In this document: piece after piece, positions 1 to 64,000 of the stretch
How the letters are laid out: every line of letters starts with the position of its first letter
How positions within the stretch are numbered: the first letter of the stretch is position 1
Source of the DNA: an uncultured delta proteobacterium
GTDB lineage: Bacteria > Desulfobacterota > RBG-13-43-22
NCBI GenBank assembly: GCA_963843145.1
Contig: CAWJJC010000017.1
Span: 96,001 to 160,000 of the forward strand
Direction of reading: 5' to 3'
DNA length: 64,000 nucleotides
Made by a program: the position numbers and the translations under genes
Notes under the pieces: model-generated
Database searches by the model: none
Seen by the model: only the letters and a program-made list of their open reading frames with translations
Told to the model about the DNA's origin: nothing

Positions 1-346
1 CCAGGACATCGCCCACCGTGGCCCAGCGACCCGGGACAAACCATTGGTGAAATTCATCTCCGACGCCATAAAGCAGACAAAAAAAGGTGACCACCGTCAC
101 CGAAGATAGACCCCGAAAATCAAAGGCATAGGCCCTGATCACCCGACCGGCCAGGATCCCCAGGACGGTGTACTCCAAAAAGTGATATTGCTTATCCGAG
201 GGAAAAAACTCCGGGGGCTGGAAAATAAAGCGCGTTTGGGAGGACAAATAGAAGATTACCAGGCAGTAAAGGAATAAAGGAAGAACCGTGGACCACCAGC
301 GGGGTTTCGGAAGGGTTAAGGGGTTTAAAGGTCCGGCGAAGCGCAT
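1..346 (-). CDS. VanZ family membrane protein (3' end runs off the window)
   Basis: Manual translation from ATG at 346 gives ...LFLYCLVIFYLSS...DKQYHFLEY...LYGVGDEFHQWFVPGRWATVGDVL, containing the VanZ DK.H and DE.HQ.FVPGR motifs. Confidence 0.85.
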   Translation of the reverse strand, partial: MRFAGPLNPLTLPKPRWWSTVLPLFLYCLVIFYLSSQTRFIFQPPEFFPSDKQYHFLEYTVLGILAGRVIRAYAFDFRGLSSVTVVTFFCLLYGVGDEFHQWFVPGRWATVGDVL

Positions 347-355
347 TCACTGAGG

Positions 356-853
356 CTACATTTTATATTTTCCGAAGTCATCCGGATCCAAACCCTCCAG
401 GACTTCGGTCCATTTTTTCCCATCATCGGAGTGGATTTCCTCTTTCGCCCCCAGATCAACGGCCTTGGATTTTTGAATGACTTCTTCATCGACAAATATA
501 GGGGCTTGCATACGGAGGGCCAGGGCTATGGCATCACTGGGCCGGGCATCCATGGTGAGCTCTTTGTCCTGGGCTACCAGGTAAAGCAAGGCGTAAAAGG
601 TATTTTCTCGCAAATCGCAAATTTCGATACGGGCCACCCGGATGTTCAATTGGTCTAAAAGATTTTTCATCAAATCGTGAGTCATGGGCCGGGAGAATTT
701 TACATTTTCCATCTCGCTGGCAATCGCCGTAGCCTCCAGCAAACCGATCCAGATCGGCAGGGTTTTGTCCCCTTCCAAGTCTTTGAGTATGATGATGGGA
801 CTATTGGTCATGGGATCGATCGTCAAACCGTACACTTTCATGCGAAGTAACAT
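356..853 (-). CDS. Bifunctional nuclease family protein (DUF151/BFN)
   Basis: 165 aa with LPIWIG..EA, RPMTHDL and DARPSDAIALA motifs. Confidence 0.92.
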   Translation of the reverse strand: MLLRMKVYGLTIDPMTNSPIIILKDLEGDKTLPIWIGLLEATAIASEMENVKFSRPMTHDLMKNLLDQLNIRVARIEICDLRENTFYALLYLVAQDKELTMDARPSDAIALALRMQAPIFVDEEVIQKSKAVDLGAKEEIHSDDGKKWTEVLEGLDPDDFGKYKM

Positions 854-872
854 GGGGCCTCCCCGTAATTCC

Positions 873-2198
873 TTATTGAAGCGGAGGGATCATCGTCCCT
901 TTGAAAGAGTGCGCGTACACCTTATCGATTTTGACCGACAGGGTGGTCCCTATTTTTATTCCAGATAACACCACGTTAACAATTTTATTGGTTCGGGTCC
1001 TCCCCATCCACTGTCCGTCGGACTTCTTACTCGGCCCTTCCATCAGCAGGGTTTGGATCGAGCCCACCAGGGCTTGGTTCCGGTCCAGGGTGATCTTTTT
1101 TTGAATTCCCTGCAATTCCGATAATCTTCGGCTTTTTTCGGCTTCCGGAATTTTGTCCGGAAAATGGCTGGCCCGGGCCGGCGGACGATCCGAATATTTA
1201 AAGGAAAACAAGTCGTCAAACTGTACGGACTGGATTAACTCCAGGGTTTGCTCAAAGTCGGCGGAAGTCTCCCCGGGAAAACCGACCAGGGCATCGGCCG
1301 TAATGGCGATCTCCGGGCACTGGTCCCGGAGAGACGCGATCCGTTCCAGGTAAAGATCCCGGGTGTAACGCCGGTTCATCCTTTTCAGCACCTGGTCGGA
1401 TCCGGACTGAAAGGGAAGATGAATGTGTTCACACAATTTGGATAGACGTCCGAAACAGCGAGTCAAGGCCGGAGATAAGTCCTTGGGATGAGACGTAGTG
1501 AAACGAATACGTTCCAAGCCCTGCACCTCTTCCATCTGTTCTAAAAGCTTTACGAAACCCAGACCTTCTTCCTCGGGCCGGTCGAAGGAGTTTACATTTT
1601 GTCCCAAAAGCAGGACCTCTTTCACTCCCTGCGCTGCCAGGGTGTGTACCTCATGCAGAATCTCCCGGCTGGGTCGACTGACCTCCGGTCCCCGGACATA
1701 GGGGACTACGCAATAAGCGCAATAATTGTTGCACCCCTGCATGATAGTAACCGAAGCCTTGGCCGGTGAGGATCGAAACGTCGAAGAGGACGGCCGGTAA
1801 GCAACCGCCGGATCCATTTCGGTTTGGGAAAGGCGGCAACCTTCTTTTTCCACGGCCTGAACCAACCCGGGCAGCCGGCTGATCCAGCGGGTGCCAAAAA
1901 CCAGATCCAGGTGGGGGATCCTTTCCAGAAGTCTCTCTCCTTCCTGTTGGGCCACACAGCCCCCCATACCGATAATCAGGTCCGGCCGCCTGGTTTTCAG
2001 GCTTTTCAGTCGCCCCAACAGGCTATAGGCTTTTTCCTCGGCTTTTTGCCGAATACTGCAGGTATTGATCAGAATCAAATCGGCATCTTCCGGAAGTTCG
2101 GTGCGCTGGTAATCATGTTCCGCCAAAATTTGGGCCATGAGTTCCGAATCCCGGTCATTCATCTGGCAGCCGAAAGTGGATATGTGAACTTGCTTCAT
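873..2198 (-). CDS. miaB: tRNA-i6A37 methylthiotransferase MiaB
   Basis: TFGCQMN..DSE, NTCSIR, radical-SAM CxxxCxxC (CNNYCAYC), C-terminal TRAM domain. Confidence 0.95.
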   Translation of the reverse strand: MKQVHISTFGCQMNDRDSELMAQILAEHDYQRTELPEDADLILINTCSIRQKAEEKAYSLLGRLKSLKTRRPDLIIGMGGCVAQQEGERLLERIPHLDLVFGTRWISRLPGLVQAVEKEGCRLSQTEMDPAVAYRPSSSTFRSSPAKASVTIMQGCNNYCAYCVVPYVRGPEVSRPSREILHEVHTLAAQGVKEVLLLGQNVNSFDRPEEEGLGFVKLLEQMEEVQGLERIRFTTSHPKDLSPALTRCFGRLSKLCEHIHLPFQSGSDQVLKRMNRRYTRDLYLERIASLRDQCPEIAITADALVGFPGETSADFEQTLELIQSVQFDDLFSFKYSDRPPARASHFPDKIPEAEKSRRLSELQGIQKKITLDRNQALVGSIQTLLMEGPSKKSDGQWMGRTRTNKIVNVVLSGIKIGTTLSVKIDKVYAHSFKGTMIPPLQ

Positions 2199-2205
2199 GA
2201 TTTTT

Positions 2206-2235
2206 ATTCTACCCCGATTGGGGGGAAGAATTCAA
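2206..2235 (-). promoter_or_regulatory. Sigma-70 promoter for miaB (apparently leaderless)
   Basis: TTGAAT-N18-TAGAAT ending 7 nt before the ATG; no Shine-Dalgarno. Confidence 0.55.
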
Positions 2236-2363
2236 GGGACAAAAAAAAGAGTAAAAAAACCTTGACTTGGCAACTTGAAAGGATAGAAGAATAATTGACC
2301 GAATTATTCAACGGGTAAAGTCGGAGAGAAATGCTATTCTCCTAAAGAATAAGAAGAAGGCTG

Positions 2364-3047
2364 ATGATTCCACTTAAAGACGACAGTCCGATTGAGCGTT
2401 TTCCGTTTATCACCTTAGGGATTATTGCCATCAATACCTTGGTCTATGTCTATCAACTCACCTTACCCTCCCTCCATCTGGAATCTTTTATCTTTCGTTA
2501 CGGGGCCATCCCCTATAACCTGACCCACCCCCTGGCCAAGGACCTCCTCTACGTAACCGCCTTGCCGCCCGTCTTCACCATTTTTTCTTCCATGTTTTTG
2601 CATGGCGGGTTCATCCATTTGGCCAGCAATATGCTCTTCCTCTGGATTTTCGGGGATAATATCGAAAACGCTCTCGGCCATCTCCGCTTTGTCTTGTTTT
2701 ATTTAATCTCCGGTTTCTTCGCCGCCCTGTCCCATATCCTTTCGGCCCCTAATGCCACCATCCCCATGATTGGGGCCAGCGGGGCCATTGCCGGCATCCT
2801 GGGGGCTTACCTGATCTTATTCCCCCGGGCGAATGTCTCCACCCTGTTTATTTTCGTGATCATTATTCGAATTATTAAGGTGCCGGCCGTCCTGGTCCTC
2901 GGTTTCTGGTTCCTCATTCAACTTCTGAATGCCGGAACCGAAGGGGGATCGGTGGCCTGGTATGCTCATATCGGGGGGTTTATCACCGGGATTTTTCTGA
3001 TAAAAATCCTTAAACCGGCTCCCGTCCGCCACTATCGACTCCCCTGA
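2364..3047 (+). CDS. Rhomboid family intramembrane serine protease
   Basis: MFLHGG..HL..NM, GASGA (catalytic Ser), AHIGG (catalytic His). Confidence 0.93.
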   Translation: MIPLKDDSPIERFPFITLGIIAINTLVYVYQLTLPSLHLESFIFRYGAIPYNLTHPLAKDLLYVTALPPVFTIFSSMFLHGGFIHLASNMLFLWIFGDNIENALGHLRFVLFYLISGFFAALSHILSAPNATIPMIGASGAIAGILGAYLILFPRANVSTLFIFVIIIRIIKVPAVLVLGFWFLIQLLNAGTEGGSVAWYAHIGGFITGIFLIKILKPAPVRHYRLP

Positions 3048-3133
3048 TCGATCGCCTATATCTTCTTTTCCGAATCCGATCCGATCTTCACTTTTTTGAA
3101 GTTGCCGCGTCCGTGTCCTCGGCCGATTTCAAT

Positions 3134-3976
3134 TTATCCCCATTTAAGTTTGGTGCGCAGAATTTCAAAATAATTTTTTAGGGGTGATTTTATAAGCGTA
3201 ATTTGCCCTGTTGCCCTTTGGACCTGGACCAGGTCTCCGGGCATCAGAGGATAGCCGATTTGCCCGTCGATCGTCAACCAGACATCCCGGGCCTTGGCCC
3301 CGAGGCGAATGTCGATCACCGAGTTGTCTTGTAGAATAATCGGCCGGTTGGTCAAGGTAAAGGGACAGATGGGCGTAAGGATGATGGTCCGGAGAGCCGG
3401 GTGGAGGATAGGCCCACCGGCCGCCAGGTTATAGGCGGTCGAACCGGTAGGGGTGGCAACGATTAACCCGTCTCCGCGGTAGATGGTTAGAAACTGGTTA
3501 TCAATACTGGTTTCCAGATCGATAATTCGGGCCAACGCACCCTTATTGATGACCATGTCGTTGAGAAAAACGGTGGGTTCCAAAACCTGGTCTTGACGGA
3601 CGATTTGCGCCTTCAACATCATTCGGGTTTCCGTTTGAAAATCGCCCTGGAATATTTTTTCCAGGATGGTGTAGAATTCCTCCAAGGCAATTTCCGTCAA
3701 AAAACCCAGCCCCCCCAGATTGACCCCCAGGATGGGTGTTCCCTGGCCGCCGTAAAGACGGGCGGCCTTCAACAACGTTCCATCCCCCCCCAGGACTAAG
3801 ATGAGGTCTGCCGGTCCATTCGTTGGGTTCCACTCGCTGCCGGGATCTTGCTCCTCTTCCCAAAAAACAGAAAGACCCATTTCCCGGGTCAAGCGATCTT
3901 TGATGATCCGGGCCTCCCGATGGGCCATTAAATTATTCTTAACTACCAACTGAATTAATCGAGGTTTAGTCTCCAT
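3134..3976 (-). CDS. nadK: NAD(+) kinase
   Basis: GGDGT, GxLGFL, GDGLIVATPTGSTAYNLAAGG motifs. Confidence 0.95.
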   Translation of the reverse strand: METKPRLIQLVVKNNLMAHREARIIKDRLTREMGLSVFWEEEQDPGSEWNPTNGPADLILVLGGDGTLLKAARLYGGQGTPILGVNLGGLGFLTEIALEEFYTILEKIFQGDFQTETRMMLKAQIVRQDQVLEPTVFLNDMVINKGALARIIDLETSIDNQFLTIYRGDGLIVATPTGSTAYNLAAGGPILHPALRTIILTPICPFTLTNRPIILQDNSVIDIRLGAKARDVWLTIDGQIGYPLMPGDLVQVQRATGQITLIKSPLKNYFEILRTKLKWG

Positions 3977-5384
3977 TATCCAACTTTATGCCGTAGGCCT
4001 TAATTTTTTTGTGCAGGTGGCTACGTTCTATCCCCAAGGCCTCGGCGGTTTGGGTGATATTTCCCTGGTGTTCCTGCAGTTTCCGGACAATAAATTCTTT
4101 TTCAAAGCGGATCTTGGCTTCCTTGAAATCCTTTTCCTGCAAGAAGGCCGGACCGGCGGCGCCCGGGGTATCCGTCTCGAGCTTCTTGGTTAGATGGCCC
4201 GGCAGGTCATCGGCCGCGATGATCGCTCCGGGGGTCATTATGACCAACCGTTCGATCAGGTTTTTCAACTCCCGCACATTACCGGGCCATTCGTACTCCC
4301 TCAATAAATCATAAGAACGCGGATCCAGGTTTTTCTTATCCGTTCCGGTCTTAAGGGCGTATTCTTTCAGAAATTCTTCGATCAAATCGGGCAAGTCCTC
4401 TTTTCGCTCTCGCAGCGGCGGCACTTCCAAAGGGATGACATTGAGGCGGTAATAGAGGTCCTCCCGAAAATTCCCCAGGCTGATTTCCTGCTCCAGGTCT
4501 TTGTTGGTGGCGGCAATCACGCGGACATCCACGACGATTGTTTTCCCGCCGCCGACTCTTTCAAATTTTTGCTCTTGAAGGATACGAAGAATTTTGGCCT
4601 GGGTTTTCAGACTCATATCTCCGATTTCATCCAAAAACAAGGTGCCTTCGTGAGAAAGATCAAATTTACCTTTTTTTTGGTTGGTGGCGCCGGTAAAGGC
4701 CCCCCGCTCGTGACCGAACAATTCGCTTTCAATCAACTCCTCAGGAATAGCGGCGCAGTTGACCTCCACAAAGGGTTTGTTCTTCCGTTTGCTCAATCGG
4801 TGAATGGTATGGGCCACGATCTCTTTCCCGGTGCCGTTTTCTCCCCGGATGAGGATCCAGGCGCTGGTGGGGGCCACGATGTCAATCTGTTGTTTCAGCT
4901 TTTGGACGGGTTCGCTGTGACCGGTCAGTTGATGACGCGCCTCCTCTTTCTGCCGGAAGAAAAGGGTTTCCTCCTCCAGGAGGCGGTAGTCCAGGGCCTT
5001 ACGGATGGCGACCGTGATCCGCTCCAGGGAGAGCGGTTTTTCAATAAAATCATGGGCACCTAGTTTCGTGGCCTTGACCGCCGTTTCAATGGTGCCGTGA
5101 GCGGACATCATGATGACCGGCAACTGGGGATGGGTCGTCTTGATCCACTGAAGCACCTCGATTCCATCGAGTCCGGGCATTTTGATGTCCAGCAACACCA
5201 GGTCCGGATTCTCCTCCTCTGCTTTTTTAAGGGCCTCGTGCCCGTCACGAGCGCAGATCACCTCATAGCCTTCGTCCAGCAGGATCTGCTGGACCGACTT
5301 CAGGATTTCCGGTTCGTCGTCTACTACTAAAACCAGTTTGGGCAAGGAGCTCCCCGATAAAACAGAATCCCGGCTGACCGGCAA
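3966..5384 (-). CDS. Sigma-54-dependent response regulator (NtrX-like)
   Basis: Receiver domain, AAA+ domain with GENGTGKE and GAFTGA, C-terminal Fis-type HTH; adjacent to an NtrY-like kinase. Confidence 0.9.
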   Translation of the reverse strand: MPVSRDSVLSGSSLPKLVLVVDDEPEILKSVQQILLDEGYEVICARDGHEALKKAEEENPDLVLLDIKMPGLDGIEVLQWIKTTHPQLPVIMMSAHGTIETAVKATKLGAHDFIEKPLSLERITVAIRKALDYRLLEEETLFFRQKEEARHQLTGHSEPVQKLKQQIDIVAPTSAWILIRGENGTGKEIVAHTIHRLSKRKNKPFVEVNCAAIPEELIESELFGHERGAFTGATNQKKGKFDLSHEGTLFLDEIGDMSLKTQAKILRILQEQKFERVGGGKTIVVDVRVIAATNKDLEQEISLGNFREDLYYRLNVIPLEVPPLRERKEDLPDLIEEFLKEYALKTGTDKKNLDPRSYDLLREYEWPGNVRELKNLIERLVIMTPGAIIAADDLPGHLTKKLETDTPGAAGPAFLQEKDFKEAKIRFEKEFIVRKLQEHQGNITQTAEALGIERSHLHKKIKAYGIKLDNGD

Positions 5385-5435
5385 AGATCTGCAGTCTTTT
5401 TTATCACGGATATAACCGGGTGAAAAGAGATTTTC

Positions 5436-7682
5436 TTAAACCTCCAAAGGCAGTTCAATAGTAAAAATCGTCCCCTGGGGTTCGTTGTTTCTGACCCGGA
5501 TATGGCCCCGGTGATCGGAGATGATGGAACTGGCTATGGTCAACCCCAACCCGGTGCCTTCTTTCTTGGTGGAGAAATAGGGCTCAAACAGCCGGTCCTT
5601 ATCTTGTGGAGGGATGCCCTTTCCGGTATCCGACACTTCGATAAGGGCCATTTTAAGCAGGGGATCATAGCCGGTTTTTATCGCGATCTCTCCCTGGCCC
5701 TCAATGGCCGCCACGGCGTTATCGAAGAGGTTAATCATCACCCGTTTGATTTGTTCTCGATCCAACATAAAAGAAGGCACCTGGGTATCGGGGTCAAAGG
5801 AAAACCGGATGTGCTTGTGGCTTTCCTGGTAAAGAACCAGGACTTCCGGAATCAGGGTGTTCAGGTCATTTTGGCTTAAGGTAACCGCCGGCAGTCGGGC
5901 AAAGACAAAAAATTCATTGACCAGTCGGGTCAGTTCGTCCACCTGGTTGATAATGGTCTGGGTGCAATCATCAAAAATATCACGGCCACTCGGCAATTGG
6001 TCCAAATATTTTTTCCGCAACCGTTGGGCCGACAGCTTGATAGGCGTCAAGGGGTTTTTGATCTCGTGGGCCAGTCGCCGGGCCACTTCTCGCCAAGCCG
6101 AAACCTTTTGGATCTTTTCGATCTCGGTGAGATCATCGAAGACGATAACCAGCCCCAGGTATTTCCCCTCTTCGTCCCGTAACATGGTTATTTTTACCAG
6201 CAGGGTTAAGGTCCGATCCCGCAAAGGGACTTGTAGTGATCGCTCCAGCGTTCCTTTCTTGAGCCCGTCCAGATTGGCGACTACGTCCTGCACCAGGGCG
6301 AAATGTTCCGGCCGGAGCACCTCTCGATAAGGCCGTCCCAGGACTTTTTCGGTTTTGATATTGAGCATTTCCTTGGCGGAGGTATTGATGATGCTGATCC
6401 GGCCCACAACGTCCACCGAAATGACTCCGGCCCCGATATTGGCCAAAATGGTTTCCATGTACCTCCGCCGCTGGTTGATTTCCTCATAGCTTTTTCGGAG
6501 TTCCTCATTGATTCTTTCCAGTTCGGTCTGACCCTCCTTCAGGTCGGCCGTCATTTGATTAAAAGATCGGACTAACAGCCCGAATTCATCCTTGGCGTCC
6601 AGGTCGATAGTAAAATTATAGTCCCCCTGAGCGACTCGGAAGGTGCCCTCGGCCAGCCGTTGAATGGGAATAGTAATCCCCTTGGCCAAATAAAAACCAA
6701 ACCAGGTGGCCGAAAAAATAATCAGCAGGGTGACAATCGAGAGAATGATTAAATAGGTAAATTTGATGGGATTCTTCAATAACTGCATCTGGCGGTAGCC
6801 TTCCAGACCGCTCGAGATGGCGTCCATTTTTCGCATCAGGGTTTTGGGAAAATAGGATACCGCCACCAGGGTGGCTGCCGCTGCTTTGGTTTGCGATTTG
6901 TCCCAAACCGGGACTCCGGCAATAAAGAAGTCCCCTTCCGATGTTGATTGGATGTCGGTAATTCCGGAGGGCTGGAAACCCTTTTGGATAAAGGAGAGGG
7001 ACGGGGCGTTGAAAAATTCAAGAAAGGCTTCCGGTCGGGCAACCTGGAAACGTCGCTCCATGTTCGGCAGGTAAAGGGCCACCCAGGACAACCCATATTC
7101 CTGGAGCTTGTCCTGCAGTAATTTCTGAACCTCCAGGGAGTTGGCGGGGCTTAAGGCGCCCGGCTGCGCCAAGTCCTGGGAAATCTGTTGAGCATAAGTC
7201 CGGGTTCCCCTCTGGGAGGATTGGTAATAGGCCTTGCCCACGTCCAAAGAATCTTCGAGAGACCTTTCCAGATGAATAGTGAACCAGTAATCCATTCCGG
7301 TGGTCATAAATTCGTAGGCGATAACAAAAAGCACTATGGTGGGAATCAGGGAAAGGGTGACAAAACCCAAGACCAGTTTGGTACGTATTTTGGAACCCAG
7401 TATTTTACGCTTTCGTTCCAGGAACAGTTTGGAAAGATTCCGGACGACTAAGAAGATCAACAACAGCAGGAGGATGATATTAATATTGATGAGGGCGAAG
7501 AGAATCACCCGCTGGGTCGTGGAAAAGGGAATTTCGGTGCGGAGGATCTTGGTTTCCCAGAAAGTTATGGCAATGACCACCACCGAGGTAATGACGATGA
7601 TGATCCGTTCTCTTTTTCGGCGGCGGTGTTCCTTTTCCTCCTCCGGGAAAACCGTTTTCAATCCTTTGGGGTGCTGAGCCAT
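5436..7682 (-). CDS. Sensor histidine kinase (NtrY-like; HAMP-PAS-HisKA-HATPase)
   Basis: N-terminal TM helices, AWREVARRLAHEIKNPLTPI H-box, GTGLGL G-box. Confidence 0.9.
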   Translation of the reverse strand: MAQHPKGLKTVFPEEEKEHRRRKRERIIIVITSVVVIAITFWETKILRTEIPFSTTQRVILFALININIILLLLLIFLVVRNLSKLFLERKRKILGSKIRTKLVLGFVTLSLIPTIVLFVIAYEFMTTGMDYWFTIHLERSLEDSLDVGKAYYQSSQRGTRTYAQQISQDLAQPGALSPANSLEVQKLLQDKLQEYGLSWVALYLPNMERRFQVARPEAFLEFFNAPSLSFIQKGFQPSGITDIQSTSEGDFFIAGVPVWDKSQTKAAAATLVAVSYFPKTLMRKMDAISSGLEGYRQMQLLKNPIKFTYLIILSIVTLLIIFSATWFGFYLAKGITIPIQRLAEGTFRVAQGDYNFTIDLDAKDEFGLLVRSFNQMTADLKEGQTELERINEELRKSYEEINQRRRYMETILANIGAGVISVDVVGRISIINTSAKEMLNIKTEKVLGRPYREVLRPEHFALVQDVVANLDGLKKGTLERSLQVPLRDRTLTLLVKITMLRDEEGKYLGLVIVFDDLTEIEKIQKVSAWREVARRLAHEIKNPLTPIKLSAQRLRKKYLDQLPSGRDIFDDCTQTIINQVDELTRLVNEFFVFARLPAVTLSQNDLNTLIPEVLVLYQESHKHIRFSFDPDTQVPSFMLDREQIKRVMINLFDNAVAAIEGQGEIAIKTGYDPLLKMALIEVSDTGKGIPPQDKDRLFEPYFSTKKEGTGLGLTIASSIISDHRGHIRVRNNEPQGTIFTIELPLEV

Positions 7683-7718
7683 AGGCGGGCAGCAATAATA
7701 AAAGCCGGGGGCAATTGC

Positions 7719-7869
7719 TTAGTCCCTCGATTCATAAATCCGATAACGTATCTATTCACTCGGGACTAAGTGTTTCCCTCGGCCATGAGCTCGGGCCGAA
7801 TGGAGTGAGCAATTGCGCTGGTTAGACTCATAAAACATAGGTTATCCTATTTGCGAATCGAAACACTTA
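7719..7869. mobile_element. MITE-like element with 21-bp subterminal inverted repeats and TTA at both ends
   Basis: TCGATTCATAAATCCGATAAC (7727-7747) versus the reverse complement of 7841-7861, TCGATTCGCAAATAGGATAAC (17/21 identical); TTA at 7719-7721 and 7867-7869. Confidence 0.6.
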
Positions 7870-8454
7870 GTAGTTGAATTCCACCACATACCAATCGGTT
7901 TCAAAATCCCACAAGGAGACAAAAAAGAGGATGTAGTGCAGATAAAGAGGCAGGGTGACCTTATTCAATTCCGCTTTTATCCGCAGTTGGTATTTATTGT
8001 TTCTTTCCAACTGCTTCAGGGGAATCAGTTGGATATTACTGACATCGGCCATTATCTCCTGGGCCTTGGAGAATTCCTTGACAATAAAGGTCTGGTTTCC
8101 CCGTTCACTCAGCGTGAGGTTAAATTCCTCCCTCAGGGAATCGTATTTGATGGTGTGATGAAGTTTAACGGCGGATAATTTCTTGTTGGGCCAAAAATTA
8201 CGCGGTTGGTAGATCTCTATAAAAAAGGTAAAGGTGGTGGGAATGCCGCTCATGATTGCCTTGTTCATTTCCGGCGTAAAACACCCCTTCGTATTAAAGT
8301 AGACCAGCAACTCATCTCGGTTATTGGTTACAATAATATCGGCAATCTGGGCCTGTTTACCCCAGAGCATCGAGGTCAGGGAGAAAACCAGGACCAGACT
8401 GATCACCCCTAAGAAACAGGAATATTTTGATATTTTTAAAAAAATCCCACTCAT
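7867..8454 (-). CDS. DUF4390 domain protein (exported)
   Basis: Signal-like N-terminus and WDFETDW C-terminus; DUF4390 genes typically lie upstream of ntrY-like genes. Confidence 0.8.
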   Translation of the reverse strand: MSGIFLKISKYSCFLGVISLVLVFSLTSMLWGKQAQIADIIVTNNRDELLVYFNTKGCFTPEMNKAIMSGIPTTFTFFIEIYQPRNFWPNKKLSAVKLHHTIKYDSLREEFNLTLSERGNQTFIVKEFSKAQEIMADVSNIQLIPLKQLERNNKYQLRIKAELNKVTLPLYLHYILFFVSLWDFETDWYVVEFNY

Positions 8455-8576
8455 AGCCGCATCTTATCAGAATATCGAAAAAAAGCAAGAAGACAGCGGG
8501 AATTTTATTGACTGAATTTAAATTTTAGCGGGGGATAAGGAAATAAAGGAAATAGGGGAGTAGGCTAAGGGATCGG

Positions 8577-9464
8577 TTACCACTGCTTAGGCGGGTTCGT
8601 TCCGTTGACAGGGGTGACAATTTGGTAATTTGCGGGGTCGGAAAGCAGCGTCTGGACCAGATTTCGATGAAGAGTATGCCCGGATTTATGGGCGACGACA
8701 TGGCCCCTGATCGGCATACCGATCAGAGATAAATCACCGATCAGGTCCAAGATCTTATGACGAACAAATTCATCTCGGAACCGCAGCCCTTTCTCGTTCA
8801 GGACTCCGGAACGATCGATCACGATGGCATTTTCCAAAGAACCGCCCTGAGCAAAACCACTCCTTTTGAGGCTTTCCACTTCTTCCAGAAACCCAAAAGT
8901 GCGGGCCCAACCGATCTCCTGAACAAACGATTTATCCTCGACCGCGACCGTAAGCGATTGGTTCTGCAGGAGAGGGTGATCGTAGTCGATGGTACATGAT
9001 ATCCTGAATTCATCCGCCGGGAGCAAAGTGACTTTACTCCCGTTTTCCCGGACCTCTATCGGTCGTTTAACTACCAGATATTTTTTTGTTTCCTCTTGTT
9101 TTTTCAGGCCGGCTTCATGAAGCAAACGGATGAAAGGACCGGAACTCCCGTCCATAATCGGCACCTCCGATGAATCCAGTTCAATGGAGGCATTGTCGAT
9201 GCCTAATCCGGATAAGGCCGCTAACAGGTGTTCCACGGTGGAAATTCGATACCCGTTGTAACCGATGGAAGTAGCCAATTGGGTGGCCACCACCTGGGTA
9301 TTTTTGGCTTCAATAACCGGGGAATTGGGAAGATCCACCCGGACAAAGCGGATGCCTGAATCCGGTTCAGCCGGCTTTAAGGTGAGGTTGACATTCTTCC
9401 CGTTATGAAGACCTATTCCGGCGCACCCGGCTTCTCGATTAATCGTACGTTGATGGATTACCAT
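8577..9464 (-). CDS. lpxC: UDP-3-O-acyl-N-acetylglucosamine deacetylase
   Basis: GIGLH.G, TVEHLLAAL, DGS, ARTFGF and HKILDLIGD zinc-binding motifs. Confidence 0.96.
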   Translation of the reverse strand: MVIHQRTINREAGCAGIGLHNGKNVNLTLKPAEPDSGIRFVRVDLPNSPVIEAKNTQVVATQLATSIGYNGYRISTVEHLLAALSGLGIDNASIELDSSEVPIMDGSSGPFIRLLHEAGLKKQEETKKYLVVKRPIEVRENGSKVTLLPADEFRISCTIDYDHPLLQNQSLTVAVEDKSFVQEIGWARTFGFLEEVESLKRSGFAQGGSLENAIVIDRSGVLNEKGLRFRDEFVRHKILDLIGDLSLIGMPIRGHVVAHKSGHTLHRNLVQTLLSDPANYQIVTPVNGTNPPKQW

Positions 9465-9479
9465 GACGGAAGATACATA

Positions 9480-9495
9480 TGCAATCGAGGTGCCA
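9480..9495 (-). promoter_or_regulatory. Sigma-54 (-24/-12) promoter of lpxC
   Basis: Minus strand reads TGGCACCTCGATTGCA, an exact match to TGGCAC-N5-TTGCA. Confidence 0.85.
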
Positions 9496-9589
9496 ATAAA
9501 TCCATTTGGGCCTCATCTAAATAACTTAATGATTTAACTAAATTTTATCATCAAGAGCCTGGATGCCTGCGGTAGAACTTTCTGTGGAC

Positions 9590-9607
9590 TGTGTTAAATA
9601 AAACACA
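9590..9607. promoter_or_regulatory. Candidate enhancer (UAS) palindrome for a sigma-54 activator
   Basis: TGTGTT-N6-AACACA about 95 bp upstream of the -24 box, with an IHF-like site (minus strand AATCATTAAGTTA, 9522-9534) in between. Confidence 0.55.
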
Positions 9608-9697
9608 CCTTAATGGATAATAAACGAAAAGACAAGGAGAATGTTGGGCGCATTTACCGTTTGACTATTGGCCCTGACTTGGATAAAAGAAACCCTT

Positions 9698-10900
9698 ATG
9701 ATCCGGGTTTTCAAAGGGTTACTTTTAATTCTGCTTGCCTTTCAACTGTCTTCCTGTTTTTATCGACCCGTTGGTCCTCCGCTAACCTCTCCTGAGCCCT
9801 GTATCCTGGAACTGATTTCCGAGAGGGATTGGCCCCTTCTGGATGACGACGCCGACCGGGAAAGCCTTCGGCAAGCCCTGACCCAAAGTTTGATCTACCT
9901 CCAGAAGAGCTCCCCTCAAAAGACCTATCCTCTGGGAACTCGGGAAATTTCCAACGAAGAAATCCGATCCACCTTATCTCTTCTTCAGGAACTTCTGAAT
10001 ACCGATATGGATGTTCCTTCCCTGGAGCGGGAATTGAAGGCCCGTTTCAATTTGTACCAACTGGTATTCCCAAACCGATCAGCCGCTCTTTTAACAACTG
10101 GATATTATGAGCCTACTCTGGCCGGCAGTCGGGTCCCCTCCGATAAGTTTCCTTTTCCTTTTTATCGAAAACCGGATGACCTCCTGACCATCGACCTCGA
10201 GAATTTCTCAAGCAAATACAAGGGGGAACGGCTGATCGGACGATTATTGGGCCGAAAGGTCCTCCCTTATTTTTCCCGGCGGGAGATCGATCAGGAAGGG
10301 AAATTGGCCGGCCGGGGCCTGGAGTTGTATTGGACCGATGACCGTTTGAAGCTTTTTTTCATGCAGATCCAGGGTTCGGGCCGCCTGGTGCTCGAAGACG
10401 GCGCCTTCGTTCAACTCCAATACCGGGCGACCAACGGTCATCCCTATTTCCCGATCGGCCGGGAGCTGATTCGCCGGGGCATTTTAAGACCCGAAGAAGT
10501 CTCCCTGCAACGAATCTACGCCTACTTAAAGGATCATCCCCTTGAGCAGGATGAGATCTTGAACCTGAACCCCAGTTACGTCTTTTTCCAGGAGGCCCAG
10601 GGAGGGCCTTATGGAAGCCTGAACGTCCCCTTGACCCCCGGTCGGTCGGTGGCCATGGACCCGAAAATTTTCCCCCCTGGCGGATTGGCCTGGCTCACCG
10701 GGGTCAAGCCGGTATTCTCCCCCGACAATCAGATTCTTTACTGGGTCCCCATGAACCGCTGGGTGCTGGTCCAGGACAGCGGCGGGGCCATCAAGGGGCC
10801 GGGACGCCTCGATTTTTTCTGGGGTCCTGGGGCTCAGGCAGAAATGGCCGCCGGGCACCTGCGCCATGAGGGGAGGATCTATTTTATTCTTAAAAAATGA
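9698..10900 (+). CDS. mltA: Membrane-bound lytic murein transglycosylase A (lipoprotein)
   Basis: Lipoprotein-like signal MIRVFKGLLLILLAFQLSSC; TGYYEP, QIQGSG and QDSGGAIKG..R.DFFWG motifs. Start moved to ATG 9698, just after TTGACT-N17-TAAAAG. Confidence 0.92.
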   Translation: MIRVFKGLLLILLAFQLSSCFYRPVGPPLTSPEPCILELISERDWPLLDDDADRESLRQALTQSLIYLQKSSPQKTYPLGTREISNEEIRSTLSLLQELLNTDMDVPSLERELKARFNLYQLVFPNRSAALLTTGYYEPTLAGSRVPSDKFPFPFYRKPDDLLTIDLENFSSKYKGERLIGRLLGRKVLPYFSRREIDQEGKLAGRGLELYWTDDRLKLFFMQIQGSGRLVLEDGAFVQLQYRATNGHPYFPIGRELIRRGILRPEEVSLQRIYAYLKDHPLEQDEILNLNPSYVFFQEAQGGPYGSLNVPLTPGRSVAMDPKIFPPGGLAWLTGVKPVFSPDNQILYWVPMNRWVLVQDSGGAIKGPGRLDFFWGPGAQAEMAAGHLRHEGRIYFILKK

Positions 10901-10977
10901 ACATCGAATGTCCAACATCGACTATTAATTGAATGTTTGTTTTCATTCGATCTTGGACGTTCGATATTCGCTGTTCA
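10898..10977. repeat. Inverted heptamer-type repeat between convergent genes
   Basis: ATGAACATCGAATGTCCAACATCGA ... TCGATCTTGGACGTTCGATATTCGCTGTTCAT forms an imperfect long hairpin. Confidence 0.6.
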
Positions 10978-11751
10978 TCCTTTTTTCGCGATGATGGCAT
11001 AATCCCGGGCCAGTATGTTGAATGGAAACCAGTGGGAGAGATGGTCGTCTCCCTCGAGCAATCGGACGGGCTCGATCCTCTTCCCCAGCCACTCCATAAC
11101 CGACCCGGGCAGGAATTTGTGTTTGTCCCAATACAAAATTTGAAAACCAGCACCGCTCAAGAGGTCCCGGATCTCCTTCTGGCGGAAACAATACGCATGG
11201 TGCCACTTATTGAACACCCTGGCCAATAATTCCGAAGTCCCCCAGCGGGCCGGCAGGTTCCAGATAAACAACAAGCCCCCTGCTTTTAAGACCCGGTGAA
11301 TTTCTCCCAGGATCATCCGCTCGTCCCCGATCCCGTCCTCCCGGACATGTTCGAGAACCCCGGAGGAAATAAAACCCTCGATGGACCCGTCCTCCAATTC
11401 CAGACGATTGGGGTCCTGGCCCCATAATGTCGGCAGGTTGAAGGCCTCCTGAAAAAGAGGATAGTGCGTGGTTTCGTGCAGGAGATAGTTGAAAACGTTT
11501 CGGTAACCCAGGCCGAGTAAGATTTTGGTGACTTGACCGTACAGCCCTCCCCAATCAATGATCCGGGCTTTTTTTTCGGGCAAAAATTCCTCGATCAGCC
11601 GGCCATAATACACATAAATCAGCCAGTCGGATAAGGCTTTAATGTTCTCGGCGTAAGGAACCTGGTGGGTATCGATGATCCGGACATATTGCTGACGAAG
11701 ATCTTCAAATGGTCCTGTTCGGTCTAATTCTTTGATCAGCTCCCCCCGCAT
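10975..11751 (-). CDS. Class I SAM-dependent methyltransferase
   Basis: IIDWGGLYG motif I variant, SSGVLEHV, EIHRVLK.GG. Confidence 0.8.
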   Translation of the reverse strand: MRGELIKELDRTGPFEDLRQQYVRIIDTHQVPYAENIKALSDWLIYVYYGRLIEEFLPEKKARIIDWGGLYGQVTKILLGLGYRNVFNYLLHETTHYPLFQEAFNLPTLWGQDPNRLELEDGSIEGFISSGVLEHVREDGIGDERMILGEIHRVLKAGGLLFIWNLPARWGTSELLARVFNKWHHAYCFRQKEIRDLLSGAGFQILYWDKHKFLPGSVMEWLGKRIEPVRLLEGDDHLSHWFPFNILARDYAIIAKKG

Positions 11752-11800
11752 CCCCGATGCCTTCCTCCATTCATCCTTGTTGCCGGCTGAGGAGTGTTAA

Positions 11801-11816
11801 TGCAAGAATAGAACCA
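11801..11816 (-). promoter_or_regulatory. Possible sigma-54 promoter of the methyltransferase
   Basis: Minus strand TGGTTCTATTCTTGCA has the GG-N10-GC spacing. Confidence 0.5.
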
Positions 11817-11926
11817 GGCACCCCAAAGCATTTACTAACAATGGATAATTGATTAATAATTATGGTTGTCCGTCCTTTGGAGTGGGTGGCCACAACCTAA
11901 ATATAACCGGGGAATTGGGCCTCCGA

Positions 11927-12155
11927 GGCCGTCGGGTCTCGGCGAAAGGGTTTTGCATAATACTATTTTGTCTCTGCCCGGCCCCCGTGTTATTAAGTCT
12001 GCCCGGGCAGGGCCAGCCTGAGAGGAACAAAGCTCTGAGTTGGCCGCTTTAGATAAAATTGTAGTTCGCCCCGGATTCAAAGTCCGGAGAACCATTGGAA
12101 AACCCTTTCGCCGAGACCCGACGGCCATACCAGATCTGGGGGGTGCCCGCCCCAG
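11927..12155. repeat. Structured dispersed element, copy 1 (ncRNA or REPIN/MITE-like)
   Basis: 28-bp perfect inverted arms GGCCGTCGGGTCTCGGCGAAAGGGTTTT (11927-11954 and 12099-12126); a second copy lies at 48764. Confidence 0.8.
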
Positions 12156-12186
12156 GCCCTGCGGGTTGAGATAGAATCGGCTGGCC

Positions 12187-12807
12187 TTAGGCCGGCGCAC
12201 TCAGCGGAGTCGGAACACTGACCGGGACCCCTTCGTGGGGGGTCCTTTTTCTGGATTTTAGGGTCTTGGGATCCCTCAGCGTCCTTAATATTTCGATGCT
12301 GTCCTTCATCCCCTTGTAGAGCCTGGCCATATCGATGGCCATCCCGGCCATGGCGGCCATCGCCTGAACGAAATTTATATCGTCCATGGCAAATTCCCAG
12401 GGCTCGGCCGTATAAACCCGCAAAGCCCCAATGATATGACCGCCGGCCAATACCGGTACGGAAAGGATGGACGAAATCCCCTCCTGACGGGCTTCGTCCG
12501 GATATTGGATCCGGGGATCGTCCGTGACATCGTAAACAGCCACCGGCCCATCCGCCAAAGTCTGGGATAGGGAACGAAAGGCGCTGACCGGCCCTTTGTT
12601 CAGATACTCTTCACTCAGTCCAAAGGAGGCGGCCACCTCCAGGTCATTGGTCTGGCGATTCATCAGGAACAGGGTACACCCTTTGGCCTGCAAAGCGGTC
12701 TTAATACTCTCCACCGTCATCAGGATGACTTCTTCCGGGTCCTTGGAATGGGAGATGGCCTTGGAAACCTTGAGCATCGTTTCATAGTTTAGAAGTTGTT
12801 TTTTCAT
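12187..12807 (-). CDS. Stand-alone GAF domain protein
   Basis: GAF pattern (LEVAASFGLSEEY..KG, DPRIQY..EA..EGI.SILSVP, IGALRVY); AAGGAG RBS. Confidence 0.85.
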   Translation of the reverse strand: MKKQLLNYETMLKVSKAISHSKDPEEVILMTVESIKTALQAKGCTLFLMNRQTNDLEVAASFGLSEEYLNKGPVSAFRSLSQTLADGPVAVYDVTDDPRIQYPDEARQEGISSILSVPVLAGGHIIGALRVYTAEPWEFAMDDINFVQAMAAMAGMAIDMARLYKGMKDSIEILRTLRDPKTLKSRKRTPHEGVPVSVPTPLSAPA

Positions 12808-12933
12808 GGCTTCTCCTTTCCGGCTCAGGATGCAAATAAGCCGCTGGGCTAAGGGTTGATTGATTATTCACCATCCTTTTGATTCTCTTTCAATAATCGT
12901 TCCCAAAAACCCTTTTGGAAGCCTGGGGCCCCC

Positions 12934-12971
12934 AAAATACAAAACCCCATCTCGCTAATGGAAATGGGGTC
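12934..12971 (-). terminator. Intrinsic terminator in the 5' leader of the GAF gene
   Basis: GACCCCATTTC-7 nt loop-GAGATGGGGTT followed by TTGTATTTT. Confidence 0.6.
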
Positions 12972-13204
12972 GATCTCTCTGCCTTAAACCTCCCTGATAA
13001 GGGTTGCCAAACAGAACGCCTTTACTACTTAAATTTAATTAGATTGCAAAGACGCTCTCCTGTCAATAAAAAAATGATTTCCCGGGTTCGACTCAACGGG
13101 CCTCCTCCATCTCCTGCTCATCTTTTCCTTGCCTCCAGCCGACTTTATGAGTTAAGTTGAAAAATTAAAAATGTCAAGCGAGATCATTACCGGCAAGGAA
13201 TAAA

Positions 13205-14057
13205 GTGGATTTCACTTCTAAACGCAGGCTTCGGGTAACCGCCGATGATTTTGGGTTTACCCCGGGAGTTACCGACGGGATCCTCGAAGCGCATGACGAA
13301 GGAATTGTGACCCACACCTCCATCATGGCCGGGGGATTGGACTTTGACCGGGCCGTGGCCTTATCTCGCCAAAGGCCCGGTCTGGGAGTGGGCGTCCATT
13401 TAACCTTAACCTGGGGGCACCCCCTTTCATCTCCTTCCAGCGTCCCCAGCCTGGTGGGAGCGGATGGGAAATTAGTATCCTTGGGCGAGATCCTAAAAAG
13501 ATTTCTGATGGGCCGACTGGACCGGGGGGAGGTGGCCAGGGAATGGGAGGCCCAAATTCAAAGGGTTTCCCATTCCGGGATTAGCCCTACCCATCTGGAT
13601 AGCCACCATCACCTGCATCTCCTGCCGGGGCTCCTGCCGCTGGCGGCCCAATGTGCTCACAAATACCACGTACCCTGGCTGAGAAGGCCGGCTGAGGCCA
13701 TTTGGCAAGGGAGTCCCTTCCCATTCCGCACTGGTCAAACGCGTCATCTTCCGCCTCCTGACTCTCAGGTCCTGGCCGCTTCCCGCGAGTGACGCCTTCC
13801 GGGGGCTGTCCATTCAGGGCCGGCGGGATTACGCTGCCCGGCTCACCAGGACCATCCGCGGATTACCCCTGGGAACCACGGAATTCATGGTCCACCCCGG
13901 GAAACCGGATGCCCTCCTGGAAAAAGAGGACACCTTTGTCTGGGAAAGAGCGATCGAATTGAAAGGGCTCTGCGATCCCGTGGTCAAACGACTTCTCAAG
14001 GAGTTAGAAATTATCTTGGACCGGCCGGTCCCCGGGTCCGCTGAAGCGTCATTATGA
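13205..14057 (+). CDS. ChbG/HpnK (YdjC) family deacetylase, frameshifted near 13720
   Basis: ADDFG, GVHL.LT and HLDSHHH in the first frame; TEFMVHPG and R..E in the second frame, ending in an ATGA overlap with the next gene. Confidence 0.85.
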
Positions 14058-14791
14058 AGCTATCGGTCATCGTTCCCGTTTACAATGGCGCCGTCTTTAT
14101 TTCTGAAACTTTCCAGGAATTAGTGGATTATCTGGAAAAGCTGGAGGAAGAATACGAGCTCCTTTTTGTAGATGACGGCAGTCGGGATCATACGGCATCG
14201 ATTTTGGAGGAACTTGTCGGGAACCACCCCCGGGTCCTTCTGCTCCGGAACGAGACCAATCGAGGGAAAGGGTACTCCGTACGGGTTGGGATGAACCGGG
14301 CCCAAGGAGATTTGTTGGTTTTTACCGACGCCGATCTGGCTTACCCGCCCCCGGAGATTGGCAAGATCGTCCAAACCTTGCGAGAAGGGGTGGATCTGGC
14401 CATCGCCACCCGGGTGGCGCCGGGCTCCCGTTTCATTATGAGCCCCGAGTTTTTCGGCTATATCTATACCCGCCATATTGGCAGCCGCTTCTTTAATGGA
14501 CTGGTCAGAAAGGTGCTGGGCCTTTCCATTTTTGACACCCAGGCCGGACTGAAAGGGTTCAGCCGAAAGGCCAAAGAGATCATTTTCCCGCGGCAGACGC
14601 TGGAAGGCTTTACTTTTGATGTGGAACTGATTTATATCGCCGAAAAATTCGGATTGACGGTTCGAGAAGTTCCGGTCATCTTCCGCTATTTCTCGGAACC
14701 CACCACTGTTTCCTTTTTGAGGCAGTCTCTGGCCAGCCTAAAGGACCTTTTTACCATTCGTTCGCAGGACCATAAAGGCAACTATCAATGA
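14054..14791 (+). CDS. GT2 polyprenyl-phosphate glycosyltransferase (Dol-P-Glc/Man synthase-like)
   Basis: SVIVPVYN, VDDGS.D, NRGKG, DAD, DTQ.G.K, FDVE motifs. Confidence 0.9.
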   Translation: MKLSVIVPVYNGAVFISETFQELVDYLEKLEEEYELLFVDDGSRDHTASILEELVGNHPRVLLLRNETNRGKGYSVRVGMNRAQGDLLVFTDADLAYPPPEIGKIVQTLREGVDLAIATRVAPGSRFIMSPEFFGYIYTRHIGSRFFNGLVRKVLGLSIFDTQAGLKGFSRKAKEIIFPRQTLEGFTFDVELIYIAEKFGLTVREVPVIFRYFSEPTTVSFLRQSLASLKDLFTIRSQDHKGNYQ

Positions 14792-14850
14792 AGACGACCC
14801 CACAAAAAGTCCATCCGCAATAGCCCTTCATAAAAACGGAAGAAGGCGAC

Positions 14851-17531
14851 ATGAAAATCATTGCCCAAGCGAAAAACCGACTTTCCGAATTACTCGGCAG
14901 AACTTTTCTCGGAGGAGCCCTGGTCGTGCTCCTGCCTTTCCTGCAGCGACTGCTCTACCTGAATGGTTTGTTTTACGGCCGGGACTTCACTGAACTCATC
15001 GGAGCCCGGGGCTACTTCTATCACCAGTTACGCCAGGGAAAACTGGTCCTCTGGGATGCCGTTCAGGCCACCGGAATACCCTTCCCTACTTATTTTTTCG
15101 ACCTTTTTAACCCTCTTTCTTTGGTCTATACCTTTCTGTTGCAGGATGGCTACCTGAGGAGTAATCCAGCCCAATGGATGCTCACCATCCATTGTTCCCT
15201 GGGGGCGCTGGGGGCCTACCTTTTAGGGTTATCGCTGAACCTGGGCCGGACCGCCGCCGTGGTCATGGGGGTGATCATGGGCTGCTGCGGCGTGGTAGTG
15301 ATCAAAAGCGTAGAGCCGATGATGGTTCATACCTTTGTTTGGGCCCCCTTCGTCTTTTTATTTCTGCAACGTGCCCGCCGGCGAGGATTGAAACGGGAAG
15401 GATTATGGGCCGGGGTTTTTATGGGCCTTTGTTTTATGGGCGGACATCCTCAAATTTTTTATTATATCGGAGTGGCGGTCCTGCTCTATGCCCTCTATGG
15501 GCTGGTTGTGGACACCGAAGAGTCGGGGGTCCGGGCGGCCTGGGCCACGGCCTTCCGTATTTACCTGCCGCTGTCCCTTTCTTTTGTACTGACCAGCGCC
15601 CCCCAGTTGGCCCAGCAACTGGTCACCCTCGTTTGGGGTCCTGCGGAAGTGATAGAAGCCAGTACCCGCACCCTTCTAATTCACAGTCAAAGCGGTTCAG
15701 CCGACTTCAGCATGCTCTATACTTTCCTTTTCCCGCAATTAGAAGGGCGGTCACGGGGAAACTTTTTTTTACGTAGGCATCCTGCCCCTGGTTCTGGCCT
15801 GGGTGGCGGTCCTCCAGTTCAAGCCTCGTTCCGAGGCCGGTTTTTGGAAGGTGCTGGTTATCGCCTTTTTTACTTTTGATGATGGGAGGCAACCTGGGGA
15901 TCCACAAGATCCTGGTCTATGTGTTGCCCGGTTTCAAGTACTTTCCGCCTTCCCAGCCGTTATGTCTTTATAGTTTCCTTGGGATTGCTGGTCCTGGCCG
16001 GGTTTGGGGTTGCCCGACTACTCTCGGTTAAACGGGCTGAGGAGTTCGCCGGATTCACCCGGGGTCTGGCTATTATCATTGGCGGCTTTCTCCTGGTGAT
16101 GATCTCCCTGGTCGTCGTCAGCCACCTCGAGTTGATTAAAGACCAGGGGCCAATCATCCTGGTCCTGCATTCCGTGACCGGCGTCATTCTTTTTCTGGGG
16201 GCTACCTGGTTCGTATTCCGGAGGGTCCAGGAGGGCGAGACAGGCATCCGGCTTCAGTTTTTGATCGTGGCCATAGTGATTCTGGATTTGGCCTTTTACT
16301 ATCCCACAGCGGGGCTCAATTTCAATACGGTGAAGAGCGAAAGGGCCTACGGACCGGATCCCAGTGAGGTCACCGCGGCCATGGATGACCTCGCCAGGGA
16401 TCTGGGCCGTCTTTCCGCGGAAGGGCCTTCCCGCATCCTGATCGGCCTTCAAGGGGTTCGGGAACCCTGGGTAAGGAATGTCTCCCAGTCCGCTTTTTAC
16501 CGCTATCGGGTGCGGACTTTTAATTCCATTGACGGCTACCCGGAACGCCTTCACCCTCTGGGATACTGGCAATTGGTCTGGGAGGAGAGACTGATCGAGA
16601 TGCCCAGGGCGATCAGCCTCTTGGGGGTAAAATACTTGGAAAAAGGGCGCCCGGAAATTGCCGCCCGGCGGTCGCGGTGGGATCTGCTCGGTTTCTCCCA
16701 GGCCGCCATCCGCCTGAACCCGGGAGAAAAGGTCACTCAACTGACCCTGGACGCCCGGGTTGATGGCCTCGAAGGCAAAAGCCCGGGGCTGATTGTGGCG
16801 GAGATCGGACTGGTGGAGGGCACTCAACTGATGGGTAGTTGGCCGATATCGCTCGAACAACTTTCGAAAGGGGCGCCTCTGGAAATCCCCCTGGCCGGAC
16901 CCGTATCTGCTACAGAAATCCTGATGGCCTCCACCCAGCCCGAAGGAAAAGTCAGGATCGAAAAGGTCTCGGTCAACGGGAGTCCGGTTTCCGACACCCT
17001 GGAGACCACACCGGTCCGCAGTTGGCTGGTCCGTAACGAGCATCCCCAGTCCTTGGCCTTTTTCGTCTCCCGGGCGGCGGTCTTTAAGGACCAATCGGCT
17101 TACCTGGAGGCCCTTTATTCTGAGGACCCCACCCGTTGCGTGCTCTTTCGAGAGACCCCTCCCGGGTACCAGACCCCGGCCGCAATGACGGCGAATCCGG
17201 GGGGGAGGTCAAAATCCTTCACTGGGGAGACGAAAAGGTAGACCTTCAGGTGAAGGCCCGACGCCCCGGATATCTGGTCATGACCCAGGCGGCTTATCCC
17301 GGATGGACCGCCTGGGTGGACGGTCGAAAAACTTCGATCCTCAAGGCCTATGGATTTCTGACCGCGCTCCCGATTGGGCCGGGATCCCATCAGGTCCGCT
17401 TTGCCTATGGCGCCCCCTGGCTGGTGGCCGGGCTGTTTATCGCACCGCTCTGGCTCTTGGGGCTTCTCTTCTGGACGTTCCGGCGGAAAAAAGGCAGGCC
17501 ATCTGAGGGGATTTCCGAGAGACCCCGATAA
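14851..17531 (+). CDS. YfhO-family GT-C membrane glycosyltransferase, three apparent frameshifts (about 15745, 15940, 17200)
   Basis: LWD...G.P, GGHPQ, FRLPSR and YPGWTAWVDG motifs spread across consecutive frames; resembles 18491-21256. Confidence 0.8.
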
Positions 17532-17546
17532 CCTCCGGTGGTTGTT

Positions 17547-18230
17547 TCAACCGTTCAGGGTACAATGGAGCGTATACCGGTACTTGGAGTAGGAAAAATT
17601 ATTCTCCAGCTTGCGGGCGGCATACCCCAGCCCTGAAAGGGTTTGTCGCAATTGCTTCTCGTCATAGAGATAAAGGGAAGACGTTCTCAGGCTCAGCTTC
17701 GGATCGTCCCGGATATTGGTAATGATGAAGGAGAGCAGTTTCCTGAAAAATTTTTTTCTCATGCCGGTCAGCAATTGGGAGATGGCGTCGACCGCTTTCG
17801 AATAACCGGGGGGGACAATGTCGGAAATAATGATTCGGGTTTTTGAGTCACAGAGTCTTTTCAGCTCCCCCAGCATGTTCTTAACTTCGTCTTCCTTCAT
17901 GTAGTGGATGACACCGTTGATAATAATTAAAGAAACCGGTTCCTTTATGTTCTCTAGCGAGTGAACTACCTGGAGGTTGGGAAAGACGCCAAACCTATTC
18001 CTCAATTGGTCTAAAAAAAATTCCGATTTATCATACAAATAAATTCTTTCGACCTTATCCTTGATCAAATGGGAAACATCCCCCAATCCGGCCCCAAAAT
18101 CCAGCACTACATCGCGTTTTGAAAAACCGAAATATTTCTGGTAGGAGTCCACAAAATAGCCGGCCCAGATCTCCATGATGCCGTGATCGATTTTTGTTGA
18201 ACTGAAATGTTGATCCCACTCGGAAGGCAT
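17547..18230 (-). CDS. Class I SAM-dependent methyltransferase
   Basis: VLDFGAGLG motif I, NGVIHY. Confidence 0.8.
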   Translation of the reverse strand: MPSEWDQHFSSTKIDHGIMEIWAGYFVDSYQKYFGFSKRDVVLDFGAGLGDVSHLIKDKVERIYLYDKSEFFLDQLRNRFGVFPNLQVVHSLENIKEPVSLIIINGVIHYMKEDEVKNMLGELKRLCDSKTRIIISDIVPPGYSKAVDAISQLLTGMRKKFFRKLLSFIITNIRDDPKLSLRTSSLYLYDEKQLRQTLSGLGYAARKLENNFSYSKYRYTLHCTLNG

Positions 18231-18410
18231 CGGGTTTTTCTCCGTTGGTTCTGTCAGCGCCGTTTAATTCCAGAGTCGGGCCAGGGACTGGCCCGGGCTA
18301 AGCTCGTACTGACTAGTTAGTTCTTTCCTACCAAAAACCCTCCCCCGCCGTCAAGGCCGTATTACCGTGTAAATAGAATTGACCACCGTTTTCGAGTAGT
18401 TGTTTTTGAT

Positions 18411-18465
18411 TGTCATCCCGGACTCGATCCGGGATCCAGGCAGCTCGAACATTCCTTCGGGACGA
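18411..18465. repeat. Palindromic REP/RPE-like element
   Basis: TGTCATCCCGGACTCGATCCGGGATCCAG hairpin of the GTCAT...GATCC type. Confidence 0.55.
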
Positions 18466-18490
18466 TCCGAAATCTTTTTTAACCCCCCGG

Positions 18491-21256
18491 CTATTCACCC
18501 GGTTCAGGTTTTCCACGCCTCCGGGCCTTCCAACCCCAAACGAGCAGGGCGGAAAGAGTGACCAAGGTGACGGCCAAGCCCAGGTAGAAAGGATAGAAAC
18601 GGAAAATAAATTCAACCCGGTGCTCCCCCTTGGGTACATAAAGGCCCCGGAGGCCGTAATTGACTTTCAGGACGGGGGCGGGATGGGTATCGATCTCGGC
18701 CTTCCAAAAGGGGGAATAGGTATCGCTGAGGACCAGGAATTTATTTTGGTCCGACCTGGTTATGACTTTTATATAACGAGGAGAATACTGAAGCAGCGAG
18801 GCCTCCCGGGTGGAAAAGGAGGACTCCGGGGGCTCCCGGTAGCCCGGGGGGAACTGAGTTATCAGGAGGGTCTTCCGGGGGTCTAGATTTTCCAGGTGTT
18901 CCAGCAACTCGAGCTCATCTGAAATGGCTCTCGCCTTGCCGATCATAAAGGCGCGGGGGAGATAGGCGCGGTTGTAATACACCCCTGGTCCCTGCGGTTG
19001 AAAACGACGGAAGAGCAGGGTCTGGAGGTCCTGATGATTGATCAGGAGTTTTCCAATCACTAAGCCCTCCAGGCCGGAAACAGCCTGCAGTGATATCTTG
19101 GCGGTTTCAACGGAGGGTTTTAACTGGGCGGCAAATTCGTAGGCATGTCCCTGGTATCCTTCTCCGGGAATATCCCAAGAATCGACCACCCGGGCTTTCT
19201 GGTGGGCACCGTTCAAGCCCGGGCGGTCAATAGCCCATTCGGCGGTTTCGAGGCCGGCCCGCACCGGGATCCGGAGGGAGGAACCGTCCGGCTTATCCAG
19301 AATAATCCAAGCCACGGTCCGGCCCTGGGGCACGGCGGAGGAATGGGTTAAAAAGGATTGAACCGTTAGTTGCGAAACGGAGGTCGGCTGGGGCAGGTCA
19401 AACTCCCGATCACCGAACTTTCCTCCGATTTTAATGATTATCGCTTCTGGTGGAGGGTGCGGAGAGGCACCAATAAAATATTTGACATTCAACAAATCCA
19501 AGAGCAGGGGGTTTTGATCAACTCGTTTAAAAACCTCCAGATATTCCCTGGGGATGACTGTGTGAACATATCCCAGGAGGTCGGACAGGTCGTAGGGGCA
19601 GATGCCATTCTGATAGCAGATGAGGGAGGACAACCAATCATCCGTATTGTCTATCCGGTACGGGGAATGATCCTGCCTGAGTTGGGCGACGATAGTTTTT
19701 GCCAGGGGCACTTCCGACCGACTGGGATCCTTCCCTGAATAACCGCCCTCCACCCAGGCCAGCAGCAGTAAATCCACGCTGACCAGCAAGATCAGGACCC
19801 CTTTGATCCCGGTAAGGGAATGGGACCGATTTCTGAACCATACCAGGGAATAGAAAGCCGCCCAAAAAAATAAAAACCAAAGAAAATCTTTTTTGAGTAT
19901 CTTCCACCATCCCCAAAAATCCCGCCCGGCTTCCTGGCCGGGCAGGGCAAATCCCACCAGGACCAGACTGGTTACGCCCCCCGCAAGGGCCAGCCAGAGC
20001 AGCCCGTAAAGTGACCTGAACCGCGTCGGCTGTGAGCTAGGGTCGTCGGGTTCGTCCAAGAAACGTTGCGTACCAAATCCAGCCAATACAGCCAGGGGAA
20101 AGGTAGTAAGGATGATAAATTTAGCCGGGATCCGAAATTGATTGAGCCCGGGCAGGTAATCGTAAAGGAGCTTATAAAGGGGAGTGGCGTTGCCTAAGGC
20201 GGCGATAAAAGAAAAAAAGGCTAACAGGCCCAGAAAAGTAATCCGCTTATCCTTGGATTGAATAAGCGCCCAAAGGGCCAGGAGTAAAGGGATCAGACCG
20301 ACATAGCCGAATTCCTCATCGACGGCCTCGGCGGTCCAAATCGTGTAGCCCGGGATCAAGAAATGCACCAGGTTCAAAATATGAAAGGGGAAAAGGGTAT
20401 TCCATTCATAAGAACGGGTCCCATGATAGGTGGCCAGACTGGTGGATAATAAGGGCCACAACTGTATGGCTGAAAATCCCAGGCAGAATATACCCAGGAC
20501 CCCGAAATAGCCGGCCTCCCGGGCCAGGTCTTTCCAGGCCCGCACCCACAACCTTAGGAAAAGGGTAAAGAGAAAATAGGCGGCCAGATACAACAGCAGA
20601 AAATAAAAAATATTGGGATGACCGGCGAGAAAGGAGAAGGATAGGAAAAGGCCGGCCAGGGCCGCCCAAAGGGCTCGTCTTTGAAGAAGGGCCTTGTCTA
20701 AGAAGTAGAGGACCAACGGGAACCAGGTCACCGTTTCAACGATATTTCTTATACTGGCCCGGCCTACCAGGAAACCTCCGGAAATAAAACAGAGGGAGCC
20801 GACCAGGGATGCTACCCGAGACAAGCCTAACTGTCGGATATAGAGATAGGCAAAGACCCCGCCCAGCCAGAAATGCAAGGCGTGGATCCAGGAAAGCAGA
20901 TAAGGGTTAAAAAAATGGGGGGTTAAAATCCCGGTCAACAGATCCAGCGGATAAAAGACCCCAAAGTCCTCGGCCAGGTACGGCATCCCGGTCCCGATAA
21001 AGGCATCCCAAAGGACCAGGATCCCCTGGCGCAGGTGTTGATAAAAAAAGGCCCGCTGGGGAGCGAGCTCGACAAAGTCCCCGGCCCAATAAAGTGTTTC
21101 TCCCGGAAGGAGAAAGGCCCGGAATTTAAAAAGAACAAAGACCGCCAGGAAACACAGTACCCAGACATCATTTCGGTAGGCGGAGGATCTGTTTTTCGGC
21201 GATGAATTTACCCCTCCCGTGGTCTGGATCTTGTCGCTCCCTGATTTATATTTCAA
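18491..21256 (-). CDS. YfhO-family GT-C membrane glycosyltransferase
   Basis: 921 aa, many TM helices, LWD...G.P, AGHP, FRIPAK, C-terminal YSPFWKAEID...GEHRVEF plus a TM helix. Confidence 0.85.
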   Translation of the reverse strand: MKYKSGSDKIQTTGGVNSSPKNRSSAYRNDVWVLCFLAVFVLFKFRAFLLPGETLYWAGDFVELAPQRAFFYQHLRQGILVLWDAFIGTGMPYLAEDFGVFYPLDLLTGILTPHFFNPYLLSWIHALHFWLGGVFAYLYIRQLGLSRVASLVGSLCFISGGFLVGRASIRNIVETVTWFPLVLYFLDKALLQRRALWAALAGLFLSFSFLAGHPNIFYFLLLYLAAYFLFTLFLRLWVRAWKDLAREAGYFGVLGIFCLGFSAIQLWPLLSTSLATYHGTRSYEWNTLFPFHILNLVHFLIPGYTIWTAEAVDEEFGYVGLIPLLLALWALIQSKDKRITFLGLLAFFSFIAALGNATPLYKLLYDYLPGLNQFRIPAKFIILTTFPLAVLAGFGTQRFLDEPDDPSSQPTRFRSLYGLLWLALAGGVTSLVLVGFALPGQEAGRDFWGWWKILKKDFLWFLFFWAAFYSLVWFRNRSHSLTGIKGVLILLVSVDLLLLAWVEGGYSGKDPSRSEVPLAKTIVAQLRQDHSPYRIDNTDDWLSSLICYQNGICPYDLSDLLGYVHTVIPREYLEVFKRVDQNPLLLDLLNVKYFIGASPHPPPEAIIIKIGGKFGDREFDLPQPTSVSQLTVQSFLTHSSAVPQGRTVAWIILDKPDGSSLRIPVRAGLETAEWAIDRPGLNGAHQKARVVDSWDIPGEGYQGHAYEFAAQLKPSVETAKISLQAVSGLEGLVIGKLLINHQDLQTLLFRRFQPQGPGVYYNRAYLPRAFMIGKARAISDELELLEHLENLDPRKTLLITQFPPGYREPPESSFSTREASLLQYSPRYIKVITRSDQNKFLVLSDTYSPFWKAEIDTHPAPVLKVNYGLRGLYVPKGEHRVEFIFRFYPFYLGLAVTLVTLSALLVWGWKARRRGKPEPGE

Positions 21257-21268
21257 CTTTTTAGGCCT

Positions 21269-21985
21269 CTAAAGCTGAAATCCGGCCTTGACGGCATCGT
21301 TCCGAAACATCTTTACGGTTTCCAGTGAATATTCGGTTAGATCTTTCCCGGTTAAATTTAATTTCTTAAGTATATCTACCGTACTGGTAATAATGTGGCA
21401 GCCGATCGAGTTAGCCTGGAAGACATTGAGGAGCTCGCGAGGGCTGGCCCAAATCAATTCTTGCTGGGGATGAGGGCGCAAAATTTCAACCGCGGCGGCC
21501 ATCAGGGGCAGGGGATCACGCCCGGTATCGGCAATTCTCCCGGCGAAAACGGAAATGAACGAAGGGGCCCCACCGGCCAAGGCCCGGCTGACGTCGATCA
21601 CCTGGGACAAGGTCAAAAGGGCCGTTACATTCAGCTTGACCCCCTGAGTAGATAATTCCGTGATGAGGGGTACGGAGGATTGACCAAGCGTGTTGGTGAC
21701 TGGTATCTTGACATAGACATTCTCACCCCAACCGCGTATGAGCAGCGCCTGGCGTTTCATTTCCTCGAACTCGTCTGAAAATACCTCGAAGGAGATCGGC
21801 CGGTCCGGGATACTCCTCAGGATGTCCAAGGCGAAGGCCGGGTAATCACTGATCCCGGCTTTACGCATCAGAGTCGGATTGGTAGTAAAACCCTGGATGA
21901 GGGGGTTGCGGTACATTTCGATCATCTCGGATTTAACCGCTCCGTCAGCGAAGATCTTGACTGTTAGTTCGGAAAAGCTGCTCAT
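21269..21985 (-). CDS. Transaldolase (small, cluster-dedicated)
   Basis: IFADGA, GFTTNPTL, VKIP Schiff-base Lys, NVT, GRI.D, WAS.R. Confidence 0.9.
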   Translation of the reverse strand: MSSFSELTVKIFADGAVKSEMIEMYRNPLIQGFTTNPTLMRKAGISDYPAFALDILRSIPDRPISFEVFSDEFEEMKRQALLIRGWGENVYVKIPVTNTLGQSSVPLITELSTQGVKLNVTALLTLSQVIDVSRALAGGAPSFISVFAGRIADTGRDPLPLMAAAVEILRPHPQQELIWASPRELLNVFQANSIGCHIITSTVDILKKLNLTGKDLTEYSLETVKMFRNDAVKAGFQL

Positions 21986-22524
21986 AGGTTTGTCTCCTCA
22001 CATTGATTTAGAATGATCGACAGCGCTTCCGTCAAGGTATTGACTCTATAATTCGGTTGATCGGGCTGTTTTTCATTGTATTCGTAATTAACAAAGATCG
22101 TCCGGCAGCCGGCCCGCCGTCCGGCTTCAATATCCTTCCAGCGGTCACCGATCAGGAAGCTGGCCGCCAGGTCAATATGGTAGCGCTGAGCGCCTTGAAG
22201 GATCAGGCCCGGTTCCGGTTTGCGGCACCGGCAATGATCCTCCGTGTCGTGGTAACAGGTGAGGATATCATCCAAAGGCAGCTCCCGGAGGAGAAAGCGA
22301 TGTATCGCTTCAACCCCTTCTCGGGTCTGCACCCCTCGAGCCACGTCAGGTTGATTAGTGACCACGACCAACAGGTAGCCGGCTTCCTTGAGTGTCGGTA
22401 ACACCGACCGGACTTCATCCGGTATAACCAATTCGCTCAGGTTGGAAGGGGGGTACGGTTTGGCCTCTCTGACAATAGCCTGATTGATGACGCCATCCCG
22501 ATCCAGAAAAACGGCTTTAGGCAT
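21982..22524 (-). CDS. gmhB: Heptose-bisphosphate phosphatase (HAD-IIIA, GmhB-like)
   Basis: FLDRDGVIN, VTNQ, C.H...C.CRKP.PG, IGDR..D. Confidence 0.85.
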   Translation of the reverse strand: MPKAVFLDRDGVINQAIVREAKPYPPSNLSELVIPDEVRSVLPTLKEAGYLLVVVTNQPDVARGVQTREGVEAIHRFLLRELPLDDILTCYHDTEDHCRCRKPEPGLILQGAQRYHIDLAASFLIGDRWKDIEAGRRAGCRTIFVNYEYNEKQPDQPNYRVNTLTEALSIILNQCEETNL

Positions 22525-22558
22525 ACGGATTATTTTTCAATGAAACCCATTAAACCTA

Positions 22559-23167
22559 CTAGATTTTGTCGGACGTTTCACTTTCCCATTTGGTTTGAGC
22601 CGCCTTAAGCCGGGGATGGGAAACCAGAAGGTGCCAGAGTACCGCTTGAAAGGCCTCGGTATGGGGAGTGCTATGATTGGAGTTGACGGTTGGGATAATA
22701 ACACAGGCATCCGCCGTCCGGGCGGTGAATCCGCCGTCCCTGCCCACCACCCCACAAATTCTTGCCCCCACGGCTTGGGCGTACTGTAGAGCGGAAATCA
22801 GGTTGGGGCTGATATTTCTCTCCGCGTCTCCCCCGCCGACGGAGAAAACCAGAATCAAGTCCTGTTTCCTTAACCGGCTGGTCCGCAGCCATTCCACAAA
22901 AACACTCGACCATCCGTCGTCGTTGGTCCTGGCCGTCAGTTCGGAAACGTTATCCGTCGGGGCGTAGGCTTCCATTCCGGTAATTTTCCGGAAATCATTG
23001 ACGGCATGGGAGGCATTGGCGGCGCTTCCACCCACTCCCAGGATAAATAGACGCCCATCCTGGTCCCGGGTGTCGACCATCAGTCGAACTACCTTTTCGA
23101 TCGAATCCGGATCCAGTTGTTCTACAACCTTTTTAGCCTCAGCCAGATATTCCGCTACGAACCCCAT
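22559..23167 (-). CDS. SIS-domain phosphosugar isomerase (GmhA-like)
   Basis: GVGGSAANASH, TARTND.G, P..EA.Q; diverged from the canonical GmhA GNGGS motif. Confidence 0.85.
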   Translation of the reverse strand: MGFVAEYLAEAKKVVEQLDPDSIEKVVRLMVDTRDQDGRLFILGVGGSAANASHAVNDFRKITGMEAYAPTDNVSELTARTNDDGWSSVFVEWLRTSRLRKQDLILVFSVGGGDAERNISPNLISALQYAQAVGARICGVVGRDGGFTARTADACVIIPTVNSNHSTPHTEAFQAVLWHLLVSHPRLKAAQTKWESETSDKI

Positions 23168-23169
23168 GG

Positions 23170-23889
23170 TTAGCCATTCCCCTTCCTTAATTTTTGCTCA
23201 GCGACGAATCGCTTCAGGTCCTCCAATCCCTGCCAGGAACCGATTTCGTAAAACCTCTGCCCCACCTCGAAGGCGCCTAGTTCCCCCTCTTTCAGGAGGG
23301 ATTGGTACAAGTCGGCGAGGTCCGAGGGTTGCCCCGCCGGAAGTCGGTCAAAGGCCTTTCCCTGGAAAGCCCCCAGTCCGTAATCGATATGTTCCATGGC
23401 CGGGGTTCGGGTTTGTTTATCATAAGCGATAATTTTTCCCTTCCGGAACTCAACATTACTTCTGTCCCAGAGGCCCTGGTTGTGCAAAACAGTCATCAAG
23501 GCCAGCTTTTCGCTGTCAATGAAGGCCTGGTGGACGGCTCGAAAGTCGCAAGGAAGATAGGAATCCCCGTAGAGAACAAAGAAAGTCTGACCCAAGAGGG
23601 GCAAGGCCATTTTGACGGCCCCCCCCGTCCCCAGAAGCGGCCCCCGTTCAAAGGAATAATCCGCCTGCAGTCCGAACTGATTCCCGTTACGCACATAGTC
23701 TTTGATCAGCTCACCCAGATACCCGGCACAGATCACTACCTGCTGAACCCCCTGGGATTGTAACAAGCGCAATTGATGCGCGATAAAGGGTTCCCCCTCG
23801 ATAGGGATCAGGGCCTTGGGGATCTTTTCCGTCATAGGCCGGAGCCGGGTAGCCAACCCCCCGGCCAGAATGGCAACCGGAAGCAGCAT
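23170..23889 (-). CDS. Sugar-1-phosphate nucleotidyltransferase (HddC-like)
   Basis: ILAGGLATRLRP...PK, LGTGGA, YGD. Confidence 0.88.
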   Translation of the reverse strand: MLLPVAILAGGLATRLRPMTEKIPKALIPIEGEPFIAHQLRLLQSQGVQQVVICAGYLGELIKDYVRNGNQFGLQADYSFERGPLLGTGGAVKMALPLLGQTFFVLYGDSYLPCDFRAVHQAFIDSEKLALMTVLHNQGLWDRSNVEFRKGKIIAYDKQTRTPAMEHIDYGLGAFQGKAFDRLPAGQPSDLADLYQSLLKEGELGAFEVGQRFYEIGSWQGLEDLKRFVAEQKLRKGNG

Positions 23890-24866
23890 TAGAGCAGGAT
23901 CTTGGTCCCTTCGAAATCGAACCGGAAGCGGACCTCTTCCAGGCCGGCCTTGGCCAAGGCCTGTCGCAACTTTCTTCGTTCCCGGGTATAGAATAAAAGA
24001 AACCCGCCGCCCCCGGCCCCGACCAGCTTTCCCCCCAGGGCTCCCTGAGCCCGGGCCAGGTCATACCACTCGTTTATCTGGGGATTGCTCATGCCACCCG
24101 AACGCTTCTTTTTATGCTCCCAGTGCTCATGGAGAATCTCTCCGAATTCATCCGTCTTGCCTTGTTCCAAGACCTTTTGGCTGCGAAAACCCAACTCTTT
24201 GACATAGTGCAGGTTGTTCAGCATCTCTTGATCCGATTCCTGGGTTCGGGTGTTCTGGTCCTGGAGGATGGCCCCGGCGCTGCGGGAAAACCCGGTAAAG
24301 AACAGCAATAAATTGTCCTCCAGGTCAAATAGTGTTTCCATGCCGATTTGAAGGGGAACGGCCTCTACCCGGTCATCGGAATGATAGCGAAAGGCCGTAA
24401 TCCCTCCGAAAGCCGCGATATACTGATCCTGTTTACCGATCGGTTCCCCCAGTTTATTAATTTCAATGTCGCAGGCCAACTCTGCCAGCTCACCGGGATG
24501 AATAAGTCGACGGCGATGGGCATAGAGGGCCTTGAGCAGGGCGGTGGTAAAACTTCCGGAAGATCCCAAGCCGGTTCCCGCCGGGATGTCGGCCAGGGTG
24601 GTAATTTCAATCTGCGGCGTATTCAGTTTCATCATCCGCAGGGCCTCCCGGATAATGGGATGATGGACCTCGTCCACTTGGTCCACCTGCTCCAGCTTGG
24701 AATATTTAAGGAAAATTCCGGGCGTAAAGGGACGCAAGACGGTGACATAGACATAGCGGTCAATAGCGGCGGCCATCAAAAAACCGCCGTACTGGCGATA
24801 ATAGGAAGGCAGGTCGGTCCCCCCCCCACCGAGGGTAATGCGCAAGGGACTACGCGTGATAATCAT
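23889..24866 (-). CDS. GHMP sugar-phosphate kinase (HddA-like)
   Basis: PLRITLGGGGTD, GTGLGSS, GKQDQY, GAGGGG. Confidence 0.9.
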   Translation of the reverse strand: MIITRSPLRITLGGGGTDLPSYYRQYGGFLMAAAIDRYVYVTVLRPFTPGIFLKYSKLEQVDQVDEVHHPIIREALRMMKLNTPQIEITTLADIPAGTGLGSSGSFTTALLKALYAHRRRLIHPGELAELACDIEINKLGEPIGKQDQYIAAFGGITAFRYHSDDRVEAVPLQIGMETLFDLEDNLLLFFTGFSRSAGAILQDQNTRTQESDQEMLNNLHYVKELGFRSQKVLEQGKTDEFGEILHEHWEHKKKRSGGMSNPQINEWYDLARAQGALGGKLVGAGGGGFLLFYTRERRKLRQALAKAGLEEVRFRFDFEGTKILL

Positions 24867-25869
24867 AGCCGGACTCGGAGTAAATTTTTTTCACGATGGC
24901 CAGGGCCGCCAGGGCCTCCTGCAGGCCGGCCGCCGGCGTTCGATTCAGTCGGATGTCGTCCAAAAATTCTTCAAACTCCAAACGCCAGGAATGATCACCG
25001 CGGGGGTATTCCCAGATGGTCGTTTCCGGCGGTCCCATCTCGGGAAGCATCCGGTAATAGGCCAGTCGCTCCACCCCGTAGCTTCCCCCCAAACCCTCGA
25101 TCTGGACTTTGGCGTTTTTTCCGTACATTTCAAAGGAAAACATATTCTTCCATTCGGTACAACTGACATGCAGAAAGGCGATTTGCCGGCGGGGAGTTTT
25201 CAGCAGCATAAACCCGTTGTCCTCCACCGGCATCTGCCAGTAATACGTATGGGCAAAACCGGATACTTCCTCAAAATCACCTAAAAACCAGCGGGCCAGA
25301 TCGATCAGATGAACCCCCTGGTCTATCAACTCTCCCCCGCCGGACCGGGCCGGATCGGCGCGCCATTCCTGATCATACCCCGGGCGCCCGCCATGCCCGT
25401 ATCGTCCCCGGACGAACATCATCTCTCCCAACACCCCGGCCTCAAACAGCTCCCGGGCTTTTTGCAGGGCGGGGTGGTAACGATGATTAAAACCGACTCG
25501 AACCTGCACCCCGGTCCGGCGGGCGGCTTTTTCCAGGGCTTCCAATTCTCCCATGGTCCGGGCCGCCGGTTTTTCTACCAGAACATGTTTGCCCGCCAGA
25601 ACAGCGGTTTGGGTGACCGGGGCCAAGGCGTCATTGGTGGTCGCCACGATGACGATATTGACATCTTTCAGCGCGACGGCTTCCTGCCAGTCGGGAACGG
25701 CTCTTGCTCCGGGAAAAATCCGGGCCAACCCCTCGGCTCTATCCGAAATCAAGTCGGAGCAGGCCAGCAACCGGGCCCCGGTTAAGGCCGCGGCCCGCTT
25801 TTGTCCAATCGACCCGCAACCGATGATCGCCACTCCTAAGGGGGGTTGGGGATCCATCATTCTTCCCAT
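24850..25869 (-). CDS. Gfo/Idh/MocA family oxidoreductase
   Basis: IIGCGSIG, HVLVEKP, GFNHR, GGG.LID.GVH. Confidence 0.9.
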   Translation of the reverse strand: MGRMMDPQPPLGVAIIGCGSIGQKRAAALTGARLLACSDLISDRAEGLARIFPGARAVPDWQEAVALKDVNIVIVATTNDALAPVTQTAVLAGKHVLVEKPAARTMGELEALEKAARRTGVQVRVGFNHRYHPALQKARELFEAGVLGEMMFVRGRYGHGGRPGYDQEWRADPARSGGGELIDQGVHLIDLARWFLGDFEEVSGFAHTYYWQMPVEDNGFMLLKTPRRQIAFLHVSCTEWKNMFSFEMYGKNAKVQIEGLGGSYGVERLAYYRMLPEMGPPETTIWEYPRGDHSWRLEFEEFLDDIRLNRTPAAGLQEALAALAIVKKIYSESGYDYHA

Positions 25870-26720
25870 CCCAGCCCACGGTCCTGGGGCAGGATCCGGC
25901 GTAAGGTATAAAGATCCGTTCCTTGCAATTCGGCTAAATGGCCCGGCAGTGCCTCCCAGGGATCCCAGACCGCGCTAATCAGTTTCCCGGTAATTCCATC
26001 GCCGGCCGGGGAAGCTAAAAACAGACAGAGGGCCACGGCCCGTTCCCGATGGTCCTCCTTGCTCTGGAGAACCCTTTGGGCTTGTTCATATTCCCTGAAC
26101 CCGGCCAAATCCGGACCGGCCTCCAGAATGGCGGTTATTAAGGAGGTGCCCATCGCCCCGGGCGCCACACAGGTGATATCAATACCCAACGACCTGTTTT
26201 CCTCGGCCAGGATTTCGCTGAATCGCACCAAAGCAGTCTTAGCGGTGGCATAGGCCGAAAAATGGGGGCGGGGACCGGCACCCCCTCCTCCGGAAAGATT
26301 GATAATTTTCCCCCGCCCGCGGCTGGCCATCCTGGGAATAAACAGACGGCAAAGGAGAGCCGGGGCCAGCAGATCGATCTGCAGGGTTTCCTTCCAGGCC
26401 GCCCAATCATTTTCCCCCAAAGGCCCGATAGGTCCTTGAACCGCCGCGTTGTTAATGAGGACATCCAGCCCTTCAAAGTGCTTGGTTGTTTCCGCTAAAA
26501 TTTGAATGGGAGATTCCGGATCTTTCAGATCAACGCTTAGGGTAAGGATTTTTTGATTCGGTCGAAGGGGGAAAGTCGCTACCAGGCCTTGCATTTTTTC
26601 GGCCGATCGGGCAACCAGGATCAGATGGGCCCCCTCCATCCAGAAGGCCTTGGCCAAGCCGGCCCCCAAACCTTGAGACGCCCCGGTGATTAAGACCGTC
26701 TGTCCTTCGAAACGATTCAT
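25857..26720 (-). CDS. SDR family oxidoreductase
   Basis: TGASQGLG, NNAA, YATAK; ATG at 26720 overlaps the upstream stop. Confidence 0.9.
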   Translation of the reverse strand: MNRFEGQTVLITGASQGLGAGLAKAFWMEGAHLILVARSAEKMQGLVATFPLRPNQKILTLSVDLKDPESPIQILAETTKHFEGLDVLINNAAVQGPIGPLGENDWAAWKETLQIDLLAPALLCRLFIPRMASRGRGKIINLSGGGGAGPRPHFSAYATAKTALVRFSEILAEENRSLGIDITCVAPGAMGTSLITAILEAGPDLAGFREYEQAQRVLQSKEDHRERAVALCLFLASPAGDGITGKLISAVWDPWEALPGHLAELQGTDLYTLRRILPQDRGLGWEE

Positions 26721-27691
26721 GGCCGGGCCTCCAGAAGCCAGGGATTGGCTTGCAGATAGGCTAATGTCTTTTCGATCCCCTTGCGAATCGAGACCTGTGG
26801 GACCCAGCCCAGCGCCCGAATTTTGCTGCAATCAAGAAAAATTAAGGGGCTGTCACCTACCCAGCCGCGTGTCCCGCCGGTGTAGGACAACCGGGGTTTT
26901 AACCCCAGCTTTCCGGTGATCCAGGCAATCGAGTCGTTGACTTCACAATACTCGTTCGTGCCCAGGTTAAAAATATTGACCCGGTCGGATGATTTTTGGA
27001 TGGCCTGAAATATGGCGTCCAGGCAGTCTTGCACATAGAGGTAGGACTTGCGCTGGTGACCATCCCCCAAGACTTTCAAATGGTCGGGCTTGGACCGCAG
27101 CGATTGGTAAAAATCAAAAATGTGCCCGTGAGAGTATCGTTCGCCCAATATGGAGACAAACCGAAAAATAAAGCCTTGAAAGCCAAAGCCCTCGCAGTAG
27201 GCCTCGATCAGCCCTTCACCCGCCAGTTTGGAGGCGCCGTAAAGAGAGGTCTGGGTCGGAAAGGGGGCGTCTTCCGGCGTGGGAAAGATTTTCGGTTCCC
27301 CGTACACCGAACCGGTGGAGGAGAAGACGATCCGCTTTATTCCATTGACCCTCATCGCCTCCAGGACGTTGAAAGTGGCCAGCGTGTTTTGTTCGAGGTC
27401 TTTCCGGGGGTGCCGGGTGCCGAAACGGACATCCGCGTTGGCGGCCAGATGAAAGACCAGATCACATCCCGACATGGCCCGCGTCAAGGCCGGCAGATCC
27501 AAGACATCGTCTCGGAAGAGGGTAAAATTAGAATTTTGCCGGGCGGATTGCAGGTAAGGGTCAAGTCCGGTGGAAAAATTATCATAGCCAACCACCCGGA
27601 TCCCCCTTTGAAGCCAACGATCCACCAAATGACTTCCGATGAATCCGGCGGCCCCGGTTATAAATATCTTCTCAAAGCCTGGAATGTTCAT
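26717..27691 (-). CDS. NAD-dependent epimerase/dehydratase
   Basis: TGAAGFIGSH, HLAA, SSTGSVYG, YGASK; start at ATG 27691 (MNIPGFEK). Confidence 0.9.
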   Translation of the reverse strand: MNIPGFEKIFITGAAGFIGSHLVDRWLQRGIRVVGYDNFSTGLDPYLQSARQNSNFTLFRDDVLDLPALTRAMSGCDLVFHLAANADVRFGTRHPRKDLEQNTLATFNVLEAMRVNGIKRIVFSSTGSVYGEPKIFPTPEDAPFPTQTSLYGASKLAGEGLIEAYCEGFGFQGFIFRFVSILGERYSHGHIFDFYQSLRSKPDHLKVLGDGHQRKSYLYVQDCLDAIFQAIQKSSDRVNIFNLGTNEYCEVNDSIAWITGKLGLKPRLSYTGGTRGWVGDSPLIFLDCSKIRALGWVPQVSIRKGIEKTLAYLQANPWLLEARP

Positions 27692-28700
27692 GTTCAGGCA
27701 GGATTGGGTTAGCGGATTCCCAGGGTTTGGGCCCAGGCGGTTGATCAAAACCATAAGCCGACTCAACAATGTACATGGGCCGCTGTCGGACTTCATCATA
27801 AACCCGGCCCAGATATTGGCCAAGAATGCCCATACTTAAAAGCTGCATTCCGGCCAGGAAAGTGATCAGGATCACCAGGGTAGGATTCCCCCAGGGAATT
27901 TCCAGATGCATCAAGCGCAGAATCAAATACAACAACCCGGTCAAAAAGGATATCCCGGAAGTCATAAAGCCTAAAAAGGAAATGACGGTTAGAGGAAATC
28001 TGGAGAACCCGAACAGTCCATTCATCCCGATTAAAAAAGATCCGGTCCAGCGATTATAGTGGCCACTCCCGGCTAGCCGTTGGTCACGATCGTAGAGGAC
28101 AGCACTTTGTTTAAATCCGATCAAGGCCACCAAGCCGCGTAGGAAGCCATGAGATTCCTTTAATTTTAACAAATGAGTTACCGCCCGCCGACTTAACAGT
28201 CTGAAATCGCCAGTATTCCTGGGAATATGCACATTGGCAATCCGGTTGATCACCCAATAGCCCAAATAGGAAATAATTCTTTTGGGGAGGGTTTCCCCTT
28301 GGCGGGTCCTCCTTTGGGCATAGACGACCTCGGCCCCGTCGGTTTGCCATTTCTCGATGAGTTTAGGAATCAACTCCGGGGGATCCTGCAAATCGGCATC
28401 AATCACGACACACACCTCCCCGCCGGCGTGCCTTAATCCACCCAGGGTGGCCGCGGGTTGCCCAAATCGTCGGGAAAACCGAAGCAGTTTGATCCGCGGG
28501 TTACCGCCCCTCCAAGACAAAATGATGTTCTCCGTGCGGTCGGTTGATGGATCCAGGGCGAAGATGATCTCATAGTCGCACCCCGGGATGGATTGAAGCG
28601 CCGGGATTAACCTTTCCAGGAGAGGCGTTACGTTGTTTTCCTCGTTGTAGACGGGGACGATAACGGAACACTGAAAGTCTTTTCCTTGATCAATCGCCAT
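27672..28700 (-). CDS. GtrB-like GT2 bactoprenol glycosyltransferase
   Basis: VPVYNEE, SRRFG, DADLQDPPE, GDFRL, two C-terminal TM helices, RP.Y.V. Confidence 0.9.
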   Translation of the reverse strand: MAIDQGKDFQCSVIVPVYNEENNVTPLLERLIPALQSIPGCDYEIIFALDPSTDRTENIILSWRGGNPRIKLLRFSRRFGQPAATLGGLRHAGGEVCVVIDADLQDPPELIPKLIEKWQTDGAEVVYAQRRTRQGETLPKRIISYLGYWVINRIANVHIPRNTGDFRLLSRRAVTHLLKLKESHGFLRGLVALIGFKQSAVLYDRDQRLAGSGHYNRWTGSFLIGMNGLFGFSRFPLTVISFLGFMTSGISFLTGLLYLILRLMHLEIPWGNPTLVILITFLAGMQLLSMGILGQYLGRVYDEVRQRPMYIVESAYGFDQPPGPKPWESANPILPEHEHSRL

Positions 28701-28871
28701 GGTCCAAATCTTTCAACAGTGAGTTTGAAAGGTCGGCCGGAGTGCAGTTTCCTGGAAACCCCTTCTAACCCCCCCGCCAAACGGTTCCTAAGTCTTACTC
28801 TCGAATCCCCTTCTTTTCAAGGACTTTATGGATTAGACACCGGCCTTTTTCCTCCTCGAACCGGCATCCCC

Positions 28872-29303
28872 TTATCGGGTTAATTTGGTAAAGTGTGAAT
28901 AAACTTGTTGATTGAACGTGACAAACTTGTGGGCTAGAAAATTAAGAACCAGCATAATTCCGGTAGTAATGATGCGGGCCGGCATAGGCCACAGCTTTCC
29001 CCACTCAACCAGGACAGCCATCAACACGACGGAACACAATAGAGCGAGCGCGCAAATGAGAGAATATACGCCGATCTGAGCGATGATTTGCTGGGTTTGG
29101 TCCTTAAAGGTAATGAATTTGTTCAGCAGATAATTAATCATCGCCCCCAAAGAGAAAGAGAGCATGACCGCGAGCAGATAAGGAAAGCCTCCCAACACAT
29201 TCAAAGAATAAAAAGAGAGCCAGTCGATCCCGGTGGCTGTTCCTCCCATGACCACGTAGATTGCAAATTGTCGAGATGTCGATTTCTTAAGAAGTAACTT
29301 CAT
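28872..29303 (-). CDS. GtrA family flippase
   Basis: 143 aa, four TM helices, NY.LNK..TF and NF..HK..TF repeats. Confidence 0.88.
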   Translation of the reverse strand: MKLLLKKSTSRQFAIYVVMGGTATGIDWLSFYSLNVLGGFPYLLAVMLSFSLGAMINYLLNKFITFKDQTQQIIAQIGVYSLICALALLCSVVLMAVLVEWGKLWPMPARIITTGIMLVLNFLAHKFVTFNQQVYSHFTKLTR

Positions 29304-29307
29304 ACCG

Positions 29308-29568
29308 TTAGGACAAAAGTCTCCAATAAACCATCTGGGAATTTTTGATCCCTCTCTTAAGATAGTTCCACCCGGCGGGATCCCCCAGGATCTTCCTTTT
29401 GACTCTCCCCTTGCACCGGTCCCAGTAAAAAGAGATCAGCGGAAGGACAAACCAACCCCAAGTACCCATAAAAGCCCGATGGCCAAAAGAGGTCCCATAA
29501 TACCACAAAGGCCAACCGGCCGCGACATATAAATAGAGCAACCGGCCGATCACGATCGGCCGGCTCAA
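29308..29568 (-). pseudogene. C-terminal remnant of a GT-C transferase
   Basis: W.LWYYGTSFGHRAF matches WYLWYFGWSFGHRAF in 34727-36820. Confidence 0.6.
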
Positions 29569-29612
29569 AGACCAGAGCGGCTGGGATAATGATAAGGATT
29601 AGCTGCCGGCGG

Positions 29613-31725
29613 TCAGGGGGTCGTCTTCCTAATCAACGGAAACCAAAATCCATAGGCCCGAATCACCTCGGCTGAACGGCTGAAGGGCCCCAGGACGCTT
29701 CCGGAAATTTGGACGGTGTTGGTCTGAGGGGTCAGCCAGGGGAAGCCCGGATTGGGAGCGGCGGCATAGGTTACCCGCACTTCTCCCGAGACCGGGACCG
29801 CACCCGACCAGGATATCTTCCCCCCCGCAAAGGTCGGCGGCAACCCCGAGGTAGCCGCCAGAGTTCCAGGGAAAACGGTCAGAGTCGAAGGAGGGGTATC
29901 TTCCAGCAAAGCCAGGGCGTCTTTGTTTCCGGTGTTTTGAAGCCGGATGGTATAGAAAAGCGTTTGATCTCCTTGAAAAAGCCGAGGAGAGGCGTATTTG
30001 TAGGAGGAGACCAGGACCGGGGCCGGTGAGGTCAGGACCGTGGTAAAAGTCTGTCCCCATTCTTCGTACCCGTAGGGTTCCTGGTTACCGATTCGATCCC
30101 GGGCCCGGACCCGAAAAAAATAGGTCTGTCCATGACCGCCGCTAAAAGAAGCGGAAGTCTGAGTGGTATTCAGAAGAAAATCCCTCCAGCCCCCTTCATA
30201 GCCCTCGCGGACCTGGACATCATAAGAGCCAATGCCGCTCACGTCATCCGTCCCCGACCAGGATAGGGAAAACGGGCTAGCGGACACTGTGGGCAGAGCG
30301 GTCATTTGGGATTGGGGAGCGTTATGATCAAGCGCCTTGAGGGCCTTATCCACCTGGATTCGGGATTTGGTCAAACCGTTACGGGGATCTTTAATCGGGA
30401 CCCCAGAGTCCTGAAGGGCCGCCAGGATCTGATCGACGGTGGCCTGGGGGGCCGCCTGTTTAAGGATGGCCCAGGTTCCGGAAACATGCGGGGCGGCCAG
30501 AGAGGTCCCGCTGTAGCCCAGGACCCAGCCGCCTCCAATCGTGGTCGAAAAAACATCCGCCCCGGGGGCCAGGAGGGAGAGGTATTCGGCGCTGTTGGAA
30601 AAATCGGCTATCTGATCGCCCTTGGTGGTGCCCCCCACACTAATAGCCGAAGAAATACAGGCGGGATAGGATAGTTGTTGAGAGTCCCCATTGTTCCCGG
30701 AAGGGACAACCGAAGCAATATCGATCGACCTCAGCAGATCAAACATAAATTTCGTAGAGGGATTGTCCGCATCACAGAAGGCCTGGTTAGGGTAAAGGCC
30801 ACCGCGAACGCTGATATTGACAGCGGCAATATTGTAGGCCCCCCTTAATCCATATACATAGTCGAGTGCTGCGATCTGATCGGATTTATAAGATTCGATC
30901 CCATTGGCCGTCTGGGAGAATATCTGGACCGGCAGGAGGCTGGCTCCTTTGGCCACCCCGTTATTGGAAGGATCCGCCGCTGTTGGCCGCGACGATGCCG
31001 GCAATATAGGTCCCGTGATCGCAGAGAGCCGTGGAAGAACAATTGACGCCGGCCGGTGAGTTACAGGAATTGGAAAAGCAGGCCCCGCCCACGAGCCTCC
31101 CGGAGAAGTAGGGATTGCTAAAATCTACCCCGGTGTCCAGCACGGCTACGGTCCAGCCGCGGCCGTCCAACCCCAGCGACCAGGCCGGAGGGACCCCGAT
31201 CAAGGGGATCGTTTCATTCAAGGCTGGTTGGCTTAAACTGTCCTCCTCGATATCGGCGATCAGGGGATGGTTTTCCAGTAAGGCCAGGGCCCGGTGGTCC
31301 AGTTCCAGGGCCAGGAAGGGGATATAGTTAAATCTTCTTAACTCCCGAACAAGTTGTCCCCCCAGGTCATTCAAGATCTGATCCTGCCGGCGGGCGATGT
31401 CCGCCCGCTGTTCCGCAACCTCTTTTTCCCCGGACAAACGGCCTTCCGCCACGGAGTTGCTCTTGAGCCGGACAATAGCCCTGACCGTCCCTTTATTTTG
31501 CGCCTGATCGAGAAGTTTCGAAAAGCGGTGGGCCTTGGGTGGGATCGCCGTCGGGGCCGAGGAAATTGTCCCGGACAAATCCAACGCGTATCCGGGGGTT
31601 GAAACCCAGAAGGCAAAACCCGCCAATAAGACAATCCAGAGGAAGATCTCCGGACACCAGCGGAAATTCCGATTCCGGCTTTTTAACCCGGAATCCGATA
31701 ATTCTTTTTTGTTCTTTTTCTCCAT
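29613..31725 (-). CDS. Secreted S8 (subtilisin-like) peptidase with FN3/Ig-like C-terminal domains, frameshifted near 30965
   Basis: Signal and propeptide, VLDTG (Asp) and HGT (His) in the first frame; GTS.AAPHV (Ser) in the second frame; ends FWFPLIRK. Confidence 0.85.
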
Positions 31726-31847
31726 TGCCCCCCTCGTTAAACAGAATATCTAAGTCCCCATTTGATGATTCCCTACCCCTAACGACTTGAGTATCGGGGA
31801 TATGGGTAATGAAACCGGCGTCTAGTGCTTTCAACCGGCAAACCAAA

Positions 31848-34607
31848 TCAATCACCTGTTTTAGCCCCCAGCACTTCCAATTCATAGATCGACCACCAGT
31901 AAACCGAGTCTGTCCCGGTTTGAACCAACTTGAGATGCCGGATCGCCTGTGGAGGAAAGCGATAATTGTTCCTTTTAATTACCCGGCCTTGACACCAGGC
32001 ATATTCGGCAAAGGTTGTTGCCCGGATCTCACGCCATTCGGCGGCATCCTGGGAAACCATTATCTTCAGGTTACGGGGAGAATCGTACAAGGAATTATTT
32101 AAAAACAAGGAAAGGCCGTTTACCGAATAGGTTCCGCCCAGACCTACTTGAAAGACCATTCCAGGCTCCTGGCCCCGAAGACTCCCCCACCGGGTCGAGG
32201 GGTTCCCGTCAACAGCCAGACCGGCTTCCTTATTGTTCGTATTGGAAAAAACGTTGAATCGAGACGGTGAAAGGCGGAAGCCTTCCCTTGGGGGAAACAA
32301 GGTAACGAGTTTTAAATTCTTACCATCGGGATTTTCTCCGGACTTTTCCAACTCCCCAAGATATAAGGCTCGCCCTAATAATTGATGGGCTTCTTCATTT
32401 TCCGGGGCCAGACTGATGGCCGTCTGGGCCCACTTGATGACCTCCGGCCAGTTGACCTGCCTTTTTCGAAACGACGAGTTTGTGCCTGGAAAAAACGGAT
32501 GAGGCCCGGTGGGATCATCCTCCCAGCGTTCCAGGGCTTGTCCGGCCCGAGCCAGGGCTGCCTCCACCTCCGGCCTGGGCGGGTCCGGTTGTTCCAGGGT
32601 TTCATAGATAAACAATTCCGCAATGGTCCAGGTTTTGTTTGGATCTTCCGGTTGAAGGCGATTGGTTAAGCGCAGATAGCGCCCTTCCCGGGGCGGGAAA
32701 CTAATTTGGATTCGGGGATTCTCATCCAAACGGGGCCGTCCTCCAACCCAAGTCATTCCGGTTAAGAAATACTGATCCCGGTTCACGGTATTCCAAACCT
32801 GCCCGTCCCGGGAAATCTCCAGCCTTAGGGAGCCGGCCTCTCTGGACATTCCCGGCCAGGGCAGGAGGGATACCCGGCCCAAATTCCGGACCCGGCCCAG
32901 ATCCACCTGCACCCATTCCCCAGGTTTTTCGGGGATTTCCCAGCCGGTCAGGATATCCCGGTCCTTCATCATTGCGGCATTTTCAGTGTTTTGACTTGTG
33001 GTAATCCGCCAATCCTTACTGGAAATGGCCCGGAGAGGAAAAGCCGGTTCCCTAAAATTGTACCAGACCACGTAATTCCCTTGCTCAAAACGGTCGAAAC
33101 TGCCGCCGATCAATTGCAAAGAGGCGGCCATGACCTCCGGCGGGGGATTGCCCAGTTCCCGATGCGTAATGATCGCCACCTTCCCGGCCGGAGCCTGATC
33201 CACGGCCCTGAGGTAATCATAATTGCGTTGGCCGGAATAATCGGCACAGATAATTTTTTCCTGGCTTTCAAACGTCAGGGGTTGGGAGATCCGGTTGTCG
33301 GCGTAGGCATATTGGATACCACGACCCTTCAAAGCCTTGATCAGCCCATCCACCGGACGATAGGGGTGGTCCTGATATTCCTGGAGGAAGAGAAAATGGA
33401 GAAAGAGGTTAAATCCAAAGAGGACGATCATCGCCCCGGCCCCAAGGCCCCGATGATAAGCCAGGATCTTATGCAGCCAAACCGCTATCAATATGGAAAA
33501 GGGAGCATAAAAAGTCAGTGAATAACGGAGAGACCCGGTGGCTCCCTGTTGACTGGTAGAAAAAACCAGGACCAAAATCCAGAAAACCGCCGCAACCAGG
33601 TCGATCGGTTCTTGAAAAGGATTGCGAAGGGAAATAATCCTTTGACCCCAGCGAAAAATAACGATCAGGGATAACACAAAGGGGGGCAAATAATAAACGG
33701 CCCAAATTGACCAGGCCAAAACCGACGGAACGCTCGGAAGCACGCTTTGGCCATCCCACCAGTCCCCCAAAAAAGACTGAAAAAAAGAATACCGAAGCAC
33801 ACCATAGATACGGGTCGGCAATTGATCAAAAATACCGATGCCTGTATGCCCGAAAAACCCGAAGGTGGAAAAATTATGCCGGATTTCCCAAAGCCAAAAG
33901 GGTAAGGATCCCAGTAGAAAACCGGCAAAACCCACCCCGGGAATCCGAGTAAGAAAGGTGCGCGGCCGGGCCATAGCCAGCCCGAGTCCGCAGGCCAGGA
34001 GAAAGGGAACCGATAACAGACTAGACCACCAGGCGAGACCGGCCAGAATTCCAATAAGACCGGCCAGGGCTACCTTATTTCTGGACGGCTGAAACGCCAG
34101 ATGGCAGGTGCCAAAAAGTATAAAACCGCCAAAGGCACAGGCTTCCTCATGGCCCCCGGTGGCTAATAGGGCAATGACGCTTAGGTAGAGAGGCGAAAAA
34201 GCCATGAAGGCGGCGGATAGCAGTCCGACCACCCATCCCCCGACCAGGGTTCCAATCTTATTGATGCAAACGATCAGAAAAGCAATGACTAAAATTCCGG
34301 TCAGATGAAGCGAAAAGGCCGTTGAGCCGAAGAGAAGAAATAGAAAACTGGCCAGATAGGCTTCCAAAGCCCCCATGTACGGCTGCCCCCAGAAAAAAAG
34401 CTGGAATTCGCCCCTTAAAATATGGAGAGCCATATTTCCGGTTACCGCCTCGTCATAGTAGGTCTCCGCGAAAACGGGGGAATGGGCCATGACGTAGCGG
34501 ATCACAAAATGAACTACGAGCAGGACCGACAATCCAAAACAAACCAGTGTGTGATGGGGGCACGTTTTAATTTTTATGGCCATAAGATTCTTGGTCAAGG
34601 GCGGCAC
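31848..34607 (-). CDS. GT-C (PMT/ArnT-like) membrane glycosyltransferase fused to two discoidin (F5/8C) domains
   Basis: DEA..G.MA..I and FFWGQPYMG loop, many TM helices, then D....T.W...QVDLG and W.I.EL discoidin motifs twice. Confidence 0.75.
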   Translation of the reverse strand: MPPLTKNLMAIKIKTCPHHTLVCFGLSVLLVVHFVIRYVMAHSPVFAETYYDEAVTGNMALHILRGEFQLFFWGQPYMGALEAYLASFLFLLFGSTAFSLHLTGILVIAFLIVCINKIGTLVGGWVVGLLSAAFMAFSPLYLSVIALLATGGHEEACAFGGFILFGTCHLAFQPSRNKVALAGLIGILAGLAWWSSLLSVPFLLACGLGLAMARPRTFLTRIPGVGFAGFLLGSLPFWLWEIRHNFSTFGFFGHTGIGIFDQLPTRIYGVLRYSFFQSFLGDWWDGQSVLPSVPSVLAWSIWAVYYLPPFVLSLIVIFRWGQRIISLRNPFQEPIDLVAAVFWILVLVFSTSQQGATGSLRYSLTFYAPFSILIAVWLHKILAYHRGLGAGAMIVLFGFNLFLHFLFLQEYQDHPYRPVDGLIKALKGRGIQYAYADNRISQPLTFESQEKIICADYSGQRNYDYLRAVDQAPAGKVAIITHRELGNPPPEVMAASLQLIGGSFDRFEQGNYVVWYNFREPAFPLRAISSKDWRITTSQNTENAAMMKDRDILTGWEIPEKPGEWVQVDLGRVRNLGRVSLLPWPGMSREAGSLRLEISRDGQVWNTVNRDQYFLTGMTWVGGRPRLDENPRIQISFPPREGRYLRLTNRLQPEDPNKTWTIAELFIYETLEQPDPPRPEVEAALARAGQALERWEDDPTGPHPFFPGTNSSFRKRQVNWPEVIKWAQTAISLAPENEEAHQLLGRALYLGELEKSGENPDGKNLKLVTLFPPREGFRLSPSRFNVFSNTNNKEAGLAVDGNPSTRWGSLRGQEPGMVFQVGLGGTYSVNGLSLFLNNSLYDSPRNLKIMVSQDAAEWREIRATTFAEYAWCQGRVIKRNNYRFPPQAIRHLKLVQTGTDSVYWWSIYELEVLGAKTGD

Positions 34608-34726
34608 CGGATTTAAGGGGATGAATGATCACCTGATGAATTTATCACTTAATCCCCTCCTCCGCGAGCCTTTCGGTTTTTATGTCGGCCTGTGAATTCC
34701 TTGGCCGCACGTGGGAAAACTACTTC

Positions 34727-36820
34727 TTATCGGTGGAGCCGGAGATTTCTCAGCTCCGGGTTCTTGAGCCATCGCCAGAGGTCACCCACCCCCTGGGAGT
34801 TGCGCAACATCTTAACATAAATCGGCCAGTTCATACTCGGACGCATTTCACCGGGCAGTGCTCCCTGAAAATATTGAATGAACCAATAAAAGGTCAAGGC
34901 GATAAGAAAGGAGCCTATAACCATAACCGTCCTCTTGACCCAACGGCGTCGCACCGAGCTGAAAAAGGCGGCCAGGGGAATGGCAAACATCCCCAGGACA
35001 TCCACGAAGGCCCGGTGGCCAAAAGACCATCCGAAATACCAGAGGTACCAACTGGAGATGAGATAAAGTTGCAGAAGAAGGCAGACCGCAATGGGCCAGC
35101 GAAAGTCCTTTAAGCGACCCTGCATTCGGAAGAGGCCCAGAACAGCAAAGACCAGGATAGGGGACCAAATGAAAAGCCCATGATGGGGGCTGAAAAGGAC
35201 CTTGAATATTTGGGGGGAAAGAAAATAGAAATGTTCGAAGGGATAGGTATACGTACTGACGAAAAATCGGCCGGTGGCCAGCTTCCAAATGATCACCTGA
35301 GGGGAAAAGACCAGGCCGGCCACGGCTGCCAAAAGCAGCACCCGCTTTTTCTCCCGCCAGAGGAACCATATCTTTTCCTTGAGTGCCTCCCATCCGGTTA
35401 CTCCGTAAAGGGGTAAAAAAAGAAGCAAAAGGGCGTTGGTATTTCGAACCAGGGGGATCATCCCGCAGATCACCCCCAAAAGCGCGCTGTTCCCCCAGGA
35501 GGGATCGGCCGACCAGCGGGGAACCAACCAGAGGAAGAGGCAGACCAGGCAAAAGGAATAGGCGTGACTTAAACTCGACTCGACAGCGACGTAGGCCAGG
35601 AAGTTGGTTCCTAGATAAAGACTCAACAGAGTGATCAAAACGATTCGTGCTGAGAAATATTCGCTAAGGAGTTTGAACAGGAAGATCAGCCCCAGGAGCA
35701 TATAGGCGGTGGTGGCGGTATCCACTGCCAACTGGTAGGGCCAAGAAAAACCGTCGGGGGTCGATCCCAGGAAGGGTGTGACCAGATGGCCCAAAAGAAA
35801 AAAAGGGGCCTCCATTGCGGCCGTCCCTAAAGGATATTTGATCAGGTAGCGCCCGGTGGCGAGATAGCGCAAAAATCCCTCACCGGGATGGAGGTCCAGC
35901 CCCTGGGAGGGATAGTCATAGTGCCGGGTCGGTTCATAAAGGCTCTCCATGGAGAGGTCGTGGTAAATCAGATAGGAAGGCAGATAGGAGTAGTAACCGA
36001 GGCCGTCGCTCCAAATAGGAAGGATCGGGTGCTCCAGATGGTAAATCCAACTAAGGGCCGTGGTGAAAAGGGCCAGAGCCAGGAACAACATTTTCCAGCG
36101 TCTGTTGGGGAAAATCTTTCCGGCCCAGTACCGAACGTATAACCGGTGCAAGCCTAACCCGCCCGACAAGAGGATCCCGAACAAACAGAGATATTCCCCC
36201 CAGTAGACTGCGGTCAGCCAGGTTTCGATATTCCCCAACTCCAGGACGTTTAAATCATTCGGCCTTAAGGCCTGCCCCCCCTCCGGATAGGACCATTGAG
36301 GTTCGTTGGTTCCCAGAGAGCCTTTATTGATCTGTCCCGGCCCGTCGGCTTCGATGCGCAGCCACCCCGGCTGGCAGCGGTTCCTCAGGCGCAATTCCAA
36401 TAAATGGGGGCCCGGGGAAAGCCATTTTTGGGTCTCCCCGGATGGCCAGGAATTCAGGTCCGGCAAGGAAATTATCGATCGGCTGTCGATTAAAACAGCC
36501 CCATCTCTGCCCTCGCCGCTTAACCGGAGACGATAGATTCCCCCGTGGGGAACCTGCCAGACGGCGTAGGCGTTAAGGAAGGAAAGCGGCTTGTCCAGCG
36601 TTACTATCGGGGTGGACGAAATTTCGATGCGGTCTTGGGCCTTGAAATTCAGATCGTACCGATAAGACTCCACTCGAAATCCGGGCTTTCCGGGTTGAAC
36701 CTTGGGCAGGAGTACCCAGTGCCAGACCATTGGCCAGAGGGCGAAGTGGAGAAGCAGAAAAAACAGGCCTCCTCCCCCGATCATTACTCCGGTGATGGGT
36801 TTCCTTCGAACCGCCCACAT
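34727..36820 (-). CDS. PA14-like domain plus GT-C membrane protein
   Basis: N-terminal beta domain (G.YRL.L, WL..G.H.LEL), DG.GYYSYLPS, KYP.G, SFG.R.F, many TM helices. Confidence 0.7.
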   Translation of the reverse strand: MWAVRRKPITGVMIGGGGLFFLLLHFALWPMVWHWVLLPKVQPGKPGFRVESYRYDLNFKAQDRIEISSTPIVTLDKPLSFLNAYAVWQVPHGGIYRLRLSGEGRDGAVLIDSRSIISLPDLNSWPSGETQKWLSPGPHLLELRLRNRCQPGWLRIEADGPGQINKGSLGTNEPQWSYPEGGQALRPNDLNVLELGNIETWLTAVYWGEYLCLFGILLSGGLGLHRLYVRYWAGKIFPNRRWKMLFLALALFTTALSWIYHLEHPILPIWSDGLGYYSYLPSYLIYHDLSMESLYEPTRHYDYPSQGLDLHPGEGFLRYLATGRYLIKYPLGTAAMEAPFFLLGHLVTPFLGSTPDGFSWPYQLAVDTATTAYMLLGLIFLFKLLSEYFSARIVLITLLSLYLGTNFLAYVAVESSLSHAYSFCLVCLFLWLVPRWSADPSWGNSALLGVICGMIPLVRNTNALLLLFLPLYGVTGWEALKEKIWFLWREKKRVLLLAAVAGLVFSPQVIIWKLATGRFFVSTYTYPFEHFYFLSPQIFKVLFSPHHGLFIWSPILVFAVLGLFRMQGRLKDFRWPIAVCLLLQLYLISSWYLWYFGWSFGHRAFVDVLGMFAIPLAAFFSSVRRRWVKRTVMVIGSFLIALTFYWFIQYFQGALPGEMRPSMNWPIYVKMLRNSQGVGDLWRWLKNPELRNLRLHR

Positions 36821-37045
36821 GCGAAAAAAAATCCTTTCAGTTTAGGAGCAGTGCCCCTCTAATTTAATCCCGGACGCTTTCTAACGACGGTCCGAAGCAT
36901 CCGAAAACAAACACGGGCCTGTTCCAGTCCAGGGGATCTTTCCCTTGGCCAGTTTAATAATCGCTTGACTTATAGCATAGAAACCCATAATAATTGACTA
37001 ATTATAACATTGTAATTAGGGATGACAAGCTGAATTTCCAAATTT

Positions 37046-37546
37046 ATGGACATGCTCGCTAAAGAAAAAATGAACGCCGGCGGGCGGCCGCCAAAATTTC
37101 GTGAGCCCCGTCGTCCGGTAACTATGACGCTGCCGGAGCGCATCCTGGAGCGTCTGGCCGAGATTGATCCGGACCGAAGTTGCGCCGTGGTCAAGGCCAC
37201 CGAGGCGGTGGTGGGAACCGGGCGAGGACATATCCAGCCGCTGGAACTTATTGAAATGGCCCCCGGCAAGTCCCTGATCGTAGTCGGCCCAAGCCAAGCC
37301 TTGAGAAAAATACCCTGCCTGAAATTGATCGAAATTACCCCGGCCCGATATCTGTTGACCATTCCCTCCGGCATGTCGATTGAATCCTTGGAGGTAACCC
37401 TGCGCGACTTGATTCTCAATCCGGAGTTACGGGAAAAAGAGCACGAATACGGTATCCTGCATGAACTGCTGAATTTGATCGGTCACCAGCGACGTGCCCA
37501 ACGCCTGTCCAAGGAGGAAATCCTGATCATCAACTCGGACTCCTAG
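37046..37546 (+). CDS. Hypothetical protein with a possible ribbon-helix-helix DNA-binding N-terminus
   Basis: GGRPPKF...PVTMTLPERILERL pattern; 166-aa ORF divergent from the GT-C cluster. Confidence 0.6.
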   Translation: MDMLAKEKMNAGGRPPKFREPRRPVTMTLPERILERLAEIDPDRSCAVVKATEAVVGTGRGHIQPLELIEMAPGKSLIVVGPSQALRKIPCLKLIEITPARYLLTIPSGMSIESLEVTLRDLILNPELREKEHEYGILHELLNLIGHQRRAQRLSKEEILIINSDS

Positions 37547-37697
37547 TCCAAAATTCTCTCCCTTCCCTTTAGACTCCATCCGGAAAACCACATATTTTAT
37601 CCATCCTTCGACGTTGCCCGGAGGATCCCGACAGGGTATCGGATAAACCCTGTTTCCATATTCCTTGCCTTTTCTGATGAAATTGTTTTATTAATAC

Positions 37698-38711
37698 ATG
37701 GGCAAAAAAAGCTATTGGGCCGGTTTCCTCATCAGTGTCATTTTCCTAATCCTTTTTTTACGAAAAATCGATTGGCAAACGGTGGGGATTATCCTCGGCC
37801 AGGTTAAATTAATCTATATCCTTCCCCTGATGGCGGTAAATCTGTTGACCACCCTGATCCGGGCCATACGGTGGGGGGTCCTCCTCCGTCCGCTGAAAGC
37901 CATCCCCCTGGGCGAGTTGTATACCGCCACGGGCATAGGCTTCATGGCCAATTACCTGCTGCCGGCCCGGGTCGGGGAATTTGTCCGGGCCTTTCTTCTG
38001 GGAAGCCGGGCACAGATCAGCAAGACGGCCTCCTTTGCCACCATCGTGGTGGAAAAGGTCTTCGACGGATTTACCGTGATGGTCATGTTTCTGGTCGTCC
38101 TCTTTTTAATGCCCTTCCCGACCGGACATGTTTCTTTTTTCAATGAGCGCAATATCAAGCTGGTGGGACTCCTGAGTTTTGCCTTCTATCTCTCGGTCCT
38201 GGGAATCCTGCTACTGATGTTTTTTCATAACCAGCGGATCAACCGGCTGTTTGATTTTCTGCTGAAACCCTTTCCACCTCATCTGGCCTTGAAGGTCCGG
38301 AGAAAAGTGGACGCCTTTATATTCGGTCTGGGCATCCTCAGAAACCTCCGGGATATCGCCCTCATCTCTTTTTATTCGGCCCTGGTTTGGGCGATCAGTA
38401 TTCTGCTCGGTTATTTTCTTTTTTTCCCTTTTGGGATTCATTTGTCCCTGCTCTCTGCCGTCTTTTTAACGGTTATCCTGGTCTTTGGGGTGAGCATCCC
38501 TTCGGCCCCGGGATTTATCGGGACCTTCCATTGGGCCTGTGCCGCCGCCCTCATGTTCCTCGGGGTGGAGGCGAACCTGGCCAAAAGCTACGCCATAATT
38601 TTATGGTTCATCAGTTTTATCCCTATCACTGGCCTGGGCCTTTTTCTGCTCTGGAAAGAGGGGCTTTCTTTCAAGGTGCTGAAAACGGATGATTCGGAGC
38701 AAGTCTCTTAG
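37698..38711 (+). CDS. Lysylphosphatidylglycerol synthase TM-domain (UPF0104) flippase-like protein
   Basis: RA.RW, NYLLPARVGE..R, EK.FD, PSAPGFIG motifs. Confidence 0.88.
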   Translation: MGKKSYWAGFLISVIFLILFLRKIDWQTVGIILGQVKLIYILPLMAVNLLTTLIRAIRWGVLLRPLKAIPLGELYTATGIGFMANYLLPARVGEFVRAFLLGSRAQISKTASFATIVVEKVFDGFTVMVMFLVVLFLMPFPTGHVSFFNERNIKLVGLLSFAFYLSVLGILLLMFFHNQRINRLFDFLLKPFPPHLALKVRRKVDAFIFGLGILRNLRDIALISFYSALVWAISILLGYFLFFPFGIHLSLLSAVFLTVILVFGVSIPSAPGFIGTFHWACAAALMFLGVEANLAKSYAIILWFISFIPITGLGLFLLWKEGLSFKVLKTDDSEQVS

Positions 38712-38774
38712 CCGGAGATTCGGGAACGCTCCCTTAGAGGTCGAAAGAGTTCAAGCTTTGCAGGTTTATTAAGA

Positions 38775-39482
38775 GTGATGATAAAAAAAGTATCCATCCC
38801 TGTACGGCAACAAGACCAGGTTTCCGCTAAAATTTCCGTCCCCGCTGATTTCAGACCCGGCCGAGACCCGGGGATCATCCTGGCCCACGGGGCGGGGAAT
38901 GATATGGAAAATCCCTTGCTGGTCTATCTGGCCGAAGGTTTAGCCCGGGCGGGCATGTTAGCGCTTCGCTTCAACTTCCCGTACAAGGATGCCGGAAGGA
39001 CCGCGCCGGACAAACCGGAGGTCCTGGAGGCCACCTGGCAGGCGGCTTTTGATTTCCTGAGCCGGCAAACCCGATATCGCCCGGCTTTCATCGTGGCGGC
39101 CGGAAAATCCATGGGCGGGCGGATTGCTTCTCAAGCGGCCGCTGCCGGTCGGCTTCCGGTCCGAGGGCTTATTTTTTACGGCTACCCGCTCCACCCGCCG
39201 GGCCATCCGGAAAAACTCCGGGACGCCCACCTGTATTCCTTGTCGATCCCGATGTTTTTCTTCGAAGGCACCCGTGACCCCTTCTGCGATCTGAAGATTC
39301 TCGAGGACGTCCTGAAAAAAGTAACCGCGCCCTGGGAATGGGAAATCATCGAAGGCGGGGATCACTCTTTTAAGGTACCAAAATCCAAGGGATTGACGAT
39401 TCAAGCCGTTTACCGGACAATTTTAGACAAGACCGTTGAAATCCTTAAGACCGGATTTCTTGACAAAGCGGGTCAGGCTTAG
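38775..39482 (+). CDS. Alpha/beta hydrolase (KANL3/Tex30-like)
   Basis: LAHGAG, GKSMGGR nucleophile elbow, YPLHPPG, GTRD, GDHS. Confidence 0.88.
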   Translation: MMIKKVSIPVRQQDQVSAKISVPADFRPGRDPGIILAHGAGNDMENPLLVYLAEGLARAGMLALRFNFPYKDAGRTAPDKPEVLEATWQAAFDFLSRQTRYRPAFIVAAGKSMGGRIASQAAAAGRLPVRGLIFYGYPLHPPGHPEKLRDAHLYSLSIPMFFFEGTRDPFCDLKILEDVLKKVTAPWEWEIIEGGDHSFKVPKSKGLTIQAVYRTILDKTVEILKTGFLDKAGQA

Positions 39483-39596
39483 TTGTTGATCCGCAATGAA
39501 CCCTAGCCAAAAAACATTTTTATTTCAGATTTTTGCATCCATTGTTAGAGACAAATTCTCAGAACAATGGATGTAAAAATCTAAGGAGACTTATTT

Positions 39597-41249
39597 ATGC
39601 CCTTGCATCCATTGGCCGGGAAGCCGGCTCCCCGGGAAATATTGGTCAATGTACCCTGCTTGATCACGGCTTATTTTCTGGAACACCCGGAGGATGACCA
39701 GCCGGACCAGCGGGTCGCCTTCGGAACTTCCGGGCACCGCGGTTCCTCCTTCAAAAAAAGCTTTAACGAAGATCACATCCTGGCCGTCACCCAGGCCATC
39801 TGCGATTACCGGGCAGCGAACGGCATCCAAGGGCCTTTATTTTTAGGTATGGATACGCACGCCCTTTCCGAACCCAGCCAGGCCACGGCCCTTGAGGTGC
39901 TGGCCGCCAACGCGGTCCCCGTGCGGATCGCCCACGGTCACGGCTACACCCCTACCCCGGTCATTTCCCATGCCATCCTGGTTTATAATCGGGGGCGGTC
40001 CGAAGGTTTAAGCGACGGGATCGTGATCACGCCCTCGCACAACCCGCCGGACGACGGGGGTATCAAGTACAACCCGCCGCATGGAGGGCCGGCCGAGACC
40101 GCCGTCACCCGTTGGATTGAAGACCGGGCCAATGCACTGCTGCGGCAAGGCAATCAAGAGGTGAAGCGAATCCTCTATTCCCGGGCTATTCGCGGGACCA
40201 TGATCCGGGAACTTGACTTTATCGGCCCCTACGTGGAAGACCTGAAAAACAGTATCGATCTCGAAGTCATTCGCTCCGCCGGCCTGCGCATCGGGGTCGA
40301 TCCCCTGGGTGGGGCCTCCATTGCTTACTGGGAACCCATCGCCCAAAAATACGGATTAAAAATAGACCTGGTCAATCCGGTGGTGGACCCGACCTTTTCT
40401 TTTATGTCCGTGGACAAGGACGGCAAAATCCGGATGGACTGCTCTTCGCCCTACGCGATGGCCGGCCTGATCCAACTGAAAGACCGGTACGACATCGCCT
40501 TCGGCAACGATGCCGACTGCGACCGCCACGGCATCGTCTGTCCCGGCGAAGGCCTGATGAATCCCAACCACTACCTTTCGGTGGCAGTCTGGTATCTCTT
40601 CCAGAACCGGCCCGGATGGCCGCGGACGGCGGCCGTGGGCAAGACCCTGGTCAGCAGCAGCCTTATCGATCGCGTGGCCGTCCACCTGAAACGGCCTTTG
40701 GCCGAGGTCCCGGTCGGTTTCAAGTGGTTCGTCGAAGGATTAAAAAAGGGGGAGTACGGCATCGGGCTGGAAGAGAGCGCCGGGGCGTCCTTCTTGAGGC
40801 TGGACGGCACGGTCTGGTCCACGGACAAGGACGGGATTATCTTGGACCTGCTGGCCGCGGAGATCACGGCCCGGACCGGAAAAGACCCGGGCGTTCTATA
40901 CCAGGAATTGACCCGACAATTCGGTGCGCCCCTGTACGAGCGGATGGACGCCCCGGCCAACCCTGCCCAAAAGGAAATCTTAAGCCGGCTTTCGCCGGAA
41001 CAGATCACCGCGGATACCCTGGCCGGTGAACCTATCCTGGCCAAGCTGACCAAAGCCCCGGCCAACCAGGCCCCCATCGGCGGATTAAAGGTGGTCACCG
41101 AAAACGGTTGGTTCGCCGCCCGGCCTTCCGGCACCGAAGACATTTATAAAATTTACACCGAGAGCTTCAAGGGGCCGGAACATTTGGCCCAAATCCAGGC
41201 GGAGGCCCAGGAGATCGTCCGTCAGGCCTTTCAGTCGGCAGGTGTTTAA
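39597..41249 (+). CDS. pgm: Phosphoglucomutase (glucose-1,6-bisphosphate-dependent)
   Basis: [37 protein letters not shown]. Confidence 0.95.
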
Positions 41250-41287
41250 GTCAAAAGTCCGCTTGGAGTATTTTTCAGGGATGATAG

Positions 41288-41327
41288 CCCCCCCTCCCTT
41301 GACGGGAGGGGGTCGGGGGGTGGGTGA
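41288..41327. repeat. GC-rich REP-like hairpin after pgm
   Basis: CCCCCTCCC-TTGAC-GGGAGGGGG followed by TCGGGGGGTGGGTGA. Confidence 0.6.
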
Positions 41328-41372
41328 ATCCTCAAAGATCCACTCCGTCAGTCCAGAAAAAGGAATCCTTAG

Positions 41373-41908
41373 ATGGAAATCAAAAACCGCTCCAGGTCCC
41401 GGCAGCGAATCATCTCCCTGAGTTGTTTTCTGTTTTTATGGCTCCTCTGGACGTTGCCTTCGGCCCAGGCAACCCTTGTCTCGCTGGACGATTACGATCG
41501 AAAATCTGGGGGATCCGTACGGGAACAAGATTTTCTGGATAACCTGGGATATCGTACTGACCGAGATAAACGGCGGGTGGGGAATGTTCTTTTGCCGATA
41601 ACAGCATGCAGATCCTGTTTTGATTTCTGGACGACGGTCGGTTGATCCGATTTTCCGGACCGCCCGCCGTCGACACCCTCGTACCCGTGGGGACCTTCCA
41701 GGCGGAGACGCGGTACACGGTTCGGTTCGAGTACGACCTGGTATCCAATTGCTTTTCGGCGTCCCTGAACGGCGTTCGGGTTGTCAATCGGGAACCCATC
41801 CCCGACCACTTTAACGTCGACGCCATCGACAAATTCGGATTCGACATCAATCAAAAGATTGCCCTTCCCGACCTACCCCCGGCCCAGGGCAATATATATT
41901 ACATATAA
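41373..41908 (+). pseudogene. Fragmented exported protein
   Basis: Signal peptide (..LPSAQA) ORF of 90 aa followed by an out-of-frame beta-rich 88-aa fragment with a stop in between. Confidence 0.45.
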
Positions 41909-41914
41909 CTAAGG

Positions 41915-42355
41915 TCATTTTTGCGGCCCGGCACCAATCTTAAATTTTCCGTTGAAATACCTTTCTCTTATTTCTTTGGCTTCAGAGGCCCACTTTTCAA
42001 GTCCTTTGTTTTTAATAGCTGCTAAGTTATAGATCTTTAAATTATGAGGGTACTTCTCAGCGCCTTCTGCTAACGGTTGTAATTTTGAACAGGGGAAGTC
42101 ATGGCACTCGTAGCAGAAGTCCACGTTTTTCAATTTCACACATTCTAGTGTTTCACATTTGCCAGTGATCATTGTACATCCTGATATTCGGCAACCTTTA
42201 CAAAGCAATTTCTCTTTTGTCAGTCCTTGGGAAACAAACGCAGTTTTTCTATCTCCGGACATCGTATCAAAGAAAGAATCAATATTCGTGTAATATAATT
42301 CGCAGTTAAAGCAATCAATTCCACAAACCGCCGTGCTTAATTTAAGGTCGTCCAT
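41915..42355 (-). CDS. DUF3795 family Cys-rich protein
   Basis: CGIDC..C, C.GCR, C..C..FPC..L; locally AT-rich. Confidence 0.85.
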   Translation of the reverse strand: MDDLKLSTAVCGIDCFNCELYYTNIDSFFDTMSGDRKTAFVSQGLTKEKLLCKGCRISGCTMITGKCETLECVKLKNVDFCYECHDFPCSKLQPLAEGAEKYPHNLKIYNLAAIKNKGLEKWASEAKEIRERYFNGKFKIGAGPQK

Positions 42356-42409
42356 TTCATTCTCCTGGGTTAATTGTTTCAGCTCAAAGGAATTTTAAAA
42401 TTGCCGATG

Positions 42410-42994
42410 TCACCATTTTGCGGCCATTCCCTGAAAAGGAAAACCGTCCACCTTTTCCACGGTCCGCTTCATGGTCTCCACATAATCGGGCCGCCGGCCG
42501 TCCCGCCAGCGGGGATAGCCGCCCAGCCAGACATAGCGTACCAATTCCTGGAAATGTTCCTGATCGAAACGATAGTCCCCGAACCGGATCTCGTTTTTTT
42601 CTTTTAGAAACCGGACGGGGAACACTGCGGCCGAACCGTATTGGACCGCGAGTCGCTCCAGGATGGACCGGGTCCGGAAGCCCTCCGGGTTTTGCTTGAA
42701 ATCTTCCGGCTCCTGCGGAAAAGGATAGAAACGGTAAACCTCCCCGATAAACCCCCGGAAATCAAAACCGTGAATCGCCCCCATCAAGTTGCCGATCCGC
42801 TCCTCTTCCAACAGGAATCCACTCAGGACCCATTCCGATTTCCCTTCGTGAAGCGAACCGGCCGCCTCGACGAGGCGGCGGCAGAAGTCGGAGGCGAAAA
42901 AGAAATACCGGTTCAAAAGCAGAAGGTCGGTCTCGATATTGAAAAACCCGAAGGCGATTTCTCCATGGCTGAGGCTGTCGAAGGCGAGGGGCAT
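42410..42994 (-). CDS. Conserved hypothetical protein
   Basis: 194-aa ORF with host-like codon usage, co-oriented downstream of the UDG gene. Confidence 0.7.
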   Translation of the reverse strand: MPLAFDSLSHGEIAFGFFNIETDLLLLNRYFFFASDFCRRLVEAAGSLHEGKSEWVLSGFLLEEERIGNLMGAIHGFDFRGFIGEVYRFYPFPQEPEDFKQNPEGFRTRSILERLAVQYGSAAVFPVRFLKEKNEIRFGDYRFDQEHFQELVRYVWLGGYPRWRDGRRPDYVETMKRTVEKVDGFPFQGMAAKW

Positions 42995-43049
42995 GCCGTT
43001 TAATAATTAATAATTATCAATTGATTATTGATTATTTTTACCAACGTTT

Positions 43050-43757
43050 TCAGTTTCCCGGGGGAGCCGGGGAATTCAAATGCTGCCGTGCCTGTTCGAA
43101 GACCCGGTAAAACATCTCCCTGGTTAACTTCCCGGTAAAGGTGTTCTGTTGACTGGGGTGAAAGGAGGCAATGATCGTCCGGGCCTCGGGCAAGGGAAAG
43201 ACCTTTCCGTGGCCGAACTTCAGGGCCGGCAGTTTCAACCCTTTCCCTCGTAAATTTTTCAAGAGTTGACTGAAGGCGACTTGTCCCAAAGGAATGAAAA
43301 CCCGAACCCGGTCCAGCAGGTCCAGTTCTTGCTGGAAGTAAGGCCGGCAGGCCTCGATCTCCACGGGCAGCGGTTTGTTCTGGGGCGGGGCGCAGCGGAG
43401 GGTGGCGGAGATATAACAATCCTTCAAAACCAGCCCGTCATCCCTCGTTTCCGAATGGGCCTGATTGGCGAACCCGTAACGATGCAGGGCCTCGAAAAGC
43501 CAGTCACCGCTCCGGTCCCCGGTGAACATGCGCCCGGTACGGTTTCCGCCTTGGGCCGCCGGGGCCAGGCCGATGATCAAAACCCGGCCTTGGGGATCCC
43601 CAAAACTGGACAAGGGGCGGGACCAATAGGACCAGTCTTGAAAACGCCGCGGTTTCCGATGAACTACCTCTTGAAGGTATTCAACCAGCCGGGGACACTT
43701 CCGGCAGGAGATGACTTCTTCTTGAAGCTGTCTTAGCGCATTAAATCGGTCGGGCAT
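43050..43757 (-). CDS. Uracil-DNA glycosylase family 5 (UdgB-like, Fe-S)
   Basis: CxxC, GLAPAA.GGNRTGR.FTGD, RCAPP.NKP, HPSQQN. Confidence 0.92.
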   Translation of the reverse strand: MPDRFNALRQLQEEVISCRKCPRLVEYLQEVVHRKPRRFQDWSYWSRPLSSFGDPQGRVLIIGLAPAAQGGNRTGRMFTGDRSGDWLFEALHRYGFANQAHSETRDDGLVLKDCYISATLRCAPPQNKPLPVEIEACRPYFQQELDLLDRVRVFIPLGQVAFSQLLKNLRGKGLKLPALKFGHGKVFPLPEARTIIASFHPSQQNTFTGKLTREMFYRVFEQARQHLNSPAPPGN

Positions 43758-43782
43758 ATACGAAAATAATCCTACGCCTTCC

Positions 43783-43950
43783 TGTCATTGCTTCCCCCGG
43801 ATCTGATCCGGGGGAAGCAATCCCCCGATTGAGATTGAGGAGCGTTGCAAGCTGGAAGGGGAATTGCTTCGTCGCTTCGCTCCTCGCAATGACGAGCAAA
43901 CCAGATATTTCCATGTTTCGCGGGTGGCCCCCCCCGCAACCCCATGGAAA
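43783..43950. repeat. Composite palindromic REP-like element
   Basis: GTCATTGC...GCAATGAC outer arms, an inner CCCCCGGATC-T-GATCCGGGGG hairpin, then a second ATTTCCATG...CATGGAAAT hairpin. Confidence 0.65.
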
Positions 43951-44026
43951 TGGGACGCCCGGCGGTTTATGCCTTAACGGTTATTTCTTGGGCTGGAAAT
44001 ATGCCCACTCACTGACACACGTCCAA

Positions 44027-44509
44027 TCAGGGTTTCAATTTCAAACAAAGGTCAGCCACCCGCTTCCCTAAAAGCCGGGCGTTTTCGGAAATCTTTTCAT
44101 CGGGGGCCCCGGTGCAGGCCACCCCGTAATGCCCGGTGGCCGACAGCGGATCGCCCACGACCAGCATGCCGTAAATCAGCAGACATTGAATGATGGATAT
44201 CATGGTAGTTTCCTTTCCTCCGGAAGGATCCCCCGAGGTGGCAAAGGCCGCCCCCACCTTGTTCTCCATCTTTTTCCGTACTCCGACGTAATCGTCAAAA
44301 ATCTTTTTGAGCTCCGCGGCCATCGCCCCGAAGTAGACCGGCGACCCGGCAATCAGCCCGGCGGAATTCACGAAATCATCCTTGGTGACCTCGTTAGTAT
44401 TCCGCAGCAGGGCCTGCGTCCCCTCCACTGCGCTAACTCCTTCAGCAATGGCCTCTGCCAGTTTCCGGGTATTTCCCCCTCGAGAGTAATAAAGAATCAA
44501 TACCTGCAT
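44027..44509 (-). CDS. Flavodoxin / WrbA-like NAD(P)H oxidoreductase
   Basis: YYSRGGNT, GSPVYFG, GGKETT. Confidence 0.88.
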   Translation of the reverse strand: MQVLILYYSRGGNTRKLAEAIAEGVSAVEGTQALLRNTNEVTKDDFVNSAGLIAGSPVYFGAMAAELKKIFDDYVGVRKKMENKVGAAFATSGDPSGGKETTMISIIQCLLIYGMLVVGDPLSATGHYGVACTGAPDEKISENARLLGKRVADLCLKLKP

Positions 44510-44550
44510 TTTTTCCTCCCTTTTTTGGATTTAAACCAAAAATTCAAATA

Positions 44551-44739
44551 TTATTTTACCTCAAAGTGCTGTCCCTCTTCAACCGCCCCGTCCAAACCCG
44601 CCTCGTTTCCCCATTCATCATAGACTTTTTTCCCTTTTTCAATCTCTTTAACCAAGCCCGCCTGAATCAAGGCATGACGAACGGTCATCCCCTCCAAGAG
44701 ATCCACCCGTTGATTATTGACCCAGGCTTTCATGATCAC
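44551..44739 (-). CDS. Small ThiS/MoaD-like beta-grasp protein (no C-terminal GG)
   Basis: MK..VN......EGMTV..AL pattern; start overlaps the upstream stop. Confidence 0.55.
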   Translation of the reverse strand: MIMKAWVNNQRVDLLEGMTVRHALIQAGLVKEIEKGKKVYDEWGNEAGLDGAVEEGQHFEVK

Positions 44740-46301
44740 TCCAGGCTCCGGATCCGGCCATCCGTAGAGGCCGTTACCTTTTTCTGTCTTTTCATAAAAG
44801 CGATTACCAATTCCTGAATCGTCCTACCCCGATCATACAGGATGACCTTTCCGGATCCGGGTTCGGGCTTCCAGCCCGGATTGGAAGCCTGGTCCGGTAA
44901 GGCCTTCTTAAAAACGGAAAACCCGTCTCCCCCGGCGGCCAGGAAATCATTGGTGGCCAGCAGATATTGCTTATCGGCTTCCAGAGGTTGATCGTTGATC
45001 CGAATTTCCTGAACCCGGTTGCCCGGGGGCGCCGACTGCCTATAGACCAGGAGCACTCCGGATACCTGCAAGAATTTGCCTCCCTGTCCCCCCAGATCGG
45101 AAACCCCCTGTTCCAGGACTTCCCTTATTTCCCGGCCGCTGAGACGCAAGACAACCGGAAAATTGTTAAAGGGTAAAACGTCCATTACCGTTTTGACCTG
45201 GATCGGACCTTGGGGGATATCCGCCCGTATCCCGCCCCCATTGAGAACCGCTAGATCCGCTCCGGTTTCAGTGCGGAGAATATCGGCCAGCACGTCGCCC
45301 AGGTTGGTTTCCTGCCGGCGGGCGCCCTGCCCTTTCAGGTCCACCAGGGCTTCTCCGATGACTTCCTCCAGTTGGGCATTAACCCGGCGGCTGGTTTCAT
45401 TCACCAGGGCGGAGACCTCCTTATCCGGTGCCCCCCCCGGCTTGATATCGATCAACCGCCCTTCGGCAAGCCGAATCCCGCCCTCGGCCATCATCAGGTC
45501 CAGGCAGCCCAGGACTTTGCCGTGTTCCCAGGCCTGGACAATCCAGGTGTCATTTACCCTCATCGGCTGTTCGATTCGGGTGTGGGTGTGGCCTCCCACG
45601 ATCAGGTGGATCCCCTTCACCTGCCGGGCCAGTTTCAGGTCGGCGGGGAGGCCCAGGTGGGACAGGACAACGACCAGATCCGCTTTCGGAGCGTTCGAAT
45701 TCAGTATCTGCCGGATGGTAGCCGCGGGAGGAAGGAAGGCCAGGCCGGTCACGTTCCGGGGATGGGTCATCACCGGGGTGTCTTCGGTCACTACTCCGAT
45801 GATCAGCACCTTCCAGCCCCCGATTTCTTTTAGGACATAGGGCCTGATTTCGGGCAGGCCCTTTACATTGGCGCCCAGAACGGGATAGGAGGCCTCGCCG
45901 ATCCGCTGCTTCAGGACCTCCTGTCCGAAATCAAATTCATGGTTGCCCACTACCAGGGCATCGAACTTCAGGGCATTCATTACCCGAAGGACCGAGGCGC
46001 CCCGAAAAAAATTGGCCCATTGGTTTCCCTGGATCATATCTCCGGCGGCTAACAGCAGCGTAGGTTGTCCAACCCGTAGCCGGTTAACCTCAGCCGCCAG
46101 ATAAGCTATCCCCCCTATGGCCTCCGAACTGCCTACCGGCCGCTGCGGTTCCGCGTATCCATGAAAATCATTCAGGTAGAGTATCCGCAGATGTCCTTCC
46201 GGTCCCGCCCAGCCGACACCCGCTCCCGCAACCAGGAGGAACAAAGCCAGAAACCAGCTAAAGATCCCCCCCTTTCTTATAAATCTTTTCTTTCGTCTCA
46301 T
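44736..46301 (-). CDS. Exported 5'-nucleotidase / UDP-sugar hydrolase
   Basis: Signal peptide, NDFHG, AGD, GNHEFD, SHLG, GGHTH, NGGGIR. Confidence 0.92.
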   Translation of the reverse strand: MRRKKRFIRKGGIFSWFLALFLLVAGAGVGWAGPEGHLRILYLNDFHGYAEPQRPVGSSEAIGGIAYLAAEVNRLRVGQPTLLLAAGDMIQGNQWANFFRGASVLRVMNALKFDALVVGNHEFDFGQEVLKQRIGEASYPVLGANVKGLPEIRPYVLKEIGGWKVLIIGVVTEDTPVMTHPRNVTGLAFLPPAATIRQILNSNAPKADLVVVLSHLGLPADLKLARQVKGIHLIVGGHTHTRIEQPMRVNDTWIVQAWEHGKVLGCLDLMMAEGGIRLAEGRLIDIKPGGAPDKEVSALVNETSRRVNAQLEEVIGEALVDLKGQGARRQETNLGDVLADILRTETGADLAVLNGGGIRADIPQGPIQVKTVMDVLPFNNFPVVLRLSGREIREVLEQGVSDLGGQGGKFLQVSGVLLVYRQSAPPGNRVQEIRINDQPLEADKQYLLATNDFLAAGGDGFSVFKKALPDQASNPGWKPEPGSGKVILYDRGRTIQELVIAFMKRQKKVTASTDGRIRSLE

Positions 46302-46379
46302 GCCCGATATCCTCGCCCGAAGTCTAAATTTAAACCAAAAAAATAAACTATGTTTGATAGGGCACCTTTTTCGAAGCCA

Positions 46380-46470
46380 TCACCCTTTTACCCTCTGTCC
46401 TTTACCCCTTACCCCTAACGCGCTCACGTTTTATGCCCTACCCCATGCCCTTGGCCCTCTGCGCTTTGCC
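46380..46470. repeat. Degenerate heptamer tandem repeat
   Basis: TTACCCT CTGTCCT TTACCCC TTACCCC ... CATGCCC TTGGCCC TCTGCGC; 7-nt period, overlapping the 3' end of the acyl-CoA ligase gene. Confidence 0.65.
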
Positions 46471-48735
46471 TACAAACAGGGCATCAACGGCCCGGACCCC
46501 GCGGCCCTCGGGCAGGACCAGCAGGGGGTTGATTTCGATGGAATCAAAATCACGGCCCATTTCCTCTATCAGGCCGGAGAAGTCCACGGTGGCTTGAATC
46601 AAGGCCTGGAAATCGGCCGGCGGTCTCCCCCGGACTCCCATGAGGATGGAAAATCCTTTGAGCGACCGCCACATCCTTTCCGCCTGAAAGGGAGAAATCG
46701 GTGCGTAGGCAAAAGCGGCGTCTTTCAACACTTCCACCAGGATTCCGCCCAGCCCAATGACCAGCAAGGGTCCGAAATAGGGGTCTTGCGTCATCCCTAA
46801 AAGAACCTCCACCCCTTCGGCGACCATCTCCTCCACCAGCAAAGACGGCCCGTTCGTTTGAAAGAGAATCGGGAATCTTCTTTTGATTTTATTGACCGCG
46901 GCCGTTACTTCCTCTTCGTTCTCCAAATGGAGAAATACTCCCCCGGCATCGGTCTTATGCTGGATTTCGGCGGATAGTATCTTGAGGGCCGCCGGAAACC
47001 CGATCTGTCCGGCGAGGGCCACGGCCTCCTCTTCGTCCCGGGCGATCCCGTTTTTGGGAATGGCAATGCCATAGTGGGCTAAAATCTTTTTGCCCTGAAA
47101 TTCATCCGGCACTTCAGCCGTTCTTAAGTCACCCGGAAGAGATTCCTTTAAAGGAGATCTTTCCGGAATGGCCAGCAGACCTCGTTTGACATCGTTCAGA
47201 TACCCGCCATACTCCATCAGACCGCTCATGGACACCACCGCCCGTTCCGGATTCCCAAAGATGGGTTGCTGAAATCGGCGGGTCATCTTTACCGCCGTTC
47301 CGGGCAGATAGGTAACCAGCAGGATGGGCTTCCCATAGCGGGCCATGATTTTTCGGATTTCCACCATGAAGGGTCCATCCGCCCAGATCCTGAATTCTCT
47401 GAGACGGAAGCCCTCCCGTTTTCTCTTCTCGCTTTTCCCACTGGATTTCCCCTCCGATCGGCCGGCGTCTTTAGCCCAAAGCTTCTGGGGAAGGTTTAAA
47501 AGGGAACGCAGCGCATGTTTTACAAAAAGCCACTTCCAGCGAAAAAGTTGCCCCAGATATTTTCGCACCCCGGTCAGCATGCCCAGGACAATCAGGGCAT
47601 CCACCTCACCTCCGGCGGAAAGGATCCGCAGGACCTCCAAGTGGGACATTCGATCGGTGGTCCCGGCCAGGTCGAGGGGATTGGCGTGGCTCCAGAAAGG
47701 CGGCAGAATGGCGTTCAGCTTTTCCATCGTCGGAGGTGAAAGAGCAGCCAGCGGTAAGGCTTTCAAGGCGGCCGCATCGGTAGTGGCCACGCCCCAACCG
47801 CCGCCCAGGGTGACCACTCCCAGTCGTCGGCCTTCAGGGGGTTTTAGAAGGCTGAACGTCTTGACTAAGTCAATCAACTCCTCGGTGGATTGGGCCTCCA
47901 CGATCCCGGCCTGTTTGAAAAGATCGGAAATCATCTGGGGGGATTGGGCCACGGCCCCGGAATGGGAACGGGCGGCCCGGGCCCCGGCGGCCGTTTTGCC
48001 CGCCTTGAGCGCCAGGATGGGTTTCACCCGGCTGACCCGGGCAGCCGTTTCCAGAAACTTTTTCCCTTGGCGAACACTTTCGATGTAGAGCACCACCACT
48101 TTCGACCGGGGATCGTGCCCGAAAAAGGCCAGGTAATCGGCCAGATCCAGGACGGCTTCGTTGCCTGAGCCGACAAAGCGGCATATCCCCACCCCTTCCT
48201 TCATGCTCAATTCCATAATCTGAAGACCGATATTCCCCGATTGAGATATCACATCCACCGGACCCGGTTTTACCCCCAGGGGCATAAATAAGATCTCCAA
48301 CCCCGCAGGGGTGGAAACCATCCCCATGGTGTTGGGTCCCACCAGCCGGACCCCGCCCGCCAGGGCCTTTTCCGTCAACCGGACTTCCAATTGGGCGCCG
48401 GCCTCCCCGACCTCTTTAAAATTGGAGGATACCAGGAGGACATTCCTGACCCCCAAACGGCCACATTCTTCCACCATGGCAATGGAGGACAGGGCCGGAA
48501 CGGCGATGACGGCCAGATCGACTTTTTCCGGGATATCTTTAAGGGAGGAATAGGCCCTTCGGCCCAGCACTATGCTTTCATGGGGATTGACCAGATAAAC
48601 CGGCCCCTTAAAGTTGGAAACCAGCAGGGTGGCCGCCAGGTTAAAGCCCCACTTGCCAAAACGATTCGAGGCCCCGATGACGGCCACGCTTTGAGGTGAA
48701 AAGAGATCTTCCAAATTGGGTTGGGATGGTTCCAA
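46438..48735 (-). CDS. Acetate/acyl-CoA ligase (ADP-forming), alpha-beta fusion
   Basis: P.SVAVIGAS, GPNT.G, SQSG, SHSGA (phospho-His), HKTD.GGV ATP-grasp, EINP. Confidence 0.9.
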   Translation of the reverse strand: MEPSQPNLEDLFSPQSVAVIGASNRFGKWGFNLAATLLVSNFKGPVYLVNPHESIVLGRRAYSSLKDIPEKVDLAVIAVPALSSIAMVEECGRLGVRNVLLVSSNFKEVGEAGAQLEVRLTEKALAGGVRLVGPNTMGMVSTPAGLEILFMPLGVKPGPVDVISQSGNIGLQIMELSMKEGVGICRFVGSGNEAVLDLADYLAFFGHDPRSKVVVLYIESVRQGKKFLETAARVSRVKPILALKAGKTAAGARAARSHSGAVAQSPQMISDLFKQAGIVEAQSTEELIDLVKTFSLLKPPEGRRLGVVTLGGGWGVATTDAAALKALPLAALSPPTMEKLNAILPPFWSHANPLDLAGTTDRMSHLEVLRILSAGGEVDALIVLGMLTGVRKYLGQLFRWKWLFVKHALRSLLNLPQKLWAKDAGRSEGKSSGKSEKRKREGFRLREFRIWADGPFMVEIRKIMARYGKPILLVTYLPGTAVKMTRRFQQPIFGNPERAVVSMSGLMEYGGYLNDVKRGLLAIPERSPLKESLPGDLRTAEVPDEFQGKKILAHYGIAIPKNGIARDEEEAVALAGQIGFPAALKILSAEIQHKTDAGGVFLHLENEEEVTAAVNKIKRRFPILFQTNGPSLLVEEMVAEGVEVLLGMTQDPYFGPLLVIGLGGILVEVLKDAAFAYAPISPFQAERMWRSLKGFSILMGVRGRPPADFQALIQATVDFSGLIEEMGRDFDSIEINPLLVLPEGRGVRAVDALFVGKAQRAKGMG

Positions 48736-48763
48736 AGTATTTGAATCCTACTCTTCGGTTTCA

Positions 48764-49003
48764 GCCGTCGGGTCTCGGCGAAAGGGTTTTCCACATTGCT
48801 TTTTAGGTTCTAACCCGGCCCCCGTGTTTCAAATCTTCCCAGAGGCAGGGCCAGCCTGAGAGGCATCAAGAGCCTCCTGGTTTGGGCCTGTTTAAAATGG
48901 GATTAGGTGCTCAGGTCCGGATTCGAAGTCCGGGGTACCTCGGGAAATCCCTTTCGCCGAGACCCGACGGCCATACCCGACATAGGCGGGGGTACCCACC
49001 CAA
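48764..49003. repeat. Structured dispersed element, copy 2
   Basis: Same arms GCCGTCGGGTCTCGGCGAAAGGG ... CCCTTTCGCCGAGACCCGACGGC and the same internal blocks as 11927. Confidence 0.8.
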
Positions 49004-49021
49004 GAAGGCAAAGCTTCAAAT

Positions 49022-49050
49022 AAATTAACCCGCTGATCCCTAAAAATCAA
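49022..49050 (-). promoter_or_regulatory. Sigma-70 promoter facing the element and the acyl-CoA ligase gene
   Basis: Minus strand TTGATT-N17-TAATTT. Confidence 0.5.
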
Positions 49051-49073
49051 GGACTAACCAGGAAAGAATGGAT

Positions 49074-49101
49074 TTGACTTGGAAAAGAATTTAGGTATAA
49101 T
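49074..49101 (+). promoter_or_regulatory. Sigma-70 promoter of the corC-like gene
   Basis: TTGACT-N16-TATAAT, 11 nt before the ATG. Confidence 0.7.
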
Positions 49102-49112
49102 TTCCAATCGCT

Positions 49113-49985
49113 ATGAATAATTCATCCGAAGACCACCCTCCCAGTTTGATCGACCAGGTCCGGTCGCTCTTCAAAAAGAAATCCGAGTCCACTCCTGAAT
49201 CGATCCTGGAGAAAGATTTTCAGGAACTCATCGACCAGGGTGAAGAGCAGGGTCTCCTGACCCCCGAACAAGGGGACATGATCCATAGCATCTTCGAGTT
49301 TAAGGACACCATCGCGCGGGAAATCATGGTGCCTCGCACCGAGATCGTCGGCGTGGACGCCGACACCCGGATTCAAACGATTATTGATTTAATGGTCAAA
49401 CATGGCCATTCACGCCTTCCCCTCTATCATGAAAATCTGGACAATGTAATCGGTCTCCTTCATGTGAAGGACCTTTTACTCTACTGGGGACAGCCTACCG
49501 ATCAATCCCTGCCGACGGAAGTGATCCGCCAGCCCGTCTTCGTTCCGGAGACCAAAAAGATCGTTCAACTGCTGAAGGAATTAAGGGGTCAAAAATTTCA
49601 CATGGCCCTGGTTTTGGATGAATACGGGGGTATCTCGGGGCTGGTTACCATGGAGGATATTATCGAGGAAATTATCGGAGAGATCGAGGACGAATACGAC
49701 CGTCAGGAACCCCGCCTAATTCCCCTGGATGAAGGCCGGGCGGAAGTGGATGCCCGCCTGGAGATCGAAGACCTGGAAAACTATTTTAACCTGGAAATCG
49801 GGGAACGGGATTTCGAATCGGTGGGGGGGTTTATCATCCATCTCTTAGGCCGGGTGCCCAAGGCCGGCGAAAAGATCTTTCATCAGGATCTGGAAATCAC
49901 CGTGCTGGAGGCCGACAGCCGCCGGGTTCGCCGCCTGCGCATTGAAAAAATACCGGAACAACCGCCGGAACCCTTCCTGGGGTGA
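49113..49985 (+). CDS. HlyC/CorC family CBS-domain protein
   Basis: REIMVPR, HSRLP, VPETK, DEYGG..GLVT.ED..EEI.GEI.DEYD, CorC C-terminal domain. Confidence 0.9.
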   Translation: MNNSSEDHPPSLIDQVRSLFKKKSESTPESILEKDFQELIDQGEEQGLLTPEQGDMIHSIFEFKDTIAREIMVPRTEIVGVDADTRIQTIIDLMVKHGHSRLPLYHENLDNVIGLLHVKDLLLYWGQPTDQSLPTEVIRQPVFVPETKKIVQLLKELRGQKFHMALVLDEYGGISGLVTMEDIIEEIIGEIEDEYDRQEPRLIPLDEGRAEVDARLEIEDLENYFNLEIGERDFESVGGFIIHLLGRVPKAGEKIFHQDLEITVLEADSRRVRRLRIEKIPEQPPEPFLG

Positions 49986-49989
49986 AACC

Positions 49990-50120
49990 GGTTGTTGGTT
50001 GCAGGTTACCAGTTGCCTGCTAAAACCTGACCAAAATTCGAAAAGTTTTTGTTTTGGTCATTTGTATTTTAGACCTTCGTGTTTGTTTCGGATTTCGTGC
50101 TTCGAATTTCGAATTTGTAT
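49990..50120. repeat. Heptamer-type degenerate repeat between convergent genes
   Basis: GGTTGTT GGTTGCA GGTTACC AGTTGCC and TTCGGAT TTCGTGC TTCGAAT TTCGAAT runs. Confidence 0.6.
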
Positions 50121-50124
50121 TCTC

Positions 50125-52820
50125 TTACTTTTTAGCCTCCTTCATCTGCTTCAGCAACTGCTCCAGGTCTTTCAGGGCCTGCCCATAAGCCGTCCAGTTC
50201 TCCTCCCGCAGGGCCTGTCTGGCCCTCTGCAATTGTTGCCAGGCTAAATCAGGCAAAGGTTTTCCCCCTTCGGATTTAACGACCGCCGCCTCGGGTGTCT
50301 TATCTTCTTTTGCCTTTTTGCCCTCCTGTCCGAAGATCCGGGCCAGGGCTTTGTCGAGGGTCTCTTCCATGGCAATCTGATTTTCATAGGCCACGATGAC
50401 CCGCTTCAATTCCGGGATCTGCCCCGACTCGGCCTTGATATAGAGGGGCTGCACATAGATCAAGGATTCCTCGATAGGGATGACCAGCAGCGTTCCCAAG
50501 GTGACCTTGGAGCCCCGCTGGTCCCACAAAGAGAGCTGGCGGGAGATCTCCGGGTCCTGGTTGATGCGGGACTCGATCTGCTTGGGCCCATAGACCAGAC
50601 GCTGCTTGGGAAAACGGTAGACCACGAATTTGCCGTAATCCGGAAAGTCGCACTTCACCGACATCCAGGCGGCCAGGTTGTCCTTTTTTTGCGGGGTAAA
50701 GGGGATCATCAGGATGAATTCCTCCTTCTTTTCCCTTGGCAGGCGCATGATGGTATAGTACGGCTCCATGTCCTTCTTGCCTGAACGCAAGTTGGTAGGA
50801 ATTTCCCACAGGTCTTCTTTATTATAAAAGGTCTGGGGATTGTTCATGTGGTAGGTGGCGTAGATGTTGGCCTGGAGGTTAAAAAGAAAATGGGGGTAGC
50901 GCAAATGGTTTTTTAGATCCGGGGCCAGGGCCGACAGCGGTTGGAACAACCCCGGGAAGATCCGGGCATACGCCTTAATTAAAGGGTCCTTTTCATCTTT
51001 GATATAATAATGCACGGTGCCTTCGTAAGCGTCCACCACCGCCACGGCCGAGTTGCGGATGTAATTCCCCAGTCGACGAATGGGTCGGGAGTAAGGATAG
51101 TTGTCGGAAACGGTGTAGGCATCGGCGATCCAGTACAACTTACCCTGGGAAACAACCAGATAGGGGTCGCGGTCTACCTGGAGAAACGGTACCACCTTCT
51201 GGACCCGGTTAAAAACGGAACGGGTAAAGAGGATTCGGCTTTCCGGGGTGATATCCGAGGAAAGGATAATTTTAAAAGACCCGAAACGTATGGCCCAAAG
51301 GATCTTTTTAAGAAACCCGCCCATGCGGATGCCGCCTTTTCCTTGATAACTGGCAAAGACGTTCTGATCGCCCGAAGGGTAATTAAATTCCTTTTGCCGG
51401 GTATTGACGATGATGTAATCGTTTTCGATCTCCCCAAAATAGATCTCCGGTTGGGTGACCTGCAGCGTGGTTTTGGAAACCGGGGGAATATCCTGGATCA
51501 GCAGGGCCGGCAACCCCTCCGGAGTCACCTGGTTTACCACCCCCAGGGTCAATCCGTAGCCGTGGGTATAAACCAAGTGCTCATTGATCCAGCCCTTACT
51601 GGGCAGGTCGGCGTAGGACAGTTCCCGAGGAGACAGCAACACCTGACGGTATTCGTTGTTAATCTGATAGCGGTCATTATCCACGGACTGGAACTTATAA
51701 TAGGTCCGGATTTCCTGGAGCTGGCTGAAGGTCTCCAAGAGCGGCTGGTGATCCCAGAGGCGGATGTTTTTAACGGTTAACCGGTTGTCATCGATCAATT
51801 CCGGGGTCAGGGAGGTGGCCGCCGTCAAGGTACGCTCTTCCACCCGATCCAACCCAAAACCCTGCAGGGTCCCTTGAATATAGCGGGCCAGGTAAGGCGT
51901 CTCCTTGTGAATCTCATTGGGGGTGACCACAAAACGCTGGACTATTCCCGGCAGGGCCTGGACGCCGATCAAATAGATCGCGATAAAGGCGGCCAGGACT
52001 CCCGTGAGGATCTTCCCTTTGGTTTGAACATTAATGAAAAAAAGACCAGCCCGGTAAAGGCCGAGATGATCACCATGAGGTTCATGGCCGGCAGGACATA
52101 GTTCTGATCCACAAAACCCGGGCCGAAGACTACTCCCCGGCCGGTAAACAGCATATCATAGCGGGAAAGATAAAAATAAAAGGCCAGGTAAAGAAACAGA
52201 ACTCCCAGAAGGGCCGCCAAATATTTCTTTACCCAGGGTTGAACGCTGAAGCCCTTATCCGAGTACTGAAACTGGAAACGGACAATGATGATCCCCAGCG
52301 CCGCGATGAGACAGAGGAACCACAAACCGCCGAACCACCCGCTCAGGTATTCCCAAAAAGGCAGCCGGAAGAGATAGAAAGAGATATCTTGCTGAAAAAC
52401 CGGATCCTTGGTTCCGACCGGCAGGGCATTCCAAAAAAGTTGCAGGTTTTCCCATTGTCCGGCCGCCGCCATTCCGAATAGGATTCCGATCAAGATGGCC
52501 GCCGGTTTCAAAAAACGCTGTAGTTGTTCTTCCAGCCAGACGGGTATCGTGAAGGGAAACTGACGGGGACCGGCTGAAACCGTCTGGTGGGCCAGCCGAA
52601 AAAGCACCCGACCGTTGGCATAAAAAATCAGCCCTGAAACCACACCCATAACCAAGGCCAACATGAATTTGAAATTTAGCAGGCGGAGGAAAACCGAGGC
52701 ATAGCCCAGGGATTGGAACCAGAGCCATTCGGTATAAAATCCCAGGAGGCTGGAACCAAAAACAAAGAGAAGAAAAATGATTCCAAAAAAAATGAGGGTG
52801 GAACGTTTGCGGGCGGCCAT
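50125..52820 (-). CDS. UPF0182 family membrane protein, frameshifted near 52020
   Basis: WLWF.SLG, DP.F..DISFY.F.LP in the first frame; NIRLWD, HLVYTHGYG, NYIRNS, FYN.EDLW in the second. Confidence 0.9.
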
Positions 52821-52974
52821 GGCTGCTCCTTTTGTTTCCCGGTTGAAAAAGGGTTCGATCGGTTAAGGGATAGCTTAACCTGGATTGAAGGGTCTGTCAA
52901 ATCAAACCCGACCTGTTTTTCAGGTTGACACCACAGCTTTCTTTATGGGAATTAATATGAAAAAGGAGGTTTTT

Positions 52975-54313
52975 ATGATCGCTCGATACACCCGTCCCAT
53001 TATGGAAAAGCTCTGGAACCAGGAAACACGCTATCAAAAATGGCTGGAGGTGGAAATCGCCGCCTGTGAAGCCCTCGCCGGACTGGGCTATATTCCCCCC
53101 AAAGACCTGGCCGCGATCCAAAAAAAGGCCCGCTTCTCCGTGGAACGGATCGAGGCCATCGAGCTGGAAACCAAGCACGACGTCATCGCCTTTCTGACCA
53201 GTGTCGCGGAACACGTGGGACCGGCCAGCCGGCACATCCATTTGGGCTTAACCTCTTCCGATGTGCTGGATACTTCCATGGCCATCCTGTTGAAGGAAGC
53301 CGCGGATATTTTATTGGAAGACCTGAAGGCCTTGCAGGAAGCCATCCGGGAACAGGCCTTCCGCCATAAAAAAACAGTGATGATCGGCCGCTCCCACGGG
53401 ATCCATGCCGAACCCATCACCTTCGGCCTGAAACTGGCCATCTGGTACGACGAAAGCAAACGCAATCAGCGGCGTCTGGAACAGGCCCGGGAATCCATCG
53501 CCGTCGGCAAGATTTCCGGGGCGGTGGGGACCTTCGCCCACATCTCCCCGTCCGTTGAGGCTTATGTCTGTAAAAAACTGGGGCTCAAACCCGCTCCGGC
53601 CTCCAGCCAGATCGTCCAGCGGGACCGCTATGCCGAGTTTTTTTGCGCCCTGGCTATCCTGGCCGGATCCATCGAAAAGATGGCCGTGGAAATCCGACAC
53701 CTCCAACGGACCGAGGTTTTAGAGGCGGAAGAATATTTCTCCAAAGGACAGAAAGGCTCCTCGGCCATGCCCCACAAACGCAATCCCATTGCCTCGGAAA
53801 ACCTGGCCGGCCTGGCCCGACTGATCCGCGGCTATGCCCTGTCGGCCCTGGAAAACCAGCCCCTCTGGCACGAACGGGACATCAGCCATTCCTCGGTGGA
53901 GCGGGTCATCGGCCCCGATGCCACTACCCTCTTGGACTACATGCTGGCCCGCCTGACCGGCCTGATCAAGAACCTGATCGTCTACCCGGAAAACATGAAA
54001 CGCAACCTGGAGATCACCCGGGGCCTGCCCTTCTCCGAAGGGGTGCTCCTGGCCCTGACCCGTAAAGGAATCACCCGTGAGGAAGCCTATAAGGTAGTCC
54101 AGGAAAATGCGATGAAGGTCTGGGCCGGACGAGGGAAACCGCTTTCAGGACCTGCTGGCCGCCGATCCCCGCATTCAGCAATGGTTGAAGCCCAAGGAGC
54201 TGGCCGCCCTCTTTGACCTGGACCACACGTTGAAGAATGTGGATACGATTTTTAAACGAGTGTTTGGGAAGGTAAATAAATATAGCGACCTAAAAGGTGA
54301 ACCTGCCTTTTAA
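52975..54313 (+). CDS. purB: Adenylosuccinate lyase, frameshifted near 54135
   Basis: MIARY start after AAGGAGG; HDV, GLTSSD, GRSHG.HAEP, SSAMPHKRNP; C-terminus (FQDLL..DP...IFKRVFG) continues in another frame to TAA at 54313. Confidence 0.93.
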
Positions 54314-54364
54314 TAAACTATCTAGCGCGAACTACGAACTGTGAATATGGAAAAGGAGGATTAA

Positions 54365-54988
54365 CTACCAGATATCAGGCTTAAAAATTTTGGTGCCGGG
54401 GATCGGATTAGGCAATTGGGATTGGGCCAACGCCCCCTTCCTTATTCTTTTTATAAAATCAGCATGTCTTAACAATTCTTTCGATGGCCGGTCCACCGGG
54501 GTAAGTATACCTATTATTTTATCCGTTTGCTTTTTGACCAGTCGCAGGGCTTCTGCTAAGTCGCTGTCATTAGAAATGATTACAGCACAATCATAAACAT
54601 CTAGCCAGGCATCATTAAGTAAATGAACGGCCAGATTGACATCCGAGCCCTTTTCTTCCATTTTCTTTACTTTGGCGAATTGAATTGGTTGGGAATTTGC
54701 TAATGGCAGGAAAACAGGGTGGCTAAGGAAATGGCCGAAATAAATCCTAAGTTCCGGGATATGCTTTTCAACGGCCCGCAAGTAAGTCTGTTGACGTAAG
54801 GGTTTCCCAGGGTCTTGCTCCCCAGACACCAGGGCCGTAAAATATTTTATGATCTGAATTTCGTTGCGAGGGCTTAGGAGAAGGGATAGGAGCTTTTTGA
54901 AATCCAGCCATTTATAAGGGGTATCTTTAACCGTTCGGTAGTAAAGATTAAACCCATCGATGTAAATATAGGTTCGAAGTTTTTCCAT
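54365..54988 (-). CDS. NYN/LabA (DUF88, PIN-like) domain nuclease
   Basis: YIDGFNLY, EEKGSDVNLA, SNDSDL acidic active-site motifs. Confidence 0.9.
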   Translation of the reverse strand: MEKLRTYIYIDGFNLYYRTVKDTPYKWLDFKKLLSLLLSPRNEIQIIKYFTALVSGEQDPGKPLRQQTYLRAVEKHIPELRIYFGHFLSHPVFLPLANSQPIQFAKVKKMEEKGSDVNLAVHLLNDAWLDVYDCAVIISNDSDLAEALRLVKKQTDKIIGILTPVDRPSKELLRHADFIKRIRKGALAQSQLPNPIPGTKIFKPDIW

Positions 54989-55065
54989 AAAAAAGCAGGG
55001 GCCACAAGATGTGGCCCCGCAGCCCAGGTCGAAACCATGGGGGTGGTAAAAACCTTTAATAACCT
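54989..55065 (-). ncRNA. Putative ~75-nt structured leader RNA ending in an intrinsic terminator
   Basis: CCCA-T-GGT-TTCG-ACC-TGGG hairpin, then GCGGGGCCACA-TCT-TGTGGCCCCTGC-TTTTTT directly abutting the NYN ATG. Confidence 0.6.
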
Positions 55066-55071
55066 GGTAAG

Positions 55072-55101
55072 AAGTTAATCATGGGGGAATTTACTTGTCA
55101 A
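55072..55101 (-). promoter_or_regulatory. Sigma-70 promoter of the RNA-NYN unit
   Basis: TTGACA-N18-TAACTT. Confidence 0.65.
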
Positions 55102-55443
55102 GGGAAAAGTAATACTCGGCCTCGACCCCAAATTGGTTAATGGGCAACGGTCTCAGCCTCCATCTTTCGCTTCCCCCTTTCCTCGCTATCAGCTGAATTT
55201 CCTCAATCATTCTGGCGAAAAGAGAGATTTTCGGCCAATTCCCTTTTATCTGCTTTTTTACTATCCTCTTGATAACCGTTTAAATCTATTTACTTTTATT
55301 GAAAATTTTGCTTTATTCTCATAATGTCCATAACGAACCCGATCGTTTTTTAGGGTGGGGGAAAAGTCAACCACTTAGGCCGATAATCAAGAAAACTTCC
55401 TTTGCAGAGGAGTGGTAAATCCTCTTATTGATCGCTCAACTAT

Positions 55444-57043
55444 ATGCCTACGTTAGATTGGATTGGTAAGAAAGCGGTTTTAAACCACCACCGGCAGGTT
55501 CCTTATCACCTGCTGCGGTCTGAAGAAGCTTTGTCCGTTGGGGACCCGGACAGCGGAAATTTACTGGTCCAAGGCGACAATCTTTTGGCCCTCAAAGCCC
55601 TGCTCCCCTATTATGCCGGCAAGGTTAAATGTGTCTATATCGATCCCCCTTACAATACAGGCAACGAAAATTGGGTCTATAACGACGCCGTCAATAGTCC
55701 GGAGATGAAGCATTGGCTGGGGAAGGTGGTTGGGGCCGAGGCGGAAGATCTTTCCAGACACGACAAATGGCTATCTATGATGTATCCCCGTCTTTCTCTT
55801 TTGAGGGAATTTTTAACTGAAGACGGGGCCATCTTTATCAGCATTGACGATAACGAAGTCCAGTATCTTCGCTGTATAATGGATGAGATTTTTGGCCCTC
55901 GTAATTTTATTGCCTCAATAATCTGGCAAAAAATATTATTCACCAAAAAACACAGCACGCCATTTTTCTGAAAATCATGATTTTATAATCCTTTATTCAA
56001 AGAATGGAGATATTTGGCGACCCAAATTAATACCTCGAAGGGAACAGCAAAATATTCGATATAAAAATTTAGACGATGATCCAAGAGGGCCCTGGACTTC
56101 TGGTGATGTGTCCGCCCGCAATTTTTATGGTGCCGGGACATATCCAATTACTTGTCCTTCAGGACGACTTATCCCAGGCCCTCCAAAAGGGATGTATTGG
56201 CGAGTCTCTAAAGAAACGTTTGAAAGGTTGGACAATGAAGGGCGAATTTGGTGGGGGAAAAATAGAAACAATATTCCCCGTATCAAGAGATTTCTATCCG
56301 AAGTTAAAGATGGGATCGTACCAGAGACAATTTGGAGCCACGGTGAAGTCGGAAATACTCAAGAGGCAAAGAAAGAATTGTTGGCTATATGTGACTTTGA
56401 AGACTCCAGTGCCGTTTTTATTACCCCCAAACCAACCCGACTGATTCGACGAATCCTGGAAATCGCTACCGACAAAGATTCCCTGGTTTTGGATTCTTTT
56501 GCCGGCAGTGGGACCACAGGCCATGCTGTCTTGGGGTTAAACCAAGATGATGGGGGCAGCCGTCGTTTCATCCTGGTGGAGATGGACCCTTCTATTTGCC
56601 GAAAGGTGACCGCTCAGAGACTTACCCGGGTCATAGAAGGATATAACAATACTCCCGGTATGGGAGGGGGATTCCAATTCTGCTCCCTGGTTGAACCTCT
56701 CTTTGACGAATCCGGAAATATCCGGGAAACTGTCGCCTATCCGGATCTGGCGGCACACGTGTTCTTTGCCGAAACCGGATCCCCCATTCCCAAACCGGCT
56801 CAGGGTAATACCCCCCTTCTTGGTTTTCATAACGGGCAAGCTGTTTATCTTTTGTTTAATGGGGTGATGGGGGACAAGCGACCTCAAAGTGGGAATGTGT
56901 TAACCCGCGAACTCCTTCAAAAACTACCTCCCCATGATGGTCCTATGGTTGTTTATGGGGAGGGCTGCCGGATTGGGGAAAACCGGCTTAAAAGTGAAAG
57001 GATCATCTTCAAACAAATTCCCTACGCTATCAAAGTGAACTGA
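55444..57043 (+). CDS. mod: Type III R-M methyltransferase subunit (Mod), +1 frameshift near 55935
   Basis: MPTLDWIGK, GDNL.AL, IDPPYNTG, then PKP..LI.RI and DSFAGSGTT in the second frame; restored junction reads WQK.YSPKNTARHFSENHD. Confidence 0.88.
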
Positions 57044-57045
57044 AT

Positions 57046-59646
57046 ATGCTCCCCCTTCGGGAATATCAAAAACGAAGTCTCGATGCCTTACAATCCTATC
57101 TGAGTTTGGTCACCCAAGATGGGGCAAAAAGGGCCTATGTGATCCAAACCGAAAGGCCTTACCGATCCGTTCCCCAACTCCCGGAACTCCCCTACGTCTG
57201 TCTGCGGGTGCCAACCGGCGGGGGCAAGACCTTGATGGCCTGCCATGCGCTGGGAATGGTCGCCAAGACTTACTTGCAAAGAGAAAAAACTATCTGCCTG
57301 TGGTTGGTCCCCTCCAGTGCCATTCGCGAACAGACTCTAGTGGCCTTACGCAACCGTGAGCATCCCTACCGACAGGTTATCGATGATCAATTCGATGGTC
57401 TGGTCAGGGTGATGGATATCACCGAGGCCCTTTATGTCCAAAGGAACTCCCTCGAAGACGAGACCGTTATCATTATTTCCACCCTAGCCGCTCTCCGGGT
57501 GGAGGATACGGAGGGGAGGAAGGTTTACGAGGATTCCGGTGCTCTTCAGCATCATTTTTTCGGCCTATCCAGGAAATTGAAGGACCTGATCGAAAAGAGA
57601 GAAGACGGGACCATCCCCCATTCTCTCTCCAATGTCCTCAGGCTTTGGAGACCCATTGTGATCATGGATGAAGCCCACAACGCCCGCACCCCCCTGTCTT
57701 TTTATACCCTGGCCCGTTTTAACCCATCTTGCATCATAGAATTCACGGCTACTCCCGAAACGTCACATAACCCGGAAAAAAATCTATTTGCCAGTAATGT
57801 CCTGCATCACGTCTCGGCCGCCGAACTGAAGGCCGAGGAAATGATTAAACTTCCCATCAAGCTGCGGACTCATGAAGACTGGCAGGAGGTTATTGCCGAA
57901 GCCCTTCAGATGCAGCAAAGTTTAGAGAAGGCGGCCGGATCCGAAGAAAAAATTTCCGGCGAATACATACGGCCCATTATCCTCTTCCAGGCCCAGCCAA
58001 AAAATCACGACAAACCAACACTGACCGTGGAGGTCGTCAAGAAAACCCTGATCGAGGATTTTAAAATTTCTGAAGAGGAGATCGCTATTGCCACCGGTCA
58101 AACCCATGGAATTGACAACGTGGATATCTTCGCTCGGGATTGTCCCATCCGCTACATTATTACCGTCTATGCTTTGAAAGAAGGGTGGGACTGTTCCTAT
58201 GCCTATATCCTCTGCTCGTTGGCCGAAATGGGTTCATCTCGGGCAGTCGAACAGATTTTGGGAAGGATCCTGCGGCTTCCAGGAGCCAAAAGAAAAACTC
58301 GAGATCCTTTGAATTGGGCTTACGCTTTTGTGGCTTCACCAAAATTTCTAGAGGCAGCCAATTCTTTAAAAGATGCTTTGATTGAGAACGGCTTTCAGAA
58401 AATGGAGGCCATGGACTTCATTAAACCCTTTGAACAGGTCCCTATTTCCATCCGTGGTCCTTTGTTCGAACAGGTTTCGTGCTCGCCGGATTTTGCCAAG
58501 CTCCCCCCCACCCTTGAAAAGACCCTTACCTATGAGCAAAGCACCGGCAGGCTGGTTTTGGGAGGAGACCTTTCTTTTCGGGAAAAGCAGGCTTTAATTA
58601 AATCCTATGACCTCCCGGAAGATAAAGCGGCTGTCGAACGGCTTTATCAGGCCGTCCAAGGTGCACGGGTAGAAAAAGACACGACTCTCGCGACCAAGGA
58701 TTCCTTTCAGGTCCCCTTGATGGCCGTACGGTTTGGCGACCAGGTGGAATTATTTGAAGAAAATCATTTTCTTGATGTTCACTGGAATCTGGCCGAATTA
58801 AACCCTACGCTGTCGGAAGAAGAATTTCCATCTAAAAAGCTGTCCGGGGCCACTGGACAAGTGGATGTGGACGATAAGGGGATCATTGCGGTTCAATTTG
58901 TTCATCAAATACAGGAGCAAATAAGCTGGCTAACCAGTGAAGCCGGTTGGACTATGCCCGCCTTGGCCAACTGGATCGACCATCAAATCTACCATCCGGA
59001 CATCACCCAGGCCTATTCCAGTCTTTTTATCCATAAATCAATCGAAAATCTGATCGAAAAACGGGGGCTGACTATTGAACAATTGGCCCGGGAAAAATTC
59101 CGCCTTCGGAACGCCATAACCGCCAAGATTCAAGAATATCGCCTCGCCCAGCATAGAAAGGCTTATCAGCAGGCATTGTTCGGCTCTGAGGCTTTACCAG
59201 TCCAGGTCGGTCCCGGATTGATCCTCCCCTTATCCGAGGAAGACTATTCCCCAAATTGGTATTACGAAGGATCATTTGAATTCCAAAAGCATTATTTCAA
59301 GCGTATCGGAGAACTCCGATCCGAAGGGGAAGAATTTGAGTGCGCGGTGTTTTTGGACAGTCTCTCCCATATCAAATATTGGGTGCGGAATTTAGAACGA
59401 CGCAAAGATACCTCTTTTTGGCTGCAGACCGCTTCCGACCGTTTCTATCCAGACTTCCTTGCCCTCCTGGAAGACGGCCGAATTCTGGCCTTGGAATATA
59501 AGGGAGAACACCTTTGGAGCAACGACGACTCAAAAGAAAAGAGGGCGGTCGGCGAGCTCTGGGCGGAAAGAAGTGGGGGAAAATGTCTGTTTGTGATGAC
59601 CAAGGGGAAAAACTGGGAAACAGCCGTTGGAGGTTTAGGCACCTAG
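57046..59646 (+). CDS. res: Type III R-M restriction subunit (Res; SF2 helicase plus PD-(D/E)xK nuclease)
   Basis: PTGGGKT, DEAH, TATP, LKEGWD, QILGRILR, FYPDF...EYKG. Confidence 0.9.
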   Translation: MLPLREYQKRSLDALQSYLSLVTQDGAKRAYVIQTERPYRSVPQLPELPYVCLRVPTGGGKTLMACHALGMVAKTYLQREKTICLWLVPSSAIREQTLVALRNREHPYRQVIDDQFDGLVRVMDITEALYVQRNSLEDETVIIISTLAALRVEDTEGRKVYEDSGALQHHFFGLSRKLKDLIEKREDGTIPHSLSNVLRLWRPIVIMDEAHNARTPLSFYTLARFNPSCIIEFTATPETSHNPEKNLFASNVLHHVSAAELKAEEMIKLPIKLRTHEDWQEVIAEALQMQQSLEKAAGSEEKISGEYIRPIILFQAQPKNHDKPTLTVEVVKKTLIEDFKISEEEIAIATGQTHGIDNVDIFARDCPIRYIITVYALKEGWDCSYAYILCSLAEMGSSRAVEQILGRILRLPGAKRKTRDPLNWAYAFVASPKFLEAANSLKDALIENGFQKMEAMDFIKPFEQVPISIRGPLFEQVSCSPDFAKLPPTLEKTLTYEQSTGRLVLGGDLSFREKQALIKSYDLPEDKAAVERLYQAVQGARVEKDTTLATKDSFQVPLMAVRFGDQVELFEENHFLDVHWNLAELNPTLSEEEFPSKKLSGATGQVDVDDKGIIAVQFVHQIQEQISWLTSEAGWTMPALANWIDHQIYHPDITQAYSSLFIHKSIENLIEKRGLTIEQLAREKFRLRNAITAKIQEYRLAQHRKAYQQALFGSEALPVQVGPGLILPLSEEDYSPNWYYEGSFEFQKHYFKRIGELRSEGEEFECAVFLDSLSHIKYWVRNLERRKDTSFWLQTASDRFYPDFLALLEDGRILALEYKGEHLWSNDDSKEKRAVGELWAERSGGKCLFVMTKGKNWETAVGGLGT

Positions 59647-59763
59647 GCCGATTTCTTCGATAATTGGGAGGGGGATAGAGTCTATCTCTAAATGGACCTT
59701 AAACTTGATTGTCCATCCTATGCGAAGGCCGGATTGTTTGAATTCAGTTAGTAAACAATTTTA

Positions 59764-59793
59764 TTGCAATAGTAGTATCGAATCTGATATCAT
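59764..59793 (+). promoter_or_regulatory. hicAB promoter with an overlapping imperfect palindrome (candidate operator)
   Basis: TTGCAA-N18-TATCAT overlapping TAGTATC-N6-GATATCA. Confidence 0.5.
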
Positions 59794-59817
59794 TTCAATT
59801 TAAGGTTCTCCATTAAT

Positions 59818-60090
59818 ATGTCGAAAATTAAAAAAGGGATAAGTCCAAAAGATCTATTATTAGACCTGAAAACTCCGTTAATGTGGAGGGATTTTAAAAA
59901 AATATTAAACAATTATGGATTTGAATGCGAAAACAAAAAGGGTTCAATTCGCGTTTTTGTCCATAACGACGGGGTTCTGTTTAACGCTCATGAACCCCAT
60001 GGCCGAGAAAAAACTACTCACCATTTAGACAGAAAAAAAGCCTGGGAGGCTATTGAGCGGGTGGAGGAATCGAATGAAGAAAGATATTAA
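59818..60090 (+). CDS. hicA: HicA family mRNA interferase toxin
   Basis: W.DF..IL..YGF....KGS.R.F...H.PH pattern; overlaps hicB. Confidence 0.8.
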   Translation: MSKIKKGISPKDLLLDLKTPLMWRDFKKILNNYGFECENKKGSIRVFVHNDGVLFNAHEPHGREKTTHHLDRKKAWEAIERVEESNEERY

Positions 60091-60577
60091 ATACTACATA
60101 GGGTTAAATTATCCGGTAACCCTTGAAAAAAATCCGGAAGGGGGATTCTCCATTGAAATTCCAGACCTTCCAGGGTGCCATGCTTATGGAAAAACCCTTA
60201 AAGAGGCATGGGAAAGACTCCAAAAAGCAAAAGAAGCATGGATAAGTGTAAGCATAGAAAAAGGGTTTCCAATCGAAGAACCCGTTGAAAATCAATTCAG
60301 CGGAAAATTACTATTAAGAATACCTCCAAAATTGCATGCTAAATTAGCTAAAGGGGCAAAAAGAAATCGCGTCAGTCTCAACAGATATATGCAAACCAAA
60401 TTGGAAGATGAGAACAACATCGGTTTGTTTGAAAAAAAGTTTGATTATATTGTTAACAAACTTAATATGTTAGAAGAAAGAATTGTCGATCTTTCCTCAA
60501 AAAGAGATAAGACCGAAGGTATCCCAACAACTACTTCAAGTAGCATTGAGGACTTTGCACCAAAATATATAAATTAG
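60074..60577 (+). CDS. hicB: HicB family antitoxin
   Basis: PDLPGC.A.G.T..EA and FSGK..LRIP..LH..L...A....VSLN RHH; start at ATG 60074 after GGAGG. Confidence 0.88.
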   Translation: MKKDIKYYIGLNYPVTLEKNPEGGFSIEIPDLPGCHAYGKTLKEAWERLQKAKEAWISVSIEKGFPIEEPVENQFSGKLLLRIPPKLHAKLAKGAKRNRVSLNRYMQTKLEDENNIGLFEKKFDYIVNKLNMLEERIVDLSSKRDKTEGIPTTTSSSIEDFAPKYIN

Positions 60578-60595
60578 AAATTAAAGGGGAAAAAA

Positions 60596-61021
60596 ATGTC
60601 CGAAATATCAATGGCATTCAGGAAAAAAATCGGCGAGGAATTAAAATTTATTGCCGGTAAAATTAGTGAAGACACCACGGAAAGGGAAAAATCTTATTAT
60701 TTAAGCGGGGTAGCTTCGTTAATGAACCGTATTTTTAACCTTGAATTTAGTAAAGAATTGGTCGTGCTCCATTTTCTTTTCCAGGCAATGCATGGGATCC
60801 TTGACCAACTAATTTTAAAAATTGAACAACGTGCCGAAAAAACAATAATTATCCCGGAAGATTTTTTTCCCCAGTTATCGAAATTATTGCAAGAACTTGC
60901 CCTCGATATAGAAAAGAAAAAGGATCTATACGAAATTGTTCAAAAGATTGCAACATTTAGTTACGTCCTAACCGGAAACGGATATTATTTATATAAAAGA
61001 AACGTTTTATCGTTGTCTTAA
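60596..61021 (+). CDS. Hypothetical helical protein, third gene of the hicAB unit
   Basis: 141-aa AT-rich ORF with purine-rich RBS, 18 nt after hicB. Confidence 0.65.
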   Translation: MSEISMAFRKKIGEELKFIAGKISEDTTEREKSYYLSGVASLMNRIFNLEFSKELVVLHFLFQAMHGILDQLILKIEQRAEKTIIIPEDFFPQLSKLLQELALDIEKKKDLYEIVQKIATFSYVLTGNGYYLYKRNVLSLS

Positions 61022-61198
61022 GGGGATATTTAGTATTTTTAATGCATAAGCCTTCAATGGCCATCAGACACATGATCCATTTCGAGCCCTGATAACATAC
61101 GGCCTACCTTTTTGATATACGGGATTCAAAGGTTCAATGGACAGGGTTCGGGTGTATCCCCTCCTGAACCACAGCCGGGGTGAGTAAGGAGAGTTGGG

Positions 61199-61624
61199 AT
61201 GGGTAGATCACGCGGATGCCTCGATCCTGAATTAACAGCGGAATCGAGGATAGAGAGAATGAGAGAGGAAATACATACTCTGCGTAACACGCTAATCTCT
61301 CTAATTCCAGCTCCATTTAAGGATATTATTGAGCCTCGTTATGATTTAACTCGGGAGGAATCCCTTAATTGGCTATATTCTACCGCAAATAAAATTATTG
61401 AAATCACCGAACCTGATCAATACGGAAAGGCAATTTGTCCTCTTTGTGGGGGCGTTCCTCAGTTTGTAGGGGTTGGTTATAGTTATCCTATTGGGCTTGA
61501 GCGTCATTTGACGGGCTCTTACAACGCCCATAGATGCCCAGTAATGTATGCTGCGGGTGGTCTTTGTAGAGTTCAACATCGAGAACGGTATCCTGGTGAC
61601 TTTGGGCCGTACGGATGTGATTGA
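61199..61624 (+). CDS. Hypothetical protein with a putative zinc finger
   Basis: CPLC...GLERHL.G....C; AAGGAG upstream. Confidence 0.6.
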   Translation: MGRSRGCLDPELTAESRIERMREEIHTLRNTLISLIPAPFKDIIEPRYDLTREESLNWLYSTANKIIEITEPDQYGKAICPLCGGVPQFVGVGYSYPIGLERHLTGSYNAHRCPVMYAAGGLCRVQHRERYPGDFGPYGCD

Positions 61625-61821
61625 TTTCAGCCGAGGCATAATTTTGGTCGAACAAGTATCTCAGTGGAGGACTCTGCTTTGTAATCATTGGGGTCGGACT
61701 AGACGAACTAATTGAATTCTCAAAAACTTTTTTCAATCGATAGGCATTTGAGGTCTTAAAATGCCCTTTTTACCCCCCCAATAGAATCCTCTAATCCGAT
61801 CCCAATTTCATACTACCCACC

Positions 61822-62301
61822 ATGACCCCGGCAATCAATGTGGTCAAGAAAGCCAAGATTACTCATAGGGTGCATGAATACCTGCACGATGCGGCAAGTG
61901 AATCGTATGGGAGTGAAGCCGCCGAAAAACTGGACGTCCCGGAGGATCGAGTCTTCAAAACATTGGTGGTGAGTCTCGACGGTAAAGAGCTGGCCGTGGG
62001 TGTCGTTCCCGTGTCCTCTATGCTCGACATGAAGCTCCTGGCCAAAGTGGCCGGGGCAAAAAAGGCAAGTATGGCCGCCAGATCAGATGTGGAACGCTCT
62101 ACCGGATATGTTTTGGGTGGGGTTAGCCCTCTGGGTCAAAAAAAACGGCTCAGGACCTATATTGATTCATCGGCTGGAAACTTCCCAACGGTTTTCGTCA
62201 GCGCGGGTCGCCGGGGGCTGCAAATCGAACTGAATCCGAATGACCTGAAGGCCCTGTCCAATGGAGAATACGCCGAAATATCCCAACGTTCCCACATCTA
62301 A
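61822..62301 (+). CDS. ybaK: Cys-tRNA(Pro) deacylase
   Basis: MTPA, VFKTLV, GY..GG.SPLGQK, SAGRRG. Confidence 0.93.
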   Translation: MTPAINVVKKAKITHRVHEYLHDAASESYGSEAAEKLDVPEDRVFKTLVVSLDGKELAVGVVPVSSMLDMKLLAKVAGAKKASMAARSDVERSTGYVLGGVSPLGQKKRLRTYIDSSAGNFPTVFVSAGRRGLQIELNPNDLKALSNGEYAEISQRSHI

Positions 62302-62387
62302 CCAAAAGCGAGACGTTGCCTGTCCCTTGGCCAAGATCAAATGAGAAGAGTCACCGGAATTTTGTTTGGTACAAGGAGAACCAATCG

Positions 62388-63038
62388 ATGAAAGTAATAG
62401 CCATTAACGGCAGTCCCAGGAAAAAGTGGAATACCGCCACTTTGCTTGAAAGAGCTGTCGAAGGGGCCGTCTCACAGGGGGCCGAAACCAGCCTCGTCCA
62501 CTTGTATGGCCTTCAATTTAAGGGGTGTATCAGTTGCTTTGCCTGCAAAAAAAAGGGGGGCCCAAGCTATGGGACCTGCGTGGTTAAGGACGACTTGACC
62601 CCCATTTATGCCGAAATCAAGGAAGCCGGCGCTTTAATACTGGGGTCTCCCATCTATTTCGGGGACGTGACCGGCGAATTGCGTTCTTTTCTGGAACGCC
62701 TGCTCTTTCCCTACCTCGCCTATGAATCTCCACCCAAAACCCTTTTCCCTGGAAAGATCCGGACGGCTTGGATTTACACCATGAATGCCCCCGAAGACAT
62801 CGCTCAACAATTTGGCTATGGCCGACTTTTTGAAAGTAATGAAGGTGTCATGCGAAGGATTTTCGGCCATTCCGAATCAATGATGAGCTATGATACGTAT
62901 CAATTCGAAGATTATTCAGCAGTGGTTGCGGACAGATTTGACGTCAACGAGAAAGAGAAACGCCGCCGGGAATTCTTTCCGAAGGACTGCCAAAAAGCCT
63001 TTGATTTAGGAGTCGCTCTGGCGAAAAAAATAACCTAA
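62388..63038 (+). CDS. Iron-sulfur flavodoxin / NADPH-dependent FMN reductase family protein
   Basis: NGSPRK..NT, C..C..C...C, GSPIYF; start at ATG 62388 after AAGGAG. Confidence 0.88.
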   Translation: MKVIAINGSPRKKWNTATLLERAVEGAVSQGAETSLVHLYGLQFKGCISCFACKKKGGPSYGTCVVKDDLTPIYAEIKEAGALILGSPIYFGDVTGELRSFLERLLFPYLAYESPPKTLFPGKIRTAWIYTMNAPEDIAQQFGYGRLFESNEGVMRRIFGHSESMMSYDTYQFEDYSAVVADRFDVNEKEKRRREFFPKDCQKAFDLGVALAKKIT

Positions 63039-63174
63039 GCCTGGTTTCCAGAAGAACTATTTAAAATGAGGCGTGTTGAATTGACATTCCTTATGACAGT
63101 CCTACCTAATTCATCCGGGTGGTCATGTCGAGCGAAGCACCGCTGAGATAAATCCGAAACTGCCTTTTAGAAAA

Positions 63175-63219
63175 AAGATACGGGATGCCGGCCACTAATC
63201 CCTCCGGATCCCGTATCTT
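63175..63219. terminator. Long hairpin between convergent genes (possibly bidirectional terminator)
   Basis: AAGATACGGGAT...ATCCCGTATCTT, 12-bp stem, with an A-run before and a T-rich tract after. Confidence 0.55.
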
Positions 63220-63279
63220 CGTTTCAGATCTAAATCTTTTTTCTTTTCCTTTTGCCTTCTTCCTCGTTCCTCGATCCTT

Positions 63280-64000
63280 TTACTTCTTTCCCAGCACTTC
63301 CCGCTTGATCCGGCTGATATGGCCGCGGCCGGAGCCCTTGACTTCGCAGCCCAGCTCAAAATAGCGGCGGATTTGGGTGTCGTTCAGGATGCCGAAGCAA
63401 TCCACGATGGCCGCCGGCCGCCCGATCCACTCCACCATCTGGTCGGGATCCAGCGTTAGATAAGGCTGGTGGCGCACGGCCAGGACCACGGCGTCCGCTC
63501 CCTGAACAGTGCTGGCCAAGTCCTGGGAGACCGGCAGCTTCGCCAATCCGTCCTGGTTGCGGAAGAACCGGGCCCAGTTGTTATGCATCGGGTAGTCATT
63601 CTGTTTTTCCAATTCCCACCAATGCTCCACGTAGGGGTCGTGGACCCGCACTTCCGCGCCCATCTCGGCCAGCTTCCGGACTAAGATCTCCGAACCGCTG
63701 TACCGGGTGTCGCCCACGTCCTCCCGGTAGGAAACCCCCAGGACGCTGATCAGGGAGGAAGCCACGATCCGGTTCCGGTTACGCAGGGCGTCACGGACCA
63801 GTTGGGCCGCATGGAGGGCCCGGGTGTCGTTGATATTGATCGCCAGGGGGGTAATTTTAAAAATATCATCCTCGAAGCCCATCAAATGTTTATACGACCA
63901 CATGCCCAGACCGCCGTCCTTGGGCAGGCAGTAGCCCCCGACCCCCGGGCCCGGGAAAAGGATGTTGCTGTGGGTGGGCCGAACCCGGATGGCCTCGATG
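63280..64000 (-). CDS. Nucleotide sugar dehydrogenase (UDP-glucose/GDP-mannose family), 5' part outside the window
   Basis: PGPGVGGYCLPKD catalytic Cys motif, GVSYREDVGDTR.S, HDP. Confidence 0.88.
   Translation of the reverse strand, partial: IEAIRVRPTHSNILFPGPGVGGYCLPKDGGLGMWSYKHLMGFEDDIFKITPLAININDTRALHAAQLVRDALRNRNRIVASSLISVLGVSYREDVGDTRYSGSEILVRKLAEMGAEVRVHDPYVEHWWELEKQNDYPMHNNWARFFRNQDGLAKLPVSQDLASTVQGADAVVLAVRHQPYLTLDPDQMVEWIGRPAAIVDCFGILNDTQIRRYFELGCEVKGSGRGHISRIKREVLGKK

Follow-up and report, generated by a model that had tools for sequence, protein, structure and literature searches.

The element at positions 7722–7866 of the window, the stretch of 64,000 nucleotides from an uncultured delta proteobacterium analysed here, is a gene-less MITE of a large family, ordinary in kind, and it is a genuine mobile insertion that was recently mobile. 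Most probably, this 145-bp, two-unit MITE with IS630-like ends is moved by a DDE transposase, and its junction-like centre is structural and not needed as a guide. This reading is carried by the mobility of the element, its target duplication, its family, the similarity of its tips to those of the IS630 type, its two-unit anatomy and the conservation of its base pairs, all of which we observed directly. An initial annotation had suggested that it could be a non-autonomous, nucleic-acid-guided element encoding guides to both its donor junction and its target. The non-autonomous mobile element stands; the two-guide logic of the IS110/IS1111 kind is not supported.

Results

Anatomy of the element

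The element lies between a minus-strand DUF4390 gene and an NtrY-like sensor histidine kinase gene, 36 nt upstream of the start codon of the latter. Its parts and its neighbours, together with the other two genomic copies, are as follows.

5436–7682, minus strand: NtrY-like sensor histidine kinase gene, the next gene downstream of DUF4390 on the minus strand
7719–7721, plus strand: left target-duplication copy TTA, in the context C-TTA-G with C at 7718 (from the empty sites of G002 and G003 and from contigs X2 and X3)
7722–7866, plus strand: element proper, 145 bp, no ORF (bounds from the alignment of three genomic copies and from the empty sites)
7722–7747, plus strand: left terminal inverted repeat, tip GTCCC followed by TCGATTCATAAATCCGATAAC (inverted-repeat search and family consensus)
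7722–7766, plus strand: unit A, a 45-nt hairpin unit GTCCC...GGGAC (helices 1 and 3, with compensatory changes)
7734–7742 with 7747–7755, plus strand: inner hairpin of unit A, ATAAATCCG with CGTATCTAT
7756–7808, plus strand: stem of TCACTC (7756–7761) with GAGTGA (7803–7808), which encloses the junction-like centre (helix 4)
7767–7769, plus strand: middle TAA between the inner tips; with 7762–7766 and 7770–7774 it makes the 'junction copy' GGGAC-TAA-GTGTT
7770–7866, plus strand: unit B, GTGTT...AACAC, whose reverse complement is homologous to unit A, with extra internal sequence
7775–7802, plus strand: optional 28-nt G+C-rich hairpin cassette TCGGCC...GGCCGA around GAGCTC, not in the C12 copy or in most relatives
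7841–7866, plus strand: right terminal inverted repeat, GTTATCCTATTTGCGAATCGA followed by tip AACAC (inverted-repeat search and family consensus)
7867–7869, plus strand: right target-duplication copy TTA, which is the TAA stop codon of the minus-strand DUF4390
7867–8454, minus strand: DUF4390 gene (E 6e-44)
C1:11389–11539: genomic copy C1, 95% identical to the window copy
C12:200315–200440: genomic copy C12, without the 28-nt G+C-rich block

Each insertion adds 148 bp, one TTA included, and no ORF of at least 50 aa starts inside 7722–7866. The TTA seen initially at both ends is present at 7719–7721 and 7867–7869, within a CTTAGT that occurs at 7718–7723 and again at 7866–7871, and the right copy is indeed the stop codon of the DUF4390 ORF. 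The two ends form a 45-nt inverted repeat of 71% (7712–7756 with 7832–7876), which contains the 17/21 subterminal inverted repeat noted before. The termini had been called non-matching; the tips GTCCC and AACAC do mismatch, but only at the variable positions 3–5 of the terminal inverted repeats.

Inside the element, GGGACTAAGTGTTTC at 7762–7776 is the exact reverse complement of the right end, TTA and left end (a 13–15-mer), in agreement with the initial annotation, and its 13-mer is conserved in the family. The internal segment makes a 12-nt perfect inverted repeat with the right end (7765–7776 with 7860–7871), for which the chance expectation within 154 nt is about 7e-4 by our own arithmetic, and a 9-nt perfect inverted repeat with the left end (7718–7726 with 7762–7770). 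This junction-like architecture is repeated in 3/3 copies of the genome and across the wider family. The TTCACTC/GAGTGAG stem described around it was likewise found, at 7755–7761 and 7803–7809. The 28-nt cassette occurs in the window's own genome inside the two long copies only.

Mobility and empty sites

The own genome of the window (5.35 Mb in 32 contigs) holds three copies with unrelated flanks. In two congeners, G002 and G003, the spacer between the DUF4390 and kinase genes lacks the element and carries a single CTTAG; it reads ...AATTGC-TTA-GTAGTTGAA, and the single TTA acts as the DUF4390 stop codon. Two public metagenome contigs from two studies (X2 and X3) join position 7717 to 7866, skipping 148 bases, with 6 ambiguous letters, and the contig of metagenome run X1 spans the element; being assembled contigs, X1–X3 establish that both alleles are present and say nothing of allele frequency. 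The empty site predicted at the outset, GCAATTGC-TTA-GTAGTTG, is therefore one that exists, in G002, G003 and contigs X2 and X3. The locus of the C12 copy is likewise empty in both congeners and reads CTTAG or CTTGG once. G002 has, at the C1 locus, a 33-nt remnant of which nothing but the two repeat cores is left; the C1 insertion is therefore older and has decayed by internal deletion.

A second internal segment, TGAGCAATTGC, had been proposed as a guide to the target. Its 10/11 match to the left flank is real, and GCAATTGC is present twice, at 7711–7718 and 7809–7816, but the guide role does not hold: chance alone would give about 0.1 such matches (own arithmetic), the flank GCAATTGC/TCAATTGC is already found in the empty site of G002, and the internal GAGTGAGCAATTGC, which should covary with the flanks, is constant beside flanks that include TTTTTTTTG, GGAATCC and GGGAAGC.

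Ends, target site and TWA duplication

Family-wide, every end reads C-TWA-G-T-NNN-TCGATTC..., with the end consensus GT, NNN and TCGATTCATAAAT and a fuller consensus, at both ends, of GTNNNTCGATTC(AT/GC)AAAT. Counted on a de-duplicated parse of 109 elements, which also served for the W associations below, the left TWA equals the right TWA in 87/109. Between near-identical copies the W of the flanking TWA differs, both sides changing together; only 8 of 13 pairs at least 95% identical have the same end TWA (TAA or TTA), against about 60% overall, so that inheritance of the end W within clades is at most weak. Because TWA is equal on both sides yet variable between near-identical copies, it is a target-site duplication made at each insertion and not a guide-matched donor sequence. 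Taken together with the empty sites, this variation places the duplicated TWA within C-TWA-G and defines the element proper as GT...AC. As CTAAG and CTTAG are mutual reverse complements, W records only the orientation of the element on an asymmetric site.

Tallies of the flanks outside C-TWA-G gave no match to the element. Insertion sites include stop codons and ribosome-binding sites (CTAAG, TAAGGAG). The TWA duplication, in CTWAG, is found in Desulfobacterota copies, that of the window included, and in Acidobacteria copies; relatives from Planctomycetota and Solirubrobacterales duplicate TA, in CTAG. We also considered reading the TWA copies as TA duplications and rejected this as unparsimonious, since it needs an extra base at one end, on alternating sides.

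Family, distribution and copy number

Homologues of about 125 nt occur in 7/21 genomes of family-level relatives, and scanning one genome per species for the pattern gave at least 119 loci. Among 80 loci fetched with flanks, 23 have a full-length match to the sequence-only model R1. The carriers are mainly MAGs of Desulfobacteraceae, Desulfobacterales and Desulfatiglandales, with relatives also in Planctomycetota, Acidobacteria, Solirubrobacterales and others. Five other carrier MAGs have 7 to 69 model matches each, both strands counted, and the 13-mer TCGATTCRYAAAT occurs 7 to 43 times per genome in five carrier MAGs, as compared with 0 for the reversed control; there are tens of copies in G061–G064. 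Copies lie in both orientations, and one syntenic site keeps a copy in all of G005, G012 and G019.

The family is mosaic, with G+C-rich cassettes centred on GAGCTC inserted at several positions. The centre is absent in 8/73 copies. Truncated and mini forms are frequent, and mini-hairpins of 27–33 nt are seen at L052, at L237 and in the G002 derivative. In Acidobacteria, the relatives lack a centre and end in plain terminal repeats of 35 bp, with about 19 pairs per genome; the unpaired ends of the Acidobacteria MAG belong to truncated copies or to mini-hairpins. An exact search of genome_contigs with the 19-mer TCACTCGGGACTAAGTGTT gave 0 matches, a full-text literature search with the 13-mer TCGATTCRYAAAT gave no relevant paper, and the MITE passages of PMC10969869 and PMC3184786 do not mention the family. 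We could not find this large family described in the literature searched, those passages included.

Two-unit build and conserved fold

The element is built of two related hairpin units in inverted orientation. Alignment of unit A with the reverse complement of unit B gave a median z of 5.65 against shuffles (n=44 elements), and the reverse complement of B follows A in the order tip, TCGATTC, ATAAAT-type hairpin, TCACTC and tip, B being longer by about 23 nt. Solo units A flanked by TTA exist (L055, L101). The 5-nt tips are complementary within each unit and covary, as GTCCC/GGGAC, GTCCT/AGGAC, GTCGT/ACGAC and GTGCT/AGCAC, and as GTGTT/AACAC in the genus of the window. As the tips are complementary within each unit, the inner tip, TWA and inner tip are necessarily the reverse complement of the outer end, TWA and outer end. 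The 'internal junction copy', which consists of the two inner tips and the middle TWA, is thus more likely a by-product of this build than a guide. Two small palindromic elements inserted in tandem at one TAA had been named as the finding that would overturn the initial view; that picture describes the anatomy well, but the pair moves as one unit.

Across a 49-sequence alignment, the fold comprises 39 pairs in six helices, with 92.8% of 1908 cells paired; in slid controls, paired cells drop to 27–39%. Compensatory changes occur at 11 pairs, in 47 cells as compared with 17.7 ± 3.4 in shuffled alignments, and 0/500 shuffles reach 47, in a control that ignores the relatedness of the sequences. 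In helix 4 (TCACTC/GAGTGA), which encloses the centre, 94.9% of cells are paired and two pairs are compensatory (TCCCTC/GAGGGA variants). The fold itself is therefore conserved, at the level of either DNA or RNA. Compensation in the stems suggests that a single-stranded fold has been selected for, and plain cut-and-paste DDE transposition has no need of such a fold.

A conserved fold beside genes could also belong to a structured cis-regulatory RNA that is not mobile and masks the downstream ribosome-binding site as a switch. Several relatives end in ...CACTAAGGAG just ahead of an ATG, and the syntenic copy of G005, G012 and G019 and the compensatory base pairs fit such an RNA. However, the insertion polymorphism and the empty sites, as well as the presence of tens of copies per genome in both orientations, speak against it, and TAAGGAG is merely a common instance of the CTAAG target. 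Consistent with this, a scan of positions 7500–8100 against Rfam 15 (E ≤10) returned 7 matches, all with E ≥0.73 and far under the gathering scores, and none was predicted in a promoter and terminator scan of 7500–8000. We give such an RNA almost no credence as the identity of the element, which may still affect neighbouring genes secondarily as RNA.

IS630-type ends and the search for the transposase

Copies were sought within about 1.5 kb of 47 transposase loci (Y1, IS4/IS5-type and IS630-type) of seven genomes, and these 146,065 bases gave 0 model matches. When transposase loci (226,556 bases) were scanned with a looser motif, a single near-exact match appeared, and it lies at the extremity of an insertion sequence. 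This insertion sequence, G061:C22:1–1250, starts with AC-TA-GTAGTTCGATTCATAAAAAGCTTTACA and encodes a 377-aa transposase with DDE_3 (E 1e-19) and HTH_32 domains, which assign it to the IS630 family; its left end reads AC-TA-GTAGTTCGATTCATAAAAAGC. At L244, the locus of the 377-aa protein, the left end GTAGTTCGATTCATAAAA and the MITE sequence GTCCYTCGATTCATAAAT have a 12/13 core in common. We confirmed 375 relatives of the IS630-family element and kept 80, of about 1.25 kb and 58–76% identity, from many phyla. The ends of the 80 read C-TA-GTA(T/G)..(T)CG(A/T)TTCA....TTTACA, and CTAG borders the shared sequence on both sides in 8/8 pairs of copies compared.

The MITE and this clade have in common GT, three free bases and TCGATTCAT.AAA, positioned right at the end, and a palindromic target centred on T(W)A. 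They differ in that the MITE duplicates TWA, in CTWAG, whereas the insertion sequences duplicate TA, in CTAG. We take the resemblance of the MITE ends to the IS630-type ends as homology. As stated in passages of PMC2170065, IS630/Tc1-mariner elements insert into TA with a 2-bp stagger.

An autonomous element with ends C-TWA-GTSCYTCGATTCAT and a TWA duplication was not found, and the recognisable IS630-type ends are all C-TA-G. Inverted tip pairs at kilobase distance were absent from the 80 loci with 3-kb flanks and from six carrier genomes, and no IS630-family element that we found has the 3-nt duplication or the full repeat of the MITE. In a second pattern scan (TCGATTCATNAAAN{3,5}TTTAC), 11 of the 119 matches listed look like IS tips (TA in 10, TTA in 1), and no TWA-type insertion sequence is among them. 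DDE_3 matches were obtained in G061 and G064 and none in G001, G062, G063 and G065, which are MAGs; G062, G063 and G065 make up 3/5 of the high-copy MAGs. In MAGs, repeats are often unassembled.

The window's own genome has 11 Y1_Tnp, 3 DDE_Tnp_1, 0 DDE_Tnp_1_2, 0 DDE_Tnp_4 and 6 IS110 genes, and for DDE_3 a single decayed remnant; none of its Y1_Tnp, DDE_Tnp_1, DDE_3 or IS110 transposases adjoins a copy or has its ends. Having only this remnant and no TWA-type autonomous element counts against our main explanation. Among the candidates set aside, a 1.38-kb insertion sequence (DDE_Tnp_1/4) present twice in G001 has ends unrelated to the MITE, and the DDE_3 loci L242, L243 and L245 are fragments with no usable ends.

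Given the abundance of Y1_Tnp genes, with 11 in the own genome and between 2 and 20 in each of six more, we also considered a REP/REPIN-like or IS200/IS605-derived palindromic element, moved as ssDNA by a Y1 (HUH) transposase, in which the apparent duplication would be a left target pentanucleotide and, on the right, the element's own cleavage site. The inverted hairpin doublet, with its covarying stems and conserved loop-side motif, is like a REP doublet, and mini-hairpins of the sizes given above exist. Yet no copy lies within about 1.5 kb of the 47 transposase loci, about 40 of which are Y1, and no tip motif stands beside a Y1 gene. The flanking W changes on both sides together between near-identical copies, as it would in a true duplication, the ends agree with IS630-type terminal repeats in sequence and offset, and the G002 mini-hairpin at C1 arose where it stands, from a full copy that lost its interior. 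Furthermore, REPINs have no target duplication and adjoin their own Y1 gene; our element has a target duplication, and a Y1 neighbour was not seen at the 47 transposase loci. Movement by a Y1 enzyme is thus very unlikely.

The middle W, the spacer and the role of the centre

Where the end TWAs are equal and the centre is readable, the middle W is complementary to the end W in 41/55 elements and identical in 14/55 (binomial p 3.6e-4). A middle TAA goes with TTA ends in 14 and TAA ends in 10, and a middle TTA with TTA ends in 4 and TAA ends in 27 (Fisher p 5e-4); an earlier, looser parse gave 41 complementary against 18 identical. The AGGAC-TTA class shows the bias strongly (23 vs 4), the GGGAC-TAA class not at all (9 vs 8). 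Extra copies read by eye go in the same direction and were left out of these figures. The solo unit A copies are exactly of the identical-W type. Copies with a 3-nt duplication at their ends always have a middle spacer of 3 nt; in the Planctomycetota copies (ends C-TA-G) the spacer measures 2 nt in 7/7, several of which have common flanks and hence are not independent. Neither the W complementarity nor the 2-nt spacer is predicted by a purely structural reading of the centre. Both are predictions of a functional splint or guide, and neither proves one; the W bias could be subfamily-specific or a matter of survivorship.

These observations can be set against a functional centre, in which the ssDNA or RNA loop RGGAC-TWA-GTGCT would pair with both ends, with C-TWA-G, or with both. 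As a splint, it would join the ends or bias the orientation in the asymmetric CTWAG, adding nucleic-acid help to a protein transposase. Such a role fits the complementarity of the middle W (41/55; Fisher p 5e-4), a spacer as long as the duplication in both lineages, though the two-unit form is homologous across them, the covariation of the tips within units and the compensatory change in the enclosing stem. On the other hand, W is non-complementary in 14/55, which include the recent near-identical cluster L207, L208, L210 and L215; the centre is absent in 8/73 copies and from the Acidobacteria relatives, with about 19 pairs per genome; the flanks outside C-TWA-G hold no match to the element; and the W association concerns a single variable base and is confounded with subfamily. 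Mismatched copies, centre-less copies and the centre-less Acidobacteria family together argue that the centre is not required. We therefore regard a functional centre as improbable. Equally improbable, in our view, is that the centre imitates, as DNA or RNA, the end-to-end junction of the element for use by a DDE-type (IS630-like) transposition machinery. Such a mimic would pair with both ends and with C-TWA-G, draw the ends together and fix the orientation through the one asymmetric base, and its spacer would have co-evolved with the stagger (2 nt in the TA lineage, 3 nt in the TWA lineage).

A non-autonomous IS110/IS1111-type element with bridge- or seek-RNA guides to its donor junction and its target would fit the internal 13–15-mer complementary to the joined ends, and the genome has six IS110-family genes. 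An internal segment complementary to the joined ends is indeed what the element shares with IS110/IS1111. In bridge RNA, however, the junction match is split over two strands of two loops, and here it is one contiguous palindrome-like site. In addition, the supposed target guide is constant and the flanks differ, so that a flank-matching guide is lacking, as is a recombinase gene, and the full terminal inverted repeats and the 3-nt duplication with a free central W are not IS110-like. A comparison of the six IS110 loci with the element gave a longest chance match of 12 nt (E 0.15) and none at the ends or the junction. With TWA duplicated at each insertion, W mismatched in 14/55, the centre missing in 8/73 and the ends IS630-like, the bridge-RNA-like reading is not supported, and we consider an IS110/IS1111 element extremely improbable.

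Discussion

Comparison with known elements

Our comparison places the element closest to IS630/Tc1-mariner insertion sequences in its ends, in that terminal repeats of GT, 3 nt and (T)CGATTCAT.AAA abut the duplicated target in both the MITE and the clade of about 1.25 kb. RUP of Streptococcus pneumoniae is an example of an IS630/Tc1-mariner MITE. The present MITE differs in carrying an internal tip-to-tip junction-like site and in its TWA target, as the IS630 family is strictly TA in the relevant passages of PMC2170065.

A TWA duplication is a hallmark of the IS5-family ISL2/IS1031 group. A 3-bp TWA duplication is likewise a hallmark of PIF/Harbinger, according to PMC4482050. The MITE has the same duplication, but its ends are unlike those of any IS5-type element seen; DDE_Tnp_1_2 is absent from the own genome and six other carrier genomes, and the DDE_Tnp_4 matches are weak, with unrelated ends.

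Correia/ERIC-type MITEs, as portrayed in the MITE passages of PMC10969869 and PMC3184786, are about 100–155 bp long, intergenic and hairpin-forming, occur as long and short variants that an internal block sets apart, and decay to small palindromes. Our element is like them in size, hairpins, long and short forms and decay, and has no sequence relation to them. Chunjie, a Geobacter MITE with 9-bp direct repeats and 21-bp terminal repeats in the same passages, was rejected as a match on account of its 9-bp repeats.

A model for the two-unit MITE

In the model that we favour, a DDE transposase, most likely an IS630/Tc1-mariner relative, would move the gene-less MITE in trans. In the window, the MITE entered a C-TTA-G site holding the DUF4390 stop codon, with duplication of TTA. 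The MITE is a fold-back element, in which the homologous hairpin units A (7722–7766) and B (7770–7866) are inverted and share the middle TWA. Since the tips start with G and end with C, each inserted copy regenerates CTWAG at both junctions, and a second unit landing in a regenerated CTWAG site would plausibly give the two-unit form.

Identical-W copies have perfect 6-nt direct repeats around each hairpin unit. Direct repeats around hairpins favour slippage deletion. A candidate explanation for the excess of complementary middle and end W would accordingly be better survival, identical-W copies being lost by replication slippage.

Implications

The family spans MAGs of Desulfobacterota, Acidobacteriota, Planctomycetota and Actinomycetota. 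Its IS630-type ends together with a 3-bp TWA duplication point either to an IS630-like transposase whose stagger is 3 nt or to a different enzyme acting on such ends; each, if true, would widen the known chemistry of the Tc1/mariner type. The frozen centre, the spacer equal in length to the duplication and the roughly 3:1 excess of complementary W are all measurable; they would mean, if borne out, either that DNA structure takes part in MITE transposition or that hairpin-driven deletion shapes the survival of copies. A functional centre, if true, would mean nucleic-acid-assisted recognition of target or ends in a DDE-type MITE. For annotation, it matters that MITEs of this kind lie at stop codons and ribosome-binding sites, where they may change how nearby genes are expressed.

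Palindromic cassettes within the MITE

The interior of the MITE, whose window copy is the 145-bp element at 7722–7866, can carry small G+C-rich hairpin cassettes centred on GAGCTC, which were located as follows:

Window 7775–7802; also comparison loci L061, L063, L046, L110, L200 and L504–L511: G+C-rich hairpin cassettes, GAGCTC-centred

These cassettes measure approximately 25–60 nt, are nested in some cases, and are found in different genomes at several fixed insertion points within the MITE. In the source genome, G000, the 28-nt form is confined to the interior of the two long MITE copies, those of the window and contig C1. The GAGCTC cassettes resemble an additional tier of modular mini-palindromes that may be mobile.

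Deletion and nesting of MITE copies

In genome G002, the C1 copy has an orthologue that is reduced to a short remnant:

L514 (G002:C14, around 307832): orthologue of the C1 copy, 33-nt remnant

This remnant consists of GTCCCTCGATTCATA joined to TTGCGAATCGAAACAAC and retains hairpin formation, showing that internal deletion of MITEs gives rise to REP-like mini-palindromes. A contig from the public metagenome run X2 (record 4) matches window 7717–7759 only, the left 43 nt corresponding to unit A, with unrelated sequence on either side; it is a further partial or mosaic MITE copy from a related population, and is resembled by a partial match on G002:C7. In G065 (Planctomycetota), several MITE copies (L498, L499, L500 and L232) have extended flanks in common (left, GGTTCACAAG...; right, ...GACCCTCACCCCGGCC). 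These copies are nested within a larger repeat and are therefore not independent insertions.

Insertion sequences and transposase genes

The 80 retained relatives of an IS630-family element (L299–L378) form a coherent IS630-family clade of approximately 1.25-kb elements encoding a 377-aa transposase, with 58–76% identity in the genome contig search. Their hosts include Desulfobacterota, Gammaproteobacteria, Planctomycetota, Nitrospirae, KSB1 and others, and some complete genomes, such as OY781976 and OZ244920, contain many identical copies. The elements are all bounded by CTAG, as seen on both sides in each of the eight copy pairs compared. Genome G001 contains another insertion sequence:

L283/L288 (G001:C27, 89.7 kb and 101.7 kb): 1.38-kb insertion sequence, two copies, 99.6% identical

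Its product is a DDE_Tnp_1/DDE_Tnp_4-like protein of approximately 376–381 aa; it was rejected as a partner of the MITE, to whose ends its own are unrelated.

Y1_Tnp matches in G000 number 11:

C12:95523, C15:56049, C15:62881, C27:1282, C5:5066 and others (L159–L168): Y1_Tnp loci

Y1_Tnp proteins are customarily about 150 aa long; eight of the 11 matches lie in proteins of approximately 225–335 aa. Short inverted repeats of the GGGACGTTGGTT/AACCAACGTCCC type bound several of these genes, and IS110 genes adjoin two, both on C15.

A different element in the DUF4390/kinase spacer

In G001, the intergenic position between the DUF4390 and kinase genes is occupied by a different element:

L024:1334–1497 (G001; corresponding to window 7683–7866): different element, approximately 165 bp

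Its terminal repeats are perfect over 13 bp (CTCGCAAAAAGTC), and it is flanked by GTCAATTTTT repeats. Small elements seem to use the DUF4390/kinase spacer as a landing pad.

Follow-up and report, generated by a model that had tools for sequence, protein, structure and literature searches.

An unstudied but widespread sugar cassette with its own transaldolase, probably joined to lipid-carrier loading and envelope attachment in an uncultured delta proteobacterium

Sequence comparisons indicate that an operon of an uncultured delta proteobacterium links a gene set that is widespread but unstudied to the three proteins that probably load a sugar on a lipid carrier, flip it across the membrane and couple it to the cell envelope. 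This gene set (hereafter the cassette) has a transaldolase of its own, with which it probably begins the synthesis of an activated sugar of seven or eight carbons. In the analysed window, a 64,000-nucleotide stretch of contig CAWJJC010000017.1, the genes from GtrA to YfhO run on the minus strand as a single tightly packed operon (18491–29303; Table 1). From GT2 to YfhO, the spacing between neighbouring genes ranges from a 20-bp overlap to a gap of at most 34 bp; YfhO starts 12 bp past the transaldolase stop and GtrA lies 171 bp upstream of GT2. The open reading frame listed for the epimerase extends to 27823, although its likely start is the ATG at 27691, overlapping the GT2 stop; the classical SDR likely starts at the ATG at 26720. 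A scan for promoters and terminators gave sites no more numerous than in shuffled sequence. Family profile matches recovered every gene named in an earlier sequence-only reading, including GtrA just upstream of the rest; all lie on the minus strand, at the positions given there or close to them. YfhO, which that reading had counted within 21269–29303, is present but lies outside this range.

Table 1. Genes of the operon and its flanks, with window coordinates.
Predicted product	Coordinates	Strand	Profile match
SAM-dependent methyltransferase, travels with YfhO	17547..18230	-	Methyltransf_25/12
YfhO-family GT-C membrane protein, candidate periplasmic transferase	18491..21256	-	PF09586, 53.5 bits (cut-off 28.5)
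Transaldolase, TIGR02134 type	21269..21985	-	TIGR02134, 340 bits (cut-off 282)
HAD-IIIA phosphatase, GmhB-like	21982..22524	-	TIGR01656, 125 bits
SIS ketose/aldose phosphate isomerase, putative distinct GmhA-like subfamily	22559..23167	-	PF13580
Sugar-1-phosphate nucleotidyltransferase	23170..23889	-	PF00483
GHMP sugar-phosphate anomeric kinase, HddA-like	23889..24866	-	PF00288, PF08544
Gfo/Idh/MocA oxidoreductase	24850..25869	-	PF22725, PF01408, PF02894
Classical short-chain dehydrogenase/reductase (SDR)	25857..26720	-	PF00106, 145 bits
Extended-SDR NDP-sugar epimerase/dehydratase-like enzyme	26717..27691	-	PF01370, 165 bits
GtrB/ArnC/PgfS-type GT2, predicted polyprenyl-phosphate glycosyltransferase	27672..28700	-	PF00535, 114 bits
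GtrA-family small membrane protein, candidate flippase for lipid-linked sugar	28872..29303	-	PF04138, 75 bits
Polytopic PMT_2-like membrane protein with two F5/8 type C domains, flanks block	31848..34607	-	PF00754, 83 bits; PMT_2, 20 bits (below cut-off)

The distribution of the cassette was analysed in 80 loci, which were found with the transaldolase as the query and many of which are broken by contig ends. All eight sugar genes were present in 18 of these loci and were colinear in 17. The SIS gene was found in 69 loci, the HAD gene in 60, the kinase in 51 and the nucleotidyltransferase in 42; matches with at least 50% identity to the Gfo/Idh/MocA oxidoreductase and the epimerase occurred in 29 and 28 loci, respectively, and matches with at least 38% identity to the classical SDR in 26. 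The loci span Acidobacteriota, Pseudomonadota, Chloroflexota, Elusimicrobiota, Omnitrophota, Chlorobiota and other phyla, and the cassette occurs in hundreds of species, including root symbionts and intracellular bacteria. We found no publication describing it in open-access text. In a Lawsonia record, the cassette genes are annotated merely as 'SIS domain protein', 'galactokinase' and 'transaldolase'.

The sequence shows which genes are present, their families, their tight packing, the conservation of the cassette and its linkage to GT2 and GtrA. In the route that we infer, with its substrates, carbon number, nucleotide and acceptor all predicted, the dedicated transaldolase would take a three-carbon unit from fructose-6-P (or sedoheptulose-7-P) and add it to an aldose phosphate, most likely ribose-5-P, yielding octulose-8-P. 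The divergent SIS isomerase would convert this product to an aldose, the GHMP kinase would phosphorylate C1, the HAD-IIIA phosphatase would remove the terminal phosphate and the nucleotidyltransferase would form an NDP-sugar, which the epimerase, SDR and Gfo/Idh/MocA oxidoreductase may then alter in configuration or deoxygenate. The GtrB-type GT2 is expected to transfer the sugar to undecaprenyl phosphate, GtrA may assist its crossing of the inner membrane, and a GT-C, most likely the co-transcribed YfhO-family protein, would join it to a glycan or protein exposed to the periplasm. We judge it just short of probable that the operon leads all the way from central sugar phosphates to a modification of the envelope on its periplasmic side. 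More tentatively still, we propose that the cassette makes an NDP-activated eight-carbon aldose that undecaprenyl phosphate carries and that reaches the envelope from the periplasmic side, here as well as in Rhizobium and several uncultured proteobacteria.

To our knowledge, no nucleotide-sugar route other than the lincosamide GDP-octose pathway has a transaldolase of its own, and our searches revealed no further one. The lincosamide set of Streptomyces lincolnensis and S. caelestis comprises LmbR, LmbN, LmbP, LmbK and LmbO, followed by LmbM, LmbL, LmbZ/CcbZ and LmbS/CcbS; LmbR is described as forming octulose-8-P from fructose-6-P or sedoheptulose-7-P and ribose-5-P (PMC5854111). The two sets share a dedicated transaldolase, an isomerase of the SIS family and kinase, phosphatase and nucleotidyltransferase steps, after which come an epimerase and NAD(P) oxidoreductases. 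This parallel, drawn in the sequence-only reading, holds family by family for the core enzymes when Pfam and NCBIfam assignments are set against the functions listed in Table 1 of PMC12945683 and Table 2 of PMC4351081; the core enzymes match the heptose route family by family too. The eight-carbon proposal rests on pathway logic, the comparison with the Lmb and Ccb proteins being one of described functions.

Unlike the lincosamide set, the operon lacks an aminotransferase (LmbS/CcbS) and antibiotic genes, its isomerase bears no carrier-protein domain, its product is proposed to go to a lipid carrier rather than a thiol, and the cassette is spread over many phyla. A profile search of the genes between 17547 and 31725 found no aminotransferase, so the product is not lincosamine-like. 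The earlier interpretation is supported in part, by the core families, the heptose cut-offs that four of them fail, the third transaldolase paralogue, the separate GmhA-like gene and the GT2/GtrA linkage (see below); the eight-carbon sugar stays a proposal and YfhO a candidate for the dedicated transferase. DegT-family genes do lie beside some other cassettes (e.g. L022 and L020). Carrier-protein domains were also absent from the 10 N-terminally extended proteins scanned from among the best 150 SIS representatives. Of the 18 full cassettes, 11 are accompanied by a UGDH-family gene (gap of ∼1.3 kb; Pfam on L059 and L042), which is absent from the present operon; its absence and that of an aminotransferase count against the proposed route. 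Among the tailoring enzymes, the epimerase scored 133 bits with the GalE profile, under its cut-off, and the oxidoreductase had no close relative among solved structures (top match 94 bits).

The cassette may instead make an unusual NDP-heptose (C7), its transaldolase boosting or securing sedoheptulose-7-P for a mobile, self-sufficient module while the roles of GT2, GtrA and GT-C stay unchanged; we consider this possible, if doubtful. The GDP-D-glycero-alpha-D-manno-heptose pathway (GmhA, HddA, GmhB, HddC) shares its four enzyme families, and the order of their reactions, with the cassette, and the nearest solved structures of the cassette kinase (PDB 3K85, 191 bits; WcbL, 160–164 bits) and isomerase (GmhA, 47 bits) are heptose enzymes. 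The nucleotidyltransferase scored 77 bits with HddC (5XHW), 91 bits with MurU (4Y7T) and 119 bits with the MurU profile. However, all four heptose-type enzymes fall far under the equivalog cut-offs: the SIS protein reached 53 bits against 209 for gmhA, the kinase 167 against 600 for HddA and the nucleotidyltransferase 86 against 300 for HddC (all NCBIfam), and the HAD-IIIA phosphatase reached 117 against 178 (PRK08942) and 92 against 150 with the GmhB equivalogs.

The cassette SIS protein is best regarded, from its sequence, as a distinct GmhA-like subfamily. All 75 of the 75 cassette copies carry a six-residue insertion in the phosphate loop of GmhA, which reads S-V-G-G-G-[DNS]-x-E-x-N-[IV]-S-P-N with minor variants, as against S-T-S-G-x-S-P-N in GmhA, and which offers a ready annotation marker for the family. 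The short loop is retained in PDB 2X3Y and in the GmhA-like gene that the host carries separately (L084; 203 bits with the gmhA profile against 53 for the cassette protein). At the aligned positions that we take to be the metal/catalytic sites of GmhA, the cassette protein has His, Asp, Glu and His, compared with His, Glu, Gln and His in the GmhA chain.

The transaldolase, which appears to be dedicated to the cassette, bears on the heptose alternative from both sides. Sedoheptulose-7-P is supplied by transketolase and not by transaldolase; transketolase scored above its cut-off in three of five small cassette-bearing genomes and was found in a split form in one more, so that sedoheptulose-7-P is available there without a transaldolase. 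We know of no transaldolase in the GmhA/HddA/GmhB/HddC route, and a search found no cluster of these genes with one, whereas in the cassette this enzyme is hard-wired and sometimes fused to the HAD phosphatase (L027, P0079 and P0110). The host also has three TAL_FSA paralogues, i.e. two others besides that of the cassette, in addition to its GmhA-like gene. On the other hand, the residues aligned with solved transaldolases (3S0C, 1VPX) are conserved at the Asp/Asn/Glu/Lys/Asn/Thr/Phe/Arg positions, presumably the catalytic ones, including the Phe, rather than Tyr, of a normal transaldolase. TIGR02134 transaldolases from ordinary sugar-catabolic contexts (Lactobacillus, Treponema), 46–50% identical, nest within the cassette clade in a quick tree in which many forks are unsupported, suggesting that the transaldolase itself has no clear specialisation.

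The link to a lipid carrier comes from GT2 and GtrA. GT2 belongs to the GtrB type: it aligned over residues 9–322 with the GtrB protein sll0501 (PDB 5EKP, 257 bits; ArnC, 121 bits) and has two C-terminal transmembrane helices (235–253 and 275–293, by a custom hydropathy script), and its NCBIfam scores with PgfS (226 bits) and ArnC (132 bits) are both under the equivalog cut-offs. In eight other loci, an orthologue with 53–56% identity is found no more than 10 kb from the cassette transaldolase (L012, L022, L029, L042 (partial), L049, L062, L069 and L094, the last from Rhizobium jaguaris). At this level of identity they were seen only near the cassette, in Alpha- and Gammaproteobacteria, a Myxococcota MAG and the present genome. 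Two of these loci, L094 and L022, were checked for GtrA, and in both it follows the orthologous GT2. That this GT2 travels with the cassette in distant phyla, with GtrA behind it in those two loci, supports loading of the cassette sugar on the lipid carrier and agrees with the polyprenyl-phosphate loading that the earlier reading had envisaged. No description of a polyprenyl-P-heptose or -octose was found in open-access text, in line with that reading's remark that no such system had been described.

It could also be argued that GT2, GtrA and YfhO are a Gtr-type system of the ordinary kind with a common donor (UDP-glucose, UDP-GlcNAc), that the cassette sugar goes to cytoplasmic glycosyltransferases and that the adjacency reflects island packing. 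Known GtrB, CsbB and PgfS enzymes do use common UDP-sugars, and just 7 of the 80 loci have a GT2 with at least 50% identity, with a partial one in a further locus; the sugar of most cassettes probably goes to ordinary glycosyltransferases. We nevertheless think this explanation improbable for the present operon, where the epimerase start overlaps the GT2 stop, and given the restriction of the closer GT2 orthologues to cassette loci and the recurrent GtrA. In addition, five cassette genomes with no adjacent GT2 had no orthologue anywhere (0/5), only homologues with 29–40% identity.

With loading by GT2 as the preferred reading, the operon resembles the Gtr-type systems (Shigella GtrA/GtrB/GtrC, Bacillus and Listeria CsbB(GtlA)/GtcA/YfhO(GtlB) and Streptococcus mutans Pgf) in combining a GtrB-type GT2 with two C-terminal helices, GtrA and a YfhO-type GT-C in one operon, but its donor apparently comes from a dedicated higher-sugar cassette and not from UDP-Glc or UDP-GlcNAc. 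The host encodes LpxC and is thus a diderm, so the target of glycosylation should be the diderm envelope and not (lipo)teichoic acid, a point on which the earlier reading had made no comment. In the diderm Arn pathway (Ugd, ArnA, ArnB, ArnC, ArnT), a nucleotide-sugar tailoring operon likewise ends in an ArnC-type GT2 and a GT-C acting at the periplasmic face; the present operon differs from it in the transaldolase origin of its sugar, in having no formyltransferase or aminotransferase and in a GT-C of the YfhO rather than the ArnT type.

YfhO scored above the PF09586 gathering threshold and is polytopic with a large extracytoplasmic domain: the hydropathy script gave eight N-terminal transmembrane helices, a loop of ∼380 residues and a final C-terminal helix. 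The PF09586 match is limited to the C-terminal 80 residues, although all 22 of 22 full-length relatives (40–78% identity) match the family; no relative was found among solved structures. Its tie to the cassette appears weaker than that of GT2 and GtrA, the block being absent in one relative and inverted in another. In the former (L115, YfhO 73% identical), the genes for a PMT_2-like protein, YfhO and the methyltransferase run on without interruption, the PMT_2-like one directly upstream of YfhO, and the entire 10.7-kb block is missing, so YfhO can exist without the cassette at that place; this locus also favours the ordinary Gtr-type explanation. The methyltransferase (86–87% identical) adjoins YfhO in both L115 and L117, neither of which has the cassette there. 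In L116, whose YfhO is 88% identical, the GT2–epimerase pair again adjoins the 5′ end of YfhO. Also counting against the proposed route, a second small GT2 is encoded nearby (14054–14791) and could be the source of another lipid-linked sugar.

A different transaldolase acceptor (hexose-6-P, or arabinose-5-P, on which aldolase reactions are described as giving another octulose; PMC5854111), leading to a C9 or differently configured C8 sugar, or a product that is no glycosyl donor, is most improbable: nothing in the sequence fixes the acceptor, but positive evidence is lacking, and the kinase, phosphatase and nucleotidyltransferase trio is standard for glycosyl-donor synthesis.

If an octose is indeed placed on undecaprenyl phosphate, it would be the first octose borne by a lipid carrier, a cell-surface octose pathway would be common across bacterial phyla and the lincomycin sugar route would be its specialised offshoot. 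If the product is an octose, bacterial surface glycans would include a class of sugars that has until now been known from an antibiotic alone. For experiments, the GT2 and GtrA specific to the cassette offer a simple handle, with one soluble pathway, one membrane enzyme and a lipid-linked product readable by mass spectrometry.

The genes running from GtrA to the YfhO-family protein form a real operon, in which sugar activation of the lincosamide (Lmb-like) or heptose-like kind is combined with lipid-carrier glycosylation of the Gtr type. The sequence-only reading of this row was borne out: every family that it named is present and encoded on the minus strand, and the YfhO gene alone lies outside the interval that it had delimited. 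Along the stretch that begins with the GtrB-type glycosyltransferase (GT2) and ends with YfhO, neighbouring genes either overlap or have at most 34 bp between them. For the epimerase and the SDR, the likeliest starts are ATG 27691 and ATG 26720, each of which overlaps the stop of the preceding gene, and not those of the long TTG-started ORFs, within which the Pfam domains begin at residues 52–53 and 44, respectively. A promoter and terminator scan found sites no more numerous than expected by chance. The contributions of the window are a diderm example of the full GtrA/GtrB/GT-C coupling, a cross-phylum GT2-GtrA linkage, a signature loop in the isomerase and the indel of a whole block; how many carbons the sugar has, which nucleotide it carries, its final configuration and its acceptor are all inferred.

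Genes of the operon and other features of the window
Feature	Position	Strand	Basis
NtrY/NtrX-like sensor kinase, sigma-54 activator, DUF4390, LpxC	3966-9464
LpxC	8577-9464
YdjC-like protein and small GT2	13205-14791	plus
Small GT2, 245 residues, soluble	14054-14791	plus
YfhO paralogue, first ORF	14851-15879	plus
YfhO paralogue, second ORF	15919-17241	plus
Methyltransferase	17547-18230	minus	family search
YfhO-family membrane protein, 921 residues	18491-21256	minus	family search
Transaldolase	21269-21985	minus	family search
HAD-IIIA phosphatase	21982-22524	minus	family search
SIS isomerase	22559-23167	minus	family search
Nucleotidyltransferase	23170-23889	minus	family search
GHMP kinase	23889-24866	minus	family search
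Gfo/Idh/MocA oxidoreductase	24850-25869	minus	family search
Classical SDR	25857-26720	minus	family search
Extended-SDR epimerase	26717-27691	minus	family search
GT2 (GtrB-type)	27672-28700	minus	family search
GtrA	28872-29303	minus	PF04138, 75 bits
Subtilase (Peptidase_S8 + fn3)	29613-31725	minus
Subtilase, overlapping ORFs	29613-31004 and 30961-31725	minus
LPG_synthase_TM protein	37698-38711	plus

The eight sugar genes, from epimerase to transaldolase, constitute a mobile and widespread cassette. When species-representative genomes were scanned with the transaldolase, 80 loci (63–73% identity) were recovered, in Acidobacteriota, Chloroflexota, Elusimicrobiota, Omnitrophota, Chlorobiota, Planctomycetota and other groups, including, among Pseudomonadota, Rhizobium panacihumi, Rhodoblastus sphagnicola, Bradyrhizobium, Pelagibacteraceae and MAGs of Legionella and Coxiellaceae. 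In tblastn searches of these loci with the window proteins (E ≤ 1e-10, at least half of the query covered), matches were found for SIS in 69 of the 80, HAD in 60, the kinase in 51, the nucleotidyltransferase in 42, Gfo in 29 (at least 50% identity), the epimerase in 28 (at least 50%) and the SDR in 26 (at least 38%). All eight genes were found in 18 loci and were colinear in 17; these counts are lower bounds because many of the 80 loci run to contig edges. Of the 18 full cassettes, 11 have a spacer of about 1.3 kb between the epimerase gene and that of the SDR, and in the two scanned (L059 and L042) this spacer contains a gene of the UDP-glucose/GDP-mannose dehydrogenase family, which is missing from the window and from L010, L031, L067, L068 and L069. 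Fusions of HAD to transaldolase occur in locus L027 and in proteins P0079 and P0110. Complete cassettes are carried by plasmid 3 of Lawsonia intracellularis, where the annotation is only generic, and by a chromid of Rhizobium jaguaris. Of 40 relatives of this genome, a single one, from the same phylum (G028), encodes a transaldolase of this type (72% identity), and none was found in the three same-genus and 17 same-family genomes searched; in this genome the cassette is an accessory island.

Judged by curated thresholds, the cassette is not the textbook heptose route: the SIS protein scores 53 bits against a gmhA cut-off of 209, the kinase 167 against 600 for HddA, the phosphatase 117 against 178 for GmhB and the nucleotidyltransferase 86 against 300 for HddC, the last scoring better on MurU. 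The genome also holds a separate GmhA-like gene (203 bits) and two further TAL_FSA paralogues, so the cassette isomerase and transaldolase are not the housekeeping copies. The transaldolase keeps the residues aligned with the catalytic positions of solved transaldolases, including a Phe where fructose-6-phosphate aldolases have Tyr. All 75 cassette SIS copies share the loop S-V-G-G-G-[DNS]-x-E-x-N-[IV]-S-P-N, where GmhA reads S-T-S-G-x-S-P-N. In the alignment this is a six-residue insertion within the sugar-phosphate-binding loop of GmhA, and it is a new marker of the cassette isomerase. At the four metal-binding or catalytic positions of Burkholderia GmhA, the cassette proteins align with His, Asp (for Glu), Glu (for Gln) and His. 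ESM Atlas returned only unnamed 'sugar isomerase' clusters. A fusion of a carrier protein to SIS, as in LmbN, was sought in 10 N-terminally extended proteins chosen from among the best 150 SIS representatives; none had a PP-binding domain, and several were HAD-SIS fusions or simply had long N-termini. Many representatives of the family (proteins P0241–P0390) have about 390–440 residues, of which the SIS part takes up one end, which implies that fusions to neighbouring pathway enzymes are common; P0341 is a HAD-SIS fusion, and the same is hinted at in P0334 and P0353.

We set eight carbons slightly ahead of seven, and the case for eight is made from pathway logic. Sedoheptulose-7-phosphate is supplied by transketolase, and this enzyme was over its cut-off in three of five small cassette-bearing genomes and split in a fourth. 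The GmhA/HddA/GmhB/HddC route, to our knowledge, includes no transaldolase, and a literature search found no cluster of that type with one; the lincosamide pathway is the only nucleotide-sugar route that we know to begin with a transaldolase of its own. There, LmbR transfers a C3 unit from fructose-6-phosphate or sedoheptulose-7-phosphate to ribose-5-phosphate (PMC5854111), and LmbN, LmbP, LmbK and LmbO then lead to GDP-octose, which is tailored by LmbM, LmbL, LmbZ and LmbS (PMC12945683, PMC4351081). Other observations count against eight. Transaldolases of TIGR02134 (46–50% identity) are encoded among ordinary catabolic genes in Lactobacillus, Ligilactobacillus, Treponema and on a Streptomyces plasmid (that of Streptomyces sp. 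3211, where the gene context is non-Lmb); in a rapidly built tree of low resolution (13 of its 91 inner branches are starred) these catabolic enzymes nest among the cassette copies instead of separating from them; and the nearest solved relatives of the kinase and the isomerase are heptose enzymes. The transketolase survey was meant to reveal cassette-bearing genomes unable to make sedoheptulose-7-phosphate; the fifth genome, which is incomplete, was unclear, and the test did not discriminate.

Comparative evidence favours transfer of the cassette sugar to a lipid carrier, as far as GT2 and GtrA are concerned. GT2 aligns along its entire length with the GtrB structure from Synechocystis (5EKP; 257 bits, E 2e-75, vs 121 bits for ArnC) and has two C-terminal membrane helices, as predicted with our own hydropathy script; such a pair is typical of GtrB-type enzymes. 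Its orthologues (53–56% identity) lie at most 10 kb from the cassette transaldolase in L012, L022, L029, L049, L062, L069, L042 (partial) and the R. jaguaris locus L094, and GtrA directly follows GT2 in both loci checked (L094 and L022). Five genomes with a full cassette and no adjacent GT2 had only 29–40% identical homologues genome-wide; across these loci and genomes, the orthologue was seen only near the cassette. Every GT2 locus examined also encodes large polytopic proteins (9–16 predicted helices) that match no Pfam family, and none of these proteins showed BLAST resemblance to the YfhO of the window; the final transferase thus appears to be lineage-specific.

The link of YfhO to the cassette is weaker than that of GT2 and GtrA. 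YfhO passes the PF09586 gathering score through its last 80 residues only, although the family was found in all 22 full-length relatives (40–78% identity); the protein is predicted to have eight helices followed by a loop of about 380 residues and one last helix, and a search for a solved relative found none. In the 80 cassette loci, tblastn gave no match to the YfhO, methyltransferase or GtrA of the window or to its polytopic PMT_2-like protein (PMT2). We compared the YfhO neighbourhood in three metagenome contigs with close relatives. In L115 (YfhO 73% identical), the genes for PMT2, YfhO and the methyltransferase follow one another without interruption, and the 10.7 kb found in the window at ∼21173–31868 (peptidase pieces, GtrA, GT2 and cassette) are missing as a clean indel. 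In L116 (88%), GT2 and the epimerase adjoin the 5' end of YfhO in the opposite orientation with no GtrA between, so that the block is inverted relative to the window. L117 covers only the 3' end of YfhO (71%) and the adjacent methyltransferase (87%) and is therefore uninformative on the block. Being at the YfhO 5' end twice and absent once, the block moves. YfhO is the best candidate for the final transferase because it is co-transcribed here; with the small GT2 and other nearby GT-C-like proteins, different pairings are conceivable.

Two LpxC genes are present in the genome (the window copy, which adjoins MltA and an NtrY/NtrX-like pair, and another on contig C12); the host is thus a diderm, and the acceptor would be a periplasm-exposed glycan or protein, not teichoic acid. 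The sequence-only reading knew of no described polyprenyl-phosphate octose or heptose system. Searches of open-access full text agree: they turned up no report of an octose at the cell surface, no transaldolase-containing nucleotide-sugar cassette outside lincosamides and no GtrB loaded with heptose. None of the phage DNA-glycosylation papers found in the search mentions a transaldolase.

Several further features surround the operon. The sensor kinase-to-LpxC genes lie upstream of the island, and the YdjC-like protein and small GT2 lie at its edge; the best matches of the small GT2 in cassette loci are 26–35% identical (L001, L003, L011, L017, L021, L025, L059 and L064, eight loci). The two adjacent ORFs of a second YfhO paralogue, split or naturally two-part, match the N-terminal part (35% identity, residues 16–232) and a later part (23%, residues 369–809) of YfhO. 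The subtilase ORFs jointly span one S8 profile and the L019 homologue is contiguous; the split probably stems from a frameshift or from faulty assembly. The LPG_synthase_TM protein, encoded 3 kb past the island, may be an alternative flippase-like partner; a member of this family is found directly 3' of the transaldolase in the Lawsonia cassette (L096, 12698–13681).

A variant cassette of SIS, HAD and transaldolase is present in L046, L070, L072 and L077, in none of which a GHMP kinase or nucleotidyltransferase was found. In L046 a cytidylyltransferase-PfkB fusion of 550 residues, with the domains in reversed HldE order, replaces both, and one ORF family, represented there by the fusion, is common to L046, L072 and L077. 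The O-antigen operon of Coxiella burnetii includes a phosphoheptose isomerase, two epimerases and a reversed HldE-like gene without an assigned role, and the passages on these genes in the LPS paper do not name the sugar (PMC5843353). As described there, C. burnetii CBU0674–0678 looks similar to the variant cassette of L046 (PMC5843353).

What the first reader, a model, noticed from the sequence alone, without database searches (positions are those of the whole stretch)
54365..55101. NYN/PIN RNase preceded by promoter, short structured RNA and terminator: candidate RNA-antitoxin system
Seen on the minus strand: TTGACA-N18-TAACTT, about 75 nt containing a UUCG-capped bulged hairpin, then a GC-rich terminator whose U6 tract directly touches the ATG, with no Shine-Dalgarno. 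CCCCCATG occurs both in the RNA (55036-55043) and in the promoter spacer (55080-55087). The upstream C-run could pair with the terminator's G-run as an alternative fold. Established: promoter, RNA, terminator, then RNase toxin is the layout of type III toxin-antitoxins (ToxIN, CptIN, TenpIN) and AbiF-type systems. I know of no characterised NYN/DUF88 example. Inference: a single-unit RNA antitoxin restrains a NYN nuclease within a defence islet.
Basis: partly seen in the sequence, partly recalled or inferred. Interest (0 to 1): 0.82.

Follow-up and report, generated by a model that had tools for sequence, protein, structure and literature searches.

The report
Small RNA partner of NYN nuclease
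A short two-hairpin RNA gene sits beside a NYN-type RNA-cutting enzyme gene here and in hundreds of other bacteria, a pairing that looks like a new RNA-controlled toxin or phage-defence module.

Summary
On the minus strand, TTGACA-N18-TAACTT precedes about 77 nt holding a bulged, UUCG-capped hairpin and a GC-rich terminator. Its U6 tract abuts the ATG of a 207-aa NYN protein (PADLOC HEC-09-like).

The RNA is conserved across phyla. A covariance model finds it next to 75 of 76 assessable NYN homologs from metagenomes. On that set 97% of cells are paired, 17 of 18 pairs show changes on both sides, and 0 of 500 shuffles do as well. It matches no Rfam family, and I found no paper describing it.

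In 3 loci the RNA gene is divergent from NYN, with its own promoter. Two other NYN clades each carry a different conserved small RNA, one of them always on the opposite strand. So the RNA is a stand-alone partner gene, not only a 5' leader.

NYN is often broken while the RNA stays intact. Phage contigs carry copies of the RNA. A sister genome holds a type II TA-like pair in the same slot.

The best reading (about 0.5) is a type III-like RNA antitoxin of a NYN RNase. Binding, toxicity and neutralisation are untested. The CCCCCATG repeat and the proposed alternative fold are not supported.

The parts
55096..55101 (-). -35 box TTGACA of the RNA promoter
   Evidence: Read. In 50 of 75 homologous loci the best sigma-70-like match upstream of hairpin 1 scores at least 9 of 12, against a shuffled mean best of 6.9. 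By eye, Ignavibacteria loci carry a TAnnTTTG box instead; that this is the Bacteroidota-type -7 box is my recollection.
55072..55077 (-). -10 box TAACTT, weak (3 of 6), after an 18-nt spacer
   Evidence: window 9 of 12. It is not listed by the scan, which requires at least 4 of 6 in each hexamer.
54989..55065 (-). Predicted small RNA, about 77 nt. The 5' end is inferred from the -10 box and the 3' end from the U-tract.
   Evidence: R2 hit 54973-55055, 70.1 bits. R1 68.7 bits, the only hit in the genome. The ends are not mapped experimentally.
55023..55041 (-). Hairpin 1: CCCA/UGGG base, bulged U, GGU-UUCG-ACC apex
   Evidence: All 8 pairs show changes on both sides in the protein-anchored alignment A4.
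54995..55020 (-). Hairpin 2: intrinsic terminator stem with a conserved GC...U-bulge...GC base
   Evidence: 99.3% of cells are paired in A2 and 8 of its 10 pairs show changes on both sides. 9 of its 10 pairs do so in A4.
54989..54994 (-). U6 tract, directly abutting the NYN start codon
54365..54988 (-). NYN-domain RNase gene, 207 aa
   Evidence: Pfam NYN E 6.9e-12. PADLOC HEC-09 E 2.3e-42. D11, D116, D141 and D143 are invariant in 25 sequences. AF2 pLDDT 90; the best folds are 2qip and the MARF1 NYN domain.
55444..59646 (+). Neighbouring type III restriction-modification genes: Mod split into 55444-55971 and 56108-57043; Res 57046-59646
   Evidence: Pfam N6_N4_Mtase and ResIII. This is context, not part of the module: G002 has the R-M without RNA+NYN.

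Best explanation
This is a two-gene module: a small structured RNA of about 70-80 nt and a NYN (PIN-like) ribonuclease.

**Expression.** The RNA is transcribed from its own promoter and mostly ends at its own terminator. In this window NYN can only be made from the minority of transcripts that read through. Its start codon sits directly behind the terminator hairpin, with no Shine-Dalgarno sequence. So the RNA should be in large excess over the enzyme.

**Proposed mechanism.** The RNA acts in trans on the NYN protein, most likely by occupying or blocking it, as a type III-like RNA antitoxin. If RNA supply collapses, for example through phage-induced transcription shut-off or RNA decay, NYN would be freed to cut cellular or phage RNA.

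**Shown here.** The RNA gene, its fold, its promoter and terminator, its near-obligate and orientation-independent linkage to NYN, and intact catalytic Asp residues.

**Inferred.** Binding, inhibition, toxicity and a role in defence.
For: 1. **Conserved fold.** RNA-anchored alignment A2 (61 sequences): 98.3% of cells paired, 10 of 18 pairs with changes on both sides, 0 of 500 shuffles as good. Protein-anchored, model-fitted A4 (63 sequences): 97.1% paired, 17 of 18 pairs, 257 cells with changes on both sides, 0 of 500 shuffles; slid controls reach at most 55.4% paired.
2. **Linkage.** All 15 NYN loci L002-L016 carry the RNA. R2 hits 75 of 80 metagenome NYN loci. Four of the five misses have at most 36 nt of upstream DNA, so 75 of 76 are positive.
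3. **Not housekeeping.** Among 61 related genomes, hits of 37 bits or more occur in only 5, and 4 of those have the RNA beside a NYN gene.
4. **Acts in trans.** In L166, L178 and L182 the RNA lies on the opposite strand with its own TTGACA-N17 promoter and U-run. Its three different hairpin-1 stems all still pair.
5. **Generality.**
   - A second NYN clade has its own promoter-hairpin-terminator RNA in all 80 loci inspected. In the 77 aligned, 8 of 12 pairs show changes on both sides.
   - The HEC-09 core clade has a third two-hairpin RNA, always divergent from NYN. In 53 aligned sequences, 12 of 16 pairs show changes on both sides.
6. **Decay is asymmetric.** Of 58 RNA-bearing genome loci, NYN is intact in 26, broken in 21, absent in 7 and unassessable in 4. 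In the broken loci 210 of 210 hairpin-2 cells still pair. A same-genus genome keeps the RNA beside an internally deleted NYN. The reverse case, an intact NYN without the RNA, occurs in 1 of 76 loci.
7. **Context.** Type III R-M and HicB flank the module. In G002 the same slot holds a Phd/YefM-like plus ParE/RelE-like pair.
8. **Phage copies.** In L080 a complete copy follows an Ulx-like anti-restriction gene.
9. **Layout.** Promoter, RNA, terminator, RNase, with no room for a separate NYN promoter.
Against: - There is no direct evidence of binding, toxicity or neutralisation.
- Known type III antitoxins are tandem repeats processed by ToxN-fold toxins (recalled). Here there is a single unit and a NYN fold.
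- The RNA sequence is more conserved across phyla than I recall for type III antitoxins. That could instead point to an interaction with conserved host machinery.
- HEC-09, a sister clade, was cloned with about 150 bp of upstream DNA. It gave no defence in E. coli and was not among the constructs flagged as toxic.
- The asymmetry in decay is confounded in three ways. The RNA is a roughly 6-fold smaller mutational target. The RNA-anchored set was selected by an exact match to hairpin 1. The protein-anchored sets are the best-scoring hits.
- Integrase-adjacent phage copies may simply be attachment sites.
Confidence: 0.5

Rival explanations
1. Expression-control element and substrate. The RNA is NYN's own regulatory target. 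NYN binds or cleaves the hairpins, in the leader of its own mRNA and in the free RNA, to set its own level. The RNA does not neutralise a toxin.
For: The RNA forms the 5' end of every NYN transcript in this window, and the terminator hairpin occludes the start codon. In some homologs hairpin 2 has no U-run, so it would be a plain 5'-UTR structure (L150, L162, L168, L177). Self-regulation of nucleases through stem-loops has precedent (Regnase-1; recalled, not read).
Against: In the HEC-09 core clade and in 3 class-1 loci the RNA is on the other strand, so it is not part of the NYN mRNA. The RNA persists with perfect helices where NYN is broken or gone.
Confidence: 0.18
2. Activating cofactor or targeting RNA. 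The RNA and NYN form a ribonucleoprotein in which the RNA is needed for activity, assembly or target recognition.
For: Linkage is near-obligate and independent of orientation. The apical sequences of hairpin 1 are nearly invariant within each class. There is precedent for conserved RNAs next to nuclease genes later found to be guides (HEARO/omega-RNA of IscB; recalled).
Against: I saw no variable guide-like segment; the 5' tail is short and partly conserved. If the RNA were merely required, orphan RNAs should be no more durable than orphan NYN genes. Yet NYN is broken or absent in 28 of 54 assessable RNA-bearing loci, against 1 of 76 for the reverse case. The terminator design gives an RNA excess, which suits an inhibitor better than a stoichiometric cofactor.
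Confidence: 0.17
3. Purely cis-acting attenuator or riboswitch-like leader that gates NYN transcription in response to a signal.
For: The arrangement is promoter, structured leader, intrinsic terminator, gene.
Against: I found no conserved antiterminator. Divergent RNA genes in 3 class-1 loci and in the whole class-3 clade cannot act in cis. Orphan copies keep their own promoter and terminator (L044, L071).
Confidence: 0.05
4. Unrelated small RNA or attachment site. The RNA is a conserved integration target or independent sRNA, and NYN merely rides beside it.
For: RNA copies lie 35-40 nt after tyrosine integrase genes in L082, L105, L107 and L068. tRNA genes lie just upstream in L036 and, by eye, L067.
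Against: Three different RNA families each track their own NYN clade. The RNA gives no hit of 37 bits or more in 56 of 61 related genomes, so it is not a housekeeping gene. In G002 RNA and NYN are missing together.
Confidence: 0.05

Closest known systems
   Same: One promoter, a non-coding RNA, an intrinsic terminator, then an endoribonuclease gene. The design predicts RNA in excess over the enzyme. The module sits among defence genes.
   Different: The enzyme has a NYN/PIN-like fold, not a ToxN/AbiQ fold. The RNA is a single two-hairpin unit, not a tandem array; two units occur only in L036 and L138. In sister clades the RNA gene is divergent from the enzyme gene. RNA-protein binding is untested.
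PADLOC candidate HEC-09 (Payne et al., bioRxiv 10.1101/2024.01.29.577857; passages read)
   Same: A NYN/MARF1-like single-domain protein found inside defence loci. The window protein matches the HEC-09 HMM at E 2.3e-42 over nearly its full length.
   Different: The paper treats it as a single gene, and the terms non-coding and ncRNA have 0 occurrences in its main text. No defence was seen against the phages tested. The window protein belongs to a sister clade: 142.5 bits against 290.1 for L084. Here the gene neighbours a type III R-M, not Hma.
VapBC-type PIN-domain type II toxin-antitoxins (recalled)
   Same: The presumed toxin is a small metal-dependent PIN-like RNase. The module is mobile and patchily distributed.
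   Different: There is no protein antitoxin gene. A structured RNA occupies that place.
Nuclease-associated structured RNAs such as HEARO/omega-RNA with IscB (recalled)
   Same: A conserved structured RNA is genetically locked to a nuclease gene across phyla.
   Different: This RNA is much shorter, I saw no guide-like variable segment, and the enzyme is an RNase-type NYN domain.

Membership tests
Type III toxin-antitoxin | RNA gene directly upstream of the toxin gene, one promoter, terminator between them | tested here: met
   This holds for 72 of the 75 RNA-positive class-1 loci; the other 3 are divergent.
Type III toxin-antitoxin | Antitoxin is an array of tandem direct repeats processed into units | tested here: not met
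   No tandem repeat in 54300-55500. There is one model hit in the window and one in the genome.
Type III toxin-antitoxin | Toxin belongs to the ToxN/CptN/TenpN (AbiQ-like) endoRNase fold | tested here: not met
   Pfam NYN. The best Foldseek matches are 2qip and the MARF1 NYN domain.
Type III toxin-antitoxin | The RNA binds and neutralises the toxic protein | not testable with these tools
   No RNA-protein complex tool and no experiment were available. Only indirect genomic evidence exists.
NYN domain (Pfam PF01936) | HMM match above the gathering score, with the acidic active-site residues conserved | tested here: met
   46.5 bits against a cut-off of 24.2. D11, D116, D141 and D143 are invariant in 25 homologs. 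That these residues are catalytic rests on the MARF1 comparison described by Payne et al..
PADLOC HEC-09 | Match to HMM PDLC04163 | tested here: met
   E 2.3e-42, residues 5-203 on profile positions 3-198 of 203.
PADLOC HEC-09 | Embedded within an Hma (helicase-methylase-ATPase) system | tested here: not met
   The neighbours are the Mod and Res genes of a type III R-M on one side and adenylosuccinate lyase on the other.
Any Rfam 15 family | Covariance-model match | tested here: not met
   Nothing was found at the element at E up to 5. Nothing was found at the RNAs of the other NYN loci at E up to 1.
Riboswitch or transcription attenuator | Conserved alternative (antiterminator) pairing that competes with the terminator | tested here: not met
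   The proposed C-run/G-run pairing is not conserved. The G-run becomes AGAG in many homologs while the C-run stays the same. Divergent RNA genes also exclude a purely cis role.

The most novel reading that the evidence does not exclude
NYN/HEC-09-type RNases form a large, previously unrecognised superfamily of RNA-protein toxin-antitoxin or abortive-infection modules.
- Each NYN clade has its own dedicated small RNA. At least three RNA families were found here, in hundreds of loci across many bacterial phyla.
- The RNA restrains the nuclease in trans.
- Phages counter the system by carrying copies of the RNA as decoys, or by integrating into the RNA gene and uncoupling NYN from its promoter.
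Probability: 0.42. Interest if true: 0.88.

Novelty: new variant of a known kind. Interest (0 to 1): 0.8.

Why it matters
- It would add a new toxin fold (NYN/PIN-like) and a new antitoxin architecture to RNA-antitoxin systems. The RNA is a single structured unit and its orientation relative to the enzyme gene does not matter. From memory, only three type III families are known so far.
- It would define at least three new, widespread structured RNA families absent from Rfam.
- It may explain why HEC-09 looked inert as a single gene. An overlooked RNA partner lies within or near the roughly 150 bp of upstream DNA that was cloned.
- It gives a simple, directly testable system: two small parts, with clear predictions for toxicity, rescue in trans and phage escape through RNA mimicry.

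Tried and rejected
- **RNA-seq.** No RNA holder was listed for window 54365-55200, so no reads could be laid.
- **Rfam.** Nothing was found at the element or at the RNAs of the other clades.
- **Earlier findings of this scan.** A look-up by sequence showed nothing.
- **BLAST of the RNA.** There was no match in the phage or plasmid record collections.
- **Protein databases.** The PDB sequence search found no hit at E up to 1. NCBIfam found no family for NYN.
- **Literature.** These searches found no report of a NYN-associated RNA or RNA antitoxin:
  - 'NYN' + 'type III toxin-antitoxin'
  - 'HEC-09'
  - 'NYN domain' + 'RNA antitoxin' (one review, listing only)
  - 'NYN' + 'RNA motif' + 'terminator' + 'toxin-antitoxin' + 'upstream'
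  - 'NYN' / 'antitoxin' / 'phage defence'
  - 'NYN' + 'structured RNAs' + 'covariation' + 'motif'
  
  Subscription journals are not covered.
The C-run pairing with the terminator G-run is rejected for lack of covariation.
- **CCCCCATG repeat.** It is real but at chance frequency, and I saw no counterpart in the homologs.
- **A 241-nt fold including upstream sequence.** It is not better than shuffles (z = -1.19), so I saw no sign that the structured part extends 5' of the promoter.
- **A T-loop/tRNA-mimic reading of GGUUUCGACC.** I considered this by eye only. The register does not fit a T-arm, so I dropped it.
- **Class-2 RNA in viral contigs.** One hit (L274) is an RNA plus a truncated NYN fragment and is uninformative.
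- **Partial or degraded fragments.** L017 holds only the NYN C-terminal end, at the start of the locus, and L018 is a degraded NYN fragment. Neither gave an R1 hit, so RNA and gene can also decay together.
- **The 85-aa ORF in G002.** It has no Pfam or NCBIfam hit. Its ParE/RelE-like label rests on Atlas features alone.

Full report
**1. What is in the window**

On the minus strand the elements run in this order:
- TTGACA at 55101-55096, an 18-nt spacer, then TAACTT at 55077-55072.
- Hairpin 1 at 55041-55023: CCCA/UGGG, one bulged U, then GGU-UUCG-ACC.
- Two unpaired bases (CU).
- Hairpin 2 at 55020-54995: a GC/GC base, a bulged U on the 3' side, and an 8-9 bp GC-rich stem.
- U6 at 54994-54989.
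- The ATG at 54988 of a 207-aa ORF (54365-54988).

No purine-rich ribosome-binding site lies between the terminator and the ATG. The terminator scan finds the hairpin. The promoter is not listed there, because its -10 matches only 3 of 6 positions. The 96-nt stretch folds better than shuffles (z = -2.74, 2 of 200). A longer 241-nt stretch does not (z = -1.19).

The ORF is a NYN domain protein:
- Pfam E 6.9e-12.
- It matches the PADLOC candidate HEC-09 at E 2.3e-42.
- An AlphaFold model (pLDDT 90) is closest to 2qip and to the MARF1 NYN domain.
- D11, D116, D141 and D143 are invariant among 25 homologs.

Rfam has nothing at this place. No tandem repeat is present.

**2. The RNA is conserved and structured**

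Nineteen loci with relatives of the protein were found in species-representative genomes. Fifteen of them (L002-L016) hold the start of the gene (52-65% identity; Desulfobacterota, Ignavibacteria and others). All fifteen show the same two hairpins upstream.

A pattern taken from hairpin 1 found 58 genome loci and 4 viral contigs. On 61 distinct copies, 98.3% of cells are paired, 10 of 18 pairs have changes on both sides, and 0 of 500 shuffles do as well. Because that set was chosen by sequence, I repeated the test on a protein-anchored set:
- The best 80 of 555 metagenome relatives were taken (44-65% identity).
- Model R1 found the RNA in 63 of them.
- On these, 97.1% of cells pair, 17 of 18 pairs have changes on both sides (257 cells), and 0 of 500 shuffles match. 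Slid controls reach at most 55.4% paired. This alignment is fitted to the model, which favours the structure somewhat.
- A second model, R2, built from these sequences, finds the RNA in 75 of the 80 loci.
- Four of the five misses have at most 36 nt of upstream DNA (L117, L151, L156, L164). One (L136) is a true miss.

R2 contains no sequence from this genome. It hits the window once, at 54973-55055(-), with 70.1 bits.

A promoter is conserved in position. In 50 of 75 loci the best sigma-70-like match scores at least 9 of 12, against a shuffled mean best of 6.9. In 41 of those 50 the -10 box ends 11-21 nt before hairpin 1. By eye, Ignavibacteria loci instead carry a TAnnTTTG box, which I recall as the Bacteroidota type. 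The window's promoter scores 9 of 12 and lies 30 nt upstream, giving a longer 5' tail.

**3. It is a gene of its own, not only a leader**

In L166, L178 and L182 the RNA lies on the strand opposite to an intact NYN gene, 60-100 nt away. It has its own TTGACA-N17 promoter and U-run, and nothing co-directional lies downstream. The three hairpin-1 stems differ from one another and still pair.

Two other NYN clades repeat the theme with unrelated RNAs:
- **The L092-like clade.** 200 relatives were found and the best 80 inspected. Every one has a promoter and a roughly 45-nt hairpin-terminator just before the gene. 77 were aligned and 3 left out because the RNA lies further upstream. 8 of 12 pairs have changes on both sides.
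- **The HEC-09 core clade (L084-like).** 201 relatives were found and the best 80 inspected. It has a two-hairpin RNA ending in a U-rich tract (consensus GUUUCUUUUU), always on the opposite strand, with its 5' end 38-112 nt from the NYN start.
  - A regular expression picked out 55 loci, of which 53 were usable.
  - By eye most of the others have it too.
  - L300 and L355 have no upstream DNA. L303 and L362 show none.
  - In the 53 aligned sequences, 12 of 16 pairs have changes on both sides.

Neither of these RNAs matches Rfam where I tested representatives.

The class-1 RNA is not a housekeeping gene. Among 61 related genomes, hits of 37 bits or more occur in five only, and in four of them beside a NYN gene. 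The fifth is G001, a same-genus genome. It keeps the RNA, with U5 abutting an ATG, next to a NYN remnant that has lost its middle.

**4. Decay pattern and context**

The 58 RNA-bearing genome loci divide as follows:

| State of NYN | Loci |
|---|---|
| Full-length | 26 |
| Truncated, frameshifted or reduced to fragments | 21 |
| No trace | 7 |
| Cannot be judged (contig ends) | 4 |

In the 21 broken loci all 210 hairpin-2 cells still pair. Most of that helix was not part of the search pattern. The opposite case, an intact NYN without the RNA, occurs in 1 of 76 loci.

This is the order of loss expected for a toxin and its antidote. Three caveats apply: the RNA is a roughly 6-fold smaller target, each set was selected for one intact partner, and recent events cannot be told from selection. 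L018 shows a degraded NYN fragment with no RNA.

The comparison with same-genus genomes is informative:
- G002 has the flanking UPF0182, adenylosuccinate lyase and type III R-M genes at 89-95% identity.
- In place of the 1160 nt carrying RNA and NYN, it has 578 nt with two overlapping small ORFs.
  - One has a sub-threshold Phd/YefM match (E 3.9e-4).
  - The other is ParE/RelE/YafQ-like by language-model features only (0.96).
- G001 and G003 lack the whole islet.
- The window also encodes HicB after the R-M genes.

**5. Phage copies**

- In the viral contigs L082, L105 and L107, and in the MAG contig L068, a copy of both hairpins lies 35-40 nt after a tyrosine integrase gene. It lacks the usual U-tail. 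This looks like an attachment site, which suggests that phages integrate into the RNA gene.
- In the viral contig L080 a complete copy with a terminator follows directly after an Ulx-like anti-restriction gene (phrog_1629, E 3e-32) and precedes the portal gene (R2 43.2 bits). One such case suggests an RNA decoy but does not show it.
- L036 and L138 carry two RNA units.

**6. Mechanism**

*Shown:*
- An independently promoted, terminated, structured small RNA.
- Obligate linkage to a NYN RNase with an intact active site.
- In this window, no room for a separate NYN promoter or ribosome-binding site, so NYN must come from read-through transcripts whose start codon is masked by the terminator hairpin.

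*Inferred:*
- The RNA, made in excess, binds NYN and holds it inactive.
- Loss of RNA supply frees the nuclease.

I put this at about 0.5. The rivals are:
- an autoregulatory substrate (0.18)
- an activating cofactor (0.17)
- a purely cis-acting attenuator (0.05), contradicted by the divergent genes
- an unrelated sRNA or attachment site (0.05), contradicted by three RNA families each tracking its own NYN clade

**7. Comparison with what is known**

The layout is that of type III toxin-antitoxins (recalled). Two defining features tested here are not met, namely tandem repeats and a ToxN-type fold, so I do not file it as a member of the ToxIN, CptIN or TenpIN families.

The protein belongs to the HEC-09 family of Payne et al. 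From the passages I read:
- They describe a single NYN gene.
- They cloned it with about 150 bp of upstream DNA.
- They saw no defence and did not flag it as toxic.
- The terms non-coding and ncRNA have 0 occurrences in the main text.

Six literature searches and Rfam 15 gave no description of these RNAs.

**8. Verdict**

The CCCCCATG repeat is at chance frequency and I saw no counterpart in the homologs' promoter spacers. The alternative fold lacks covariation.

This is a new variant of a known kind, and it has broad reach, because the same logic holds for at least three NYN clades.

Noticed in passing
L188-L267 (for example L188:521-600): A second NYN clade (about 216 aa, 200 relatives in many phyla) always carries its own conserved RNA just upstream. 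It is a promoter followed by a roughly 45-nt hairpin-terminator. The consensus is close to UUGCUCCCCGYCCGACACGCCGAAAGGCCYCGGGCGGGGUUAUUUUUU. It is not in Rfam.
   Followed up: partly
L284-L363 (for example L310:281-349, minus strand): The HEC-09 core clade has a third two-hairpin RNA: AACAGCGC, a hairpin with a GAUAGCAUC apex, yyGAC, then a terminator ending GUUUCUUUUU. It is always encoded divergently, 38-112 nt from the NYN start. The published HEC-09 test may or may not have included it.
   Followed up: partly
L082:1250-1320, L105:550-620, L107:2574-2644, L068:5050-5121: Copies of the class-1 RNA without its U-tail lie 35-40 nt after tyrosine integrase genes, in three viral contigs and one MAG contig. 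This looks like an attachment site, so phages may integrate into this RNA gene and separate NYN from its promoter.
   Followed up: partly
L080:2312-2390 (minus strand): On a viral contig with a T4-like portal gene, a complete class-1 RNA with a terminator sits directly after an Ulx-like anti-restriction gene. It could be an RNA decoy against NYN.
   Followed up: partly
L268:4699-5194 (genome G002): In a same-genus genome the slot between adenylosuccinate lyase and the type III Mod gene holds two overlapping small ORFs instead of RNA+NYN. They are 83 aa (weak Phd/YefM match) and 85 aa (ParE/RelE-like by Atlas features only).
   Followed up: partly
window 50032-50116: An element of about 85 nt just downstream of the UPF0182 gene is repeated dozens of times in the three same-genus genomes, at 80-93% identity on both strands. 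It is probably a REP/MITE-like repeat.
   Followed up: no
window 55444-55971 and 56108-57043: The type III R-M methylase is split into two ORFs of 175 and 311 aa, carrying the N- and C-terminal parts of N6_N4_Mtase. This could be a frameshift, a phase variant or a pseudogene. The G002 homolog's first ORF is 312 aa.
   Followed up: no
window 50125-51972 and 51969-52820: UPF0182 is read as two ORFs (283 and 615 aa) that overlap by 4 nt. This could be a frameshift or a natural split.
   Followed up: no
window 60053-60577: A HicB-family antitoxin gene lies just after the Res gene. A 90-aa ORF upstream of it (59818-60090) gave no NCBIfam match. The islet therefore holds further TA-like genes.
   Followed up: no
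L277:1495-1635 (genome G001): A same-genus genome keeps a class-1 RNA variant, with an extra hairpin inserted in hairpin 1, at another locus. U5 abuts an ATG and a NYN remnant that joins the first 7 codons to the last roughly 16.
   Followed up: yes
L036:4527-4597 and L036:4763-4892: A tRNA gene lies about 165 nt upstream of two tandem class-1 RNA units (60-nt period) that precede an intact NYN. The first unit lacks a full U-run.
   Followed up: no
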